A stretch of DNA of 41,207 bases, taken from NCBI GenBank assembly GCA_964228775.1, contig CAXRBW010000148.1, forward strand, positions 1 to 41,207, written 5' to 3'. This DNA comes from Pyrinomonadaceae bacterium (GTDB lineage Bacteria > Acidobacteriota > Blastocatellia > Pyrinomonadales > Pyrinomonadaceae). Positions 1 to 41,207 of the stretch are shown piece after piece. The notes under the pieces were generated by a model. That model was not told where the DNA came from and did no database searches. It saw only the letters and a program-made list of their open reading frames with translations. Made by a program: the position numbers and the translations under genes. How positions within the stretch are numbered: the stretch's first letter is position 1; each line of letters starts with the position of its first letter.

Positions 1-2
1 AA

Positions 3-194
3 TTCGATTTTCTCACCTTTAGAGAAGCTCTTGAGTTTGTCAATCGGGTCGGAAGTATTGCTGACAATCTTGATCATCATCCGGATATCGAGTTTGGTTG
101 GGGGTATGCAAGTATCCGATTTATCACCCATGATGCGGGCGGGGTCACTGAAAGGGACTTTTTAGCTGCCGAAGAAGTGAATAAAATTCAGTGA
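3..194 (+). CDS. phhB: Pterin-4-alpha-carbinolamine dehydratase (PCD/DCoH), 5'-truncated by the window edge
   Basis: The frame is open from the window edge to TGA at 192-194. The translation FDFLTFREALEFVNRVGSIADNLDHHPDIEFGWGYASIRFITHDAGGVTERDFLAAEEVNKIQ carries the DHHPD...W...L/F-THD-GG-T core typical of PCD proteins. Confidence 0.75.
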   Translation, partial: FDFLTFREALEFVNRVGSIADNLDHHPDIEFGWGYASIRFITHDAGGVTERDFLAAEEVNKIQ

Positions 195-301
195 AAAGGT
201 AATTCAATTAATCGTTGATGGATTTTGCCTGTCCTGCCCGCATCTTATAAAATCAACAGTTTGGATTGACCTCTATATTCTTTACAGAAGGACCTAACTT
301 T

Positions 302-1765
302 ATGTCGAACATTCCCATAACAGTAGCCCACGGAGACGGTATCGGACCTGAAATCATGGATGCGACGCTTCACATCATCAAGGAAGCAGGCGCCCGTGTT
401 GATATCGAAACAATAGATATCGGTGAAAAGGTGTACTTGTCCGGTAATTCAGCCGGCATTGCGCCCGAGTCTTGGGACTCGCTTCGCCGGACGAAAGTCT
501 TCCTCAAGGCGCCAATCACGACTCCGCAGGGCGGTGGCTTCAAATCGCTCAACGTCACGGTGAGAAAGACTTTGGGTCTTTACGCTAACATTCGCCCCTG
601 CGTCTCGTACCATCCTTTCATTAGGACTAAGCACCCCGTAATGGATGTTGTGATCGTTCGAGAAAACGAAGAGGACACCTATGCGGGCATTGAATATCGA
701 CTTTCAGACATGGTCGAGGAATGTTTGAAGCTGATCACACGTCCAGGCTGCGAAAAGATCGTCCGATACGCCTTCGAGTACGCTCTAAAGAATAACAGGA
801 AGAGAGTCACTGCCTTTGTGAAGGACAATATCATGAAGCAGACGGATGGCTTGTTCCACAGGATATTTGATGAGATAGCCGTCGAATATCCGACCATAGA
901 AGCGGATCATTGGATTGTCGACATCGGAGCAGCCAAGATGGCTGACACACCTGAAAACTTCGATGTCATTGTTATGCCCAATCTTTACGGAGACATACTT
1001 TCAGACGTCGCCGCGCAGATTGCTGGCTCTGTCGGACTCGCAGGTTCCGCGAATATCGGTGAACAGATTTCAATGTTTGAGGCGATTCATGGATCAGCAC
1101 CTAGAAGAGCCGGGCAGAATCTTGCAAATCCGTCAGGGCTGTTCCTTGGCGCAATGATGATGCTTTCACATATCAACCAAGGTGATGTTGCGGAGCTGGC
1201 TCACAATGCCTGGCTTAAGACGATTGAAGATGGTGTCCACACTTATGACATCTTCAAGGAATGCGTCTCCAAAGAAAAAGTTGGGACGAAGGAGTTTGCG
1301 CAAGCAGTCGTCGACCGTCTAGGAAAGAAACCAGAGACTCTCAAACCAGTCGAATACAAAGCAAACGTGGTGGAAGAAGGTTCTAAGAAACCCATCTTCA
1401 CAATACGGGAGCCAGAAAAGAAAGAATTGGTGGGAGTGGACGTCTATATCTCGTATTGGAACGGGAAACATTACGGCGCTGGTGCTGAACTCGGACCCAA
1501 GGTCGAAGCCCTGAATTCAGACGGGCTCAAACTGGTGATGATTTCAAATCGTGGAACAAAGGTTTACCCGAATCCTCAACCCGACACTTTTTGCGTAGAT
1601 AACTGGCGTTGCCGATTCATGCCCGAAGGTGGCGGTACCATAACCCGTGAACAGGTGGTGGATCTTCTCGACAGGGTCAATAAGGCAGGTCTCGAGTTTG
1701 TGAAGATTGAATCGCTTTACAACTTCAGCGACAAGCCTGGATATTCACTTGGCCAGGGACAGTGA
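302..1765 (+). CDS. icd: Isocitrate dehydrogenase (isocitrate/isopropylmalate dehydrogenase family) with a C-terminal extension of about 130 aa
   Basis: Motifs seen: N-terminal ITVAHGDGIGPEIM, NLYGDILSD and GSAPRRAGQNLANP. The likely start is ATG 302, with AAGGA about 11 nt upstream; the track ORF begins at TTG 266. From memory, the long C-terminal tail resembles Thermus-type IDH of about 496 aa. Confidence 0.9.
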   Translation: MSNIPITVAHGDGIGPEIMDATLHIIKEAGARVDIETIDIGEKVYLSGNSAGIAPESWDSLRRTKVFLKAPITTPQGGGFKSLNVTVRKTLGLYANIRPCVSYHPFIRTKHPVMDVVIVRENEEDTYAGIEYRLSDMVEECLKLITRPGCEKIVRYAFEYALKNNRKRVTAFVKDNIMKQTDGLFHRIFDEIAVEYPTIEADHWIVDIGAAKMADTPENFDVIVMPNLYGDILSDVAAQIAGSVGLAGSANIGEQISMFEAIHGSAPRRAGQNLANPSGLFLGAMMMLSHINQGDVAELAHNAWLKTIEDGVHTYDIFKECVSKEKVGTKEFAQAVVDRLGKKPETLKPVEYKANVVEEGSKKPIFTIREPEKKELVGVDVYISYWNGKHYGAGAELGPKVEALNSDGLKLVMISNRGTKVYPNPQPDTFCVDNWRCRFMPEGGGTITREQVVDLLDRVNKAGLEFVKIESLYNFSDKPGYSLGQGQ

Positions 1766-1783
1766 AGTAATGTGATATGTATG

Positions 1784-1816
1784 AAAAGGGCCCCTTATCG
1801 GGGCCCTTTTCTTTTT
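1784..1816. terminator. Bidirectional rho-independent terminator between icd (+) and the 1824-3011 gene (-)
   Basis: An 11-bp perfect GC-rich stem: AAAAGGGCCCC (1784-1794), loop TTATC, GGGGCCCTTTT (1800-1810). It is followed by a T-run on the + strand and flanked by an A-run, which gives a T-run on the - strand. Confidence 0.8.
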
Positions 1817-1823
1817 GATCGTA

Positions 1824-3011
1824 TCAATGCTTGAAATCAGGCATTTCTCTAAAAAGTGACGGGTCCCCTGCGGCGAGTATCCGAACCAGTTCGTCGTTGA
1901 AGTAATTACTCGAACTTCTGACCTCTTCTGGTATCCGCTGACTATATAACTCGAAAGAACGTTTGATAGGTTCAATGAGAAGCGGATAAAGACTTCCTGA
2001 CCTAGAACCTGCAATTATCTGGTCTTCGTTATAAAGCTTTATCTCAGAGACAAGCAGGCGGGCAAAGCGCAATGCTGCCTGGTGCTCTGGATCAAGAATT
2101 ATTTCAGGTGCAGTAGATACTGGTTTTTCCGTTGATTCTATGATTTCCGGAACTTCATTTTCAGCAACTTCCTCTGTAACGGTTGGCGAAGTGCGAGCGG
2201 CCAAAAGTTCAAGGGTCAACCCTGCGACATTGGTCAGTAGTTCAATGGATTCGATGATTGATAAATGTCTCGTGTCGAGACCGCTCAGAAACACAACTGC
2301 GACACTGCATCCCCGGACAATCACCGGTATCGCCGACTTTGAGAATTCTTTGGAGTCCTGACTGACACCGCTCTTGAATGCCAAAGAGACAATTCCATCG
2401 TCATTGGACTCAAAAGCCTCAGCAAAGGTAGTAGCATCGCCCTCTTTGTACCAACAAACTTGCTGATTGTCTTGTGCGATGTAAATTGCAAACTGAGTGT
2501 GGAGCTTACCTATTCCTGCGACAAGGGAGGTCAGTACCTCTTCATCATCGGTCGAATTACTGATTAAAACTGAAGACGATCTTAGGAGTGAAACGATTGA
2601 TTCGATTTGAGCAAAGTTCTGAGGGTCAGACTTTTCAGCCTCAGATATCGCTCTCGCGGTAAAGCTGGCGCCTTCCTCACGTGCCATCTTCAGATGATCG
2701 ATTACTATCTGCGAAAAACTCGTCTCAAGCACCGAATCGCCTGAGGCGCGGATAATGAAGTCTTTGAGGGCCTGGTCAATTTGGGTCTTGTGTTTGGAGA
2801 ATTCAGAATCAAGGCGGTGCTGCAGCTGTCCTATCTCTTGCTTGAGTTCGTCGCTAATCGTGTTGAGATAGCTCTCAAACTCTTCTTTTAGACTCTGTTC
2901 AAGTTCGATGTTGTTCACAATTCCCCGTAGAGAGAACGGCTTGTGATAAGCGTTCCGGCTCGACCTAATTGAATTTGGGATGATTATGGGAAACGAATTT
3001 GCCGGGGTCAA
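1824..3011 (-). CDS. Hypothetical protein: coiled-coil N-terminus, central GAF-like region, conserved helical C-terminus
   Basis: A 395-aa ORF with a TTG start 9 nt after the stop of the upstream Nfu gene. The N-terminal heptad-like segment is ELEQSLKEEFESYLNTISDELKQEIGQLQHRLD. The C-terminus reads ALRFARLLVSEIKLYNEDQI...LYPLLIEPIKRSFELYSQRIPEE. I cannot name a family from sequence alone. Confidence 0.6.
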   Translation of the reverse strand: MTPANSFPIIIPNSIRSSRNAYHKPFSLRGIVNNIELEQSLKEEFESYLNTISDELKQEIGQLQHRLDSEFSKHKTQIDQALKDFIIRASGDSVLETSFSQIVIDHLKMAREEGASFTARAISEAEKSDPQNFAQIESIVSLLRSSSVLISNSTDDEEVLTSLVAGIGKLHTQFAIYIAQDNQQVCWYKEGDATTFAEAFESNDDGIVSLAFKSGVSQDSKEFSKSAIPVIVRGCSVAVVFLSGLDTRHLSIIESIELLTNVAGLTLELLAARTSPTVTEEVAENEVPEIIESTEKPVSTAPEIILDPEHQAALRFARLLVSEIKLYNEDQIIAGSRSGSLYPLLIEPIKRSFELYSQRIPEEVRSSSNYFNDELVRILAAGDPSLFREMPDFKH

Positions 3012-3020
3012 GAAATGTCG

Positions 3021-3566
3021 TCACACCGCAACAACTGAAAATTCAGAATCGATGTTTTCTTTGATCATGTTTTCAATCGCCATTAAGGTTCCGGTCAAAG
3101 AGCTGGGACAGCTTCCGCAGGCACCTTCATATCGAATCTTGAGCACTTTTTCCTCAAGAGCCACAATTTCAAGCCATCCGCCATCGCTTGCCAAATAGGG
3201 TCTTATCTTTTCATCTAGCAGCTGGTTGATTTCTGCGATGCGCGGATCGTCACTCAACGCGGCGGCGATCGCTCCCCCGATTGAAGAGGAAGAAGAGACG
3301 CTTTCAGCGGCACGTATAGGAACCGCCAATGCAGGAAGTATTACGTCCCATTCAGCTTCGTCAGTCTTCTCAACGGTGATCATCTTATCCATATAAAAAA
3401 CAGATACGACATCACCGACAGCAAAGATTCCCTTGGCCAGTGAATCCGACTCGGCCGCTTCTTCGCCTTTGAATGAATGCGAGGTACCGAAACTTACCGG
3501 CTCCTTCAGAATGAATTTGACGGCATTAGGATTCGGGGTTTCCTGTATGTCTGCAATTTTGGGCAT
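3021..3566 (-). CDS. Nfu/NifU-like Fe-S cluster assembly protein (Nfu N-terminal domain plus NifU C-terminal domain)
   Basis: The N-terminus reads TPNPNAVKFIL. The C-terminus GGWLEIVALEEKVLKIRYEGACGSCPSSLTGTLMAIENMIKE contains the CxxC NifU motif. Start is ATG. Confidence 0.85.
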   Translation of the reverse strand: MPKIADIQETPNPNAVKFILKEPVSFGTSHSFKGEEAAESDSLAKGIFAVGDVVSVFYMDKMITVEKTDEAEWDVILPALAVPIRAAESVSSSSSIGGAIAAALSDDPRIAEINQLLDEKIRPYLASDGGWLEIVALEEKVLKIRYEGACGSCPSSLTGTLMAIENMIKENIDSEFSVVAV

Positions 3567-3710
3567 TTATAAATTGACTCGAAACTAAAAGTCTTATAAA
3601 TCCTTATCTTTTTGTCAAGATTCTGAATTCTCGACAATAGAAGCATCTTCCGAGGCATTACAACGAGACATGAACTTCCAAACAAAAAGAAACGGCTTTA
3701 AAGTGAGGTC

Positions 3711-4157
3711 ATGCAGATAAGACTCGCCACTAAATCAGATTCGGAGAATTTGATCGCTTTCAACCAAGCTATGGCGATGGAAACTGAGAACAAGCGACTT
3801 GACTCAGATATTTTGTCAGCGGGAGTTCTCTCTATCTTCGAGGATGATAGGAAAGGTTTCTACGTTGTAGCAGAAAGTGGTGAGCGAATTGTTGGTGGAC
3901 TCATGATTACATATGAGTGGAGTGATTGGCGTAGCGGCTGGTTTTGGTGGATTCAAAGCGTCTACATTGAACCAGAATATCGAGGTCAAGGAATCTACAG
4001 CGAGCTCTACTCTTTTGTAAAAAATAGAGCTCGGGAGGTTGGTGGTGTATGTGGCTTTCGCTTGTATGTCGAAAAGGACAACCGACACGCACAGGACGTC
4101 TACCGTAAATTAGGCATGGAAGAAACCTACTACCAAATGTTTGAAGAAAAACTTTGA
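3711..4157 (+). CDS. GNAT family N-acetyltransferase
   Basis: A 148-aa ORF. The acetyl-CoA binding motif is IEPEYRGQGIYSELY (R/Q-x-x-G-x-G/A), within a typical GNAT beta-strand pattern. Confidence 0.8.
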   Translation: MQIRLATKSDSENLIAFNQAMAMETENKRLDSDILSAGVLSIFEDDRKGFYVVAESGERIVGGLMITYEWSDWRSGWFWWIQSVYIEPEYRGQGIYSELYSFVKNRAREVGGVCGFRLYVEKDNRHAQDVYRKLGMEETYYQMFEEKL

Positions 4158-4284
4158 TCGAGGCCGTTCGTCCGACCTCGATCATTTCCTGTGATAACTC
4201 CCCACCCGGAACGTAATTGAAGATGTGAGGATGCTGATTGCAATTGTTCACCCGATTAGATGAGAGCATCCCGGACAACCATCA

Positions 4285-4566
4285 TCACAGAAAAGAGTCA
4301 GCCTGAAAGTTCGCTTTTTCAATCTCTACAAAATAAAATCCGCCAAAACTCCGTAACGTCTTTGGATTGAATCCCCGACGAGCACCGCAGTCTATACAGA
4401 CGGAATAACCGAAATCACCCCAAGAGAAGGGCCGGCTCATCAGTCTGTGCCCACAACCGAATAACCTTTCCAACAAGCCGACCTTTCTCCCGCGGTGTTT
4501 TATGTTGCTCAGCCTTCCACTCAATGGAAGCAATACTTTCAAATGAGAGAAACTGTTCTGCAACAT
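4285..4566 (-). CDS. Small hypothetical protein with a putative zinc-ribbon-like C-x-H...C-x-x-C motif
   Basis: A 93-aa ORF with an ATG start, FGCGHRLMSRPF...SVCIDCGARRGF. There is no competing ORF of better quality in this interval. Confidence 0.4.
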   Translation of the reverse strand: MLQNSFSHLKVLLPLSGRLSNIKHRGRKVGLLERLFGCGHRLMSRPFSWGDFGYSVCIDCGARRGFNPKTLRSFGGFYFVEIEKANFQADSFL

Positions 4567-4788
4567 AAATTCCTAACCTTCCCCTTGTTCGTTTTCATCA
4601 GATCAACTTCGAATTACTCACCTGACGTGCTTTGAATAGCAACGGATGTGCCATTCTCATTACCGAGACTTCCTTCACCGCAATCAGTACTTCGTGTAGG
4701 ATTTCCGAACGTCAAACTGAAGGTGGAACAGGTATTCTGTATGTGTTCTGATCACATCGAATGTAGAAATGTTATTTTTTAGGTATAT

Positions 4789-5073
4789 ATGTCACGTCTG
4801 AAGCGTAGTGAGTTCTTGCGTATTGCTGAAGGTATTCGGCGAGATCGAGAAACCATCATCAAGCACAATCCCATGGGCAGCGACGAGGAAATTCTTCTCT
4901 GGATGTTGATGAGCTGCCTTATCAACTCCCTTGGATTGGAGGGTGACCAGGTTCCCTGTTTTCCAGGTCCCACGAATTCTGAAACATATAAAAAAGCAAT
5001 CATGTTCATCGTCGCGAACACATGTGAAGAGGAGATTGAGTTTGAAAACATATTTGAGGGGTTGATTGATTGA
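4789..5073 (+). CDS. Hypothetical 94-aa protein, translationally coupled to the downstream MBL hydrolase
   Basis: ATG start. Its TGA (5071-5073) lies 2 nt before the ATG (5076) of the next gene. The two overlapping antisense ORFs (4779-5114 and 4792-5145) look spurious. Confidence 0.5.
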   Translation: MSRLKRSEFLRIAEGIRRDRETIIKHNPMGSDEEILLWMLMSCLINSLGLEGDQVPCFPGPTNSETYKKAIMFIVANTCEEEIEFENIFEGLID

Positions 5074-5075
5074 TA

Positions 5076-5735
5076 ATGTTGATTCGAATATTCCCCCAAA
5101 CACCGTTTCGACAAAATACGCGAGTGGTTGTCTGTGAAGATACAAAGCTTGCGATTTGTGTCGATCCTGGTGAGGAATCAGTGAAGGTCAAGGATTTTCT
5201 CATTGAAACCGAATTGACACTTCAAGCAATCACCCTTACCCATGGCCATCTCGATCATGTGGGTGGAACCTTGTTTTTAAAGAGTAACTTTCCAGAGGCG
5301 GATGTATTGATTCATAAGGATGATGAATTCCTCTACTACGGTTTACCAGAACAACCGATTCGGATGGGTATCGACGCGAAACAGCTAGAGGAATTGGGAA
5401 TGAAGTACCTGAACCCACCTCCCGTCTCTCGAAATTGGATTCATGGTGAGTGTTATCAAGTAGGAAATCTTCAATTTCGAATTCTTCATTGTCCTGGTCA
5501 CACACCAGGGCATGTAGTTCTTGCCGAGGAAGAAAGGCGGCATGTATTTGTTGGCGATTGTCTTTTTGCCGGGTCTATAGGTCGGACGGATCTTCCAGGT
5601 GGAAATCACCTTCAACTCATTAGTTCAATCAAAAGCCTGATTTTACCTCTTGGTGATGACTTCATCGTCCACTCCGGACATGGACCTGATACAACTATCG
5701 GCAGAGAACGCAGAACCAATCCTTTTTTGTCTTAG
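5076..5735 (+). CDS. MBL-fold metallo-hydrolase (glyoxalase II / hydroxyacylglutathione hydrolase-like)
   Basis: Carries the THGHLDHVGG (HxHxDH) motif, followed by HCPGHTPGH and GDCLFAGSIGRTD. ATG at 5076 is preferred over TTG at 5070. Confidence 0.85.
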   Translation: MLIRIFPQTPFRQNTRVVVCEDTKLAICVDPGEESVKVKDFLIETELTLQAITLTHGHLDHVGGTLFLKSNFPEADVLIHKDDEFLYYGLPEQPIRMGIDAKQLEELGMKYLNPPPVSRNWIHGECYQVGNLQFRILHCPGHTPGHVVLAEEERRHVFVGDCLFAGSIGRTDLPGGNHLQLISSIKSLILPLGDDFIVHSGHGPDTTIGRERRTNPFLS

Positions 5736-5745
5736 AGTGTGTGGA

Positions 5746-5777
5746 AATAAAAAATGGCGTCGACCTCAGACGACGCC
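5746..5777 (-). terminator. Rho-independent terminator downstream of fbaB
   Basis: The minus strand reads GGCGTCG-tctgaggt-CGACGCC, followed by ATTTTTTATTT. Confidence 0.65.
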
Positions 5778-5802
5778 TTGGTTGGTCTCTATGATTTAGG
5801 TT

Positions 5803-6879
5803 TTACGCGACCGTCACTTCATCACAGAGATATACATCTTGAATCGAATTTAATATCTCGACTCCTTCCTTCATCGGGCGCTGAAAAGCCTTTCTGCCTG
5901 AGATGAGACCCATTCCTCCACCTCGTTTGTTGATTACAGCAGTTCGGACGGCGTCCGCTTGATCTGAAGCGCCTTTCGACTCACCTCCAGAATTAATGAG
6001 CCCACATCGACCCATAAAACAGTTGGCGACCTGATATCTGACAAGATCGATTGGATTGTCTGAACAGAGTTCCGAATAGATCTTCGGGTTCGTTTTTCCA
6101 TAACTGCTCTCTACGTTGAGCATGTTGTAACCGCCGTTCCTCTCAGGCAGCTTTTGCTTGATGATGTCGGCTTGGATCGTAACTCCGAGATGATTTGCCT
6201 GGCCCGTCAAATCGGCGGCAGTATGCATGTCACCCTCTTTACCTTTGAACTTCGGGTTTCTAAGGTAGCACCAAAGAACCGTTGCCATTCCAAGCTCATG
6301 TGCGTAAGCAAATGCCTCTGATACCTCGACGATCTGTCTGCCAGATTCCTCAGAACCAAAGTAGATGGTTGCTCCCACTGCAACAGCGCCCATATTGCGG
6401 GCCTGCTCGATATTTCCGAACATAATCTGATCGAACTTGTTCGGGTACGTAAGTAGTTCATTGTGATTAATCTTCACTATGAACGGGATGCGATGGGCAT
6501 ATTTTCTAGCAACGGAGCCCAGTACACCAAAAGTCGATGCGACTGCGTTACAGCCACCCTCAATAGCAAGACGAACAATGTTCTCGGGATCGAAATACTC
6601 TGGATTCGGAGCAAAACTAGCACCCGCAGAGTGCTCAATGCCCTGATCTACAGGGAGAATTGAGAGGTATCCGGTTCCTGAGAGGCGACCCGTCCCGAAA
6701 AGCGCGTTCAGTGACCTCAAAACGGCTGGTGAACGGTCGGAATCAACCCAAACATCATCAACGAAACTAGCTGATGGAAGATGTAGGTGTTCTTTTGCAA
6801 TCTTTGGAGAAGAATACCTGAGGAGGGGCTCACCTTCAGCACCGAGAATCTGCTGAATCTTTCCGTAATCTAAGGCCAT
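5803..6879 (-). CDS. fbaB: Class I fructose-bisphosphate aldolase (FbaB/DhnA type)
   Basis: Near-collinear similarity, from memory, to E. coli FbaB: [90 protein letters not shown] and [22 protein letters not shown]. Confidence 0.95.
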
Positions 6880-7005
6880 TGTTTGTCTCCTGAAACTGCG
6901 TGAATTATATCACAATGGACTGAACGTTCGTTCTACAGTTTTACAAACAAAATAGTTTGTTGTTTCCTACAACTAATTCAATATCAGTCCGCGATAGATC
7001 ATTTG

Positions 7006-7389
7006 ATGGAAGAATTGAAAACAATTTGTGGAGTTGCCTTCGGTGGTGCGCTTGGTGCGGTCGTTAGATTTGCAGTCAGCGCGGCAGTCACTGAAAGACT
7101 TGTGGGCGGCTTTCCGTATGGGACTTTTGTGATCAATGTCACTGGTGCGTTCCTTGCGGGGTGCTTAGTGGTGATGGCAAGCGAAAGGGTTTTGGTGTCG
7201 GATTTGCTAAAGACTTCCTTAATGGTTGGATTTCTTGGGGCATACACAACATTCTCAGCATTTGAAATGGAGAATTTGAATCTCTTGCGGGCAGGAAATT
7301 ATGTGACAGCGATTAGCTACACCGTGTTCAGTGTGATAGGTGGGTTGGCTGCAGTTTATCTCGGATCTGAATTGGGTAGGAGATTGTAG
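7006..7389 (+). CDS. crcB: Fluoride ion channel CrcB/FluC
   Basis: About 127 aa with four hydrophobic segments. GGALGAVVRF and GFLGAYTTFSAF are hallmark CrcB motifs. ATG at 7006 directly follows TTG at 7003. Confidence 0.9.
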   Translation: MEELKTICGVAFGGALGAVVRFAVSAAVTERLVGGFPYGTFVINVTGAFLAGCLVVMASERVLVSDLLKTSLMVGFLGAYTTFSAFEMENLNLLRAGNYVTAISYTVFSVIGGLAAVYLGSELGRRL

Positions 7390-7442
7390 TCAGCATTGAA
7401 GAAGTTGTGGTATTTAGCCAAAAACAAGATTTATTAAATTTC

Positions 7443-7472
7443 TTGTCTCTGTATGTTGGCGTTGTGTATACT
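7443..7472 (+). promoter_or_regulatory. Putative sigma70-type promoter for tRNA-Glu
   Basis: TTGTCT (7443-7448), an 18-nt spacer, then TATACT (7467-7472). The -10 element ends 10 nt before the mature tRNA 5' end. Confidence 0.3.
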
Positions 7473-7482
7473 TTCCAATTCC

Positions 7483-7558
7483 TGGCGCATTCGTCTAGTG
7501 GTTAGGACGCAGGATTCTCATTCCTGAAACAGGGGTTCAATTCCCCTATGCGCTACCA
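7483..7558 (+). tRNA. tRNA-Glu (anticodon CUC)
   Basis: A 76-nt cloverleaf. The acceptor TGGCGCA pairs with TGCGCTA. The D-arm is TCGTCTAGTGGTTAGGACG. The anticodon stem CAGGA/TCCTG carries loop TTCTCAT. The T-arm is GGGGTTCAATTCCCC, and CCA is encoded. Confidence 0.9.
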
Positions 7559-7563
7559 ATATC

Positions 7564-7595
7564 AAAAAGCCGCCCCTACTGGCGGCTTTTCATTT
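7564..7595. terminator. Bidirectional rho-independent terminator (tRNA-Glu on +, purK on -)
   Basis: AAAAGCCGCC (7565-7574), loop CCTACT, GGCGGCTTTT (7581-7590). It is flanked by A-runs and T-runs on both sides. Confidence 0.8.
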
Positions 7596-7600
7596 AAAAG

Positions 7601-8794
7601 TTACGTAGTTGGTATCAACCGCTTGCGGGCATTCCTGACAAGTTCCACCACCTCTTTTACGTCGTTTCCTGCGGCGGTTATGTGTCCCATTTTCCGTTTG
7701 GGTCGGGGGTTGGTCTTTCCGTATAAATGCAACTTAATTCTTTGATCGAACAATGCCTCGGTCCATAGTGGTTCACCTGAAGCCCAAACATCGCCGAGGA
7801 GATTGGCCATTGCAACTGCAGGCGATGTGAATTCGGTAGATCCCAAGGGGAGCCCGCAGGTGGCGCGAACCTGCTGTTCAAACTGGGATGTGATTGCCGG
7901 CCCAAAGGTAAGATGTCCGGAATTGTGAGGTCGAGGTGCAATCTCATTAATAATCAAATCTTCATCAGAAGTAACGAAGAATTCGATGCACAACGTTCCC
8001 ACATAATTGAATTGCTCAGCCAGTGTTCTCGCTATCTCCGTAGCTTCGGAATAACACCTCTCACTAACTGCGGCTGGAACAAAAGAGACGTCGAGGATGT
8101 GGTGTAGGTGTGAGTTTTCAATCACACCATAATGCGCAAATTCTCCTTTGTTTGAACGAGCGCATACAACTGATACTTCTTTTTCGAAATCAATGAATCC
8201 CTCAAGGACCGCTTCCGAGTCACCGATGCCTGCAAGTGCTTCCTCCGCGTCGGATGGTGAGTTTATCTTGGACTGCCCTTTACCGTCGTAACCGAACCCT
8301 GCTGTTTTGAGTATCGATGGACAGCCCAACTCCGAAACAGCTTCGCGGAGTTCTTCTATCGATCTGACATGTCTGAAAGGTGCGACGGGATAACCGTTGG
8401 AAGAAAGAAACTGTTTTTCCCGAAGCCTGTTTTGAGTGGTATGTAAGACTGAGCCGTTCGGATGTACCTCGCAGAATTTGCCGGCTGTTTCGATGGTTGA
8501 CGAAGGAACGTTTTCAAATTCAAATGTCACTACATCGACCGATTTAGCAAACGTCTCCACTTTTTCTAGATCCACGTAATCGCCTGAGGTTTCAACGTCA
8601 GCAACTTGCCCTGTCGGGGTGTCAGTGTCAGGTGAAAATGTGTGGACACGGTAACCCATCTTTCTCGCTTCGATGGCGAACATACGTCCAAGCTGTCCGC
8701 TACCGAAGACTCCGATGGTACTACCTGGGTGAATGACCTTCATTGAAAGATTATCTCGATTGACGAGGAAAGAGTCGAAGGGTTCAGTCCCCAT
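7601..8794 (-). CDS. purK: N5-carboxyaminoimidazole ribonucleotide synthase
   Basis: An ATP-grasp protein with [38 protein letters not shown] and KMGHIT. The ATG at 8794 overlaps the purE stop by 11 nt. An alternative start is MKVIHPG at 8743. Confidence 0.9.
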
Positions 8795-9287
8795 CAGGCA
8801 GTTTCATTTCAAGAACAGTGTTTGTTTGATTTGAGCGAAACGCACGGAGTTTTGCCTTCAAATCAGGTTGGGAATTCGCAAGAATTGCAATCGCGAGTAG
8901 TGCTGCATTTTTAGCGCCTGCCTCCCCAATCGCCAATGTTCCTACAGGTATTCCGCCGGGCATCTGTGCAATAGAGAGCAGAGAATCCATTCCATCTAGT
9001 GCCGAGGTCCTGACAGGCACTCCAAGAACGGGAAGGATTGTCTGCGATGCACACATTCCAGGGAGATGCGCCGCGCCACCTGCACCAGCGATTATTACTT
9101 GGATCCCACGAGTATCCGCTGTTTTTGCGAATTCGAAAAGAAGATCGGGGGTTCTGTGGGCTGAGACGATTTCACACTCGTGCGGTACACCAAAATCTTC
9201 AAGCACCTTGGCGGCATGCTCCATAGTCTCCCAATCCGACTTGGATCCCATGATGATTGCAACCTGTGGACTATTATTCTGACTCAT
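8784..9287 (-). CDS. purE: N5-carboxyaminoimidazole ribonucleotide mutase
   Basis: Motifs seen: [35 protein letters not shown] and PVLGVPV. Confidence 0.95.
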
Positions 9288-9312
9288 GGATTTTTGTATC
9301 TTACAGCATTTT

Positions 9313-11574
9313 TCATAGATGCTTCTTTATGAAATCAGTCATCATCGAATACATATGTTTTTGTTGAAACGGATTCGTCACTCCATGTCTTTGAGTCGGG
9401 TATGCCATGAAATCGAATTGCTTGCCTGCTTTTTGGAGTTCGAATATAAGTTTTGTTGAATTCTGCATATGGACATTGTCGTCCATCATTCCGTGAATGA
9501 TCAGAAGTCGTCCGTGCAAATTTTTTGCAGAGCCGATGACCGAGCCCTTGGTATAGCCCTCGGGATTGTTTTGCGGCGTCATCATGTAGCGCTCGGTATA
9601 GATTGAATCGTAGAGTGCCCAATCACCGACAAGACCCCCGGCAATGCCCATCTTCAATGTCTTCGAATGGGTCATAAAATAGCTGGTCATATAGCCTCCG
9701 TAACTCCAGCCCCACATGCCGAGACGTTCACCGTCGACATAAGGAAGTGATTTTAGATAGTTGAATCCGTCCTCAAGATCTTGGGTCTCAGTCTGACCCA
9801 TCCTTCGGTAAACCTCCCATGCGGACTCAACTCCTTTACCACTTGCGGTTCGGTTGTCGCAGATCCATATAATGTAACCCTGTTGGGCAAGCATCTGATG
9901 CCACATCATGCGACTTCCACCCCACTGATTTCTGACCTGTGGTGCATAGGGGCCGGAATAGGTATAGGCAAAGACAGGATATTTTTTGTTGGGATCGAAA
10001 TCGGGCGGCTTTATCATCATCGCCTCCATTTCAAAGCCGTCTCTTGTCTTCACCTTAAGAAATTCAGGTTTTGAAATTCGATATTCAGCAAGAATTGGAT
10101 TGGGATTTATATCTAAATCTCGTTCTAGCTCGCCACTTGATTTGATGAGTCTCGCTTGAGGAGCCGTGGTTGCATCACTCCATATATCGATGAAATGAGT
10201 GAAGCTGCTGTTGAAAATCGCTCTATGGGTTCCTGCTGTTTTTGTCAGCTGTTCCAAATTGGAACCGTCGAGATTGATACGATAAACATGGGAATCAATC
10301 CAATTTCCTGCCTGACCTGAAGCGGTAAAATAGGCGAAATTGGATTTTGCATCGACGCCGAAGAAGGCCGTGACATCCCACTTACCGCGGGTAATCTGTC
10401 TGATTAGTTTTCCTTCTTTTGAATAAAGGTAAAGATGCTTGAATCCGTCTCTGGCTGACTGAAAGATAAAGCTTCCATCAGAGAGATATTCAGGGTTATC
10501 AATAGCCTCAACCCAGGCGCGCGATCTTTCCTCTAAGAGACGGGTCACATTTCCCTTTTGGATATCTGCGGAATTCAGATGGAGATATGTCTGCTCCCTG
10601 TCTTGGGCTTGAAATACAACAGCGGAAGAATCGGGGGTCCAGGTGACTCTGGTGATTAATGTTTCCTCGGGCCTATATGACGACAGGTCAACAAATTTAA
10701 CAACGTCGCCGATTCTGGCGATAACTCCAGGAATTCTTCCGCCAACTTTTGGAATGCGCCTTATATTGGGTATTGCTGCATCCTTTTCTACTTCAGCGAT
10801 TCCGAGCTTAACCAATGGATTAGGGTCACCTGATTGCGGGTAGTCGGTATTTTCAATTAGCTGATTGGTGACTGTGTCATCTGCAATCACAAATTTCGGG
10901 ACACGACTCTCATCGATGCGGAGGAAACTGATAAAACGTGAGTCTGGTGACCACCAATATCCTCTTTTGTTTCCGCGTCCGTAAACCTCTTCTTCATATA
11001 TCCAATCAAGATATCCATTAAGGATTGTTTCACTACCATCTCGGGTTAGCTGTCTCTCTTTGGCGGTTGAGATTTCTACTACGTAGAGATTGTTGTCACG
11101 AACAAAACTTATCCAGCGTCCATCCGGAGAAAAGGCTGGTTCCAATTCTTCTTTGTCGCTTTTTGTAAGCCGCTTTACAGATCCATCACTTATTACGTAA
11201 ACAAAAATATCGTTCTCATGAGAGAAGAGAATCTTGGATTCATCCCCGTTGAAATCCTGAAACGGTGAGGTGGCTAGTCTTTGGGCCACATCTGACTGAA
11301 AACCAGCACGAATCAATCCATCTTTCATCCGCAAAGAGTCAACAAGGGGGGTCTTTTCACCTGTTATCGCATCGATTCTAACCATCGAGCCATTGATTAA
11401 TTGCAGATAGCTCTTTCCATCCGACGACCATCCGCGGAGTTGGATGGGGCTTCCCGAAAATGACACCCTCATTTGGGGATCGAAAATGTCATCAATGGAC
11501 AGCATTCTGTCCTGAGCCAGGATTACAGTTGAAAACAAAATTAACGTGAAGAAAACGTAAAGTGCTTTTTTCAT
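9313..11574 (-). CDS. Dipeptidyl-peptidase IV / S9B family serine peptidase, secreted
   Basis: The DPP-IV beta-propeller region ([15 protein letters not shown]) is followed by an alpha/beta hydrolase domain with the nucleophile motif GWSYGGYM, then GMMDDNVH and a C-terminal His (RHG). ATG at 11574 gives the signal peptide [22 protein letters not shown]; the track start is TTG 11592. Confidence 0.9.
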
Positions 11575-11670
11575 ATGTAGAATCTTTTGCAATGCGTCCC
11601 GATTATCACTGACTTAGGTAACTAAGTTCTTAGAAGTATAACTGAAACCGATTTTTCTTGGTGGTACGAG

Positions 11671-12588
11671 TCATGCTCGTGGATGGGACTTGTCGTATAC
11701 CTCGATTAATTTTTCCATTGACACTTGTGTATAGATTTGAGTTGTAGATAAACGTGCATGACCGAGTAATTCTTGTATATCTCTTAGGTCGGCCCCTGAA
11801 TCAAGAAGATGAGTTGCGAAAGAATGTCTTAAGCTGTGTGGAGAAATGTCTTTGTTGATATCCGAACAGATTCTTATGTATTTATCGATCATCCTGCCTA
11901 CAGATCTTGTGGTTATTCGGGTTCCTTGATAGTTGAGGAACACTGCTTGTTCATCTCTTTCAGCTGCCGGACAGTTATTGAGAAATATGGGCCGCGTCTC
12001 ATCCAAGTAATAGATCACGGCTTGAAGGGCCGCTTCGGCAAATGGCAACACTCGCTGTTTTTTTCTTTTTCCAGTTACTCGGACAAGCCGCTCCCTGAAA
12101 TCGATATCCTTTAGATCAAGATTGACGAGTTCACTAACACGCATACCGGTTGCATAGAGGAATTCTAGGATTGCTCTATCACGCCTTCCGAGGTCGGAAC
12201 CAAGATCGGGAGTCTCGATGAATCTGACCGCATCCTCCATTGATAGATGGGTCGGAAGTTTTCGCTCAATTCGAGGTGTTGCGACAAGTTTTGCAGGATT
12301 TTTTTCAAGGACTCCTTCTCGTAGAAGAAATTGAAAAAAAGTGCGGAGGCTCGCCAATTTTCTAGCGATTGAGGTCTTTTTCTTATTTGCTGAATGAAGT
12401 TCGGCAAGCCACTCTCGAATTGTGAGGTGATCTATCTGATCGACAGGAAGGTCTTTGCCTTTTGAAGCTTTCAGTAGAAATTCTCGGAATTGCTCAAGGT
12501 CACTCAGATAATTTCGGAGTGTGTGCTGACTTACATTACGCTCGTAGCGCAGATGCTGCAGAAACTGTTCTAATTTGTCAGTGAACAT
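11671..12588 (-). CDS. xerC: Tyrosine recombinase, XerC/XerD family (chromosome dimer resolution type)
   Basis: The N-terminal SAM-like domain reads [26 protein letters not shown]. The catalytic region reads ATGMRVSE...[12 protein letters not shown]...[17 protein letters not shown] cannot separate XerC from XerD by eye. Confidence 0.8.
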
Positions 12589-12614
12589 CTTGCTTACGTT
12601 CGTGATGAATCCAC

Positions 12615-13676
12615 CTATCTAGGACCATAATAGCCGAGACGTGTTTTGACCGTTAACTCTGGGCGGTTCTTGATTCGAACACTGACCGATCTCATCTTAA
12701 TGGAATTGTCATTTTCGTCGGAAGGATAAAAACCGATTACGTATTGGTCCGAGAGCTCTGTAGAGATGCGTGTGAATGCATTTATCAGTTCCTCATCATT
12801 CAAAGGTGAATGAACAGTTCCACCAGTTTGCCGGACCAACTCCTGCATTCTCCGTTCAGCAGCAAGTTGTTTCAGATTTGCGCTTCCATCTCTGGATTCG
12901 GTTCTTTTGAAGTTCTCATAGTCGGTTGTCTTTACAACAAACACCTGCACGTTCGCCGAAACAAGTGATTTCACTGCCGAGTCAAAGGTTGTGTCGCTGA
13001 TGGTATCAACGCCGTCAGATACAATGACGACCACCCGGCGACCTTTGAGCGATGAGAACAGATTCGAAGCGGAGTATAGTCCGTCGAGTAACGCAGTCGC
13101 TCCAAGAGGAGAAGGAAAATTGTTGATCGCGTAAATCAAACGGTCCAAATCGTTGGTGAATTGCTGTTCAAGTTTCCATGTCGTGGAAATGCTCATCAGG
13201 GCGGCGAGGTCACGATCGCGCCTCAGTACTGTTTCAAGAAATTTCACTGCCGCAGTTTTTTCAAACTCACGCGCGATGGTCACACTGGAAGAGTTATCAA
13301 ACAAAAGGAGCAGGTTGACTTGGCTCTGGGATTTCTCCACCTCTCCGATTTCGGCGTGTTTGCCGTCGATTAGCAATTCAAAATCCTCTTGCGAGAGATT
13401 GGTTACTGGGCGTCCTAACTGATCAAAGACAGAAACAGGTATCGGAACCAGGTTTGAACTGACCTTGATGACATCGGAATCTGATTTTTTAGATTGAGAT
13501 TCAGTTGCCGGTGTCACTGTATCCGTCGGAAGATATTCAGGTTGGTCTCGCCTTGGGGTAGGAGTAGGCGTTGGAGTCGGGGTCTCGTACGGTTTAATCC
13601 TGCCCGATTGTGACAATGCAAAAGAACTGCTCAATAAAATTACAGCAACCGAAGCTTTCATTGATTGGATTGTCAT
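12615..13676 (-). CDS. Secreted von Willebrand factor A (VWA) domain protein, of the type common in Acidobacteria
   Basis: Signal peptide, a (TP)n linker, a MIDAS-like LLFDNSSS motif, then [11 protein letters not shown]. The conserved C-terminus reads YVIGFYPSD...RLGYY. Confidence 0.75.
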
Positions 13677-13736
13677 TATATTGCGACGACCGTAGGATGC
13701 TTTTAAAGAGAAGTTTGGTTGGAAAGACCTTTGCTG

Positions 13737-14468
13737 TTAGAAGGCTATCATTTTGATTGCGGCAAAGATAAGGACTGATGCAAGGATTCTTCGCATTGTA
13801 AGAGTGCTCAGTCTGCGGCTACCGAGAGAGGCACCGAGGATTCCGCCTGTGACCGCCGAGGCGACCCAAAAAACTGAGTCGGTTGGAAGTGAGAGAAGAT
13901 CCGTTGGTTTTGAGGCGAGGGCGGCGGCTGAGTTAACGAGGATAAACATTGCGGATATGCCGGCCGCATTCTTCATGTCGGACCAACCGAAAAGAACCAG
14001 CAGAGGAGTGAGAAAAATGCCGCCTCCCACGCCCACCATTCCTGATAACAACCCAATTGTGCCCCCAATGAACAATGCAGGAATCCATTTTGCTGCGAAG
14101 TGTTTATTTGATTCTTTTAGGTCAAAAGCTAACCTCAAGGCGGCGACCAAAAGTACTGCGCCCAATGCAAGGCGATACGTGTCAGGCGAGATTTGAATCC
14201 TCCCACCCACGAAGGCCATAGGAATCGAAAGTGCTGCGAACTTAATGAAAAGTTTTCGGTCAAAGAAACCGGCTTGATGGTATTTAAATGCCGCTATTGA
14301 TGCGACGAATAAGTTAAGAAACAAGGCGCTCGGGCGACTTACAATAGATGGAACAGACAATAGACCCATCACCGCGAGATAGCCGGATGCACCGCCATGA
14401 CCAACCGAAGCGTAGAGTGCCGCAACGAGAAAAATGAAAACCGGTATCAGTAGCTGGTAATCGGTCAT
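13737..14468 (-). CDS. TauE/SafE family sulfite/anion exporter (DUF81 permease)
   Basis: A polytopic membrane protein with GHGGASGYLAVMGL and GVGGGIFLTPLLV repeats. ATG at 14468 is preferred; the track extends to TTG 14504. Confidence 0.8.
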   Translation of the reverse strand: MTDYQLLIPVFIFLVAALYASVGHGGASGYLAVMGLLSVPSIVSRPSALFLNLFVASIAAFKYHQAGFFDRKLFIKFAALSIPMAFVGGRIQISPDTYRLALGAVLLVAALRLAFDLKESNKHFAAKWIPALFIGGTIGLLSGMVGVGGGIFLTPLLVLFGWSDMKNAAGISAMFILVNSAAALASKPTDLLSLPTDSVFWVASAVTGGILGASLGSRRLSTLTMRRILASVLIFAAIKMIAF

Positions 14469-14623
14469 TTTTTCAGGGACCGGAGTACGTTGATTGTGAT
14501 CCAAATTCCAAAACCAAACACAACGGCAAACATCAACGAAAAGATAATTAGCTGTATCAGACCTCGGCGAGAGAAGTTTCCCTGGAAAAGATCACCAATT
14601 TGTATGAGAACAGAGAGTGTCAT
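14465..14623 (-). CDS. Unannotated 52-aa single-pass membrane ORF (below the track length cutoff)
   Basis: My hand translation is MTLSVLIQIGDLFQGNFSRRGLIQLIIFSLMFAVVFGFGIWITINVLRSLKK. Its TGA overlaps the TauE ATG as ATGA (14465-14468). No clear SD is present. Confidence 0.4.
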   Translation of the reverse strand: MTLSVLIQIGDLFQGNFSRRGLIQLIIFSLMFAVVFGFGIWITINVLRSLKK

Positions 14624-14647
14624 CTAGTTTTATTGCGTTAGTAAGAT

Positions 14648-15994
14648 TCAGTTGCCTTTCGAAACTCTTTGTTTAGGTTCTAGGTGTTTGAGAAATAGGT
14701 CCCATTTTAGGAGAGATTGTTCAACATGAAATGCATGACGCTCTTTCTTCTTGCGATATTTCCTTCTGTCTTCCTCGGTCAACGGTTCAAGAATACCAAA
14801 TGTGATGTTGACGGGTTGGAAGTTCTTCGTCTCAACACTCGACACATATCTGACTAGCGATCCAATTGCTGAGGAAGGTGGTGCAGAGATTGGTGGACTG
14901 TCCGTTTGAAGCAAAGCGGCATTTATACCCGCAAGCCATCCGGTTCCTACTGACTCTACGTAACCTTCAACACCAGTAATCTGGCCAGCAAAGAACAACT
15001 TAGGATTTTCACGAGTCTGTAAAGTGGGTAGAAGAATCTTTGGTGAGTTAATAAAGGTATTCCGATGGATTTGTCCGAACTGTAAGAATTCTGCATTCTG
15101 AAGTCCTGGAATCATCCGTAAAACCCGACTTTGCTCACCATATTTCAGGTGATTCTGGAAACCAACCAAACTAAAGGCGTCCGCCATTAGATTCTCCTGT
15201 CTCAACTGAACAGCGGCGTAAGGTTCGACTCCCGTTGCGGGTAAAGGCAGTCCCTTTGGTTTCATACAGCCGAACCTGAGAGTGTCTATGCCGCGGCGGG
15301 CCAATTCTTCTATTGGAAGACAAGCTTCGAACCAGTGAGTTTCTTCAAATCTTTTTAATGGAACGGATATTGCACCAATGAGGGCCTCATAAAACGCTAT
15401 GTATTCGTCTTTGGTGAACGGACAGTTGATGTAGTCATCTCCACCCTTTCCATATCTAGCAGCCTTGAAGGCGACACTCATATCAATCGAATCAGCAGCG
15501 ACGATTGGGGCGATTGCATCATAAAAATAAAGTTGATTGTCACCCGTGATCTTCATTATTGAGGATGTGAGACTCTCTGAAGTTAGTGGTCCAGTACAAA
15601 CAATAGTTATTTCGTCGTGATTTATTTCTCCGACCTCTTCTCTAATCAGGTCAATCAACGGATGCTCTTCGATCTTTTCAGTTATATATTCCGAGAATTT
15701 CTGTCTGTCGACGGCAAGCGCGGTCCCAGCAGGAACTTTTGTGGCGTGGGCCGCCTCTAGAACCAAAGAGCCACCTCGACGAAGCTCTTCTTTAAGTAAA
15801 AACGGTGCAGTACCGGGCTCGTCTGTCTTTAAGGAATTTGAACAGACTATTTCGGCGAGATCTGAAGTTCTATGAGCGGGTGTTTGTACTACTGGACGCA
15901 TCTCGAATAGCCTGGTTCGCACACCCATCCGAGCCGCCTGCCAAGCTGCCTCGACTCCAGCCAAACCCCCGCCGATTATGTTCACTGTCTTCAT
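14648..15994 (-). CDS. trmFO: Methylenetetrahydrofolate--tRNA-(uracil54-C5)-methyltransferase
   Basis: Motifs seen: VNIIGGGLAGVEAAWQAA (FAD fold), VCSNSLK, FAGQITGVEGYVES and NFQPVNITFG. Confidence 0.92.
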   Translation of the reverse strand: MKTVNIIGGGLAGVEAAWQAARMGVRTRLFEMRPVVQTPAHRTSDLAEIVCSNSLKTDEPGTAPFLLKEELRRGGSLVLEAAHATKVPAGTALAVDRQKFSEYITEKIEEHPLIDLIREEVGEINHDEITIVCTGPLTSESLTSSIMKITGDNQLYFYDAIAPIVAADSIDMSVAFKAARYGKGGDDYINCPFTKDEYIAFYEALIGAISVPLKRFEETHWFEACLPIEELARRGIDTLRFGCMKPKGLPLPATGVEPYAAVQLRQENLMADAFSLVGFQNHLKYGEQSRVLRMIPGLQNAEFLQFGQIHRNTFINSPKILLPTLQTRENPKLFFAGQITGVEGYVESVGTGWLAGINAALLQTDSPPISAPPSSAIGSLVRYVSSVETKNFQPVNITFGILEPLTEEDRRKYRKKKERHAFHVEQSLLKWDLFLKHLEPKQRVSKGN

Positions 15995-16050
15995 CGCTTA
16001 AAGGCGAATTATATAGTTCGGCGGAGCAGAAGCCGCAACCTATAAAATGA

Positions 16051-16078
16051 AAAGAAAAAAGGCTCCGAAAGGAGCCGG
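16051..16078 (-). terminator. Rho-independent terminator after the 16101-17597 gene
   Basis: The minus strand reads GGCTCC-TTTC-GGAGCC, followed by TTTTTTCTTT. Confidence 0.7.
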
Positions 16079-16100
16079 CAATTGTTGGTTAATGCCCTAT

Positions 16101-17597
16101 TTACTTATTAACGAAATCTACTATGGCCTGCGTTGCTTGTTCGACAATCGGTGAAATAATGTCCTCACCTTCGGATTTCGCTTTGGATTTAAACTGCCGT
16201 GTCAGTGCAGCGGACCCGTCAGTCTTTTTAAGGTTAACGTCGAGTGTCAACTCATCCTTGGCTTTGATACTCGCGGCCGCATCGGCTGCCGTCCAAATCG
16301 TTACACGAGCAGTTTCGGCGGCGACCTGACCTGCGACGCTTCCGCCGTATGGAACAGCACCTCCTAGAACATTACCGATACTCCTCAAGCCTCCGAATCC
16401 GCCTCCACCTCTCTTATGTGAAACCTGAGCAAACAAAACGAAGTCGCAGTTTGAGTTTTTTGCTTCTTGCTCGATTGCTGAAGATAGTTTCGCTTCAAGT
16501 AGTACGATTTCGACACCTGTGCCCTTGAAATACTCACCGAGCGAAGTTTGGATTGCGCCGGCCAACGCTTGCGCGTTCATGCCGTCGCCAACCGAGCCGG
16601 TTTTGATCCCTGAAAGACCGACTCGAATAACTCCACTTTGCTTGTCGCCGGCCTGTGACGATGTCCTCAAATCGCCGAGGTTGGTGGTCTTTTCTCCGGC
16701 ATCCGTGGGCTTATCTGATGAGTCTTCATTAGAGGCATTGTTCCCGCTTGGAAGATTGGCCATATTGAAGCCACCGAACATGGTGCCTCCAGTGAACATT
16801 TCCTGCATGCTCTTTGCTACACGATAATCAGATGGTGCTTCAAAAAGCGATGCTTCGAGGGTCGCATATGAAAGATTAAGAACTTCTTTAGTGGTAGAAA
16901 AAGGTGGCTTGCCTGAGTCATCGAACATCGTCGTCTTCTCGTAAAGAGCAAAACCAGTCTTTCCAGCACCGGAGTTTTTGATTTCGTATCTGTCACGGCA
17001 TCCCTCGTCAAATTCCTGTTGATTGGTGGTCGGCATTCTGAACTGGGAATCGTCGCCACAATCAAAAGCGACTTGGGCGTCGATATACCAGCCGTCCGTC
17101 TCCATCTTCATCTTTTTCTCACCATCACAAGCATCGGCAGAAGATTCCATTTGAATGGTTTGGATGATGTGCCGAGCGGTGAATCCAAACATCTGCTTCC
17201 GCTCTCCGGTGTCTCTAAGCGAAATAATGACCGTGACCGTGCCTCCTTTTCTGACAACCGTAGTAGTGGAGCCACCGTTTTGGGCATTTCTGCTAGTGGA
17301 AGATGTCACCGAGGTCGTTGGAAGGCTTTCATCCTGGGCCCATGAATTGATGATGTACATCTTGGTCGTCGGATTCAGTTGGATGGTACGCTTCAAATCA
17401 CACTGCTTGATATTGATCATCTTCATACCGCCGAAATCTTGTTCGGTACGCTCGCGCTTACCCTTGATGTAGGTAGTGTTTTCCAGCGTCTGTCCACCTA
17501 CCGTTTGCCGCACCTTGAGTGTGGCATCGGCAAAAGCAGAAATCGCCACAAAGACAATGCAAAATATTGATGTAATCGTTCTTGTTGGTGTGAGCAT
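16101..17597 (-). CDS. Secreted hypothetical protein (about 498 aa) with S/T/G-rich linkers
   Basis: The best start is ATG 17597 (MLTPTRTITSIFCIVFVAISAFA signal peptide), with GGAGG 7 nt upstream. The track start ATG 17651 overlaps the upstream stop as ATGA. No family was recognised. Confidence 0.7.
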   Translation of the reverse strand: MLTPTRTITSIFCIVFVAISAFADATLKVRQTVGGQTLENTTYIKGKRERTEQDFGGMKMINIKQCDLKRTIQLNPTTKMYIINSWAQDESLPTTSVTSSTSRNAQNGGSTTTVVRKGGTVTVIISLRDTGERKQMFGFTARHIIQTIQMESSADACDGEKKMKMETDGWYIDAQVAFDCGDDSQFRMPTTNQQEFDEGCRDRYEIKNSGAGKTGFALYEKTTMFDDSGKPPFSTTKEVLNLSYATLEASLFEAPSDYRVAKSMQEMFTGGTMFGGFNMANLPSGNNASNEDSSDKPTDAGEKTTNLGDLRTSSQAGDKQSGVIRVGLSGIKTGSVGDGMNAQALAGAIQTSLGEYFKGTGVEIVLLEAKLSSAIEQEAKNSNCDFVLFAQVSHKRGGGGFGGLRSIGNVLGGAVPYGGSVAGQVAAETARVTIWTAADAAASIKAKDELTLDVNLKKTDGSAALTRQFKSKAKSEGEDIISPIVEQATQAIVDFVNK

Positions 17598-17647
17598 ATT
17601 CATTCCTCCAAATGTCTTACACATAAGCACCTTATTTGTATGAAATC

Positions 17648-18709
17648 TCATTTTGAGAACTTAGAATCAGCAACGGGAGCGTTTACCTTAACGGCGATGA
17701 TCTTTCTGGTCCAATAGATGTTAGGCACGGCGAACTTTATAGTCGTTGGCATTCTAACTCCACCGAAGTCTTTGTAATCGCTATAGTCTATTTGATAGAC
17801 ATAATTTCCGAGGGTGGTTGGCACTCCATTCATCCTCCTGACGAGGAATCCGCTTGTCACATCGAAGAAAAGATTGACGCGTTGATTGGCAACTGAAGTC
17901 GCCCTTACAACGTACACATCCTTCCCGTCTATGCGGTCTAGCCGGAGATATTCGAATTTGGTGAATAGATTTCGAAGGTCCGCACCACCGAAGAATTGGG
18001 CCTCGCGCCTAATTTCATCCATCTCATCCTGGTGGAGTGATATAGCTGAGCCACCGGAGAGTTTCCAAGCGTCGGTTCCATTGAAAATCTCCGAGATGAC
18101 GATCCCCCCGTAGGTAGTTTCGGTCCGCAGTTTTCCTCCTTTTTGGAAGATTTCTTCAGACTCCGATGTTTTGTTGTCTGATTCCATACGAATCGCTTTG
18201 ACTACCCTCGAGGTAATCTTACTGAAGTTACCGGCACCCACACTTGCATTGTAACTATCTAATATTGAGTCAACAGTAGGTTTGACGGCTGGCTGTTTCG
18301 GTCTCTCGATTGCAATACTCGGAACAAGCGGAAAAACTGCCTGGGGGTGGGAGGTTCCTTTATGACAGGAATTACAATTTATCTCAGGTCGTCCGTTGAA
18401 ATAGGTTTTGTTCAATTCAAAAACCATTTTTAGCATTTCCCGCGCGGTGGCCTTGTGTTCACTGTCTTCCTTTTCAAAATCGACATCGTTCGACACGTGA
18501 CAGAATTTACAATCAACGCCGAGTGAAGCAGTCATTTGGTTCATGACCTTTCCCATCTGATCGGCGGGCATTGAATTAAGAACTTTGATGTTTTTGAATT
18601 CCTCACCAGCCGTCTTGACGCGGGTTTGAGTGCTCCCATTCGGAGCAAAAATCACAAATGCTGCGAACGAAAAGGAAAAAATGATTGAGATTTGAAGGAG
18701 TTTTTTCAT
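17648..18709 (-). CDS. Secreted di-heme c-type cytochrome with a photosynthetic-reaction-centre cytochrome-like N-domain and a beta-rich (LolA-like?) C-domain
   Basis: A signal peptide and two CxxCH motifs (CKFCH, CNSCH) sit in the pattern EEFKNIKVL...M...M..SLGV.C.FCH...D...E...K..AR.M..M, which is typical of the PRC cytochrome c family. Confidence 0.7.
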   Translation of the reverse strand: MKKLLQISIIFSFSFAAFVIFAPNGSTQTRVKTAGEEFKNIKVLNSMPADQMGKVMNQMTASLGVDCKFCHVSNDVDFEKEDSEHKATAREMLKMVFELNKTYFNGRPEINCNSCHKGTSHPQAVFPLVPSIAIERPKQPAVKPTVDSILDSYNASVGAGNFSKITSRVVKAIRMESDNKTSESEEIFQKGGKLRTETTYGGIVISEIFNGTDAWKLSGGSAISLHQDEMDEIRREAQFFGGADLRNLFTKFEYLRLDRIDGKDVYVVRATSVANQRVNLFFDVTSGFLVRRMNGVPTTLGNYVYQIDYSDYKDFGGVRMPTTIKFAVPNIYWTRKIIAVKVNAPVADSKFSK

Positions 18710-18778
18710 GGTGGTCTAGCAAAACTGGAGACTCTGCATCTTAATCTTTGGATTACAAAAAGTGAATGTTGGAAAATA

Positions 18779-20095
18779 TTAGATCCCGCTAACTTCAGAA
18801 AAAGCTAAATCAAGTGCATAAATAAGTTCGTCGACATGAGACTTGGTTGAGTTGAGCATCATGCCCGTGCGAAGGACATTTCCATAAAGGCCACCTTTCC
18901 CCACCAACACACCTTTTAACTTTGTGGACTCCATAACTTTGGCCAAGATTTGGGGGGCTGGTGTTTTGGATTTTCGATCTTGAACCAATTCAATTGCCTG
19001 CATGAGACCCATGCCGCGGACGTCACCGATGGTGGGATATTTTTCAGAGAGCTCAAGAAACTTGGTGTGTAGGTAGTCACCTACTATCTTTGCATTCGTC
19101 CTCAACTCTTCAGATTCAATTACATCTAGAACTGCCATCGCCGCAGATGTCGAGACGGGATTTCCGCCAAAGGTCGAGAAAGATATTCCTGGTAGTTTGT
19201 CTGCCACCGAAGCTGTTGCAATTGTCCATCCAATCGGAGCGCCGTTTGCAAGTCCTTTGGCCGAGGTCATGATGTCAGGCTCTATCCCCCAATGTTCGAT
19301 TCCGAACCATTTCTCACCAGTTCTGCCCCAAGCGGTTTGAACTTCATCAGAAATAAAGAGACCGCCATGTTCCTTGACGATCTTATGAACCCTTTCAAAA
19401 TAACCTGCTGGCGGGACAATAAAACCGCCAGCACCGAGTATAGGTTCGGCCATGAAGGCGGCGATTTCTCCTGTCGTTGGTGTTTCAATTATTTCTTTGA
19501 CATCATCGGCGCATGCCAAATCACAAGATGGATATTCAAGTTTGAAGGGACAGCGATAACAATATGGTGCAGGAGCATGAGTGAAGCCTGCGACCTGTGA
19601 AGGTATTGGTTTCCAGGTGCTCTGGCCAACAGCTGAAAGCACGGAAGCCCCGCGGCCACTATAGCTATGGCGGAGAACAATTACTTCCTGTCGTCCCGTG
19701 GCTAATTTTGCTGCCAATAAGGCCGTTTCATTCGCCTCAGTACCACTGTTGGTAAAAAATGTCTTTTTCAGTTTTCCAGGGGTGATTGAAGCAAGTCGCT
19801 CGGCGAGGTCCGCCTGGGACTGGCTGACATAAAGTGTGGAGGTGTGACTGATTCTATCCAATTGTCCAATAATTGCATTCTTTACATTTGGATTCTGATG
19901 TCCGACGCTCACCGTTAGGACACCGCCGAAACAATCCAGATATTTTCTACCTTCGGCGTCCCATACATAACTACCTTCACCTTTCTCAATTGAAAGTGGT
20001 TCCAAGTAGTAGGTGGCGACTGCCGGGAAAAGGAACTCGCGATGTTTTTCAACCGCGGACGCAACGGATAACTTCTCAATCTTGGATTCAGACAT
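18779..20095 (-). CDS. Class III pyridoxal-phosphate aminotransferase (AGXT2 / omega-aminotransferase-like)
   Basis: Motifs seen: FTNSGTEANE, DEVQTAWGRTG, and MTSAKGLANG containing the PLP lysine. Confidence 0.85.
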   Translation of the reverse strand: MSESKIEKLSVASAVEKHREFLFPAVATYYLEPLSIEKGEGSYVWDAEGRKYLDCFGGVLTVSVGHQNPNVKNAIIGQLDRISHTSTLYVSQSQADLAERLASITPGKLKKTFFTNSGTEANETALLAAKLATGRQEVIVLRHSYSGRGASVLSAVGQSTWKPIPSQVAGFTHAPAPYCYRCPFKLEYPSCDLACADDVKEIIETPTTGEIAAFMAEPILGAGGFIVPPAGYFERVHKIVKEHGGLFISDEVQTAWGRTGEKWFGIEHWGIEPDIMTSAKGLANGAPIGWTIATASVADKLPGISFSTFGGNPVSTSAAMAVLDVIESEELRTNAKIVGDYLHTKFLELSEKYPTIGDVRGMGLMQAIELVQDRKSKTPAPQILAKVMESTKLKGVLVGKGGLYGNVLRTGMMLNSTKSHVDELIYALDLAFSEVSGI

Positions 20096-20262
20096 GGCAC
20101 GATTCTATGGATTCTAGTGGTACCAATTCAACAAAAGACATCGACAATTTTCATTCAGTTAGATCTCAATAAATGATTTTTCCTGTTGAGATCATTGAGA
20201 AAAATCTGAGGTGGCCTAAATATTTGCTCTTTGAACACTGAATTTGCTATAAAAATCATTCG

Positions 20263-20291
20263 TTTACACTGCAAAATCCGCACTGTATTCA
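20263..20291 (+). promoter_or_regulatory. Putative sigma70-type promoter for tRNA-Thr
   Basis: TTTACA (20263-20268), a 17-nt spacer, then TATTCA (20286-20291), ending 9 nt before the tRNA 5' end. Confidence 0.3.
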
Positions 20292-20300
20292 TGTATAAAC

Positions 20301-20376
20301 GCCACCTTAGCTCAGTTGGTAGAGCATTCGATTCGTAATCGAAAGGTCGTCGGTTCAAATCCGACAGGTGGCTCCA
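20301..20376 (+). tRNA. tRNA-Thr (anticodon CGU)
   Basis: A 76-nt cloverleaf. The acceptor GCCACCT pairs with AGGTGGC. The D-arm is AGCTCAGTTGGTAGAGC. The anticodon stem TTCGA/TCGAA carries loop TTCGTAA. The T-arm is GTCGGTTCAAATCCGAC, and CCA is encoded. Confidence 0.92.
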
Positions 20377-20386
20377 TAATTGATCT

Positions 20387-20417
20387 AAGACCTCGAGAGA
20401 GGTCTTTTCTGTTTTTT
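20387..20417 (+). terminator. Rho-independent terminator after tRNA-Thr
   Basis: AAGACCTC, loop GAGA, GAGGTCTT, followed by TTCTGTTTTTT. Confidence 0.75.
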
Positions 20418-20467
20418 AAGGGGTATGAATTGTTGTACGTTGGAGAATTGGAGTTCTAATTCAAAGG

Positions 20468-21505
20468 ATGATTTCAAACCTGCAAATTCTCCGAGCCTTG
20501 GCGGCGATCAATGTGGTCTTCTTCCATGTTCTCGTATGGGGGAAAAATTGGTATGGAATCGACGCCCCTTATCTAGGATACATGCGTGGTTGGGGTGAAA
20601 GCGGCGTTGATGTATTTTTTGTAATGTCAGGATTTCTGCTGGTTTATAGCCAAGCGCGAAACCCAAGAGGTGTTTGGGACTTTGGTGTGAATCGCATTTT
20701 GAGAATTGTTCCGCTTTATTGGATTCTGACGATTCTCTTTGCGGTGATAGACATCTCCTCGCCTGGAATCTTGACCTCTGCGCCAACTACACCGGAATTT
20801 TTACTCTCCTCTCTCGGCTTCTTGTCACGGATGACAGGTCATGCTTATCCATTGATGATTGTCGGTTGGACCTTGGATTTCGAGATGTTCTTTTATCTCA
20901 TAATCGCGCTTGGAATATTAGTATTTGGACACGGAAAAACCTACACAGTTACGGCGGCGATTTTTCTGCTTTTTGTAACGATGAATTGGGCTGACGCGTT
21001 GATAATCGAATTCCTTTTCGGAGTTTTGATTGGACTTCTCTATGTTAGAGACTCCAATGGAAAACTTGCTCGGACACTTTTGGCACTCGGAGTCGTCCTG
21101 TTGTTTGCGAGCATCCACATAAGTGACGAGCAGTGGAATTCATGGCGATTGATTGGCGCTGAGTATGGTCTTGAGGCAAGTAAGAATGATTTGAGGCTCG
21201 TCATTTGGGGAGTTCCATCGGCGTTGATAGTTTATGGAGTAGTTAATCTTAAACAAATAAAAACTCCAGTACTTCTTTTCCTCGGAAACTGCTCATACAG
21301 CATCTTTCTTGTGCAGGCTATTTTTCTCCCACTTGCTCTAAGACTTTTCTTGCCATATACGGAGAGTCTTAATGTGGACATCGGATCTCTTCTTATAGTG
21401 ATTTTCACGATTGGAGTTGGCGTGGCAACCCATTACCTTATGGAGCGCCCGTTGGCGCTAATGGCAAAGCAACTTCAATCAATCATTTCAAAACAGCCCG
21501 TATGA
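20468..21505 (+). CDS. Acyltransferase family 3 integral membrane protein (OafA/NolL-like O-acyltransferase)
   Basis: The N-terminal LRALAAINVVFFHV...GVDVFFVMSGFL motif is followed by about 10 hydrophobic segments. Confidence 0.85.
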   Translation: MISNLQILRALAAINVVFFHVLVWGKNWYGIDAPYLGYMRGWGESGVDVFFVMSGFLLVYSQARNPRGVWDFGVNRILRIVPLYWILTILFAVIDISSPGILTSAPTTPEFLLSSLGFLSRMTGHAYPLMIVGWTLDFEMFFYLIIALGILVFGHGKTYTVTAAIFLLFVTMNWADALIIEFLFGVLIGLLYVRDSNGKLARTLLALGVVLLFASIHISDEQWNSWRLIGAEYGLEASKNDLRLVIWGVPSALIVYGVVNLKQIKTPVLLFLGNCSYSIFLVQAIFLPLALRLFLPYTESLNVDIGSLLIVIFTIGVGVATHYLMERPLALMAKQLQSIISKQPV

Positions 21506-21915
21506 ATCCTGAATATTTTCAGGTTCGCTTCTCTTCTCCATTGACTGTCTCTGTTTGGCCGGCATCGTTTGCAATCATCACAGCATGGCCAACAACGGGC
21601 GAAGTCTGGCAGCCGAGTAGGATTGGAGAGGCGGATAGAAAACTGGTTGCCAGGCTTGAATCTGAATCTGGATGGGTTGTTCCTTTGACCGGTTATTCAC
21701 CGGCGACAGGTCATTCCGAACCTGGATGGGGCGCAGAAATTGAATTTGAAAAGGCCTGTGATATTGGACAAGAGTGGTTACAGGACGCTGTCTATTTCGT
21801 GCAAGACGAGATCTTATTTGTGAGTTTCTGCGACCACAGAAGAAAACCTTTCCAAGTTGGGAACTTCTTTGAGAGGCTCGATTCTCACGATGTTGTCACT
21901 GCTTCGTTGAAATAA
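21502..21915 (+). CDS. Hypothetical protein, DUF3293-like
   Basis: Its ATG overlaps the acyltransferase stop as ATGA. The pattern FAIITAWPTTGE...N...L...L...G....GYSP..GHSEPGWG...A..IGQEW.Q.AV recalls DUF3293 (from memory; not verified). Confidence 0.55.
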   Translation: MNPEYFQVRFSSPLTVSVWPASFAIITAWPTTGEVWQPSRIGEADRKLVARLESESGWVVPLTGYSPATGHSEPGWGAEIEFEKACDIGQEWLQDAVYFVQDEILFVSFCDHRRKPFQVGNFFERLDSHDVVTASLK

Positions 21916-22849
21916 AAATCGCTTGGTCACCGATTCCCTCGGAATTAACACGGCGTGCTTCTTCTGAAAACATTTTTAATTCCGATTCGGTAAAGTTGCT
22001 TCGTTGTGATTCAAAACTTGCTTGTCCTTCTAGCAGTGCGACATCCCTTTGGTAAAGCTCGCTTCCCCAAAACTGAAAATCAAAAGAATCAAATTTCACC
22101 GTTTCCATTTCAAGGCCCGCCGATGAAATCAAAATACCAATGCTTTTCAAAGAGTGGAGATAGAAATGTCGGGGAGCGTCTAGTTGAACCCAATCCCGAC
22201 CGTACTTTTGATAGGCAAAAGACGAGGATAGTGGAATTCTGATAACCAATTTGCCACCTTTGACGAGCAATTCCGAAGCGCTCTTGATGACTTCGCTTTG
22301 TCGCGGCATGTGTTCAAAGGAATGATTGAAGAAGATTGAGTCATATTCACCAGCATGTTCGAAAATACTTTGTTTTCTTATTACAAGATGGTCGTCGACT
22401 ATTTGATCTTCAGAAATAAATGGATCAATGCCCGTTAGGTTTTTGAAGCCTGCGTTTCTGAGTTGCCTTAAAAATCCGCCGCCACCCGAACCGACATCTA
22501 ATATCCTAAGATTCTTATTTCGCAGCGCCGAAGAAACGTTGCGGATTTCCTCTTTACTCTTAACCCAGTACAGAAGTCGCCCGACAACCCCTTTACCTGT
22601 AGCGGCAAACATATCCCTTTGACCGACAAGGAACCTTAGCAATGGACTATCTGATGGTATGGTGTTAGCAAGCGAATAGTAATCAGAAGGGTAGTGCTTG
22701 TCGATCGATTCCGGATACAAATCTATCTGAAGACATTCACAGAAATCACAACGGAAATAGTCGAATGTTTCGCGGGAGCCGAACATCATTTCGCGAGCAG
22801 TGATAATTCCGAAATCGCCTGAAGAGTTACAAATACGACAAGTTTTCAT
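21896..22849 (-). CDS. Class I SAM-dependent methyltransferase with an N-terminal Cys4 zinc-ribbon
   Basis: CRICNS...CDFCE at the N-terminus. SAM motif I is ILDVGSGGGGFLRQL. No DPPY/NPPY or PCQ motif is present, so it is not an obvious DNA methyltransferase. Its 3' end overlaps the convergent DUF3293-like ORF by 20 nt. Confidence 0.8.
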   Translation of the reverse strand: MKTCRICNSSGDFGIITAREMMFGSRETFDYFRCDFCECLQIDLYPESIDKHYPSDYYSLANTIPSDSPLLRFLVGQRDMFAATGKGVVGRLLYWVKSKEEIRNVSSALRNKNLRILDVGSGGGGFLRQLRNAGFKNLTGIDPFISEDQIVDDHLVIRKQSIFEHAGEYDSIFFNHSFEHMPRQSEVIKSASELLVKGGKLVIRIPLSSSFAYQKYGRDWVQLDAPRHFYLHSLKSIGILISSAGLEMETVKFDSFDFQFWGSELYQRDVALLEGQASFESQRSNFTESELKMFSEEARRVNSEGIGDQAIFISTKQ

Positions 22850-22855
22850 AGCTTG

Positions 22856-23455
22856 CTATTCAAGATCTGAAATAGCCTTTTTGATTTTCTCAATCAGCCT
22901 GTTCCCGTCGGCAAGGCTGAACGGTGATTTCCAATCGTCAGATGCTCTAAGCTCGAGACCTTCCTCAATTTGCACGGATTTCCAACCTGTTGGTGTTTCT
23001 ATTGATCGTTCTTCGACATTCTTTGTTTCAGCTATCTTCGTAAGCTCAGAAGAGGTCGTTGAGAGATTAACGTCATTCCTATATGACGCGTAGTCCTCAA
23101 TCTCATCGGCACTTTCGAAATCCGGCAGCGGGCGAGAAATAAACGTTTCGAGTGGTATGACGTGGGGTCCCTTAAATGTTTTCTTAATTTGTCTTATCGA
23201 GAACCCAACTGACTGCAATTTCTTAACAGCTACCGCAGTCAATACATGTTGGTGATTGAAAACTGCCTGGACACCCTCTTTTGAGATGGCGGGTGGCAGT
23301 AATCCTTCGGTCAAATAAAATCTTAGAGAACGTTCATTGAGAGACTCATTCACATTACCCCGACCCTGGCCGATGCGAACCTTGGCAATCTCCGTGTTAA
23401 CCGCTTCAACTAGATTCTTAACGCCCAATATCTTGTTTCTATTACTCGAACTCAT
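22856..23455 (-). CDS. Hypothetical protein with a divergent MerR-like HTH segment and an acidic C-terminal half
   Basis: SLRFYLTEGLLPPAISKEG..AVFNHQHVLTAVAVKKLQSVGFSIRQIKK resembles the MerR wing and start of the dimerisation helix (R.YE..GLL.P......R.Y......L..I..L...GFSL..IK). The stop lies 6 nt before the methyltransferase start, so the two are probably co-transcribed. Confidence 0.5.
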   Translation of the reverse strand: MSSSNRNKILGVKNLVEAVNTEIAKVRIGQGRGNVNESLNERSLRFYLTEGLLPPAISKEGVQAVFNHQHVLTAVAVKKLQSVGFSIRQIKKTFKGPHVIPLETFISRPLPDFESADEIEDYASYRNDVNLSTTSSELTKIAETKNVEERSIETPTGWKSVQIEEGLELRASDDWKSPFSLADGNRLIEKIKKAISDLE

Positions 23456-23465
23456 ACTGGGCAGT

Positions 23466-23493
23466 AGAATACTGTCATTTTATGAAATGTCAA
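23466..23493 (-). promoter_or_regulatory. Putative promoter of the MerR-like/methyltransferase operon, possibly giving a (near-)leaderless mRNA
   Basis: The minus strand reads TTGACA (23493-23488), a 16-nt spacer, then TATTCT (23471-23466). Only 10 nt separate the -10 element from the ATG at 23455, and no SD is present. Confidence 0.35.
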
Positions 23494-23958
23494 TAAAATA
23501 GGCATTGTTATTCTGTCAGTGAAGTACTGTTACTTCTTTTTGCACTCGGCGGCTAGGCTTGGGCCGAGCTGAATCGAATAGATCTGATGGTCCGGATTTG
23601 GACTGTCGGTAAATGAAATGATGGCTCGTTTCATGGACCATGAACTGCTCGACGAGGAGACGGGTCAGGTTCTAATCGGAACGGTTTCATGGTGCTCTTG
23701 TCGAAATACTCTGTTCGGTTTTCGCGGTGGTCTTGCTGATGCTAGCAACTTATTATTCAAGTCGTGATGATGTTCGTACTTCTCAGCGAATCCGGACTCA
23801 ACTAGCCATTGAAATCAGAGTATGAATTTGGCCGGTAAATCTGCTATTGTTGGCAGACGAAAAAGTAGTTGTCCGCATTCTACTTGCTCAAAATCTTAAT
23901 CGTTTAGTTTGTCTCTGAACGAGAAGTTTACGGGTGTGATTGGAAAAATCATTCACGT

Positions 23959-26900
23959 ATGAAGAGACAGTCCGAAACATTCAAATCAACCGCTGCGATT
24001 CTGCGCAATGCAGAGCGTGTTTTCGTACTCACTGGTGCGGGGGTTTCTGCTGAGTCCGGGGTTCCTACATTCAAAGGAGGCGGACAATCGCAGACTTGGC
24101 AGGGTAGGTCGTTTTCATCACTTTCCTCAGTAACCCTAATCGAAGAAGATCTTCCACTTGTGTGGGAATGGTTCGATTACAGGCTTAATCTGATCAGCCA
24201 ATGTAACCCGAATGCGGCGCATGAGGTGCTCGCCAAAGCCTCCAAATACTCAAGATACAAAAGCTTTTCACTTGTAACTCAAAACATCGATGGTCTTCAT
24301 GAGTCCGCCGGCTCCGAAGGAGTCGTGGAACTACATGGGAGTATCTGGAGGGCGAGATGTCTAGGCTGTGGTGCGATTGAGCCTATCTCAGAGATTCCGA
24401 AGGAGGATCGGCCGCCTGTCTGCGGTGGGTGTGGGGATTCGATGAGGCCTGATGTAGTGCTCTTCGGGGAAACATTGTCTAGTGCTTCTTATGGACTCGC
24501 ACATGCGTACGCTGCTGCATGTGATGTCTGCTTGGTAATTGGAACTTCTGCACTAGTGTATCCGGCGGCGGCGTTGCCGCAGGCGGCTCGGCGAAATGGG
24601 GCAAAAATAATCGAGATAAATCCCGAAGAAACTGCGGTCAGTAAATACGCTGATATTTCAATAAGACGGGCGGTAGCAGAGGTTCTCCCTCAATTATTCA
24701 GTTTTATCGAAGAGGGAGAGGTTGATTCCGAGGCACTCGAAGAACCACCAGAGATAAAGGAAGCAATAAAGGCCTATCTCGAGGAAAAAGGTGGCGAGGA
24801 GCTTACAGAAGAGGAGTTTGATCTATCACCAATACTTGACGATCGGTTCAGGGAAAATAGGAAGAGACTTGTATCGTTCGCTTTTGAAGGTGGAGGCGCA
24901 GAATTATACCGCTTCACGACAGATAGGGGCGATACCTTCTTATTCGTTTCAGGGGGTAGTGTCGATACAAATAATGAAACGAACGAAGAGTGGCTTTGGT
25001 GGGGACCTGTCGTTGTCGATTCTGTAAAAGACGGTATTACGAGAATCGCAGGGGAAGATTTGATTTTTCATATCGCGCGGGCGTTCGTACATCCAGACTG
25101 CATCGACGATGTAACGGAATATGTGCAAAAGGTGTTTTCTGATCTTTCGGAAGCTTCTCTCCGTAAGTTAGCGCTGTTCAAAAAGCCGACCACTGTCGAG
25201 GAATGGTTATCTAAAGCAAATCATGATGAAGCCCTGTTCAATTCAACTGAAGAAGAAGCCTTGGAACAAACTGTGGGTGAATCGCAGGAAGAGCTTCATC
25301 AGTCGATGCAATCAGATGTGGCTGCGGAGCAAAAACCGTCAGAGCGAGCCATTTATTCCAATCGAGCTAACAGACACTTTCTCCTGTTTTGGCGCAGCAC
25401 CACCTTAATCGCCCATGAGAGATCTAAATCACTCTTGGATCTGATTTCAAGCAATCAAATTTCAGAAGTCAATAACGGTGACACCCTCTGGGTCGTAACT
25501 GTGATTGATGGCGAACTTGTACTGTGCGGAAGAATGGTTGTGGGCGAGGTTCTTGATCGTCACGGAGCAAGTGAGAGATTCGGTGACAAAGATTTATGGA
25601 AGTCAGATTGGTTTGCAGTAGCAAAAGAATCTACTCCTTGCGAGAGGCTCCGCCGAATACATCTCGGAGAAAGCGCATTCGATCTTAGATTTAATGATGA
25701 GTTTGAAGACAGATTTGTCGCAGCAGATGGGCGGATATCGAGAAGCCAGACGAGGCAGATGCGCGAACTTACGGATGGGACGGTTGAACTGCTAGAAGAA
25801 GTTTGGAAGGAGGGAGATCTGACAGAGGTTTCAGATGAAGAGATAGAGATACTTGTCAGAAATCTAGATTCTAGTTCGCCTCCGATGGTTGATAGCGCCG
25901 AAACGAATGGAAAACTGTTTGGAAAGTTTGAAGGGTGCCTTCTAGGTGGTGCTGTAGGAGATGCACTTGGAGCGGGAGTGGAATTTTCCTCGTTTGAAAA
26001 CATTTTGGAACTATACGGAGAAGATGGTGTGACTGACTATGTGCCGTGTTTTGGAAGTCTCGGCGCAGTCACCGATGAAACTCAATTATCACTTTTCACA
26101 GCCGAGGGTTTACTGAGGGCCGAAGTTCGTAGGAAAGAAAAGGGTATTTGTTATCCTGCTGCGATTGTCTACAACTCATATCTTAGGTGGTTACGAACAC
26201 AAGGGGTGGAACTCGAAGGAGATGAGTTGAGAGAGCAGGTTTATGAATCTCCGAGCTGGCTAGGGGACATATCGGCGATGAATTCAAAGCGGGCGCCCGG
26301 CAGTACCTGTTTGAGTGAACTCGCCTCAGGTGTAATGGGAACAACTGCAGAGCCATTGAATTCAAGCAAAGAAAGTGGGGGTTTGATGAGAACTGCGGTG
26401 GTTGGTCTCATAACAAACGAACCTTTTGAACTAGCCGCGGAAATTGCCGCAATAACCCATGGGCATCCCAGCGCCTTTCTAAGCGCGGCGGTAGTTGCAG
26501 AAATTATTCGTAAGCTTTTATCGGGAAACTCATTGATTGATTCAATTGAGCACACTCTTTACGAGGAACTGCCGAATCATGAAGGATATGAAGAAATCCT
26601 TTCGGTATGCCACAGGGCGCTTAGTCTTGCCAAAATGCAGACTCGAGATATTGGAACAGGTACAAATGACGTTTCAACACTCGAATTGGAGTTAAGAGAA
26701 TTGAAAGACCTCGAAATACCCTCCCATAGGTCGGTTGAATGGATTGGTAAAGGTTGGGTAGCGGAAGAAACCTTGGCGATTGCGCTCTATTGTTCAGTGG
26801 TCTACTCCAACGACTTCAGAAACGGATTAGAACTTTCCATCAACCACTCAGGCAACAGCAATGGAGTTGGTGCATTGACTGGAAATATTTTAGGTACTTG

Positions 26901-27036
26901 GTTAGGCATTGAATCAGTTCCCGATACTTGGCTGCAACGCTTGGAGTTGAAGGATGTTATTCATACCGTTTCGCGCGATCTGTATTCCTCGTTCATCGAA
27001 GAAACTGGATGGGAAGATAGATATCCGGGACATTAA
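23959..27036 (+). CDS. Multidomain protein: N-terminal sirtuin (SIR2/CobB-like, Zn-ribbon), about 400 aa unassigned central region, C-terminal ADP-ribosylglycohydrolase (ARH/DraG-fold) domain
   Basis: A single uninterrupted 1025-codon ORF. Sirtuin motifs: GAGVSAESGVPTF (aa 26-38), QNIDGLH (108-114), ELHGS (H126), CxxC x2 (C134/137/155/158), GTSALVYPAA and IEINPE. ARH motifs: LLGGAVGDALGAGVEF (aa 661-676), VTDETQL (704-710), RAPGSTCLSEL, ITHGHPS, GWVAEETLAIALY and NHSGNSNGVGALTGNILG (962-979). Confidence 0.85.
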   Translation: MKRQSETFKSTAAILRNAERVFVLTGAGVSAESGVPTFKGGGQSQTWQGRSFSSLSSVTLIEEDLPLVWEWFDYRLNLISQCNPNAAHEVLAKASKYSRYKSFSLVTQNIDGLHESAGSEGVVELHGSIWRARCLGCGAIEPISEIPKEDRPPVCGGCGDSMRPDVVLFGETLSSASYGLAHAYAAACDVCLVIGTSALVYPAAALPQAARRNGAKIIEINPEETAVSKYADISIRRAVAEVLPQLFSFIEEGEVDSEALEEPPEIKEAIKAYLEEKGGEELTEEEFDLSPILDDRFRENRKRLVSFAFEGGGAELYRFTTDRGDTFLFVSGGSVDTNNETNEEWLWWGPVVVDSVKDGITRIAGEDLIFHIARAFVHPDCIDDVTEYVQKVFSDLSEASLRKLALFKKPTTVEEWLSKANHDEALFNSTEEEALEQTVGESQEELHQSMQSDVAAEQKPSERAIYSNRANRHFLLFWRSTTLIAHERSKSLLDLISSNQISEVNNGDTLWVVTVIDGELVLCGRMVVGEVLDRHGASERFGDKDLWKSDWFAVAKESTPCERLRRIHLGESAFDLRFNDEFEDRFVAADGRISRSQTRQMRELTDGTVELLEEVWKEGDLTEVSDEEIEILVRNLDSSSPPMVDSAETNGKLFGKFEGCLLGGAVGDALGAGVEFSSFENILELYGEDGVTDYVPCFGSLGAVTDETQLSLFTAEGLLRAEVRRKEKGICYPAAIVYNSYLRWLRTQGVELEGDELREQVYESPSWLGDISAMNSKRAPGSTCLSELASGVMGTTAEPLNSSKESGGLMRTAVVGLITNEPFELAAEIAAITHGHPSAFLSAAVVAEIIRKLLSGNSLIDSIEHTLYEELPNHEGYEEILSVCHRALSLAKMQTRDIGTGTNDVSTLELELRELKDLEIPSHRSVEWIGKGWVAEETLAIALYCSVVYSNDFRNGLELSINHSGNSNGVGALTGNILGTWLGIESVPDTWLQRLELKDVIHTVSRDLYSSFIEETGWEDRYPGH
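23992..24708 (+). other. SIR2 (sirtuin) domain of the 1025-aa protein, about aa 12-250
   Basis: Collinear with E. coli CobB / class III sirtuins (from memory). It includes the Rossmann NAD-binding motifs, the catalytic His and a four-Cys zinc module. Confidence 0.85.
24709..25920 (+). other. Unassigned central region of the 1025-aa protein: two acidic linkers and two apparently globular modules
   Basis: The acidic, low-complexity stretches are aa 251-295 and aa 425-462. The modules are about aa 296-420 and about aa 470-620. The second has a beta-strand pattern faintly reminiscent of PUA-like barrels: FLLFW...GDTLWVVTVIDGELVLCGRMVVGEV. Confidence 0.5.
25921..27018 (+). other. ADP-ribosylglycohydrolase-fold domain of the 1025-aa protein, about aa 655-1020
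   Basis: See the motifs listed for the CDS. The second metal-binding motif reads GNSNG (nt 26851-26865) where I expect G-D-S/T-D-S/T. Confidence 0.8.
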
Positions 27037-27073
27037 ACTGGACCAAACGGAGTATTAACACACGGTTCTGAAA

Positions 27074-27484
27074 ATGAGGAGTGACAAAATGTGGCGTGTT
27101 GTATGGTTTCCTTGTCAAAAAGAAGTCAGAGACGCCTATGGAGTTCCTGATTACACAGGTCCAATTCCGTACTTTCTCAGTGGAGAAACATTGGAGTTAT
27201 TTGAACAAGAAAAGAAGATTTTTCTTACTCAGGACATGTTGATTTACGGTATTTTAGCCATATTTGAAGACGCTTTAACCGGAACACCGGACAAATTTCC
27301 AGAGGTTGATCCTGTGAGTTTGGCTAGAATTGCTTTCAAATACACACACGGTTTTGAATACTCAAGCATTGCAGATCTTGCTTTGATTACTTCAGGGGCT
27401 GCATTAAAGAATTTTGGGACAGAACTCAGTGGTCGGATTCTCAGATCTGGTCTACACCTCACTAAAATCCCATATTTTGAGTAG
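27074..27484 (+). CDS. Hypothetical 136-aa soluble protein (no family recognised)
   Basis: The ATG lies 37 nt after the stop of the SIR2-ARH gene, on the same strand. No TM segment or signal peptide is present. The antisense ORF 27244-27555 is less plausible. Confidence 0.5.
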   Translation: MRSDKMWRVVWFPCQKEVRDAYGVPDYTGPIPYFLSGETLELFEQEKKIFLTQDMLIYGILAIFEDALTGTPDKFPEVDPVSLARIAFKYTHGFEYSSIADLALITSGAALKNFGTELSGRILRSGLHLTKIPYFE

Positions 27485-27589
27485 GAGTTTGAAATACCAT
27501 TTGGCGATTCGGAATCAAGGCCGAAGTATATTAATAATAAATACTCGCAGATCAATCTGAAGTGGGAGCAGATTGAGACGCTCTTTTAA

Positions 27590-28141
27590 ATGAAATCCTC
27601 ATCAAATAACGGCGAGGGGGCTTTTGCCCTTCTGCTTAGCACTCTTTCCTCTGACAACGAGACTGCTCACGCTCTTTACGAAGAGTTAAGAAGGAGTCTT
27701 ATTCGCTACTTTTCATTTCGCGGTTTGCATGACTCTGATCTCGTCGCAGACGAAGTGATTGATCGCGTGGTTGTAAAATTCAGTGATGGTGCCGTCATTG
27801 ATAATGTGCAGCGATACAGTTTTGGGGTCGCGCGGTTAATCTTGCTGGAGAAATTCCGAAAGCAAAGACTTGAGCGGGAAGGACTTGTAGAGCTGGGTAA
27901 AACTAATGGTTCTAATGTTGATTCCGATGAATTGCTCGAATCATTACGTCAATGCATGACTGAACTCACTGAAAATGAACAGGCACTTCTTATGAACTAT
28001 TACAGTTCCAGGTCAAAGGATTTAGAAAAGAGGGAGCAATTAGCGAGAGAGCATGGAACTACGATAAACGGGCTCCGACTGAAGGTTTTTCGGCTTAAAA
28101 AGCGACTTGAGGGATGCGTCAATAAAAAGCGTATTAATTAA
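27590..28141 (+). CDS. ECF-type (sigma-70 family, group 4-like) RNA polymerase sigma factor
   Basis: The region 2-like segment is DSDLVADEVIDRVVVKF. The region 4 HTH is LTENEQALLMNYYSSR...REQLAREHGTTINGLRLKVFRLKKRLEGCV. Size is 183 aa. Confidence 0.7.
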   Translation: MKSSSNNGEGAFALLLSTLSSDNETAHALYEELRRSLIRYFSFRGLHDSDLVADEVIDRVVVKFSDGAVIDNVQRYSFGVARLILLEKFRKQRLEREGLVELGKTNGSNVDSDELLESLRQCMTELTENEQALLMNYYSSRSKDLEKREQLAREHGTTINGLRLKVFRLKKRLEGCVNKKRIN

Positions 28142-28192
28142 TGAAATTTTCCACATTTTTTAACATAAGAAGATAGACGGAAATGGTTTGTT

Positions 28193-29017
28193 GTGGAATA
28201 TAACGAAATCAGACAATACCTGCTCAGCCCAATCCCGGAAGAAGATAATGTTGGGATGTTAATAGCAGTTGATGACAGCGCATTCGCGTTGGCGGAGCAG
28301 GTTGAGAATGATCTTATTGATGACTACCTACTAGATAACCTTTCCGATACAGATAGATATGCTTTTGAGACTAATTACCTCACAAACGAAAAAGCCATTC
28401 ACAAACTCCAACTTGCTCGGGCCATAGCAACACTGTCGGTTGAGTTACTTGATGAAAAAAATGATGAAAAAGGTGTGACATCAAAGACTCGTTTACTCGT
28501 TCTTGGTGTTGCTGCTGGCTTAGTGGTAATCGTCGTCTCTGGGTTCTCCTTATTCCAAATAGATTGGCGTCAGTATCGAGAATCTTCAGTCATGCCTGAA
28601 CCGTCAAAAGAGCAAATCAAAGATGAACCCAAGTTGGATAGAGAGATCAAAAGCAGTGAATCTTTCAATTTGGAAGATGAGATACCGAAGGCACTTGGGA
28701 CAACAGTGATACTGAGGCCGGGCAACCTGAGGGGCCGAGGGTATGAAAATAAAATCTCCTCCAAGAAGGCGGTCGGGCCTATTGAACTTCAATTACAATT
28801 GGCGATTCGAAGAGGTTTCAAAAGATTTCAATTAAAATTTGAAACGCCTGAGGGGGAAAAGGTGGCAATTAAAAATCGTTTCGTGAATCGGACAGTAAAA
28901 GATGTTACGTTTGTAATTCCTTCAGGGCTTGATAGAGGAACCTATTTATTATTTCTTTTTGGAAGCAATGACTCTAATGAGACGCAGATTGGTGAGTACT
29001 CATTGGTGGTTAAATGA
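28193..29017 (+). CDS. Anti-sigma-factor-like single-pass membrane protein with an extracytoplasmic beta-rich domain
   Basis: GTG start 51 nt after the sigma gene. The N-terminus is IRQYLLSPIPEEDN...ENDLIDDYLLDNLSDTDRYAFETNYL. The TM helix is LLVLGVAAGLVVIVVSGFSLF (about aa 101-121). The C-terminal domain is about 150 aa. Confidence 0.6.
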   Translation: MEYNEIRQYLLSPIPEEDNVGMLIAVDDSAFALAEQVENDLIDDYLLDNLSDTDRYAFETNYLTNEKAIHKLQLARAIATLSVELLDEKNDEKGVTSKTRLLVLGVAAGLVVIVVSGFSLFQIDWRQYRESSVMPEPSKEQIKDEPKLDREIKSSESFNLEDEIPKALGTTVILRPGNLRGRGYENKISSKKAVGPIELQLQLAIRRGFKRFQLKFETPEGEKVAIKNRFVNRTVKDVTFVIPSGLDRGTYLLFLFGSNDSNETQIGEYSLVVK

Positions 29018-32000
29018 TTCGCTTCTTATATTTTCGGTATTTCCTTTCTGAAACTTTGAATTCCAAGCGCCTTGTATGACGAAAGAGGCCCAATATCGAG
29101 GCGACCTCCATCTTTCACTTTTAAGAAACTGATTCTGAGCATATCGCAGAGCTGCGGGCGGATCGAGGCCTATTTCAAAAAGACCCACATAGAAATGCTC
29201 CATGAAATAAGCTGTTGCGGCGTCGTCCACCTTCCATAAGGTGGACAAAACACTCTTTGCGCCCGAGTTCATAAATCCTCGTGTTATTCCTATCGTGCCT
29301 TTTCCAAGCTTGTCATCGTCACCAATTGTCTGGCAGCCACTAAGAATGACGAGATCTGATTCAATCTTGAGGTCATAAAGATCAATACTCCGAAGCAGTC
29401 CGTCGATAGCGGTCCCGTTGCTGTCGTAAAGACTTAGGATTAATCCGGAAAGTTCAGGATGACTGTCATTTATAAATCCGTGCGTTGCGAAGTGAAGAAT
29501 TCGGAAATGTTTGAGATTTTCTGAGAGTATCCGAGATCGAGTTGCTCTGAATGCCGTGAATAACTCCACATGTTCATTCACAATGCTAGCAATCTTTCGA
29601 GCTTCGAGCTGACTAAAGGGTAGGCGTTGTAGTGAGTTGAAGTGGAACTCTGACAAGGCGGCGGCAGTTTTAGTCGGTAGGTTTTGTTGTTTTCTATCAG
29701 GGTCTTTAAATCGGGTGTCTTCTCTGTTGTAAATTGGATCTGAAAACACTCCAACAGTGTTTTGAGATCCAGAAACTGCTGTAGACTTCCTATTCTCAAG
29801 AAGAATTAAAGTTGCGGCAGAAGGAGTTAGTACAGTGTCAAAAACTTGAGATATGAATTTTTCCTTTCCGCTCCCTCGATCGATTGGAATAGCAAGTGAT
29901 GCAAATGGGGTTGATAGAAGTAAATCGTCGGGAATGATTAAGACTCTCTTATATCCCTTCAACCATAAAAATAGCGGAGCAATCAGGGCTTTCGAAACCT
30001 TTTTGTTTGCATTATTAAAAGTGGTAGGGGTGGAGGTAGAGGAACTTATTTGACGATTTAGGGATAAGACCGCTTCGGTTATAACAGCCTCTGACTCCAA
30101 TGTAACAAAGTGTCTCTCGTTTTTACTGACGACGATTGCGTAGCTCGCTTCAGTACCTAAAAGATATTGGACCGCCACCGTATCTGAGTCGATGTATTTT
30201 TGAAACTCTTTCAATGAGGGTGAGTATTGCGTTATCAACAATTTGTCAGAGGATGCCTTATTGGAGATGACCTCTTTTAAATTGTCATAGCGACTAAGAA
30301 GCTCAGATATCTTGAAACTGTTGCGGTCCTTTAAGGAGGGAGTGTGACGGCTTTCAATTTCCAGTTGTGCGATATCACTGAGGAGTTTATCTCGGTCCGT
30401 CCTTAGGTTCAGATCGACACTCCTTTCAAGATTTAGGCCTATATCAGAAATGATTTCTACCAGTTCGACAGCTTTTATCCTTTCCATCACCTCGAACGCT
30501 TGATCGATATAGTCGCCATTACCGGTTGTATTGAAGAGTGAGTAAAGAATGTCTATTTTCTTTTTCGAGAATTCCCGTATGGTTCCAACCGAGAATCCGG
30601 TCCGGACCGATTGCGAATACATCGTGTCCCGCATTGAATTTGTGTATGAAAGAGCTATGTCAATATTTTCGAGAGCGGCTTTGAAGTTGGAGGACTTAAA
30701 TTCCAGTAGTGCAAGATTCTTATAAATGCCTGCTTCAGCAAAGATATCTTTGTATTGGATAGCTAAACTTAGGGCTTTATTGAGTGATTCTTTAGCTAAA
30801 TCAAATCTTCCGATTTGAGTATAAAGCTCCCCTAAAAATCCGTGGATTGCCAGAGTTTCCCTGGGAGAATTGTTTTCAAAATAGTGGAGTGATTTTTTTA
30901 GCAGATCCTCTGCGGCTTTGTATTCACCAACCTTGATTAGAATCTCGGCAACGGCGAATTGATATCTTGCAAGTTGCCTCGATCTACCAAGTCTTTCAAT
31001 TAATTCTAAAGTCCGAAAGGCCAGTATGCGGTAGCTTTTAAAATCTCTCTTTTGTATGAAACGTTGCTCTGCACTTGTGTAGAGAGCGTTAAGGCTGTAT
31101 GCCGGGTGAATCTTTTCTGAATTGGCGAGGTAGGTCTCGTATGCAGCCCTCGAGAAATAATTTAGCTTATTTGGGTCGGTGACGTAGGTATATACCGATA
31201 CTGCGAAGAGTTGGAGCCACTGATATCCCTCGATGTCGGCTTTTTTTGATACTTCGAGTTCCCTATTCAATATTTCAACCGCATCCATAGGGTTACCAAG
31301 ATCGTAAAGGATGCGCGCTTTTATGCTGATTGCCCTCGTTTCCATCTGACGGTCATCAGTGTCCCGTGAGATTTGGATTGAATCTGAAATTAACCTTTCG
31401 ACTTCGGGGGTTTTTCCCTTTAAATAAAAAATCGGAAGAATTGTCTTTATCTGTGAGATTGCAATTCCGGCCTGGTCCCCAAGGTATTTATAGTTTTCGG
31501 TGGAACGTTTCAGATATTGCACTGCGGATTGAAGATCTTCCATCTCGTCATAAAGAAACTGACCCAACCGAAGCGCTGTCATCGCTACCCCCCGATGATT
31601 TCCAACACTGTCGAACAATTCTAAGGCGGCAAGAAAGTTAGACTTTGCTTCGGCACGGACGCTTCGTGAAGTTGATGTCTTGTAAAGCTCGAGAGATTGG
31701 TACTCAGCATCTGATAGCTTTTTAAAAGCTTTTACAGCAACACTTATTTTGCTGTCTGCCACATCAACTTCATTTCTCTCTACTTCAATCTCCCCCTTCA
31801 TATTCCCAGGGCGGTCAGGTGTAAGTTCAATTACATATTGGCCTGCGCGACCTGCCTGAAACACAATCGGTAGTGTCCCATTCCAAAGGGTGGGTGATGC
31901 GATTGATATGACTTTCTGTTTTAAGGGGTCTCTGACTGAGGCGTGAAGTGAGACTCCTCGATGGGCAATGGTTAAATCCACCACTTCTCCAGCTTTTAAG

Positions 32001-32167
32001 AGGAGTGGAAACTCCACAATTTTCCTACTGTTTAGGATTGCGGTGAATTTATTCGAGGTGCTGTGGGGCGTTGAAAGGACTTGCGTTGCTGGAATAAGAG
32101 TTAAGGCGAAGAAAAATACAACTCTAAATGATTTCAGGCCGAACCTATTGAACAGCATGCCCGCCAT
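29000..32167 (-). CDS. Exported TPR-repeat CHAT-domain protein (caspase-like protease family)
   Basis: The signal-peptide-like N-terminus is MLFNRFGLKSFRVVFFFALTLIPATQVLS. It is followed by a beta-sandwich-like segment, multiple TPR-like helical repeats (about aa 160-520) and a C-terminal CHAT domain. The domain carries the His (HFATHG, codon 29481-29483) and Cys (LVILSGCQT, codon 29333-29335) dyad. Its 3' end overlaps the convergent anti-sigma gene by 18 nt. Confidence 0.85.
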   Translation of the reverse strand: MAGMLFNRFGLKSFRVVFFFALTLIPATQVLSTPHSTSNKFTAILNSRKIVEFPLLLKAGEVVDLTIAHRGVSLHASVRDPLKQKVISIASPTLWNGTLPIVFQAGRAGQYVIELTPDRPGNMKGEIEVERNEVDVADSKISVAVKAFKKLSDAEYQSLELYKTSTSRSVRAEAKSNFLAALELFDSVGNHRGVAMTALRLGQFLYDEMEDLQSAVQYLKRSTENYKYLGDQAGIAISQIKTILPIFYLKGKTPEVERLISDSIQISRDTDDRQMETRAISIKARILYDLGNPMDAVEILNRELEVSKKADIEGYQWLQLFAVSVYTYVTDPNKLNYFSRAAYETYLANSEKIHPAYSLNALYTSAEQRFIQKRDFKSYRILAFRTLELIERLGRSRQLARYQFAVAEILIKVGEYKAAEDLLKKSLHYFENNSPRETLAIHGFLGELYTQIGRFDLAKESLNKALSLAIQYKDIFAEAGIYKNLALLEFKSSNFKAALENIDIALSYTNSMRDTMYSQSVRTGFSVGTIREFSKKKIDILYSLFNTTGNGDYIDQAFEVMERIKAVELVEIISDIGLNLERSVDLNLRTDRDKLLSDIAQLEIESRHTPSLKDRNSFKISELLSRYDNLKEVISNKASSDKLLITQYSPSLKEFQKYIDSDTVAVQYLLGTEASYAIVVSKNERHFVTLESEAVITEAVLSLNRQISSSTSTPTTFNNANKKVSKALIAPLFLWLKGYKRVLIIPDDLLLSTPFASLAIPIDRGSGKEKFISQVFDTVLTPSAATLILLENRKSTAVSGSQNTVGVFSDPIYNREDTRFKDPDRKQQNLPTKTAAALSEFHFNSLQRLPFSQLEARKIASIVNEHVELFTAFRATRSRILSENLKHFRILHFATHGFINDSHPELSGLILSLYDSNGTAIDGLLRSIDLYDLKIESDLVILSGCQTIGDDDKLGKGTIGITRGFMNSGAKSVLSTLWKVDDAATAYFMEHFYVGLFEIGLDPPAALRYAQNQFLKSERWRSPRYWASFVIQGAWNSKFQKGNTENIRSESFNHQ

Positions 32168-32251
32168 TCTATTTGTAAGATTGAGTTATATGCAATTGGC
32201 GAGTGCATTGAAAACCCTCCATAGCAATAAGATGACGAGTGATTAGACTAT

Positions 32252-33712
32252 TTAAGAAGAGCAACTGACGACGATTCTTGGCGAACCTGTGGGGGCGGGT
32301 TTGGAATATTCCTCAAATTCGGGCTGATCAGAATATGGAATTTCGAGAATCTGGGAGAGTTTTCGAACTTCGGAATAATCTCCCTCCTGTGCCTTCTCAA
32401 TGGCTTTTTGGGCCAAGTGATTCCTCAAAATGAATTTCGGATTCACCCGCCGCATATTTTTTGGACGGTCAGTAGGAGCTTGATTAGACAGTCGGGCTCG
32501 GTAACGTGAGGCCCAAAAATCAAAGGCGTCGGGATCTACTAGCATTCCCTTTAATTGCCAATTATGAGGGTCTGTTACGGAATCGAAGTCACAAAGCCTT
32601 CGGAAGAAAATGGTGTAATCAGCGCCGCTTTGCTGAAGCTGGAGCAGAATCTCGGAAATCAACTCACTATCATCAGCTTGCTGATTGGTTAAGCCGAGTT
32701 TATTACCCATGATTGAGAAATATTCAGTCACAAATTTCTCTTCATAACCGTCGAGTATGGCAATCGCCTCTTCTCGTGAGATTAGAGACAAAAGGCTCTG
32801 GGCGAAGCACGATAAATTCCAAAGACCAATGTTCGGTTGCTGGTGGAAGGCATATCTGCCCGAATGATCCGAATGGTTGCAGATAAGTGAGGGTTCAAAT
32901 TCTTCTAAAAATCCAAACGGACCATAATCTAATGTGAGACCTGTCACAGACATGTTGTCGGTGTTCAGTACTCCGTGTGCAAATCCGACCGCTTGCCAAC
33001 GAGCAATAAGTTTTGCCGTGAGATCTACAACGGTTTCAAGAAAGGTAAGGTACCGGTCTGATCTAGAGAGAAGATTCGGAAAATGTTTTGAAATTACATG
33101 ATCGGCGAGTCGCCTCAGATTTTCGTTTTGATTTCGGGAGGCAAATAATTCAAACGTACCGAATCTTATGTGGGTTGGGGCGACTCGGGTGAGAACTGCG
33201 GCGGCTTCAAGTGTCTCTCTTTGGACAGCGTCATCAGCCTCAATTACACACAAAGCTCTTGTTGTTGGTATTCCAAGATGGTGCATGGCCTCACTGCACA
33301 GAAACTCCCTTATGCAGGAACGCAGAACAGCGCGCCCATCCCCCATACGCGAGAATGGAGTTTGACCTGAACCTTTCAGTTGTATTTCAACTGTGGATTT
33401 AGAGGGTGTTTCTAGCTCCCCGAGAAGAATCGCCCTTCCATCGCCCAACTGCGGAACCCACACACCAAACTGGTGTCCCGCATAAATTGTGGCTATAGGC
33501 TCAGAGTTTTTAAATATTCGGTTTCCAGAAAAATATTCCGTGAATTCGGTCCGTTTGAATTCTAAAGGATCAAGACCAATCAAAACCGATGTATCGCTGC
33601 TTCCAACTACTAAACGCGGATTGATAATGGGTGTTGGGGGAATTTTTTCAAAGAAATCCTTACCCAGAGAATCGTAGTTGTTGGTAAAAGAAAGTTGTTC
33701 GAGTGTTTTCAC
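32252..33712 (-). CDS. selO: Protein adenylyltransferase SelO (YdiU/UPF0061 pseudokinase-fold AMPylase)
   Basis: Motifs seen: YAGHQFGVWVPQLGDGRAILLGE, LKGSGQTPFSRMGDGRAVLRSCIREFLCSEAMHHLGIPTTRAL, and HGVLNTDNMSVTGLTLDYGPFGF. The C-terminus is ...VSCSS. Confidence 0.92.
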   Translation of the reverse strand: MKTLEQLSFTNNYDSLGKDFFEKIPPTPIINPRLVVGSSDTSVLIGLDPLEFKRTEFTEYFSGNRIFKNSEPIATIYAGHQFGVWVPQLGDGRAILLGELETPSKSTVEIQLKGSGQTPFSRMGDGRAVLRSCIREFLCSEAMHHLGIPTTRALCVIEADDAVQRETLEAAAVLTRVAPTHIRFGTFELFASRNQNENLRRLADHVISKHFPNLLSRSDRYLTFLETVVDLTAKLIARWQAVGFAHGVLNTDNMSVTGLTLDYGPFGFLEEFEPSLICNHSDHSGRYAFHQQPNIGLWNLSCFAQSLLSLISREEAIAILDGYEEKFVTEYFSIMGNKLGLTNQQADDSELISEILLQLQQSGADYTIFFRRLCDFDSVTDPHNWQLKGMLVDPDAFDFWASRYRARLSNQAPTDRPKNMRRVNPKFILRNHLAQKAIEKAQEGDYSEVRKLSQILEIPYSDQPEFEEYSKPAPTGSPRIVVSCSS

Positions 33713-33873
33713 TTTCTCTGATTGTAACCAAACGTCTCTGCGTGGGGAATCATAAAAATGTAAAAAGGCTACAGTGGATTGAGTGAGAAGGACTGATTTA
33801 TCACTCTTTTGCTACAGCTGCGGCTTACAAGGTAAAATCTCGGCAAACTTCAATAGCTAAAGATCTCTAAAAT

Positions 33874-34173
33874 ATGGGTGGAAAATCTTGGGATGAGTGG
33901 GTAGAGGAGTATTCACTTTCTCACCAAAACAGAATTAACCAAATCACTCACAGTATAGGTATTCCGATGATCGTGATATCGCTTGTGGCAGCGGTCGTCG
34001 GTCTATTCATGAAACTGACCGTGGCATTCTATATTTCTGTCGGCCTCTTCCTGACTGGTTGGATTCTGCAATTCATAGGTCACTATTTTGAAGGTAAGCC
34101 ACCTGAGTTTTTGAAGGATTACAGATTTCTCTTTGTTGGTGTCAGATGGTGGTTCAAAAAGAATCTTGGCTAG
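33874..34173 (+). CDS. DUF962 (Mpo1-like) small membrane protein
   Basis: A 99-aa ORF with HQNRINQITHSIGIPMI and GHYFEGKPPEF, plus two hydrophobic helices. Confidence 0.7.
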   Translation: MGGKSWDEWVEEYSLSHQNRINQITHSIGIPMIVISLVAAVVGLFMKLTVAFYISVGLFLTGWILQFIGHYFEGKPPEFLKDYRFLFVGVRWWFKKNLG

Positions 34174-34253
34174 GGATATTTATCGAGCCACAACAGGCCC
34201 CAGAGATACACCACTATTGATAACGCTCTAACCAAACTTATTTCAGACTTTTT

Positions 34254-36284
34254 ATGTCGAAGAAAAAGCCCGCTGGAATCGAAGAAAAGGCGATAAACAC
34301 AATAAGAACTCTCTCTTTGGATGCCATACAAAAGGCTAATTCTGGGCACCCCGGCCTACCCCTAGGTATGGCACCTGCGGCATATGTGATTTGGACGAAA
34401 TTTCTCAGACATAATCCGAAAAATCCAAAATGGTTCAACCGAGACCGCTTCCTTCTTTCTGCTGGTCATGGATCGATGTTGCTTTATAGCCTTCTCCATC
34501 TGACTGGATATGACTTATCGATGAAGGACATCAAGAGGTTCAGGCAACTCCATTCGAAGACGCCGGGACATCCAGAAAACACGGTGACACCGGGAGTTGA
34601 AATAACCACAGGACCACTCGGGCAAGGTTTTGCGAACGGGGTTGGTATGGGGATTGCGCAGGCGCACCTCGCAGCTCGGTACAATAAAAAGGGATTCAAG
34701 ATTGTCGACAACTTTATTTACGCAATCGTCTCAGATGGGGACTTAATGGAAGGTGTGAGTTATGAAGCGGCGTCATTAGCCGGGCATTTGAAGCTCTCAA
34801 ACCTTATATATCTTTACGATGACAACAAGATAACAATAGATGGTTCAACCGACCTCGCGTTCACTGAAGATGTAACTAAGAGATTTGAAGCTTGTGGGTG
34901 GCACGTTTCAACTGTAAAAGATGGTAATGACATTGAAGCGATAGAAAAAGCCATCGAGTCAGCAAGAAAAATAAAAGACAAACCGAAGCTAATCAGAATC
35001 AAGACTGTTATAGGCTTCGGCATGCCGAAACAAGGTACATCGAAGGCCCATTCAGATGCACCAGGGATTGATGCGGTAAAAGAAACAAAGCGTAATCTTG
35101 GGTGGCCTGAGGACAAGGAATTCTTTGTTCCCCAAGACGTGTACTCTCATTTCAAGAAATATGTCAGTAAGGCAGTTGCTGCTGAAAAAACCTGGGAGAC
35201 ACTTTTTGCAAAATATAAAAGCTCATATCCGATAGAAGCGAAAGAGTTTGGTCGAATGTCTGTTGGAAAGATCTCGGCGGGTTGGGAAAAAACTCTTTCA
35301 GGTTATGTGTCCCGAGAAGCAAAAGCTACGCGGGCTTATTCAGGTGAGATCATCAATGTACTTGCTGAAGTAGTTCCCCAATTAATAGGCGGGTCGGCTG
35401 ATTTAACTCCTTCAAACAACACGTTCATTAAGAATTCACCGGCCATTCAGGCGGGAGAATACGAAGGCCGTAATATACATTTTGGAATTAGAGAGCACGC
35501 CATGGGTTCGCTTATGAACGGAATGGCTCTCTATGGTGGACTGATTCCTTTTGGGGGAACCTTCCAAACCTTTTCAGATTACATGCGTCCTGCAATCAGG
35601 CTTGCGGCGCTCTCGAACATACAAGCACTTTTTGTTTTCACCCATGACTCAATCGGACTCGGTGAGGACGGTCCCACGCACCAATCCGTAGAACATATAG
35701 CAGCGATGAGGGCAATACCGAACCTTGCGGTAATCAGACCTGCCGATGCTGAAGAAACTCGTGAGGCTTGGCGAGCGGCTCTGCTCCGCACAACGGGGCC
35801 AACTGCGTTCGCGTTGTCGAGGCAAAAGGTTGAGGTTCTTGATCGGAAACGGCTCTCCAAAGCAGATGGTCTACATAAGGGAGGATATGTTTTATCGGAG
35901 GCGAGAAATAGCAAAGGCAAGGAAGTGAATCCAAGGGTTGTATTGATTGCGAGTGGATCTGAAGTCGGAATTGCACTCCGGGCCAGTGAAATTCTAAATA
36001 GCAAAGGTACGCCAACACGGGTTGTCTCCATGCCGTGTTGGGAATTCTTTGACGCTCAGCCGCTCCAATACAGGAAAAAGGTTTTACCAGAGAATGTGGT
36101 GGCGAAAATAGCAATTGAGGCGGGATCGTCGCTTGGCTGGGCGAAGTATGTAGGATCGGATGGTATCGTGATGGGAGTAGATAAATTCGGTGTAAGTGCT
36201 CCTGCTGAGGAGGTCTTCGCGGAATACGGATTCACGGTCTCTAATGTGATTACCTCTGTTCAAAAGCTTTTGAAGAAACGTTGA
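34254..36284 (+). CDS. tkt: Transketolase
   Basis: Motifs seen: [48 protein letters not shown], the thiamine-diphosphate motif [24 protein letters not shown] and RPAD. Confidence 0.95.
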
Positions 36285-36298
36285 CTCCGCTCTCTATT

Positions 36299-36323
36299 AA
36301 AGGGGCCGATGGCCCCTTTTTTT
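36299..36323 (+). terminator. Rho-independent terminator after tkt
   Basis: AAAGGGGCC, loop GAT, GGCCCCTTT, followed by TTTT. Confidence 0.85.
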
Positions 36324-36361
36324 CCTTACTTTTTAATTTTGTTAGAGACCAATAAATCTCT

Positions 36362-37849
36362 GTGAGCAAGTTGATTCCAGCCGCTGCGTTGATACTGCTA
36401 GACCACGAGCAGTCCTCTGTTCTGTGGGCAAAGAGACATGAAGATATTAAGTTCCTTGGGGGATTTCATGCTTTTCCAGGTGGAAAGATTGAGTCGGAAG
36501 ATGCTGATATTCAAGTCGCGGGTCAAATGGGTGCTGACTTATCTACCTTCCTAGTCGGGGCGGTTCGGGAAACTTTTGAAGAAATCGGTATTTTGATTGT
36601 TAGGGGTGGTGAGAAACTGACAAAAGGTCAGTTGAGATCTTTACATGACGATCTGATTTCTAAACGAAGTTCATTCAAAGAGATTTTAGATAATTGGAGT
36701 CTCGAGATTAATTCGGATGATTTTGTTTATTGTGGGTATTGGCGCACACCGAATTTTTCACCAGTACGGTTTGAAACCCATTTCTTCATTACAAAATGTC
36801 CAAGGAAACAAAAACCGTATTCCGCGGTCGGTGAACTTATAGATGTCGAATTTATTAGACCTAAAGAGGCTTTATCAAAATGGAATGATGCCGAGGTGCT
36901 TGTATCACCCCCTGTTTTACTGACCCTGCAGACCCTCAGTACGGAGAGCGCCAAGCCGTTACAAATCGATAGTTTGGGGCGCGTTTTGATTGAGGAGGCA
37001 CAATCTAAAAATGGTGAAATTCATTTTATACAAATCAACTCACATGTCGTGGTCGCACCTCTAAGGACAAAAACTCTGTCACCCGCAACACACACAAATT
37101 GCTTCATTGTCGGTGGTCTGGAATTTATAGTGATCGACGCTGCGAGTAGAGAGGTTGCCGAGCAGGAAAGGCTTATTTCATTTATCGATGGAATGATTGC
37201 TTTTGGCGGGCGATGCAAAGCAATTCTAATCTCTCACTTACACCCTGATCACCATGGAGGAGAGACAGTTGTTAAAGATCATTTTAAGCAACGACACGGA
37301 ATTGATGTGCCAATTCTCGCTCACCCCAGAACCGCACAAGCATTAGAGTCAGAGGTATTGTTTGATGGCCATCTTTCGGGTGATGAAAAGCTCATTCTTA
37401 AAGATTGGTTGGGAGAGGAATTTTCTTTGGAGGTAATCCATTCTCCCGGCCATGCAAAAGGACATCTTTGTTTCTATGACCGTGGTAATGGATTTCTCAT
37501 CTCATGTGACAACGTCATCAACAATGGTTCAGTAGTCATTGCTCCGCCTGAGGGGAATATGGGTGAATATATCAGGTCATTAAATCATCTAAGGGAATTG
37601 CCAGATCTCAAGTCATTGTGTGGGTCGCATGGAACTGGGGTCTTTGATGCCCGCCGAAAAATTGATGATTACCTGTTTCATCGCTCCAAAAGGGAAAGAG
37701 AGGTTCAGGAGTTATGGGGTGAGGGATTAAGAACTGCTGAAGATATAGCCTCTAAAATATATGTCGGATTGGAAGACCGATTGATGCCATTGGCAATCAA
37801 GACTGTTGGGGCCCATTTGGAATACCTTGTCGAGAAAGGCTCTATTTAA
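36362..37849 (+). CDS. Two-domain protein: N-terminal Nudix hydrolase fused to a C-terminal MBL-fold metallo-hydrolase
   Basis: GTG start. The Nudix box-like segment is FPGGKIESED...AVRETFEEIGI, with a longer than canonical insert. The MBL motifs are ISHLHPDHHGG (HxHxDH) and HSPGHAKGH. Confidence 0.8.
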   Translation: MSKLIPAAALILLDHEQSSVLWAKRHEDIKFLGGFHAFPGGKIESEDADIQVAGQMGADLSTFLVGAVRETFEEIGILIVRGGEKLTKGQLRSLHDDLISKRSSFKEILDNWSLEINSDDFVYCGYWRTPNFSPVRFETHFFITKCPRKQKPYSAVGELIDVEFIRPKEALSKWNDAEVLVSPPVLLTLQTLSTESAKPLQIDSLGRVLIEEAQSKNGEIHFIQINSHVVVAPLRTKTLSPATHTNCFIVGGLEFIVIDAASREVAEQERLISFIDGMIAFGGRCKAILISHLHPDHHGGETVVKDHFKQRHGIDVPILAHPRTAQALESEVLFDGHLSGDEKLILKDWLGEEFSLEVIHSPGHAKGHLCFYDRGNGFLISCDNVINNGSVVIAPPEGNMGEYIRSLNHLRELPDLKSLCGSHGTGVFDARRKIDDYLFHRSKREREVQELWGEGLRTAEDIASKIYVGLEDRLMPLAIKTVGAHLEYLVEKGSI

Positions 37850-37867
37850 GTTTTCAAATAAAGCTGG

Positions 37868-38566
37868 TTATCTTAAATCAAAAAAAAGAAACTCAGAATT
37901 CTTATTAACTGATTCTATCCGAACGAGTTCTTCGGAAATTATTCCTGCTCCGTCGCCGGCTTTTAGACTCACGCCATTTATTAAAATTTGTCCAGAAATA
38001 ATCTGAATCCAAGCTCTGCGGTCGGACTTCATCTGATAATCCACCTGTTTTCCCTCTTCAAGAACAGTCGCGAAGATTTGAGTGTCTTGGTTGATTTTAA
38101 TCGTCTCTCGTTCATCTGAGCCCGACGCAATCAAACACATCCTGTTTAACTTCATTTCGGTGCTGACGAGTCGTTGTTCGTAATTGGGTATCAATCCGTT
38201 TTGATTCGGGGTGATCCAGATCTGCAAAAGGTGAGTTCTTTCTTCGTCGGAACTGAATTCGCTATGGGTGACTCCGGTACCGGCTGTCATCTTTTGCACT
38301 TCTTCACTCTTGATGGTTGTGCCGTTACCAAGCGAGTCTTTATGGCTCAGACTTCCGGTTATGACGTAGGTCAAGATTTCCATATCCTGATGGCTATGTG
38401 GTGGAAAACCTGATCCAGCCGCTATCAAATCTTCATTTATAACCCTGAGATCGCTGAATCCCGTGAACCTGTGATCAAAATAATTATTGAAGGAGAATGT
38501 GTAGCGGGTATCGAGCCAACCGAAGTCGTTATGGCCACGTTCCGCTGATGGACGTATATTTATCAT
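37868..38566 (-). CDS. Pirin family protein (YhhW/quercetinase-like bicupin)
   Basis: Motifs seen: GWLDTRYTFSF, GFPPHSHQDMEILTYVITGSLSHKDSLGN and MTAGTGVTHSE. Confidence 0.9.
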   Translation of the reverse strand: MINIRPSAERGHNDFGWLDTRYTFSFNNYFDHRFTGFSDLRVINEDLIAAGSGFPPHSHQDMEILTYVITGSLSHKDSLGNGTTIKSEEVQKMTAGTGVTHSEFSSDEERTHLLQIWITPNQNGLIPNYEQRLVSTEMKLNRMCLIASGSDERETIKINQDTQIFATVLEEGKQVDYQMKSDRRAWIQIISGQILINGVSLKAGDGAGIISEELVRIESVNKNSEFLFFDLR

Positions 38567-38638
38567 CTTTACTGAGTATCAGATATTATAAAAAGGTTTT
38601 TCAATTTGATTCAGACTTATAGATATTTCAATAAATCT

Positions 38639-39001
38639 ATGGAAACAAACAACTCACCTAAGTTCGACAAAAGACCCTGGGGAACATTCACCGTTATTGA
38701 TGAGGGTGAAAATTATAAAGTAAAGCGAATAGAGGTTCTCGCGGGTAAGAGATTGAGTTATCAGCAGCATGCCAAGAGAGCCGAACATTGGTTTTTGGTG
38801 TGTGGCGAGGCTATGGTCACTTTAAATGGCGAGGCCTTTAAATTGGGTGCCGGAGATGCCATTGATATTCCAATCGGAGCAGCCCATCGGATCGAAAACT
38901 CAGGGGACTCTTTATTGGTTTTTGTGGAGGTTCAGCGGGGCGAGTATCTAGGGGAAGATGATATTGTTAGATTTGACGATGATTTTGGAAGGGTCGTTTA
39001 G
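38639..39001 (+). CDS. Cupin domain protein (mannose-6-phosphate isomerase type II C-terminal-like)
   Basis: Motifs seen: KRPWGTFTVIDEGENYKVKRIEVLAGKRLSYQQHAKRAEHWFLVCGEA and HRIENSGD. ATG at 38639 is preferred over TTG at 38606. Confidence 0.8.
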   Translation: METNNSPKFDKRPWGTFTVIDEGENYKVKRIEVLAGKRLSYQQHAKRAEHWFLVCGEAMVTLNGEAFKLGAGDAIDIPIGAAHRIENSGDSLLVFVEVQRGEYLGEDDIVRFDDDFGRVV

Positions 39002-39120
39002 GGCCGTAAATATTTTGAACAGTGCATTACTGTCTGGATTTAAGTGGTCATTTTTATTACCTAAATCAGAGCTATAAAAAGGTAACAGTAGTTTACTGAG
39101 AAAGTCTTGGATTGGTTATT

Positions 39121-39468
39121 ATGACAGATAATTGTCTCTTCTGCGGAATCTCATCGGGGGTTATTCCCTCAGACAAAGTTTTTGAAGATGATCTGTGTTT
39201 CGCCTTCAATGACATCGCTCCTCAGGCACCAATTCACGTTCTGATTGTCCCTAAAAAGCATGTTGACTCCCTCGATAAACTCAATGGTTTTGCGCCGGAG
39301 ATTTTAGGACATTTGATGTTGAAGACCTCCCAAATTGCCAAAGATTTGGGTGTGGGTGAAGAGGGTTATAGGGTGGTAATAAACACAAATGGAAATGGTG
39401 GGCAGACTGTCTATCATCTTCATCTTCACCTATTAGCAGGAAGACCTTTTATATTTCCGCCAGGATAG
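39121..39468 (+). CDS. HIT family (histidine triad nucleotide-binding, Hint-like) protein
   Basis: The N-terminus is CLFCGI. Also present are APIHVLIVPKKH and the triad GGQTVYHLHLHLLAG. ATG at 39121 is preferred over TTG at 39112. Confidence 0.9.
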   Translation: MTDNCLFCGISSGVIPSDKVFEDDLCFAFNDIAPQAPIHVLIVPKKHVDSLDKLNGFAPEILGHLMLKTSQIAKDLGVGEEGYRVVINTNGNGGQTVYHLHLHLLAGRPFIFPPG

Positions 39469-39483
39469 AAAACAGGATAAAGA

Positions 39484-40185
39484 ATGAAAAGTTTATCGAT
39501 TTCGTCACTACTTTTAACCATAGCTTTATTTGGCATTAGTTGCGGCGGTGACGCTGGACGGGTAGAAGGGCCCATTCAGTACTCTGATGCCGCAACTGCG
39601 TTTGCTGAGGGTGAGAAGCTCTTTGACGCCAATAAGTTTGAAATGGCCGTGAATGCGTATAGGCAGGCAGTTGCACTAGATAACCTTAATGGGGACGCTT
39701 ATTTTAAATTGGGTATCTCATTAAGTCTTATCGAATCGAAAGCAAGGGAGCTTAGGAAGGAGGTAGTTACGGCAGATGGGGGAGATAAATCGATCTTACC
39801 AGTTTCAGAATCACAAAAGGCATTTGAAGGGGCTGTTGCTGCGTACAAGACGTTGCTCGAAAAATCTCCTGGGGACGCCTCAGTACAGTTCAGTCTTGGA
39901 AGGGCTTATGAAAAACTTGATCGTGATTCTGAAGCTGAAAAATGGTTTCGTGAGTCTTTGAAGCTGGATTCGGCGAATAACGATGTCCGAGTGGAGTTGG
40001 GTGATGTTCTAATGAAACTTGCCAAATACTCCGAAGCAATTTCTGTTTACTCAAAAGCAAAAGAGGCTGATCCTGAGAATTTTGATTTAGATGACAAGAT
40101 AGAAGAGGCGAAGGCGGGGAGAATGAGGCAGACATTTACAGGTCCTTCACCTTCACCCTCTCCAACGCCAGGCACAATTCAATAA
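39484..40185 (+). CDS. TPR-repeat lipoprotein
   Basis: The signal peptide carries the lipobox LFGISC. At least three TPR-like repeats follow (AVNAYRQAVALDNLNGDAYFKLG, etc.), then a PSPSPSPTP tail. Confidence 0.75.
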   Translation: MKSLSISSLLLTIALFGISCGGDAGRVEGPIQYSDAATAFAEGEKLFDANKFEMAVNAYRQAVALDNLNGDAYFKLGISLSLIESKARELRKEVVTADGGDKSILPVSESQKAFEGAVAAYKTLLEKSPGDASVQFSLGRAYEKLDRDSEAEKWFRESLKLDSANNDVRVELGDVLMKLAKYSEAISVYSKAKEADPENFDLDDKIEEAKAGRMRQTFTGPSPSPSPTPGTIQ

Positions 40186-40262
40186 AGTCCTTTGGAAGTG
40201 GGTATTTGTTGTCTTTTCTTAAATTTGTGTCATGTTGACACTATTCAACCAAGACCTAGAAT

Positions 40263-40290
40263 AAAGGGGGCTTAAAGCCCCCTTTTTATT
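40263..40290 (+). terminator. Rho-independent terminator
   Basis: AAAGGGGGC, loop TTAAA, GCCCCCTTT, followed by TTATT. Confidence 0.75.
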
Positions 40291-40293
40291 GGA

Positions 40294-41207
40294 ATGAAAT
40301 TAAATCTAGAAGTCGAAGAGAGCCTCTTAATCGAACGAAAGATAAGGATGCATGAGGCTCGTGAAGGAATAATCGATCGACTTGCCAGAGACCTGCCTGC
40401 GAGTATCGATATCAATCGATTTTTAGATGTGATTGTCTCTGAAATCGGAAGGATGATGGAGGCAGACCGGTGCGATGTTATCGAACTTAACTCGAACCAG
40501 GAGCTGATAATCAACCATGAGTGGAGGCGCACCGACGAGGTACCTTCAAGCCTTGGAACAAAACTTCCAATTGATTTAGAAAAGCTAAGTCAGAGAATAG
40601 ATATATCGTCATCGATAGCAATTTCCAACACCGCTGAAATAAAAGATCCTACCTTGAAGTTTTTCGCTAAGGCTCTTGAAACAAAGTCACTTCTTGTTAT
40701 TCCAATATCAGTAAACTCCGCGCCTGTTGGGCTGCTTGGAGTTCATCAAACCTCATCAGTAAGAAATTGGGAAGATGAGGAGATTTCCTTTCTTGAATCC
40801 ATTGCGAGACAAATGGCAATTGGATACCAATACACAAGGCTTTACGTGACCCAAGAGAGTGAGACGAAAAGGACTACTGCTCTTTTGGAAATCGCAAACA
40901 CTCTTAATTCACATTCAGATTTCAAGGAAGTTTCCGATAGGGTTCTAGAAAAGGCTGTTGAGCTGGTGGGAGCTGATTATGGTGCTCTTGGGGTTCTAGA
41001 TGGAGATAGCATTGTGTTGGCTTCATTCAAAGTCGCGCACGGGAGAACACCTGGAAAGCTTATTGAAATGATAGGTGAACATGGTAAATCGCTTCCTATA
41101 GGTAGGTTCAAGGCAATTAAAGATATTCTAGTAAGTGGGCAGTCAACCAAACTACTCGACACCCAACTCCCACTCGCAATTAGGCTCGCGTTCAACTCAC
41201 AGCTGCA
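40294..41207 (+). CDS. Tandem GAF domain protein, 3'-truncated by the window edge (absent from the ORF track because no stop is reached)
   Basis: My hand translation from ATG 40294 is MKLNLEVEESLLIERKIRMHEAREGIIDRLARDL...DRCDVIELNSNQELIINHEW...SLLVIPISVNSAPVGLLGVHQTSSVRNWEDEEISFLESIARQMAIGYQYTRLY, a typical GAF domain. A second GAF-like start follows: ALLEIANTLNSHSDFKEVSDRVLEKAVELVGADYGALGVLDGD. Confidence 0.75.
   Translation, partial: MKLNLEVEESLLIERKIRMHEAREGIIDRLARDLPASIDINRFLDVIVSEIGRMMEADRCDVIELNSNQELIINHEWRRTDEVPSSLGTKLPIDLEKLSQRIDISSSIAISNTAEIKDPTLKFFAKALETKSLLVIPISVNSAPVGLLGVHQTSSVRNWEDEEISFLESIARQMAIGYQYTRLYVTQESETKRTTALLEIANTLNSHSDFKEVSDRVLEKAVELVGADYGALGVLDGDSIVLASFKVAHGRTPGKLIEMIGEHGKSLPIGRFKAIKDILVSGQSTKLLDTQLPLAIRLAFNSQL

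Follow-up and report, generated by a model that had tools for sequence, protein, structure and literature searches.

ECF sigma factors and their anti-sigma factors are a major route by which bacteria sense the envelope, and the protease that starts the cascade is known for few of these pairs. A 41,207-nucleotide stretch of DNA from a Pyrinomonadaceae bacterium, which we call the window, raises the question of whether a caspase-like protease encoded beside such a pair could be a protease of this kind, and which of the surrounding genes belong with it. An initial annotation of the window suggested that about 10 kb might form one functional unit, in which a CHAT protease acts on an anti-sigma factor and so controls a sigma factor that is co-transcribed with, or regulates, an NAD/ADP-ribose enzyme. 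Its alternative was that two unrelated modules are neighbors. The features concerned are listed here, with positions counted from the first letter of the window.

21896-22849, minus strand: SAM methyltransferase gene (Pfam Methyltransf_23, E 1.6e-21).
22856-23455, minus strand: MerR-like regulator gene (Pfam MerR_1, E 1.7e-11).
23959-27036, plus strand: SIR2-ARH fusion gene (Pfam and NCBIfam matches).
27074-27484, plus strand: ORF of 136 aa with no family match in Pfam or NCBIfam, probably a real gene.
27503-27589, plus strand: conserved non-coding DNA 5' of the sigma gene, a candidate promoter/operator (near-identity with locus L007).
27590-28141, plus strand: divergent ECF-type (group 4) sigma factor, 183 aa (TIGR02989 match below cut-off, family-level matches).
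28193-29017, plus strand: putative single-pass anti-sigma factor, 274 aa, GTG start (AF2 model, family alignment, position 3' of the sigma gene).
29000-32167, minus strand: TPR-CHAT caspase-like protease, 1055 aa, predicted to be exported (Pfam CHAT and TPR matches).

When recomputed on the window, all ORF coordinates claimed for the module proved exact. They agree with the reported gaps of 37, 105 and 51 nt between the plus-strand genes, the 503-bp spacer and the 18-nt convergent overlap at 29000-29017, and the three plus-strand gaps contain no terminator-like site, as had been claimed. The identities assigned to the SIR2-ARH, TPR-CHAT, MerR-like and methyltransferase genes were all matched by Pfam domains. 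The labels given to the other two proteins, ECF-like sigma factor and anti-sigma-like protein, hold at the family level; neither window protein itself has a Pfam match.

The sigma factor matched TIGR02989 over aa 31-177 (model positions 8-158 of 158) with an E of 5.8e-12 and 45.8 bits, below the cut-off of 124.55, and its match to TIGR02937 (E 7e-4) was also below the curated cut-off. Within its family, 12 of 14 members matched TIGR02989 and the remaining matches were all to sigma-70/ECF models. The III-E sigma model NF041236 was weakly matched by the window protein (E 7e-4) and was matched by four of the 14 members. Pfam r4_2 was found in just two of the 14 and Sigma70_r2 in none of them, and neither the window protein nor the family profile had a match in the PDB. 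Alignment of the profile to an approximate E. coli RpoE sequence with hhalign covered region 4.2 only, at low probability, and we give it no weight. A word-index search for homologues gave one near-identical match, and the loci compared here (labeled L001 onward) were found with an alignment-based genome scan; orthologues in L003-L006 and L008-L010 are 36-43% identical to the window protein. Its size of 183 aa, with an anti-sigma gene directly 3', fits what is expected of an ECF sigma factor (about 180-200 aa with a cognate anti-sigma factor encoded downstream). We consider the ECF-type homology of this predicted protein convincing, even though its scores lie below the curated thresholds.

The AF2 model of the anti-sigma factor contains a helical N-terminal domain assigned to the cytoplasm (about aa 1-90, modeled with confidence), a transmembrane helix (about 97-129), a disordered and variable linker (about 130-168) and a beta-sandwich (about 170-273). 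On this model the C-terminal domain is predicted to be extracytoplasmic. The family alignment showed that the beta-sandwich begins with a conserved L-x-P-G-x-x-R, in which L174 and R180 are invariant and P176 is nearly so. Eleven of the 19 family members weakly matched Pfam zf-HC2 (PF13490, best E 3.4e-4) and seven matched NCBIfam anti-sigma models (four NF052375, three NF047528); the window protein itself reached no curated family cut-off. The zinc-binding H-x3-C-x2-C motif is absent from its family, which has no His or Cys at those positions, and the paralogous triads in L004 and L005 do have an HxxxCxxC (HLLHCSPC and HLLGCSQC). Foldseek searches with the model returned only generic Ig/FN3/CopC-like structures, all with E above 0.001, and the N-terminal domain was not matched by any anti-sigma domain. 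Two methods gave the C-terminal domain a weak resemblance to the CopC/PcoC fold of periplasmic copper-binding proteins. No dedicated Pfam entry exists for the family, which comprises 14,784, 10,421 and 3,675 clusters (at 50% identity) at E 1e-3, 1e-10 and 1e-30, respectively. As a putative class I (ASD/zf-HC2 type) anti-sigma factor, this protein would bind and inhibit its cognate sigma factor.

The third protein opens with a signal-like N-terminus. Its predicted domains are an N-terminal one at about aa 45-140, to which we could assign no fold, then the TPR region and, at aa 722-1033, a CHAT domain (PF12770, E 2.6e-54, 185.1 bits versus a cut-off of 24). A catalytic dyad formed by H896 (in HFATHG) and C945 (in SGCQT) is invariant in nine CHAT orthologues, which argues for catalysis and not a scaffold role. 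Signal-like hydrophobic N-termini, assessed by eye, are present in all nine, and we predict that the TPR-CHAT protein is exported and extracytoplasmic. Searches of PDB sequences with the protein or its CHAT domain gave no match. The orthologue profile matched mostly generic TPR proteins in the PDB, and its match to DdvA (8rot_B, E 4e-9) was through the TPR region only.

Comparison of loci showed that these three genes, which we call the triad, are conserved together. Of the 22 informative loci, 20 have a CHAT gene no more than a few kb from the sigma/anti-sigma pair, and wherever the sequence extends far enough the anti-sigma gene directly follows the sigma gene; a metagenome scan gave mostly short contigs. 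The CHAT gene is convergent with the pair in the window, L003-L010, L018 and L019, divergent in L011, L012, L020 and L021, and co-directional in the order CHAT, sigma, anti-sigma in L013, L014, L023, L028 and the P0042 contig. The linkage persists despite these three gene orders and unrelated chromosomal contexts. Housekeeping genes adjoin most triads; one context is dnaG-rpoD (L019, by Pfam annotation, and L009 and L010, by ORF size and N-terminal sequence). In the window the context includes SelO and transketolase genes. Of the triad loci with a taxonomic assignment, almost all are from Acidobacteriota. L026 and L029, long loci whose sigma factors are the most distant, have no CHAT gene; both contain a VWA gene and L026 also contains an AAA+-like gene. 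We are highly confident that the triad works as one unit and that SIR2-ARH does not belong to it. The suggestion that the CHAT protein, anti-sigma factor and sigma factor work together outside the cytoplasm is supported by their co-occurrence, predicted topology and characterized precedents. Gene neighborhood cannot distinguish a regulator from a regulon target (PMC7826278).

The idea of one functional unit was supported for the triad and was not supported for SIR2-ARH, the 136-aa ORF or the MerR-like/methyltransferase pair. If all these genes were one unit, with the sigma factor co-transcribed with or regulating the NAD/ADP-ribose enzyme, the tight spacing of the four plus-strand genes with no terminator-like site between them, in the window and in L007, would be explained. 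So would the position of SIR2-ARH in the window's clade, where all six full-length orthologues with enough flanking sequence lie 0.5-8 kb from a triad and those in L004 and L005 have triads on both sides. However, SIR2-ARH is near the triad only in this clade and was found in none of ten distant triad loci. The same clade also keeps SelO, DUF3293, Fic and rmuC in this neighborhood, so that the proximity looks like inherited synteny. An opposite-strand rmuC usually separates SIR2-ARH from the sigma gene in the clade (L001 and L004-L006, and together with addAB-like genes in L003), which rules out their co-transcription in those loci. More distant SIR2-phosphatase-ARH relatives (L015-L017) occur in unrelated contexts with no recurring partners, namely BREX, integrase-island or dnaA-region contexts, and have no triad; for these relatives, the observation that the initial annotation named as refuting a single unit was thus made. 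Among L001-L014 there was no homologue of the methyltransferase, and matches to the MerR-like protein covered only its DNA-binding HTH region (L004 and L006) and were located elsewhere, beside VWA genes. We regard a single unit as improbable and, as a general module, largely refuted. Comparative genomics favors the alternative of two unrelated things, a conserved triad and lineage-specific neighbors, and it favors treating SIR2-ARH, the 136-aa ORF and the MerR-like/methyltransferase genes as neighbors and not as triad members. The clade-wide proximity and the flanking triads in L004 and L005 mean that there may be a regulatory tie between SIR2-ARH and the triad within the window's clade.

The 136-aa ORF was present only in L007 among L001-L014. 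Its pN/pS relative to this 92%-identical relative was 0.25, and it appears to be under purifying selection; it is probably a real, lineage-restricted gene. We considered whether the ORF or its region is a remnant of RmuC and rejected this, as there was no similarity and no RmuC remnant in the window.

The SIR2-ARH protein has a SIR2 domain (aa 26-202, E 8.5e-38) and an ADP_ribosyl_GH domain (aa 659-989, E 7e-57) separated by two middle domains to which we could give no assignment (an AF2 model was made). It scored 251.7 bits against the NF001753 deacylase model, for which the cut-off is 243, and Sir2-Af1, SIRT5 and CobB matched its SIR2 domain with E of 1e-47 to 1e-30 (Sir2-Af1 at 1.3e-47 over aa 18-250). 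The zinc-site residues C134, C137, C155 and C158 and the catalytic H126 are invariant in the orthologue alignment. By sequence, this is a class III sirtuin domain of the canonical zinc-binding CobB/SIRT5/Sir2-Af1 type, which, with the lack of a PADLOC match, speaks against a single unit.

SIR2 domains are NADases in several defense systems, and the distant SIR2-ARH relatives in L015 and L016 are in defense- or mobile-element-like contexts with BrxL, Mrr, integrase and zeta toxin. It is conceivable that the triad is an anti-phage switch and SIR2-ARH is its NAD-depleting effector in this lineage, as DdvS/DdvA controls a CBASS-CRISPR island (PMC11506125). Yet the sirtuin type described above, the housekeeping genes that adjoin most triads and the lack of CRISPR, cas and CBASS genes in the window all speak against this. 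PADLOC models (E <= 0.01) had no match to SIR2-ARH, the sigma factor or the anti-sigma factor, which leaves SIR2-ARH outside the defense-type SIR2 NADase systems such as ThsA, DSR and SIR2-HerA, and among the neighbors they matched no defense system apart from generic methyltransferase matches. We therefore judge an anti-phage switch to be highly improbable.

We examined the non-coding DNA of the locus. The longest perfect run in an 8.8-kb alignment with L007 is 108 nt (27503-27610) and spans the 5' region of the sigma gene. This intergenic region is 97% identical to that of L007, whereas the two remaining long intergenic regions reach 81%. The conserved 87 nt 5' of the sigma gene contain a candidate -35-like element, TCGGAATC, at 27509. 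Elements of this class were found upstream of 8 of 10 sigma genes versus a background of 0.083 per 180 nt, with a pattern defined post hoc after the data had been viewed, and unbiased k-mer and bipartite promoter searches yielded nothing exceeding shuffles. The element was present upstream of one of nine CHAT genes and none of six SIR2-ARH genes, which argues against including SIR2-ARH in the unit. Repeats, a convincing small ORF and a plus-strand sigma-type element were all looked for in the 503-bp spacer 5' of SIR2-ARH and were absent. A structured RNA 5' of the sigma gene was considered and rejected (fold z = -0.47, no Rfam match). The sequence of the relative L018 (98% identity) stops 50 nt before the sigma gene and so gives no footprint on the SIR2-ARH side.

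Our preferred explanation of the locus as a whole is a signaling triad in which the CHAT protein performs the site-1 step, set among unrelated neighbors, and we give it a probability of roughly 0.55. The ECF-type sigma factor would be held at the membrane by the single-pass anti-sigma factor, and the TPR-CHAT protein would be exported to the compartment that holds the C-terminal domain of the anti-sigma factor. The TPR region or the N-terminal domain would sense a signal that activates the His-Cys dyad, and the CHAT domain, as a site-1 protease, would clip the anti-sigma factor in or beside its disordered extracytoplasmic linker. A site-2 intramembrane protease encoded elsewhere (no gene for one was found in the window) and cytoplasmic proteases would complete the degradation and free the sigma factor. 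The targets of the sigma factor probably include at least its own operon, transcribed from a promoter within the 87 conserved nt that precede the sigma gene. We infer that the anti-sigma factor is a protease substrate in a site-1/site-2 cascade and that the sigma factor is autoregulated. The chance that the CHAT protein itself performs the site-1 step on the anti-sigma factor is, in our view, close to but somewhat under even. We propose only tentatively that free exported TPR-CHAT proteins are dedicated site-1 proteases and signal sensors for this large, Acidobacteriota-centered anti-sigma family.

The triad could be real and the CHAT protein have another part in it, as an output of the sigma factor, a sensor or a scaffold. 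The anti-sigma factor would then be inactivated in another way, such as cleavage by a generic site-1 protease or binding of a ligand to its CopC/Ig-like domain, and the CHAT protein would process other envelope substrates. The weak CopC/PcoC resemblance fits such a ligand, and L026 and L029 keep the sigma/anti-sigma pair without a CHAT gene. Mutation of the DdvA dyad gave no phenotype in unstimulated cells (PMC11506125), and the inability of gene neighborhood to separate regulators from targets, noted above, leaves room for such roles. By contrast, the strict invariance of the dyad favors catalysis over scaffolding, and a -35-like element upstream of just one of the nine CHAT genes is not what would be expected of a sigma output. 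Operons in the order CHAT, sigma, anti-sigma fit a co-expressed signaling complex, and in both characterized TPR-CHAT/sigma systems the protease is placed ahead of the step that releases the sigma factor. We consider these other roles for the CHAT protein possible and rather unlikely.

If the triad with a site-1 CHAT protease is correct, it would be the first demonstration that an enzyme of the caspase fold controls, from across a membrane, the release of an ECF sigma factor. Acidobacteriota are an abundant soil phylum whose signal transduction is little characterized, and annotating the triad would put names to three genes at once across many genomes. The analysis also removes a tempting, unsupported tie of a sirtuin-ARH enzyme to conflict-system logic.

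Site-1 extracytoplasmic cleavage also licenses site-2 cleavage of single-pass anti-sigma factors, which until then sequester their ECF sigma factors, in the RseA/DegS/RseP, RsiW/PrsW/RasP and RsiV systems (PMC11506125). The site-1 enzymes of these canonical systems are a serine protease, a metalloprotease or signal peptidase, whereas the candidate here is a caspase-fold CHAT protein encoded with the pair. CHAT proteins also recur beside an ECF sigma group in Actinobacteria, ECF54, where CHAT, subtilase and carboxypeptidase genes are nearby and proteolytic control has been proposed (PMC8999054, PMC7826278). That group was described without an anti-sigma factor, whereas a dedicated one is always present here. 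Our literature search turned up no report of an anti-sigma factor whose partner is a CHAT protease with a gene of its own; a prior listing in the ECF Hub is possible.

The type III-E Craspase module consists of Cas7-11, the TPR-CHAT protein Csx29, Csx30/Csx31 and an RpoE-like sigma factor (PMC10028731, PMC9825189). It resembles the triad in the genetic linkage of a TPR-CHAT protein to an ECF-like sigma factor and a sigma-binding protein. In its output step the protease cleaves the sigma-binding protein: Craspase TPR-CHAT cleaves Csx30, which binds the RpoE-like sigma factor (PMC10028731). Craspase is cytoplasmic and RNA-guided, whereas the triad protease, with its predicted signal peptide, would act outside the cytoplasm. 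Cas7-11/gRAMP, Csx30/Csx31 and a CRISPR array are absent from the window, which had no repeats and no cas-like domains in those of its ORFs that were scanned.

The closest known system is DdvS/DdvA of Myxococcus xanthus, an ECF sigma factor and a transmembrane anti-sigma factor with a fused periplasmic TPR-CHAT region (PMC11506125, PMC6061681). This region has been proposed to be DdvA's own site-1 protease ahead of RseP, a role that is unproven (PMC11506125). Both systems have an ECF sigma gene beside that of a single-pass anti-sigma factor, a flexible extracytoplasmic linker after the transmembrane helix, and an extracytoplasmic TPR-CHAT region of about 900 aa with a conserved His-Cys dyad (export here being predicted from sequence). 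They share the proposed logic of a CHAT site-1 protease acting before intramembrane proteolysis. They differ in that the TPR-CHAT protein here is encoded by a separate gene with its own predicted signal peptide in all 20 CHAT-bearing loci, and the CHAT domains have no detectable sequence similarity. The window's anti-sigma factor lacks the zinc-ligand motif and has a small beta-sandwich domain of its own; its family is very large, in contrast to the narrow distribution reported for DdvA-like proteins. Housekeeping genes and not a defense island flank the triad, which is found mainly in Acidobacteriota, whereas DdvS/DdvA is from Myxococcota. DdvA is the only characterized CHAT-linked anti-sigma factor, with CHAT as a fused domain, and its proposed self-cleavage has so far been untestable because its signal is not known (PMC11506125). 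With protease and putative substrate on separate polypeptides, a direct test of cleavage becomes possible. In our preferred explanation the triad is a split, trans-acting counterpart of DdvS/DdvA and, if the site-1 role is correct, would be a biochemically tractable form of the autoproteolysis proposed, and never demonstrated, for DdvA.

The part of the window examined here contains the following genes, taken from the ORF list with their Pfam assignments.

21896-22849, - strand, class I SAM methyltransferase
22856-23455, - strand, MerR-like gene (MerR_1)
23959-27036, + strand, SIR2-ARH, a fusion of SIR2 and ADP-ribosylglycohydrolase (ARH) domains
27074-27484, + strand, 136-aa ORF
27590-28141, + strand, ECF-like sigma factor of 183 aa, no Pfam match
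28193-29017, + strand, GTG start, putative anti-sigma factor of 274 aa, no Pfam match
29000-32167, - strand, TPR-CHAT gene (TPR and CHAT)

The initial annotation had these coordinates correct throughout, and its gaps of 37, 105 and 51 nt between the + strand genes, the 503-bp spacer and the 18-nt convergent overlap all follow from them. The three gaps contain no terminator-like hairpin, and Pfam bore out the SIR2-ARH, TPR-CHAT, MerR-like and methyltransferase identities. These genes are flanked by housekeeping genes (SelO, transketolase, aminotransferase, TrmFO, PurEK and Icd). Elsewhere in the window are a gene for a 353-aa multi-haem cytochrome c and, after it, a 516-aa ORF without a Pfam match (16101-18709, - strand), as well as a 495-aa NUDIX/metallo-beta-lactamase fusion protein (36362-37849, + strand).

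Loci from relatives (given L numbers here) were collected by scanning GTDB with the sigma alignment (seven loci, almost all from Acidobacteriota MAGs), by a metagenome scan (eleven more) and by context look-ups of anti-sigma homologues (three), and their gene content was counted by an HMM census. The anti-sigma gene immediately follows the sigma gene wherever the locus extends far enough, and 20 of the 22 informative loci also have CHAT. The two that lack it, L026 and L029, are those with the most distant sigmas. Different lineages have this triad in convergent, divergent or co-directional order, and its surroundings vary, for example dnaG-rpoD in L019; upstream ORFs in L009 and L010 resemble the same pair, judged by size and N-terminal sequences. 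An association that outlasts rearrangement and change of context is what is normally taken to mark functional linkage; the triad shows it and SIR2-ARH does not. We consider that sigma, anti-sigma and CHAT form a functional unit, with a probability of about 0.85. The proposed linkage of CHAT to the sigma/anti-sigma pair is supported, and the single-module reading, one of the two offered by the initial annotation, survives for these three genes but not for SIR2-ARH, the 136-aa ORF or the MerR-like/methyltransferase pair.

Genes encoding VWA domains recur beside these loci (L004:20805-22879, L006:15550-17577, window 12615-13676), including both that lack CHAT (L026:11665-12234, L029:11870-12571); L026 also has an AAA+-like gene. 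In L004 and L006 the VWA gene and a MerR-family gene form a pair situated between CHAT and SelO.

SIR2-ARH had been tentatively placed in the same unit. Six full-length orthologues were recovered (one 94% identical, five about 48-50% identical), on contigs sharing a syntenic block of Fic, a ~400-aa gene, DUF3293, SIR2-ARH, rmuC, sigma, anti-sigma, opposite-strand CHAT, VWA and MerR genes in some loci, and SelO; addAB-like genes accompany rmuC in L001 and L003. Within the window's clade SIR2-ARH always has a triad nearby, but conservation of neighbourhood is just as strong for SelO, DUF3293 and rmuC. In L001, L004, L005 and L006 the gene immediately after SIR2-ARH is an rmuC on the opposite strand, and therefore SIR2-ARH and sigma cannot share a transcript in those loci; rmuC stands between the two genes in L004-L006, and the L001 contig stops before reaching a sigma gene. 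Outside the window's clade, none of the 10 long triad loci contains SIR2-ARH. The triad is missing around the distant SIR2-phosphatase-ARH relatives: one adjoins BREX brxL (L015), one is in an Mrr/integrase/zeta-toxin island (L016) and one in a dnaA-rnpA-yidC region (L017). It is very unlikely that SIR2-ARH belongs to the triad.

By sequence, the N-terminal domain of SIR2-ARH is a canonical class III sirtuin and the C-terminal domain an ARH: the former exceeds the NCBIfam deacylase cut-off and contains the catalytic His and the four zinc cysteines, and its matches to Sir2-Af1, SIRT5 and CobB have E values of 1e-47 to 1e-30. Two further domains lie in the middle (about aa 297-420 and 471-618), and no defence model matched the protein. 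SIR2-ARH is best read as a protein deacylase or an enzyme of an ADP-ribosylation cycle, unrelated to the triad. The second middle domain also occurs as a stand-alone ORF of ~157 aa (L016:6649-7248; profile positions 461-617, E 1.7e-38), and relatives have tyrosine-phosphatase and TPR domains inserted between SIR2 and ARH. Genes for rmuC and UvrD/PDDEXK helicase-nucleases are repeatedly found near this family (L001, L003-L006, L015, L016), with an M78-UvrD-PDDEXK fusion and a DNA_pol_B_exo2 gene in L015 and L016; the family could be connected with DNA damage or defence. In L004 (4348-8688, - strand) and L005 (2-2197, - strand) a second, paralogous sigma/anti-sigma/CHAT triad immediately precedes SIR2-ARH, which is therefore bracketed by two triads there. 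The paralogous sigma is 15-18% identical to that of the window.

The remaining neighbours also fall outside the module. The methyltransferase has no homologue in L001-L014, and matches to the MerR-like protein are restricted to the DNA-binding region of MerR-family genes sited elsewhere. This pair, which follows tRNA-Thr (20301-20376), an acyltransferase_3 gene and DUF3293 (region 20301-23455), looks like an insertion, as DUF3293 precedes SIR2-ARH almost directly in L006. The matches of the methyltransferase to PADLOC mad2 (E 1e-10) and Type II MTase (E 8e-8) probably reflect its generic SAM-binding fold. Among L001-L014 the 136-aa ORF was found solely in L007, a 92%-identical relative, and appears to be under purifying selection (pN/pS 0.25 against L007). 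It is not an rmuC remnant.

The "ECF-like" label of the sigma factor stands at the level of the family. The window protein matches the ECF model TIGR02989 end to end but below the curated cut-off (E 5.8e-12); 12 of 14 family members from other loci match this model, and the remaining matches are all to sigma-70/ECF models. We accept it, on these profile matches, as a divergent ECF-type sigma factor.

The model of the anti-sigma protein has a confidently predicted helical N-domain, one transmembrane helix, a disordered linker and a C-terminal beta-sandwich. The family alignment shows a conserved cytoplasmic N-domain, then the helix, a P/T/N/Q-rich linker that is hypervariable and spans about 40-120 aa, and a conserved C-domain beginning with L174-x-P176-G-x-x-R180. 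Although the window protein itself lacks a Pfam match, 11 of 19 family members weakly match zf-HC2 and seven match NCBIfam anti-sigma models, and the anti-sigmas of the paralogous triads in L004 and L005 carry a classical H-x3-C-x2-C zinc motif at the homologous position. Together with predicted topology and position after sigma, this makes the anti-sigma label well supported but not proven, because Foldseek with the model returned no anti-sigma-domain match. The C-domain is modelled as a generic Ig-like sandwich. It (window 28700-29014, aa ~170-273) shows a weak, concordant likeness to the copper-binding periplasmic CopC/PcoC, significant neither by profile search (E about 0.1) nor by Foldseek (1m42, 6nfs, 1lyq). 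Searching the family profile against 1.84 billion cluster representatives gave 14,784 matches at E <= 1e-3, 10,421 at 1e-10 and 3,675 at 1e-30, of which the weakest tier may be inflated by the low-complexity linker and the 1e-30 tier should be sound. The best 150 matches are nearly all end-to-end and about 270-440 aa long. The 28 clusters obtained by an indexed search all lacked both an anti-sigma Pfam domain and an informative name.

Comparison with L007, in which third codon positions are about 86% identical, showed no perfect run in 8.8 kb longer than the 108 nt at 27503-27610, in the stretch leading up to the sigma start codon. Identity across the intergenic region upstream of sigma is 97%, versus 81% for the other two long intergenic regions. 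This DNA folds no better than shuffled sequence, which makes a promoter or operator the probable interpretation. Unbiased searches for motifs yielded nothing above shuffles. An element chosen post hoc, CGGAA(A/T)C or CCGAACC, resembles an ECF -35 box and lies upstream of 8/10 sigma genes, with a window copy at 27509 within the conserved run; it precedes 1/9 CHAT and 0/6 SIR2-ARH genes and occurs in 8% of random 180-nt windows. This suggests that the sigma operon has its own promoter, possibly autoregulated. These data lend no support to SIR2-ARH as a regulon member. In L008, L022 and L024 a conserved sigma-70-type promoter (TTGCCG/TTGCCT/TTGCTT, N16, TATAAT) lies about 40-70 nt before the sigma start, with CGGAAAC further upstream, suggesting basal and inducible transcription of sigma in this subgroup.

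His896 (HFATHG) and Cys945 (SGCQT) are retained throughout the nine aligned CHAT orthologues, each of which has a hydrophobic, signal-peptide-like N-terminal segment, with an obvious A-x-A-type cleavage site in several. From these N-termini and the anti-sigma topology we predict that the protease and the anti-sigma ectodomain share a compartment. The exported protease would then cut the anti-sigma factor, a step to which we give slightly less than even odds. In L019 the CHAT gene is in two ORFs (15518-18642, - strand; a 654-aa TPR part and a 375-aa CHAT part), for which a frameshift, a pseudogene or a misassembly could account. Between anti-sigma and CHAT there are five inserted, unrelated genes in L019 and three in L009 and L010.

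In the literature searched, outside the ECF Hub and the supplements of the ECF classification paper, we found no description of separate CHAT and anti-sigma genes in such an arrangement. CHAT genes have been noted near ECF54 (PMC8999054, PMC7826278), but this group is actinobacterial and is described as lacking an anti-sigma factor. In Type III-E Craspase, as in the triad, TPR-CHAT is linked with a sigma system, comprising a sigma-binding substrate and an RpoE-like sigma (PMC10028731), but Craspase is cytoplasmic and RNA-guided. The closest known system is DdvS/DdvA of Myxococcus xanthus, in which the transmembrane anti-sigma factor DdvA has a TPR-CHAT as its periplasmic part and is proposed to cleave its own linker in trans ahead of RseP (PMC11506125). 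The triad shares the logic and parts of this system, including a long disordered tether in the anti-sigma factor. By contrast, its protease is predicted to be a separate exported protein, similar to DdvA only in the TPR region; its anti-sigma factor is of a different family, without the zinc motif and with its own beta-sandwich domain; and no defence island is attached to the window triad. The feature in the window is a three-gene module of sigma, anti-sigma and predicted exported CHAT protease, a split, trans-acting form of a recently described kind of system.

Follow-up and report, generated by a model that had tools for sequence, protein, structure and literature searches.

A sirtuin joined to a degenerate ADP-ribosylglycohydrolase-fold domain: a short form of a rare, predicted multi-enzyme family

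The question raised by this locus is whether a single polypeptide that carries a sirtuin at one end and an ADP-ribosylglycohydrolase (ARH)-fold domain at the other is a real protein, and what such a chain might do. The gene lies in DNA of a Pyrinomonadaceae bacterium, and "the window" denotes here the whole stretch of 41,207 nt that was analysed. Its central feature is the following:

23959..27036, + strand: whole ORF, 1025 aa, SIR2 - domain A - domain B - ARH (translation, Pfam, orthologues)

The region was read as one ORF with an ATG start and no internal stops, in agreement with the preliminary description. Seven orthologues with the same domain order, taken from JGI, ENA, and Logan assemblies that are independent of each other, share 48-96% identity with the window protein (L109, 96%; P0001, 94%; P0002-P0006, 48-50%). 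The ORF is unbroken in eight sequences, with lengths of 997-1033 aa, and conservation among orthologues is continuous across the middle region, with linker positions kept. Compared with L085, dN/dS is 0.143 over the whole ORF and 0.09-0.15 for each domain. Because the domain order recurs in seven orthologues from separate assemblies, the four-module chain is confirmed as a real protein and is neither a misassembly nor a frameshift product, the outcome that the preliminary description had named as fatal to its claim. A decaying gene would fit the degenerate ARH metal motif described below, but the orthologue set, with its conserved linker positions and purifying selection on all domains, rules out a pseudogene as well as two artificially joined genes. 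No experimentally characterised protein with the same architecture was found in the literature searched, as had been anticipated.

The N-terminal module is a sirtuin:

23992..24708, + strand: class III (CobB/Sir2-Af1/SIRT5-like) sirtuin with Cys4 zinc ribbon, aa 12-250 (Pfam SIR2, NF001753, PDB Sir2-Af1, invariant residues)

The Pfam profile PF02146 (SIR2) matches aa 26-202 (E 8.5e-38), and the N-terminus scores 251.7 bits against NCBIfam NF001753, "NAD-dependent protein deacylase", above the curated cut-off of 243, which bears out the earlier assignment. The best structure matches over aa 18-250 are Sir2-Af1 (170 bits) and SIRT5 (146 bits), and His126 and Cys134/137/155/158 are invariant in an alignment of seven orthologues. 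By sequence, the module is thus shown to be a class III sirtuin of the canonical zinc-ribbon kind in which no catalytic or NAD-binding motif is missing. It shares with the CobB/Sir2-Af1/SIRT5 deacylases the Rossmann and Cys4 zinc-ribbon parts, the catalytic His, and the NAD-binding motifs; however, known members are single-domain proteins of ~240-280 aa, whereas the window protein has 775 further residues. Different from SIRT5-type enzymes, the Tyr of the Y-x-x-R acyl-specificity pair is replaced by Phe, the aligned residues being Phe72/Arg75 at what we take to be SIRT5 Tyr102/Arg105. Matches in Acidobacteria genome contigs share 58-59% identity with the sirtuin; L002, the single match checked, is a stand-alone ORF of 260 aa.

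Between the two terminal domains lie 400 residues, in which three segments were recognized:

24823..25218, + strand: domain A, four-strand antiparallel meander plus helices, aa ~289-420 (AlphaFold model, dN/dS)
25219..25362, + strand: acidic linker, poorly conserved and predicted disordered, aa ~421-468 (pLDDT <50, length variation)
25363..25833, + strand: domain B, PUA-like (YTH/EVE/ASCH-like) beta-barrel, aa ~469-625 (Foldseek, phmmer, dN/dS)

Since it contains two conserved folded domains, one of them PUA-like, this middle region is shown not to be a linker. Domain A was modelled with a pLDDT of 85.5 and a pTM of 0.79, accompanies domain B in larger relatives, and has a dN/dS of 0.148 (vs L085); it has no Pfam match and no significant Foldseek match in the PDB (best E 0.27) or BFVD (best E 0.016). 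The segment at aa ~421-468 differs in length between orthologues and has a dN/dS of 0.43. For domain B (dN/dS 0.094 vs L085), Foldseek returned the YTH domain of Mmi1 (E 1.7e-3, prob 1.0, TM-target 0.50-0.55) together with THYN1 EVE, PpR72, and ASCH; the PUA-like call comes from a medium-confidence two-domain model (pLDDT 67.5) with a Foldseek E of about 2e-3, and the Pfam PUA/EVE/ASCH/YTH profiles give no match. With domain B, phmmer recovered 530 representative clusters at E ≤ 1e-3, including many stand-alone proteins of ~150 aa, and the partners among the 146 relatives scanned include NOV_C (30), TPR (20), HNH_2 (12), HNH (11), and PTP-SAK (7). Both the fold and the HNH/NOV_C fusions of its family recall the EVE/YTH/ASCH readers of modification-dependent restriction enzymes, whereas the partners in the window are a sirtuin and an ARH and include no nuclease. 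These nuclease partners show the binding tendency of the domain B family, not the ligand of the window copy. Domain B is probably a reader or targeting module.

The C-terminal domain was also correctly named in the preliminary description:

25921..27018, + strand: ARH/DraG-fold (ADP_ribosyl_GH) domain, aa 655-1020 (Pfam, PDB matches, dN/dS)
26842..26871, + strand: degenerate C-terminal metal-site motif NHSGNSNGVG, aa 962-971 (alignments to DraG and relatives)

PF03747 (ADP_ribosyl_GH) matches aa 659-989 over profile positions 1-286 of 287 (E 7.3e-57), and PDB matches are 2cwc, DraG, and ARH3. At least 5003 ARH relatives were recovered at E ≤ 1e-10; the 120 closest ARH proteins listed are 43-51% identical to the domain and mostly stand alone. 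Similar to DraG, ARH1, and ARH3, the domain has the full-length PF03747 fold, and its N-terminal metal-ligand motifs, GDALG..E and T-D-[DE]-T, are in place. Different from them, the window lineage carries N-x-N-G in place of the C-terminal D-x-D-[ST]: the family consensus is NHSGDSDSTG, and N966, N968, and G969 fall on the D-x-D-T of DraG. The motifs quoted in the preliminary description are all present in the translation, but its NHSG-x-S-x-G block is not a canonical ARH signature, two Asp of G-D-x-D-[ST] being Asn. D-S-D-S-T is kept in all 11 other family members and G-D-x-D-[ST] in 106 of 106 motif-matched close ARH relatives, while the N-x-N-G variant occurs in three independent assemblies (window, L085, and L109). 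These alignments show that the window-lineage ARH has lost its C-terminal pair of metal-binding Asp together with the Ser/Thr next to it. Despite the lost motif, its dN/dS of 0.108 (vs L085) indicates strong purifying selection. The window ARH is probably non-hydrolytic and predicted to bind ADP-ribose. Asn can still ligate Mg/Mn, and residual or altered catalysis may therefore persist. ARH2 (ADPRHL1), a eukaryotic, stand-alone, inactive ARH-fold protein, offers an analogy, as it likewise keeps the fold under selection with altered metal-site residues. Since the metal-site Asp and Ser/Thr are missing, two roles put forward earlier for this copy, a writer/eraser pair and built-in clearance of O-acyl-ADP-ribose, are weakened, and a binding or sensing role of the ARH becomes more plausible.

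Larger relatives place the protein in a wider family, whose full form is SIR2 - phosphatase (PTP-SAK, DSP-type) - A - B - TPR - ARH. All of these modules occur together in P0030, P0007, P0008, P0009, and P0010. Pfam names the phosphatase domain PF22784 "PTP-SAK, Swiss Army Knife protein", and such relatives have therefore already been catalogued computationally; the name reportedly goes back to work by Burroughs and Aravind in NAR Genom Bioinform in 2023. These proteins share with the window protein the N-terminal sirtuin (52-60% identical), the domain A plus domain B unit (29-38%), and a C-terminal ARH of one clade (45-47%). The window protein differs from them by its degenerate ARH metal site and by lacking both the TPR block and the DSP/PTP phosphatase behind the Pfam name. 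Judged from its domains, it represents an abbreviated version of this rare multi-enzyme family, whose function is predicted only. The same ARH clade includes ARH-phosphatase fusions (P0188, P0201, P0230, P0284, and P0290), a type predicted to reverse ADP-ribosylation (PMC9503650, section 3.8). The clade is very large and its members mostly stand alone, some being fused to PTP-SAK-type phosphatases; this recalls the stand-alone or phosphatase-fused "ARG" systems of that section (Iyer et al., 2022), whereas the window ARH is joined to a sirtuin; sirtuin-linked ARGs were deliberately left out of the 2022 survey.

Taken together, we tentatively favor, at a probability of about 45%, an active deacylase combined with a reader module and a probably non-hydrolytic, ADP-ribose-binding ARH, derived from a multi-eraser family. 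The gene product would be a cytoplasmic, single-chain, multi-module enzyme, in which the sirtuin would act as an NAD-dependent lysine deacylase and release nicotinamide and 2'-O-acyl-ADP-ribose. Domains A and B may anchor the enzyme on a target that is probably either nucleic acid itself or a protein bound to nucleic acid, and that might carry a modified base or an ADP-ribose adduct. At the family level, the ARH might strip ADP-ribose-type groups, and the phosphatase, where present, phosphate, from the same target, so that the family as a whole would erase several kinds of modification in combination; alternatively, the ARH might clear the O-acyl-ADP-ribose product of the sirtuin, a compound that ARH3 and macrodomains hydrolyse (PMC9503650, sections 3.4.1-3.4.2). 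In the window protein, the ARH has most likely ceased to hydrolyse; it would instead hold ADP-ribose or O-acyl-ADP-ribose and serve the sirtuin as a regulatory or product-binding module.

Among the other readings, an effector in conflict or defence is unlikely, yet ranks highest. The sirtuin would deplete NAD or modify invader molecules by a Thoeris/DSR-like logic within a single chain, once a modified nucleic acid or an ADP-ribose-derived signal had been detected by the PUA-like module, the ARH module, or both. A sensor role would suit a degenerate ARH kept under selection; ThsA, DSR1/2, SIR2-HerA, and SIR2-pAgo also couple or fuse SIR2 to sensor modules, and nuclease fusions of domain B relatives point the same way. 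Phosphatase-bearing relatives occur as lone genes whose surroundings vary and are in part mobile or defence-like: L086 neighbours an Mrr_cat/NA-iREase1 gene, an integrase, and a Zeta-toxin-like gene, and L087 adjoins a UvrD-PDDEXK gene. However, PADLOC gave no match for the window protein, P0009, or P0010 and only a weak PrimPol match (E 3.7e-4) for P0030, and IMG/VR, searched with domain A+B patterns, yielded no relatives. Different from the SIR2 effectors named above, genes of the window type sit in stable chromosomal synteny; their descent is vertical, and they evolve at an ordinary pace (48% protein identity where SelO has 61-66%; dN/dS 0.14). Their sirtuin retains a zinc ribbon and a deacylase-type sequence, which, to our knowledge, known NADase SIR2 effectors lack. 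The NAD-depleting defence effector proposed earlier is thus disfavoured for this copy because of its canonical deacylase-type sirtuin, the Acidobacteria matches, and the empty PADLOC result.

Less probable still is repair of nucleic-acid ends or adducts, in which the PUA-like domain would bind RNA or DNA, the sirtuin would, in a KptA/Tpt1-like manner, use a 2'-phosphate or another group as acceptor of ADP-ribose, and the ARH (with the phosphatase in relatives) would clean ADP-ribose-linked products or remove ADP-ribose from bases. The same role has been proposed for phosphatase-linked phage sirtuins (PMC9503650, section 3.7.3), and an ARH-like antitoxin, DarG3, was reported in a DNA-ADP-ribosylating DarT system (PMC13069673). 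The fold and partners of domain B indicate nucleic acids, and RmuC and AddAB-like genes adjoin the gene at orthologous loci; but RmuC is not adjacent in the window, neither the window nor the orthologous loci showed an RNA ligase, kinase, or 2H phosphoesterase as a partner, and the profile score marks the sirtuin as a CobB-type deacylase rather than the divergent phage type. A self-contained writer/eraser, whose sirtuin would ADP-ribosylate a target as SirTM does and whose ARH would then erase the modification in the manner of DraG or a macrodomain, seems the most doubtful of these three. Pairs of this kind, sirtuin-macrodomain and DraT-DraG, are well established (PMC9503650), and the ARH metal site is intact in family members outside the window lineage. 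The SirTM-macrodomain operons likewise combine an NAD-consuming sirtuin with an ADP-ribose-processing module, whereas the window has a fusion instead of an operon, an ARH fold instead of a macrodomain, and no lipoylated carrier or LplA-type neighbours. Moreover, the sirtuin scores above the deacylase cut-off with deacylases as its nearest structures, D-x-D-[ST] is missing from the window ARH, a constitutive fusion would run a futile cycle unless regulated, and the added phosphatase of longer relatives better suits several erasers. Beside the window-type genes, in their conserved chromosomal synteny, no neighbour stands out as a writer enzyme or a target, and the context therefore supports no substrate directly.

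A short conserved element precedes the gene:

23929..23959, + strand: 31-nt leader with dyad symmetry, TACGGGTGTGATTGGAAAAATCATTCACGTA (alignment across orthologues)

Its final A is the A of the main ATG. Five orthologues share 28 of the 31 leader positions (hand count on the alignment), although their proteins are only 48% identical and their upstream DNA is otherwise unalignable. The leader stands immediately 5' of the gene in L081-L085 and L109 and nowhere else, and is present in all short-form orthologues; its 19-nt core occurs once in the window. As RNA, it forms a weak hairpin with no covariation, and no Rfam family matches it. Under the favored reading of a deacylase with reader and ARH modules, the leader would control expression. 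Read by eye, it may hold a uORF of 8-9 codons (GTG ATT GGA AAA ATC ATT CAC GTA TGA), the stop of which overlaps the main ATG.

The sirtuin-ARH gene (ARH, ADP-ribosylhydrolase/DraG fold) occupies positions 23959..27036 of the forward strand as a single open reading frame of 1025 codons, with an ATG start and no internal stop, as the preliminary description had stated. All sequence motifs quoted there were found in the translation, and both expected Pfam families were recovered, PF02146 at the N-terminus and PF03747 at the C-terminus. A search of 5.8 billion protein clusters retrieved one protein with 94% identity (P0001) and five proteins of 997-1033 aa with 48-50% identity (P0002-P0006), all of which have the same domain order as the window protein, with conservation running through the middle. 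Another copy, 96% identical, was identified at locus L109 by a metagenome DNA scan. The fusion is considered real because orthologues of the same order, together with the L109 copy, are present in sequences derived from JGI, ENA and Logan assemblies. Selection was estimated region by region between the window gene and its copy at locus L085.

dN/dS by the Nei-Gojobori method, window versus L085
Whole ORF: 0.143
Sirtuin: 0.143
Domain A: 0.148
Acidic linker (aa 421-468): 0.43
Domain B: 0.094
ARH: 0.108

Relaxed constraint is confined to the acidic linker among the regions compared. Both terminal domains are supported by profiles, and the orthologue set and dN/dS values rule out the artefact against which the preliminary description had cautioned; misassembly, a frameshift join and a pseudogene are all excluded. 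The literature searched contained no experimental study of any sirtuin-ARH fusion, in agreement with the earlier remark that no characterised protein of this architecture is known.

The N-terminal module matches Pfam SIR2 (PF02146) at aa 26-202 (E 8.5e-38) and scores 251.7 bits against the NCBIfam model NF001753 'NAD-dependent protein deacylase', above the curated cut-off of 243. Its nearest solved structures are Sir2-Af1 (170 bits) and SIRT5 (146 bits). The GAGVSAESG and QNIDGLH motifs, H126 and the zinc-ribbon cysteines C134, C137, C155 and C158 are invariant in seven of seven orthologues. Phe72 and Arg75, which are also invariant in the orthologues, occupy the Tyr and Arg positions of the Y-x-x-R motif, the acidic-acyl-binding pair Tyr102/Arg105 of SIRT5. 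Judging from the profiles, the catalytic and NAD-binding motifs and the zinc ribbon, the window sirtuin is of the canonical class III deacylase type (CobB/SIRT5-like). It is 58-59% identical to matches on Acidobacteria genome contigs (L001, L002); L002 is a stand-alone ORF of 260 aa. The GTDB genome scan behind these matches, run with the full-length alignment but sirtuin-motif patterns, gave sirtuin-domain matches only, with no full-length orthologue among the 80 loci listed; a second locus inspected, L018, is likewise a stand-alone ORF, of 251 aa.

The C-terminal module matches ADP_ribosyl_GH (PF03747) at aa 659-989 over profile positions 1-286 of 287 (E 7.3e-57), and at least 5003 related proteins were found at E<=1e-10. 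The 120 closest listed relatives are 43-51% identical and mostly stand-alone proteins of 345-400 aa, with named sources including Acidobacteria, Pyrinomonadaceae, Chloracidobacterium, Gemmatimonadaceae, Gemmatimonadales, Longimicrobiales and Thermodesulfobacteriota. Both enzyme modules appear to derive from common stand-alone enzymes.

The claim that one polypeptide joins a sirtuin to an ARH domain holds as far as the presence of both domains is concerned, but the C-terminal metal site of the latter (NHSGNSNGVG) is degenerate relative to G-D-x-D-[ST]. Among the N-terminal metal ligands, E675 of the GDALG..vEF block is kept and the T-D-D-T block reads T705-D706-E707-T708, with a conservative D-to-E replacement. 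At the C-terminal D-x-D-[ST] ligands the window protein reads N966-S-N968-G969, and its NHSGNSNGVG aligns with NQGGDADTTG of R. rubrum DraG (HMMER). These positions correspond to DraG D243/D245/T246; in the DraG and ARH3 structures, both Asp residues and the next Thr are ligands of the binuclear Mg/Mn centre. The motif is NHSGDSDSTG in all 11 other family members, and G-D-x-D-[ST] is present in 106 of 106 motif-matched sequences among the 120 closest listed relatives, none of which has Asn. Since N966, N968, G969 and V970 are common to the window, L085 and L109, the variant is not a sequencing error. In ARH1 mutagenesis, Asp-to-Glu is reportedly tolerated at the T-D-D-T site and Asp-to-Asn is not. 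The domain is under strong purifying selection despite its degenerate motif (dN/dS 0.108, window versus L085), and the simplest reading is that hydrolysis may have been lost or much reduced while a ligand-binding or structural role was kept.

The same ARH clade includes fusions of about 540 aa between ARH and a PTP-SAK-type phosphatase (P0188, P0201, P0230, P0284, P0290). Systems combining ADP-ribosylhydrolase-type proteins (ARGs) with phosphatases have been predicted to reverse virus-inflicted ADP-ribosylation (Iyer et al. 2022, PMC9503650, section 3.8), and sirtuin-linked ARGs were deliberately left out of that survey. An ARH-like antitoxin of a DarT system has been reported (PMC13069673), which is a recent precedent for the ARH fold in a DNA-ADP-ribosylation setting. 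Of the orthologous loci, L081 alone has a stand-alone 363-aa ARH (motif NDTRDNDT), encoded upstream of the orthologue and divergent from it (5973-7064, reverse strand). As a paralogue or compensating copy it was rejected, since its subfamily is unrelated (32% identical over 72 residues). The window contains no second ARH.

The 400-aa region between the two enzymes, whose domains the preliminary description missed, is more than a spacer: an AlphaFold model of aa 285-640 contains two folded domains, A (aa ~289-420) and B (aa ~469-625), joined by a disordered acidic linker. Domain A modelled alone from 18 sequences (pLDDT 85.5, pTM 0.79) is predicted to fold as a four-strand antiparallel meander followed by helices, and a fold search returned nothing significant in PDB (best E 0.27) or BFVD (best E 0.016). 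Domain B (model core pLDDT 75-88) matched YTH, EVE and ASCH structures in Foldseek (probability 0.93-1.00, E 1.7e-3 to 1.9e-2, TM-target 0.35-0.60). The best matches were Mmi1 YTH domains (E 1.7e-3, probability 1.0, TM-target 0.50-0.55), and others were THYN1 EVE, PpR72 EVE and one ASCH protein. Domain B thus shares the fold of these PUA-like readers but has no Pfam profile match; W478, W511 and W547 are invariant among its orthologues.

When 1.84 billion representatives were searched exhaustively by phmmer with domain B, 530 clusters reached E<=1e-3 and 168 reached E<=1e-10; many are stand-alone proteins of about 150 aa or two-domain proteins of about 300 aa. Pfam scans of 146 of the clusters gave as partners NOV_C (30/146), TPR (20/146), HNH_2 (12/146), HNH (11/146) and PTP-SAK (7/146). 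NOV_C is a restriction-endonuclease-fold domain, and a PUA-like reader joined to an HNH or restriction-endonuclease-fold nuclease is the layout of modification-dependent restriction enzymes. Because of this match in layout, domain B is most simply viewed as a putative reader of nucleic acids or modified nucleotides. This new putative reader domain is of wider interest: it is represented in 530 clusters or more, none of the Pfam models matches it, and the recurrent HNH and NOV_C fusions suggest the reading of nucleic-acid modifications. An IMG/VR scan with the domain A+B alignment found no relatives.

Pfam and BLASTP segment maps place the window protein in a wider family whose full form has the order SIR2, DSP/PTP phosphatase, domain A, domain B, TPR and ARH.

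Domain layout of the full-form protein P0030
25-201: SIR2
297-476: PTP
493-802: domains A+B
844-1075: TPR
1534-1840: ARH

Further members of the full-form type are P0007, P0008, P0009 and P0010, and partial forms consist of SIR2+PTP+A+B, SIR2+B+TPR or A+B+ARH. The phosphatase, present in P0007-P0011, P0014 and P0030, matches PF22784, described in Pfam as 'Swiss Army Knife protein, DSP-PTPase phosphatase domain', so relatives of the window protein have already been catalogued computationally. The name SAK presumably originates from Burroughs & Aravind 2023. BLASTP segments against P0007, P0009 and P0030 span query residues 5-300, 292-627 and 641-1024, and by this homology a core of sirtuin, domain A, domain B and ARH is shared with the SAK family along its length. 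The window protein belongs to the family by homology but lacks the name-giving phosphatase (no Pfam match at E<=1); it is a short form, without phosphatase and TPR block. Phosphatase-bearing relatives are single genes in differing locations.

Surroundings of three phosphatase-bearing relatives
L086: beside a Mrr_cat/NA-iREase1 gene, an integrase and a Zeta-toxin-like gene
L087: beside a UvrD-PDDEXK gene and a DNA_pol_B_exo2 gene
L088: inserted among the housekeeping genes purM, purN, rnpA and yidC, a few kb from dnaA

These varied contexts hint at mobility or a conflict role of the long form. The stretches of note are 6192-7937 in L086 and 6825-7490 in L087. In L086, the Mrr_cat/NA-iREase1 nuclease gene lies 63 nt upstream of the relative. 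A DNA_pol_B_exo2/RNase_H_2 protein of about 220 aa, encoded near the relatives in both L086 and L087, may be a partner that the long form has repeatedly.

The short-form gene of the window is located in an ordinary chromosomal setting.

Genes around the sirtuin-ARH gene in the window
20468-21505, forward: Acyltransferase_3
21502-21915, forward: DUF3293
21896-22849, reverse: methyltransferase
22856-23455, reverse: MerR-type regulator
23959-27036, forward: sirtuin-ARH gene
27074-27484, forward: 136-aa ORF
27590-28141, forward: divergent ECF sigma factor (TIGR02989, E 5.8e-12)
28193-29017, forward: 274-aa protein with one transmembrane segment (by eye)
29000-32167, reverse: TPR-CHAT protein with an apparent signal peptide (by eye)
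32252-33712, reverse: SelO

Four orthologous loci (L081-L084) retain much of this order: Fic, a protein of about 400 aa and DUF3293, then sirtuin-ARH, RmuC, sigma factor, a protein of about 286 aa, TPR-CHAT, VWA, MerR and SelO.

Amino acid identity between window proteins and their counterparts in L081-L084
SelO: 61-66%
DUF3293: 52-55%
Sirtuin-ARH: 48%
Sigma factor: 39-44%
TPR-CHAT: 30-31%
Anti-sigma-like protein: 24-31%

Because of this kept order and these neighbour identities, sirtuin-ARH of the window lineage is a vertically inherited chromosomal gene evolving at an ordinary rate. RmuC, which adjoins the gene in the four orthologous loci, is absent from the window lineage and was rejected as a functional partner. 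Where those 48%-identity loci carry RmuC, the window has the 136-aa ORF, which starts 37 nt past the sirtuin-ARH stop, has no family match and shares 90% identity with its L085 counterpart. A DUF3293 gene (52-55% identity across loci) lies 1-8 kb upstream of sirtuin-ARH in four divergent loci and follows Fic and the ~400-aa gene in L081 (4717-5118), L082 (1478-1879) and L083 (4477-4866); this proximity could be functional or could stem from inheritance of the gene order. The neighbourhood is rich in protein-modifying enzymes: the protein adenylyltransferase SelO borders the block in the window and in L083-L085, and Fic is encoded upstream in L081-L083. No evidence of coupling was found.

The ECF sigma factor (183 aa), the 274-aa single-pass membrane protein (anti-sigma-like, by eye) and the convergent TPR-CHAT protease (1055 aa) form a conserved triad at 27590-32167, also found in L081-L085; L082 has two triads of this type. 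The top profile for the sigma factor is a 'Rhodopirellula/Verrucomicrobium family' model, and it also weakly matches a type III-E CRISPR RpoE model. In layout the triad is reminiscent of type III-E CRISPR systems, namely their RpoE/Csx30/TPR-CHAT arm, although there is no CRISPR here.

Comparison of the 300 nt upstream of five divergent orthologues identified a nearly invariant 31-nt leader, TACGGGTGTGATTGGAAAAATCATTCACGTA, at window positions 23929-23959. It ends at the start codon, which it abuts in every short-form orthologue, and DNA farther upstream is unalignable among the five. Upstream of the ATG, the window and L109 agree at 98% of positions over the final ~115 nt, against 73-84% beyond that. 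The 19-nt core of the leader occurs once in the window (0.02 expected by chance) and, among all loci examined, solely before short-form sirtuin-ARH genes. In 241 million metagenome records it had 24 matches, comprising one true match (L109, before the gene) and 23 chance matches without the flanks. The leader has dyad symmetry. As RNA it would form a weak hairpin of 11 pairs, and it was rejected as a structured RNA because the upstream region has no Rfam match, its stability is no better than that of shuffles (z 0.46) and the hairpin has no covariation. By eye, the leader contains a mini-ORF of 8-9 codons with a GTG start, whose TGA stop and the main ATG overlap at four of the five loci. A promoter search found no motif common to the sirtuin-ARH and neighbouring ECF sigma genes, and a promoter/terminator scan gave nothing above shuffle expectation. 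We concluded that the leader is a predicted regulatory site with sequence specificity, acting either as an operator or in the control of translation.

Taken together, the sirtuin would deacylate lysines with NAD, while domains A and B would tether the enzyme to a nucleic-acid-linked target. At the family level, ARH and phosphatase might take off ADP-ribose-type and phosphate groups, or O-acyl-ADP-ribose might be cleared, removal steps that would make the family a combined eraser; in the window copy, ARH would serve in binding or regulation instead of hydrolysis. We give this whole reading a probability of about 0.45, and the function would most resemble that of a CobB-type deacylase to which modules for ADP-ribose handling and for reading have been added. 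A bolder proposal, in which we place little confidence, is a single-chain eraser of multiple modifications guided by its PUA-like domain to a modified nucleic acid or chromatin-like target, with the window ARH as a non-catalytic sensor of ADP-ribose or O-acyl-ADP-ribose that couples sirtuin output to its own regulation, and with expression under the dedicated, invariant 31-nt leader or operator. If the sensor reading were true, this would be a bacterial pseudo-hydrolase regulating a sirtuin.

An NADase of the defence type, with the reader or ARH modules as its gate, seems unlikely given a sirtuin of deacylase type and stable synteny. PADLOC had no match for the window protein, P0009 or P0010, only a weak PrimPol match for P0030 (E 3.7e-4) and nothing meaningful for the neighbours. 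Unlike the defence SIR2 effectors ThsA, DSR, SIR2-HerA and SIR2-pAgo, the window protein matches no defence profile, and no ADP-ribosyltransferase, macrodomain, HerA, TIR, SLOG or pAgo gene adjoins sirtuin-ARH in the window or L081-L084. Repair of nucleic-acid ends or adducts, for which no repair partners were found, is rather improbable. The writer/eraser pair is slightly less probable still: at the profile level the sirtuin scores as the deacylase subfamily, the ARH is degenerate and, in contrast to SirTM-macrodomain systems, neither the window protein nor its neighbours have a macrodomain. An artefact, refuted by the orthologue set, has practically no probability.

The sirtuin-ARH fusion is real, rare and mechanistically suggestive. 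Sirtuins make O-acyl-ADP-ribose, the fate and signalling of which in bacteria are poorly understood, and a canonical deacylase naturally fused to ARH offers a direct handle on the fate of the sirtuin product. The intact ARH of the P0002 type and the degenerate one of the window lineage provide a natural contrast for clearing, sensing or ignoring that product. The fusion was partly anticipated by computational surveys, and the window-type gene, its function predicted from sequence and models, is better seen as a promising lead than as the discovery of a novel type of system.

Elsewhere in the window, the region 16101-18709 (reverse strand) encodes a 353-aa CytoC_RC-family protein (photosynthetic reaction-centre cytochrome c subunit, E 4e-14), whose gene shares 4 nt with the end of a 516-aa ORF that matches no family. 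At 11671-13676 (reverse strand), a XerC/D-type tyrosine recombinase, probably a housekeeping Xer, adjoins a VWA-domain protein.

What the first reader, a model, noticed from the sequence alone, without database searches (positions are those of the whole stretch)
26845..26865. The ARH-fold domain has an apparently degenerate second metal site (HSGNSNG in place of HSGDSDS)
**Seen in the sequence.** The C-terminal conserved block reads INHSGNSNGVGALTGNILG, with Asn966 at nt 26854-26856 and Asn968 at nt 26860-26862.

**Established knowledge, recalled from memory.**
- In this bacterial ARH subfamily the equivalent block is typically NHSGDSDSTGAI.GN.LGA.
- In DraG, ARH1 and ARH3 the two Asp residues and the following Ser/Thr of this block coordinate the binuclear Mg/Mn centre, together with the N-terminal T-D-D motif.
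- Metal-ligand loss is what makes ARH2 and the crystallin J1 relatives catalytically inert.

**Further sequence observations.**
- Both Asp are Asn here, and the S-T pair is G-V.
- The first motif is T-D-E (nt 26071-26079) instead of T-D-D.
- The SKGCGG block, as I recall it, reads SKESGG.

**Inference.** The domain may have lost hydrolase activity and been retained as an ADP-ribose or ADP-ribose-derivative binding (sensor) module. That would favour an allosterically gated sirtuin model over a simple writer/eraser model.
Basis: partly seen in the sequence, partly recalled or inferred. Interest (0 to 1): 0.65.

Follow-up and report, generated by a model that had tools for sequence, protein, structure and literature searches.

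The report
Sirtuin fused to a dead ADP-ribosylhydrolase domain
A 1025-residue bacterial protein joins an intact sirtuin to an ADP-ribosylhydrolase-fold domain that has lost three of its four metal-binding aspartates yet is still kept by selection. It is most likely a bacterial pseudo-enzyme, like vertebrate ARH2.

Summary
ORF 23959..27036 (+) encodes Sir2, then two orphan middle modules, then an ARH domain. The ARH block reads NHSGNSNGV, with Asn966 at 26854-56 and Asn968 at 26860-62.

Pairwise and profile alignments place N966/N968/G969 on human ARH3 D314/D316/T317, the three protein ligands of MgB. E707 falls on D78, an MgA ligand.

In the 120 closest homologues D707, D966 and D968 are Asp in every one. 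The window deviates at 16 of 88 near-invariant columns; no homologue deviates at more than 3.

The change is specific to this lineage. The nearest same-architecture relative (P0121, 52% identity) and two further relatives (P0122, a Sir2...ARH fusion; P0123, middle+ARH) keep TDD and DSDST. All 11 members of the ≥94%-identical clade keep E/N/N/G/V.

- **Rate.** The ARH domain evolved 3-6 times faster than P0121's; the Sir2 domain did not.
- **Selection.** The domain is now under purifying selection (dN/dS 0.10-0.19, against Sir2 0.14), so it is not decaying.

Best reading: a catalytically impaired pseudo-hydrolase retained for a non-catalytic role. The proposed ADP-ribose sensor role is untested, and published ARH3 and ARH2 data partly count against it. 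Degenerate ARH copies recur in this family (29 of 274 domains), which lowers novelty.

The parts
23959..27036 (+). Whole gene: 1025-aa Sir2 / orphan middle modules / ARH-fold fusion protein
   Evidence: ORF list. Pfam SIR2 130.5 bits and ADP_ribosyl_GH 193.7 bits. The identical protein occurs on at least 5 contigs.
23980..24711 (+). Sirtuin domain (aa 8-251), apparently intact
   Evidence: NCBIfam NF001753 'NAD-dependent protein deacylase' scores 251.7 bits against a cut-off of 243. GAGVS, TQNIDGLH, the HG motif and two CxxC pairs are present. Only 4 conservative deviations at 62 columns invariant in 12 relatives. dN/dS 0.14. No PADLOC defence hit.
24841..25218 (+). Middle module a (aa ~295-420), unknown fold
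   Evidence: Alignable with P0121 and P0123, and a similar stretch follows the Sir2 domain of P0126. No Pfam hit. dN/dS 0.20-0.29 over aa 256-470. The AF2 model has low confidence.
25369..25833 (+). Middle module b (aa 471-625; HFLLFWR...SSNQ...GDTLW...WKSDWFAVA...GRISRSQTR), unknown fold, strongly constrained
   Evidence: 74 columns invariant across the window protein, P0121 and P0123. dN/dS 0.06-0.17. No Pfam hit, no significant Foldseek match. Absent from GTDB representative genomes by pattern scan.
25900..27030 (+). ARH-fold (ADP-ribosylglycohydrolase) domain, aa 648-1024
   Evidence: Pfam PF03747 covers aa 659-989 and the subfamily HMM covers 648-1024. AF2 model has pLDDT 92.5 and pTM 0.93. 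Foldseek probability 1.0 to MJ1187, Tri1, DraG and ARH3. dN/dS 0.10-0.19.
25981..25983 (+). Glu675, retained; proposed equivalent of the ARH3 'Glu flap' Glu41
   Evidence: Nearly invariant E in the GDALGAPVEF motif, kept in the window. The mapping to ARH3 Glu41 was not aligned here; it is inferred from motif position, with the role of Glu41 taken from PMC7050489.
26071..26079 (+). Metal motif 1: T705-D706-E707 (family consensus T-D-D; ARH3 T76-D77-D78 are MgA ligands)
   Evidence: Sequence. D707 is Asp in 120/120 homologues. ARH3 ligand list from PMC8141533 Table 2.
26365..26382 (+). Substrate-loop motif SKESGG (family SKGCGG); E805 and S806 replace an invariant Gly and Cys
   Evidence: G805 and C806 are 120/120 in homologues. 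The loop aligns to DraG AGNGAAMR and to ARH3 S148-Y149-G150-N151 by the stretch offsets. S148 coordinates adenine (PMC8319183).
26854..26868 (+). Metal motif 2: N966-S967-N968-G969-V970 (family D-S-D-S-T). The positions equal ARH3 D314 (MgB), D316 (bridging ligand) and T317 (MgB)
   Evidence: ARH3 ligands from PMC8141533. Invariant within the 11-member 90% cluster.

Best explanation
The C-terminal domain is a genuine ARH-fold domain. In this lineage, probably an uncultured Acidobacteriota clade, it has lost its binuclear metal centre.

**What is lost.**
- All three protein ligands of metal site B are replaced: D to N966, the bridging D to N968, and S/T to G969.
- One ligand of site A is altered: D to E707.
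- The adjacent substrate loop is also changed: G805E and C806S.

**Inferred history.**
- The ancestor of the fusion carried a canonical, presumably active hydrolase next to a CobB-like deacylase sirtuin.
- The obvious ancestral logic is that the ARH domain removes the sirtuin's product, O-acyl-ADP-ribose, or sirtuin-linked ADP-ribosyl marks. ARH3 does this for O-acetyl-ADP-ribose.
- In the window's lineage the hydrolase chemistry was lost during a burst of domain-specific sequence change.
- The domain was then fixed under purifying selection as a non-catalytic module, that is, a pseudoenzyme.

**Current role.** This is inferred, not shown. It may be ligand or target binding, or a structural or regulatory partner of the still-intact sirtuin.

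**Shown:** residue equivalence, family invariance, lineage specificity, rate acceleration, and present purifying selection.
**Inferred:** loss of activity, and the nature of the retained role.
For: - **Fold and family.** Pfam 193.7 bits. AF2 pLDDT 92.5. Foldseek probability 1.0 to ARH structures.
- **Equivalence to metal ligands.**, with ARH3 ligand tables from PMC8141533.
- **Family invariance.** D707, D966 and D968 are Asp in 120/120 homologues. The window deviates at 16 of 88 columns that are at least 97% conserved; the maximum for any homologue is 3.
- **Lineage specificity.** P0121 (same architecture, 52% identity over aa 4-1024), P0122 and P0123 all have ITDDTQ or VTDDTQ plus NHSGDSDST.
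- **Domain-specific acceleration (Tajima test).** ARH: 61-83 unique changes in the window protein against 13-25 in P0121, p from 3e-6 to 9e-13. Sir2: 25-33 against 21-23, not significant.
- **Retention.** E/N/N/G/V are invariant in the 11-member cluster. ARH dN/dS is 0.10-0.19 in three pairwise comparisons, similar to Sir2 at 0.14.
- **Sirtuin intact.**
- **Functional precedent.** Alanine substitutions of ARH3 D77, D78, D314 and D316 impair hydrolysis, and D314A or D314E removes MgB (PMC8141533). D314A and T317A are inactive (PMC5727137). ARH2/ADPRHL1 lost the same three of four Asp and is inactive (PMC7390403).
Against: - No biochemical measurement exists.
- Asn carbonyl oxygens can ligate Mg2+ or Mn2+. 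Glu707 and the new Glu805 lie in the same loop as DraG's catalytic Asp97 and might rebuild a metal site.
- E707 co-occurs with N966 in three mutually distant lineages: the window protein, P0235 and P0200 (40-43% identity to each other). This looks like coordinated remodelling, not random loss.
- Purifying selection is equally compatible with a changed but real catalytic activity.
- The Tajima test assumes the chosen proteins are true outgroups. Domain shuffling would weaken it.
Confidence: 0.6

Rival explanations
1. Remodelled but still active enzyme. The site has been rebuilt, for example as a mononuclear or Asn/Glu-ligated metal centre, or as a metal-independent mechanism using the retained Glu675 and the TH motif. 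It acts on a different ADP-ribose derivative or glycosidic substrate.
For: - The same D-to-E (motif 1) plus D-to-N (motif 2) combination recurs in distant stand-alone members P0235 (SDE...GNSNST) and P0200 (TDE...GNSDGT).
- dN/dS of 0.10-0.19 shows strong constraint.
- Glu675, D706, S803, the ITHGHP motif and N962-H963 are retained.
- A new acidic residue, E805, sits two positions from the DraG D97-equivalent.
Against: - The bridging carboxylate (ARH3 D316) cannot be replaced functionally by an amide.
- Even the conservative D314E removes MgB in ARH3 (PMC8141533).
- All characterised ARH enzymes need the binuclear centre (PMC7050489).
- 16 of 88 near-invariant positions have changed, and P0235, P0200 and P0187 are likewise long-branch outliers. 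That pattern fits release from catalytic constraint.
Confidence: 0.25
2. The dead ARH domain binds ADP-ribose or O-acyl-ADP-ribose and allosterically gates the fused sirtuin. This is a sub-case of the pseudoenzyme explanation.
For: - The fusion to a deacylase-type sirtuin, whose product is O-acyl-ADP-ribose (PMC7050489).
- ARH3 D314A and T317A keep binding to mono-ADP-ribosylated peptide while inactive (PMC5727137).
- The domain is retained under selection.
Against: - ARH3 D314A binds ADP-ribose 44-fold more weakly, mimicking the metal-free state (PMC8141533).
- ADP cannot be docked into the ARH2 model (PMC7390403).
- G805E puts a negative, bulky side chain in the loop that aligns with the ARH3 adenine/diphosphate loop.
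- There is no evidence of inter-domain communication.
Confidence: 0.2
3. A decaying relic. The ARH domain is a non-functional remnant on its way to loss, or the substitutions are assembly or sequencing artefacts.
For: Accelerated evolution and loss of invariant residues.
Against: - The reading frame is intact.
- The fold is predicted with high confidence.
- ARH dN/dS is 0.10-0.19, with 22 to 60.5 synonymous differences per pair.
- The substitutions are identical in 11 cluster members from independent assemblies.
Confidence: 0.03

Closest known systems
Vertebrate ARH2 / ADPRHL1 (ARH-family pseudoenzyme)
   Same: It has the ARH fold. It lost the same three of the four critical metal-binding aspartates and kept only the first Asp of the N-terminal pair: ADPRH D55 is kept while D56, D302 and D304 are lost. 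The window keeps D706 and has lost D707, D966 and D968 (PMC7390403). ARH2 is retained and biologically essential despite having no hydrolase activity.
   Different: The origin is independent. The window's domain belongs to a bacterial subfamily, and its best PDB sequence matches are T. thermophilus ARH and DraG. The replacement residues differ: E/N/N here against N/E/A in ARH2. ARH2 is a stand-alone cardiac protein, whereas this domain is the C-terminal part of a sirtuin fusion.
Human ARH3 (ADPRS), which hydrolyses O-acetyl-ADP-ribose, Ser-ADP-ribose and PAR
   Same: Same fold (Foldseek probability 1.0). There is a functional link to sirtuins, because ARH3 hydrolyses the sirtuin product O-acetyl-ADP-ribose (PMC7050489). 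The motif positions are directly alignable.
   Different: ARH3 has an intact T76-D77-D78 / D314-x-D316-T317 binuclear Mg site. The window has T-D-E / N-x-N-G. ARH3 mutants at these positions are inactive (PMC8141533, PMC5727137).
Canonical Sir2...ARH fusions found here (P0121, 1020 aa; P0122, 1887 aa with a PTP-type phosphatase and TPRs)
   Same: P0121 has the same Sir2 / middle-a / middle-b / ARH architecture and is collinear over aa 4-1024 at 52% identity.
   Different: Their ARH domains keep every metal ligand and the SKGCGG loop. The gene neighbourhoods are not conserved.
ARG (ARH)-centred bacterial systems with rhodanese-phosphatase partners (Aravind group, PMC9503650 section 3.8)
   Same: Probably the same ARH subfamily. 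Several close ARH homologues, and P0122, carry the PTP-SAK / Tc-R-P phosphatase domains.
   Different: Those systems are predicted to be active erasers of viral ADP-ribosylation and are regulated by Nudix or WYL transcription factors. The window locus has no phosphatase, Nudix/WYL regulator or defence-island context.
SirTM / macrodomain writer-eraser pairs
   Same: A sirtuin is coupled to an ADP-ribose-processing domain.
   Different: The partner here has an ARH fold, not a macrodomain. The sirtuin scores as a CobB-like deacylase, not as SirTM. The 'eraser' lacks its catalytic metal site.

Membership tests
ADP-ribosylglycohydrolase (ARH) fold superfamily, Pfam PF03747 | Significant match to the family HMM | tested here: met
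   193.7 bits against a gathering score of 26.2, over aa 659-989.
ADP-ribosylglycohydrolase (ARH) fold superfamily, Pfam PF03747 | All-alpha ARH fold | tested here: met
   AF2 pLDDT 92.5 and pTM 0.93. Foldseek probability 1.00, with target-normalised TM 0.62-0.79 to 1T5J, 6DRE, 2CWC, 3O5T and ARH3.
Catalytically active ARH hydrolases (DraG / ARH1 / ARH3 / Tri1 type) | Binuclear metal centre ligands: T-D-D in the N-terminal block and D-x-D-[ST] in the C-terminal block | tested here: not met
   The window has T-D-E and N-x-N-G. The ligand definition comes from PMC8141533 and PMC7050489.
Catalytically active ARH hydrolases (DraG / ARH1 / ARH3 / Tri1 type) | Mg/Mn-dependent hydrolysis of an ADP-ribosyl linkage | not testable with these tools
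   Requires an enzyme assay.
ARH-fold pseudoenzymes (functional class exemplified by ARH2/ADPRHL1) | ARH fold with loss of metal-coordinating aspartates, yet retained under selection | tested here: met
   Three of four Asp are lost. dN/dS is 0.10-0.19. Compare PMC7390403.
ARH-fold pseudoenzymes (functional class exemplified by ARH2/ADPRHL1) | Demonstrated absence of hydrolase activity | not testable with these tools
   Requires an enzyme assay.
ARH2/ADPRHL1 orthologous group | Orthology to vertebrate ADPRHL1 | tested here: not met
   The closest relatives are bacterial subfamily members at 42-57% identity. ARH1-type PDB chains match the subfamily profile only at about 1e-19. The loss occurred within an Acidobacteriota-like lineage.
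CobB-like NAD-dependent protein deacylase sirtuins | NCBIfam subfamily model above its curated cut-off; catalytic His, GAGxS, TQNID and Cys4 zinc motifs | tested here: met
   NF001753 scores 251.7 bits against a cut-off of 243. The motifs are visible in the alignment, with only 4 conservative deviations at 62 invariant columns.
Anti-phage Sir2 NADase effectors (ThsA, DSR, SIR2-HerA, pAgo-Sir2) | Match to PADLOC defence models and a defence-type partner gene | tested here: not met
   No PADLOC hit for the protein. The neighbours are ordinary chromosomal genes.

The most novel reading that the evidence does not exclude
The dead ARH domain has become a receptor for the sirtuin's own product (O-acyl-ADP-ribose or ADP-ribose) or for ADP-ribosylated targets. 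This would give a self-contained, product-gated or target-recruited bacterial sirtuin. The recurring TDE/NxN signature (window protein, P0235, P0200) would then mark a convergently evolved ligand-sensing form of the ARH fold.
Probability: 0.15. Interest if true: 0.65.

Novelty: new variant of a known kind. Interest (0 to 1): 0.4.

Why it matters
ARH-fold pseudoenzymes are so far discussed mainly for vertebrate ARH2 and the crystallin-type relatives.

Here a bacterial lineage shows the same three-of-four-aspartate loss. It happened recently inside a sirtuin fusion whose sister proteins are still canonical, so both an 'active' and a 'dead' version exist in the same architecture. That makes a clean natural experiment for two questions:
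- What does an ARH domain do for a sirtuin?
- What can the ARH fold do without its metals?

There is also a practical point. 29 of 274 sampled ARH domains, and 15 of 16 multi-ARH proteins, carry degenerate sites. Automatic 'ADP-ribosylglycohydrolase' annotation therefore overstates enzymatic capacity in this family.

Tried and rejected
- **Full-length homologue search** timed out.
- **Middle region search** in the word-indexed database found nothing. Relatives appeared only in the exhaustive representative search.
- **A 41-aa fragment around NSNGV**, meant to enrich for NxN variants, found no candidate sharing three 5-mers.
- **Two scans of GTDB representative genomes** (protein query, then an alignment of middle module b) found no relative. 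The metagenome scan found only one near-identical locus, L008. The fusion family is therefore rare, and intermediates that would date the D-to-N changes were not found.
- **Middle region structure.** The AF2 model had low confidence (pLDDT 55). Its Foldseek matches were insignificant (no E <= 0.001). I discarded them and assign no fold.
- **Defence-system reading** is rejected: there is no PADLOC hit and the context is ordinary chromosomal.
- **Sequencing error or pseudogene reading** is rejected.
- **Literature searches** for a described Sir2-ARH fusion or a 'Swiss Army Knife' ARH protein found no direct description. One paper, PMC1622773, was not held.
- **3D clustering of the 16 deviant positions** could not be computed, because model coordinates are not exposed to scripts.
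Full report
**1. The observation**

The ORF at 23959..27036 (+) encodes 1025 aa.
- Asn966 is AAC at 26854-26856 and Asn968 is AAT at 26860-26862.
- The first motif T705-D706-E707 is acc-gat-gaa at 26071-26079.
- SKESGG is aa 803-808 at 26365-26382.

**2. What the protein is**

- **Domains.** Pfam finds SIR2 (aa 26-202, 130.5 bits) and ADP_ribosyl_GH (aa 659-989, 193.7 bits).
- **Sirtuin type.** NCBIfam places the N-terminus in the 'NAD-dependent protein deacylase' subfamily NF001753, above its curated cut-off (251.7 against 243).
- **Not a defence protein.** There is no PADLOC match.
- **Middle region.** Between the two domains lie about 400 residues with no Pfam family. The word-indexed search found no homologues.
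- **Relatives.** The exhaustive representative search found three relatives that share parts of the architecture:
  - P0121, 1020 aa, 52% identity over aa 4-1024, with the same architecture.
  - P0123, 710 aa, middle plus ARH.
  - P0122, 1887 aa, Sir2 + PTP-type phosphatase + TPR + ARH.
- **Middle modules.** The three-way alignment shows two conserved modules, aa ~295-420 and aa ~471-625. Their fold stayed unidentified. The AF2 model had pLDDT 55 and no Foldseek hit was significant.
- **Genomic setting.** The window is ordinary chromosome. It carries isocitrate dehydrogenase, purEK, transketolase, SelO, trmFO and similar genes. It has no macrodomain and no second ARH gene.
- **Organism.** A transketolase at least 90% identical is labelled 'MAG: Acidobacteriota bacterium'. 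Several of the best ARH hits are also from Acidobacteriota.

**3. Are N966 and N968 really metal-ligand positions?**

Yes.
- phmmer against PDB sequences aligns N-S-N-G-V to GDADTV of T. thermophilus ARH, GDADTT of both DraG proteins and GDTDSL of MJ1187.
- A 50-sequence subfamily profile aligns its GDSDST to DraG GDADTT.
- An 83-aa fragment aligns over an equal-length stretch (53/53) to human ARH3. The offsets from two constructs of different length agree. They give N966=D314, N968=D316 and G969=T317.
- The ARH-domain model is confident (pLDDT 92.5, pTM 0.93). It matches ARH structures with Foldseek probability 1.0.

In human ARH3 (PMC8141533 Table 2) the ligands are:

| Metal | Protein ligands |
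|---|---|
| MgA | T76, D77, D78, D316 |
| MgB | D314, D316, T317 |

So the window has replaced all three protein ligands of MgB, including the bridging carboxylate. It has also changed one MgA ligand (D78 to E707). 'Degenerate second metal site' is an accurate description.

**4. How unusual is it within the family?**

- **Invariance.** In the 120 best homologues (42-51% identity), D707, D966 and D968 are Asp in 120/120. S969 is Ser in 119/120 and T970 is Thr in 117/120.
- **Overall deviation.** The window deviates at 16 of 88 columns that are at least 97% conserved. The worst homologue deviates at 3, and the median is 0.
- **Other changed invariants.** These are G805E and C806S (the SKGCGG loop), P814V, G839A and G844A.
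- **Loop mapping.** By the stretch offsets, S803-K804-E805-S806 correspond to ARH3 S148-Y149-G150-N151. S148 coordinates adenine (PMC8319183). The substrate loop is therefore altered as well as the metal site.

**5. Is N-x-N conserved in orthologues?**

Only in the immediate clade.
- P0121, P0122 and P0123 all carry [IV]TDDTQ and NHSGDSDST.
- The window protein's 90% cluster has 11 members at 93.9-99.5% identity, from independent assemblies. E707, N966, N968, G969 and V970 are invariant in all that cover them.

The loss is therefore derived and specific to this lineage. It post-dates the fusion.

**6. Rates and selection**

Tajima relative-rate tests of the window protein against P0121:

| Domain | Unique changes, window protein | Unique changes, P0121 | Result |
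|---|---|---|---|
| ARH (five outgroups) | 61-83 | 13-25 | p = 3e-6 to 9e-13 |
| Sir2 (five outgroups) | 25-33 | 21-23 | not significant |
| Middle region | 67 | 29 | p = 1e-4 |

- Identity matrices agree with these tests.
- The Sir2 domain deviates at only 4 of 62 columns invariant in relatives, and all 4 changes are conservative.
- **Caveat.** The test assumes true outgroups. The near star-like Sir2 distances among the same proteins argue that rate, not topology, explains the ARH asymmetry.

Present-day constraint was measured by Nei-Gojobori dN/dS. The comparison used the window, L005 (93.9% aa identity) and L008 (95.8%):

| Region | dN/dS |
|---|---|
| ARH | 0.10-0.19 |
| Sir2 | 0.14 |
| Middle module b | 0.06-0.17 |
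| aa 256-470 (linker + middle module a) | 0.20-0.29 |

The ARH domain went through an episode of rapid change that removed its catalytic signature. It is now conserved as strongly as the intact sirtuin. It is not a decaying relic.

**7. What the substitutions should do**

This step is inference from published work.
- All characterised ARH enzymes need the binuclear centre (PMC7050489).
- Alanine mutants of ARH3 D77, D78, D314 and D316 show impaired PAR hydrolysis.
- D314A, and even D314E, lose MgB. D314A binds ADP-ribose 44-fold more weakly (PMC8141533).
- D314A and T317A are inactive but still pull down mono-ADP-ribosylated peptide (PMC5727137).
- ARH2/ADPRHL1 kept only the first of the four critical aspartates (N58, E302 and A304 replace the others). 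It has no activity, and ADP cannot be docked into its model (PMC7390403).

The window shows the same three-of-four pattern: D706 is kept, with E707, N966 and N968 replacing the rest.

Loss of canonical hydrolase activity is therefore likely. Retention of ADP-ribose binding is uncertain.

**8. A complication**

Degenerate sites recur in this family.
- Among 274 complete ARH domains from the two searches, 29 are non-canonical.
- 15 of 16 proteins with two or more ARH domains contain a degenerate copy.
- Seven single-domain proteins besides the window protein are degenerate.
- Three mutually distant lineages share D-to-E in motif 1 together with D-to-N at position 966. These are the window protein, P0235 and P0200, at 40-43% identity to each other and no closer to each other than to canonical members.

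This lowers novelty, because dead ARH modules are common. It also keeps open a coordinated remodelling of the site as opposed to random loss. For that reason I give the 'still active, altered chemistry' rival 0.25.

**9. Verdict**

- The inference of lost hydrolase chemistry is well supported by alignment, family statistics, orthologue comparison and literature precedent.
- Retention under selection is shown.
- The specific sensor / allosteric-gate model is an untested sub-hypothesis with mixed precedent.
- Closest known analogue by function is the ARH2/ADPRHL1 pseudoenzyme. This is an independent origin, not orthology.
- By family, it is a divergent member of a bacterial ARH subfamily that is otherwise canonical and is often fused to PTP-type phosphatases (PMC9503650).
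- I found no description of a Sir2-ARH fusion, active or dead, in the searchable literature. That is absence of evidence within that library only.

Noticed in passing
window 25369-25833 (aa 471-625 of the fusion): An orphan module (HFLLFWR...SSNQ...GDTLW...GRMxVGEV...WKSDWFAVA...GRISRSQTRxMR) is the most constrained part of the protein, with dN/dS 0.06-0.17. It has no Pfam family and no significant structural match. It is found only in the window protein's clade, P0121 and P0123, and is absent from GTDB representative genomes by pattern scan.
   Followed up: partly
window 24841-25218 (aa ~295-420): A second orphan module (FEGGGAELYRF...FLFVSG...W.WGP) is also present directly after the Sir2 domain of the 574-aa protein P0126. 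It appears to travel with this sirtuin subfamily independently of the ARH domain.
   Followed up: no
window 27074-27484 (+), 38 nt downstream of the fusion gene: A 136-aa ORF with no Pfam family is conserved in position in L005 and is under purifying selection (dN/dS 0.21). It is followed by a 183-aa ORF with no Pfam hit (dN/dS 0.14), a 274-aa ORF, and a convergent 1055-aa TPR-CHAT protein. This block is conserved in the clade but absent next to the P0121 orthologue.
   Followed up: partly
P0124, P0125, P0128, P0129, P0177, P0212 and others: There are large proteins with two or three tandem ARH domains. In 15 of 16 of them, at least one copy has a degenerate metal site (for example P0129 NHSGNSSAT, or P0177 with T-A-A ... 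N-x-S-A-T at the ligand columns). This suggests that active/dead ARH pairing is a recurrent design.
   Followed up: partly
P0235 (360 aa), P0200 (342 aa), P0187 (334 aa): These stand-alone ARH proteins have the same or a similar altered signature: SDE+GNSNST, TDE+GNSDGT and TDD+GESNSV. They are only 40-43% identical to the window protein and to each other. This looks like convergent D-to-E / D-to-N remodelling.
   Followed up: partly
P0122 (1887 aa): A giant relative combines Sir2, a PTP/DSP-type phosphatase (PTP-SAK, Tc-R-P), many TPR repeats and a canonical ARH domain in one polypeptide.
   Followed up: no
L006 3890-4990 (-), upstream of P0121: The canonical orthologue P0121 has a separate stand-alone 366-aa ARH gene, divergently oriented, about 500 bp upstream. 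A zf-LITAF-like ORF lies in between. RmuC and a UvrD/PD-(D/E)XK helicase-nuclease lie downstream.
   Followed up: no
window 36362-37849 (+): A 495-aa fusion of an N-terminal NUDIX domain with a metallo-beta-lactamase domain and a winged helix. It is possibly another nucleotide-diphosphate-processing enzyme, about 9 kb from the sirtuin gene.
   Followed up: no
window 32252-33712 (-): A SelO protein adenylyltransferase (469 bits) lies immediately beside the TPR-CHAT gene.
   Followed up: no
The word-indexed protein search never returned the window protein's own 90% cluster, although that cluster exists in the collection. 'No close homologue' from that tool should not be read as absence.
   Followed up: yes
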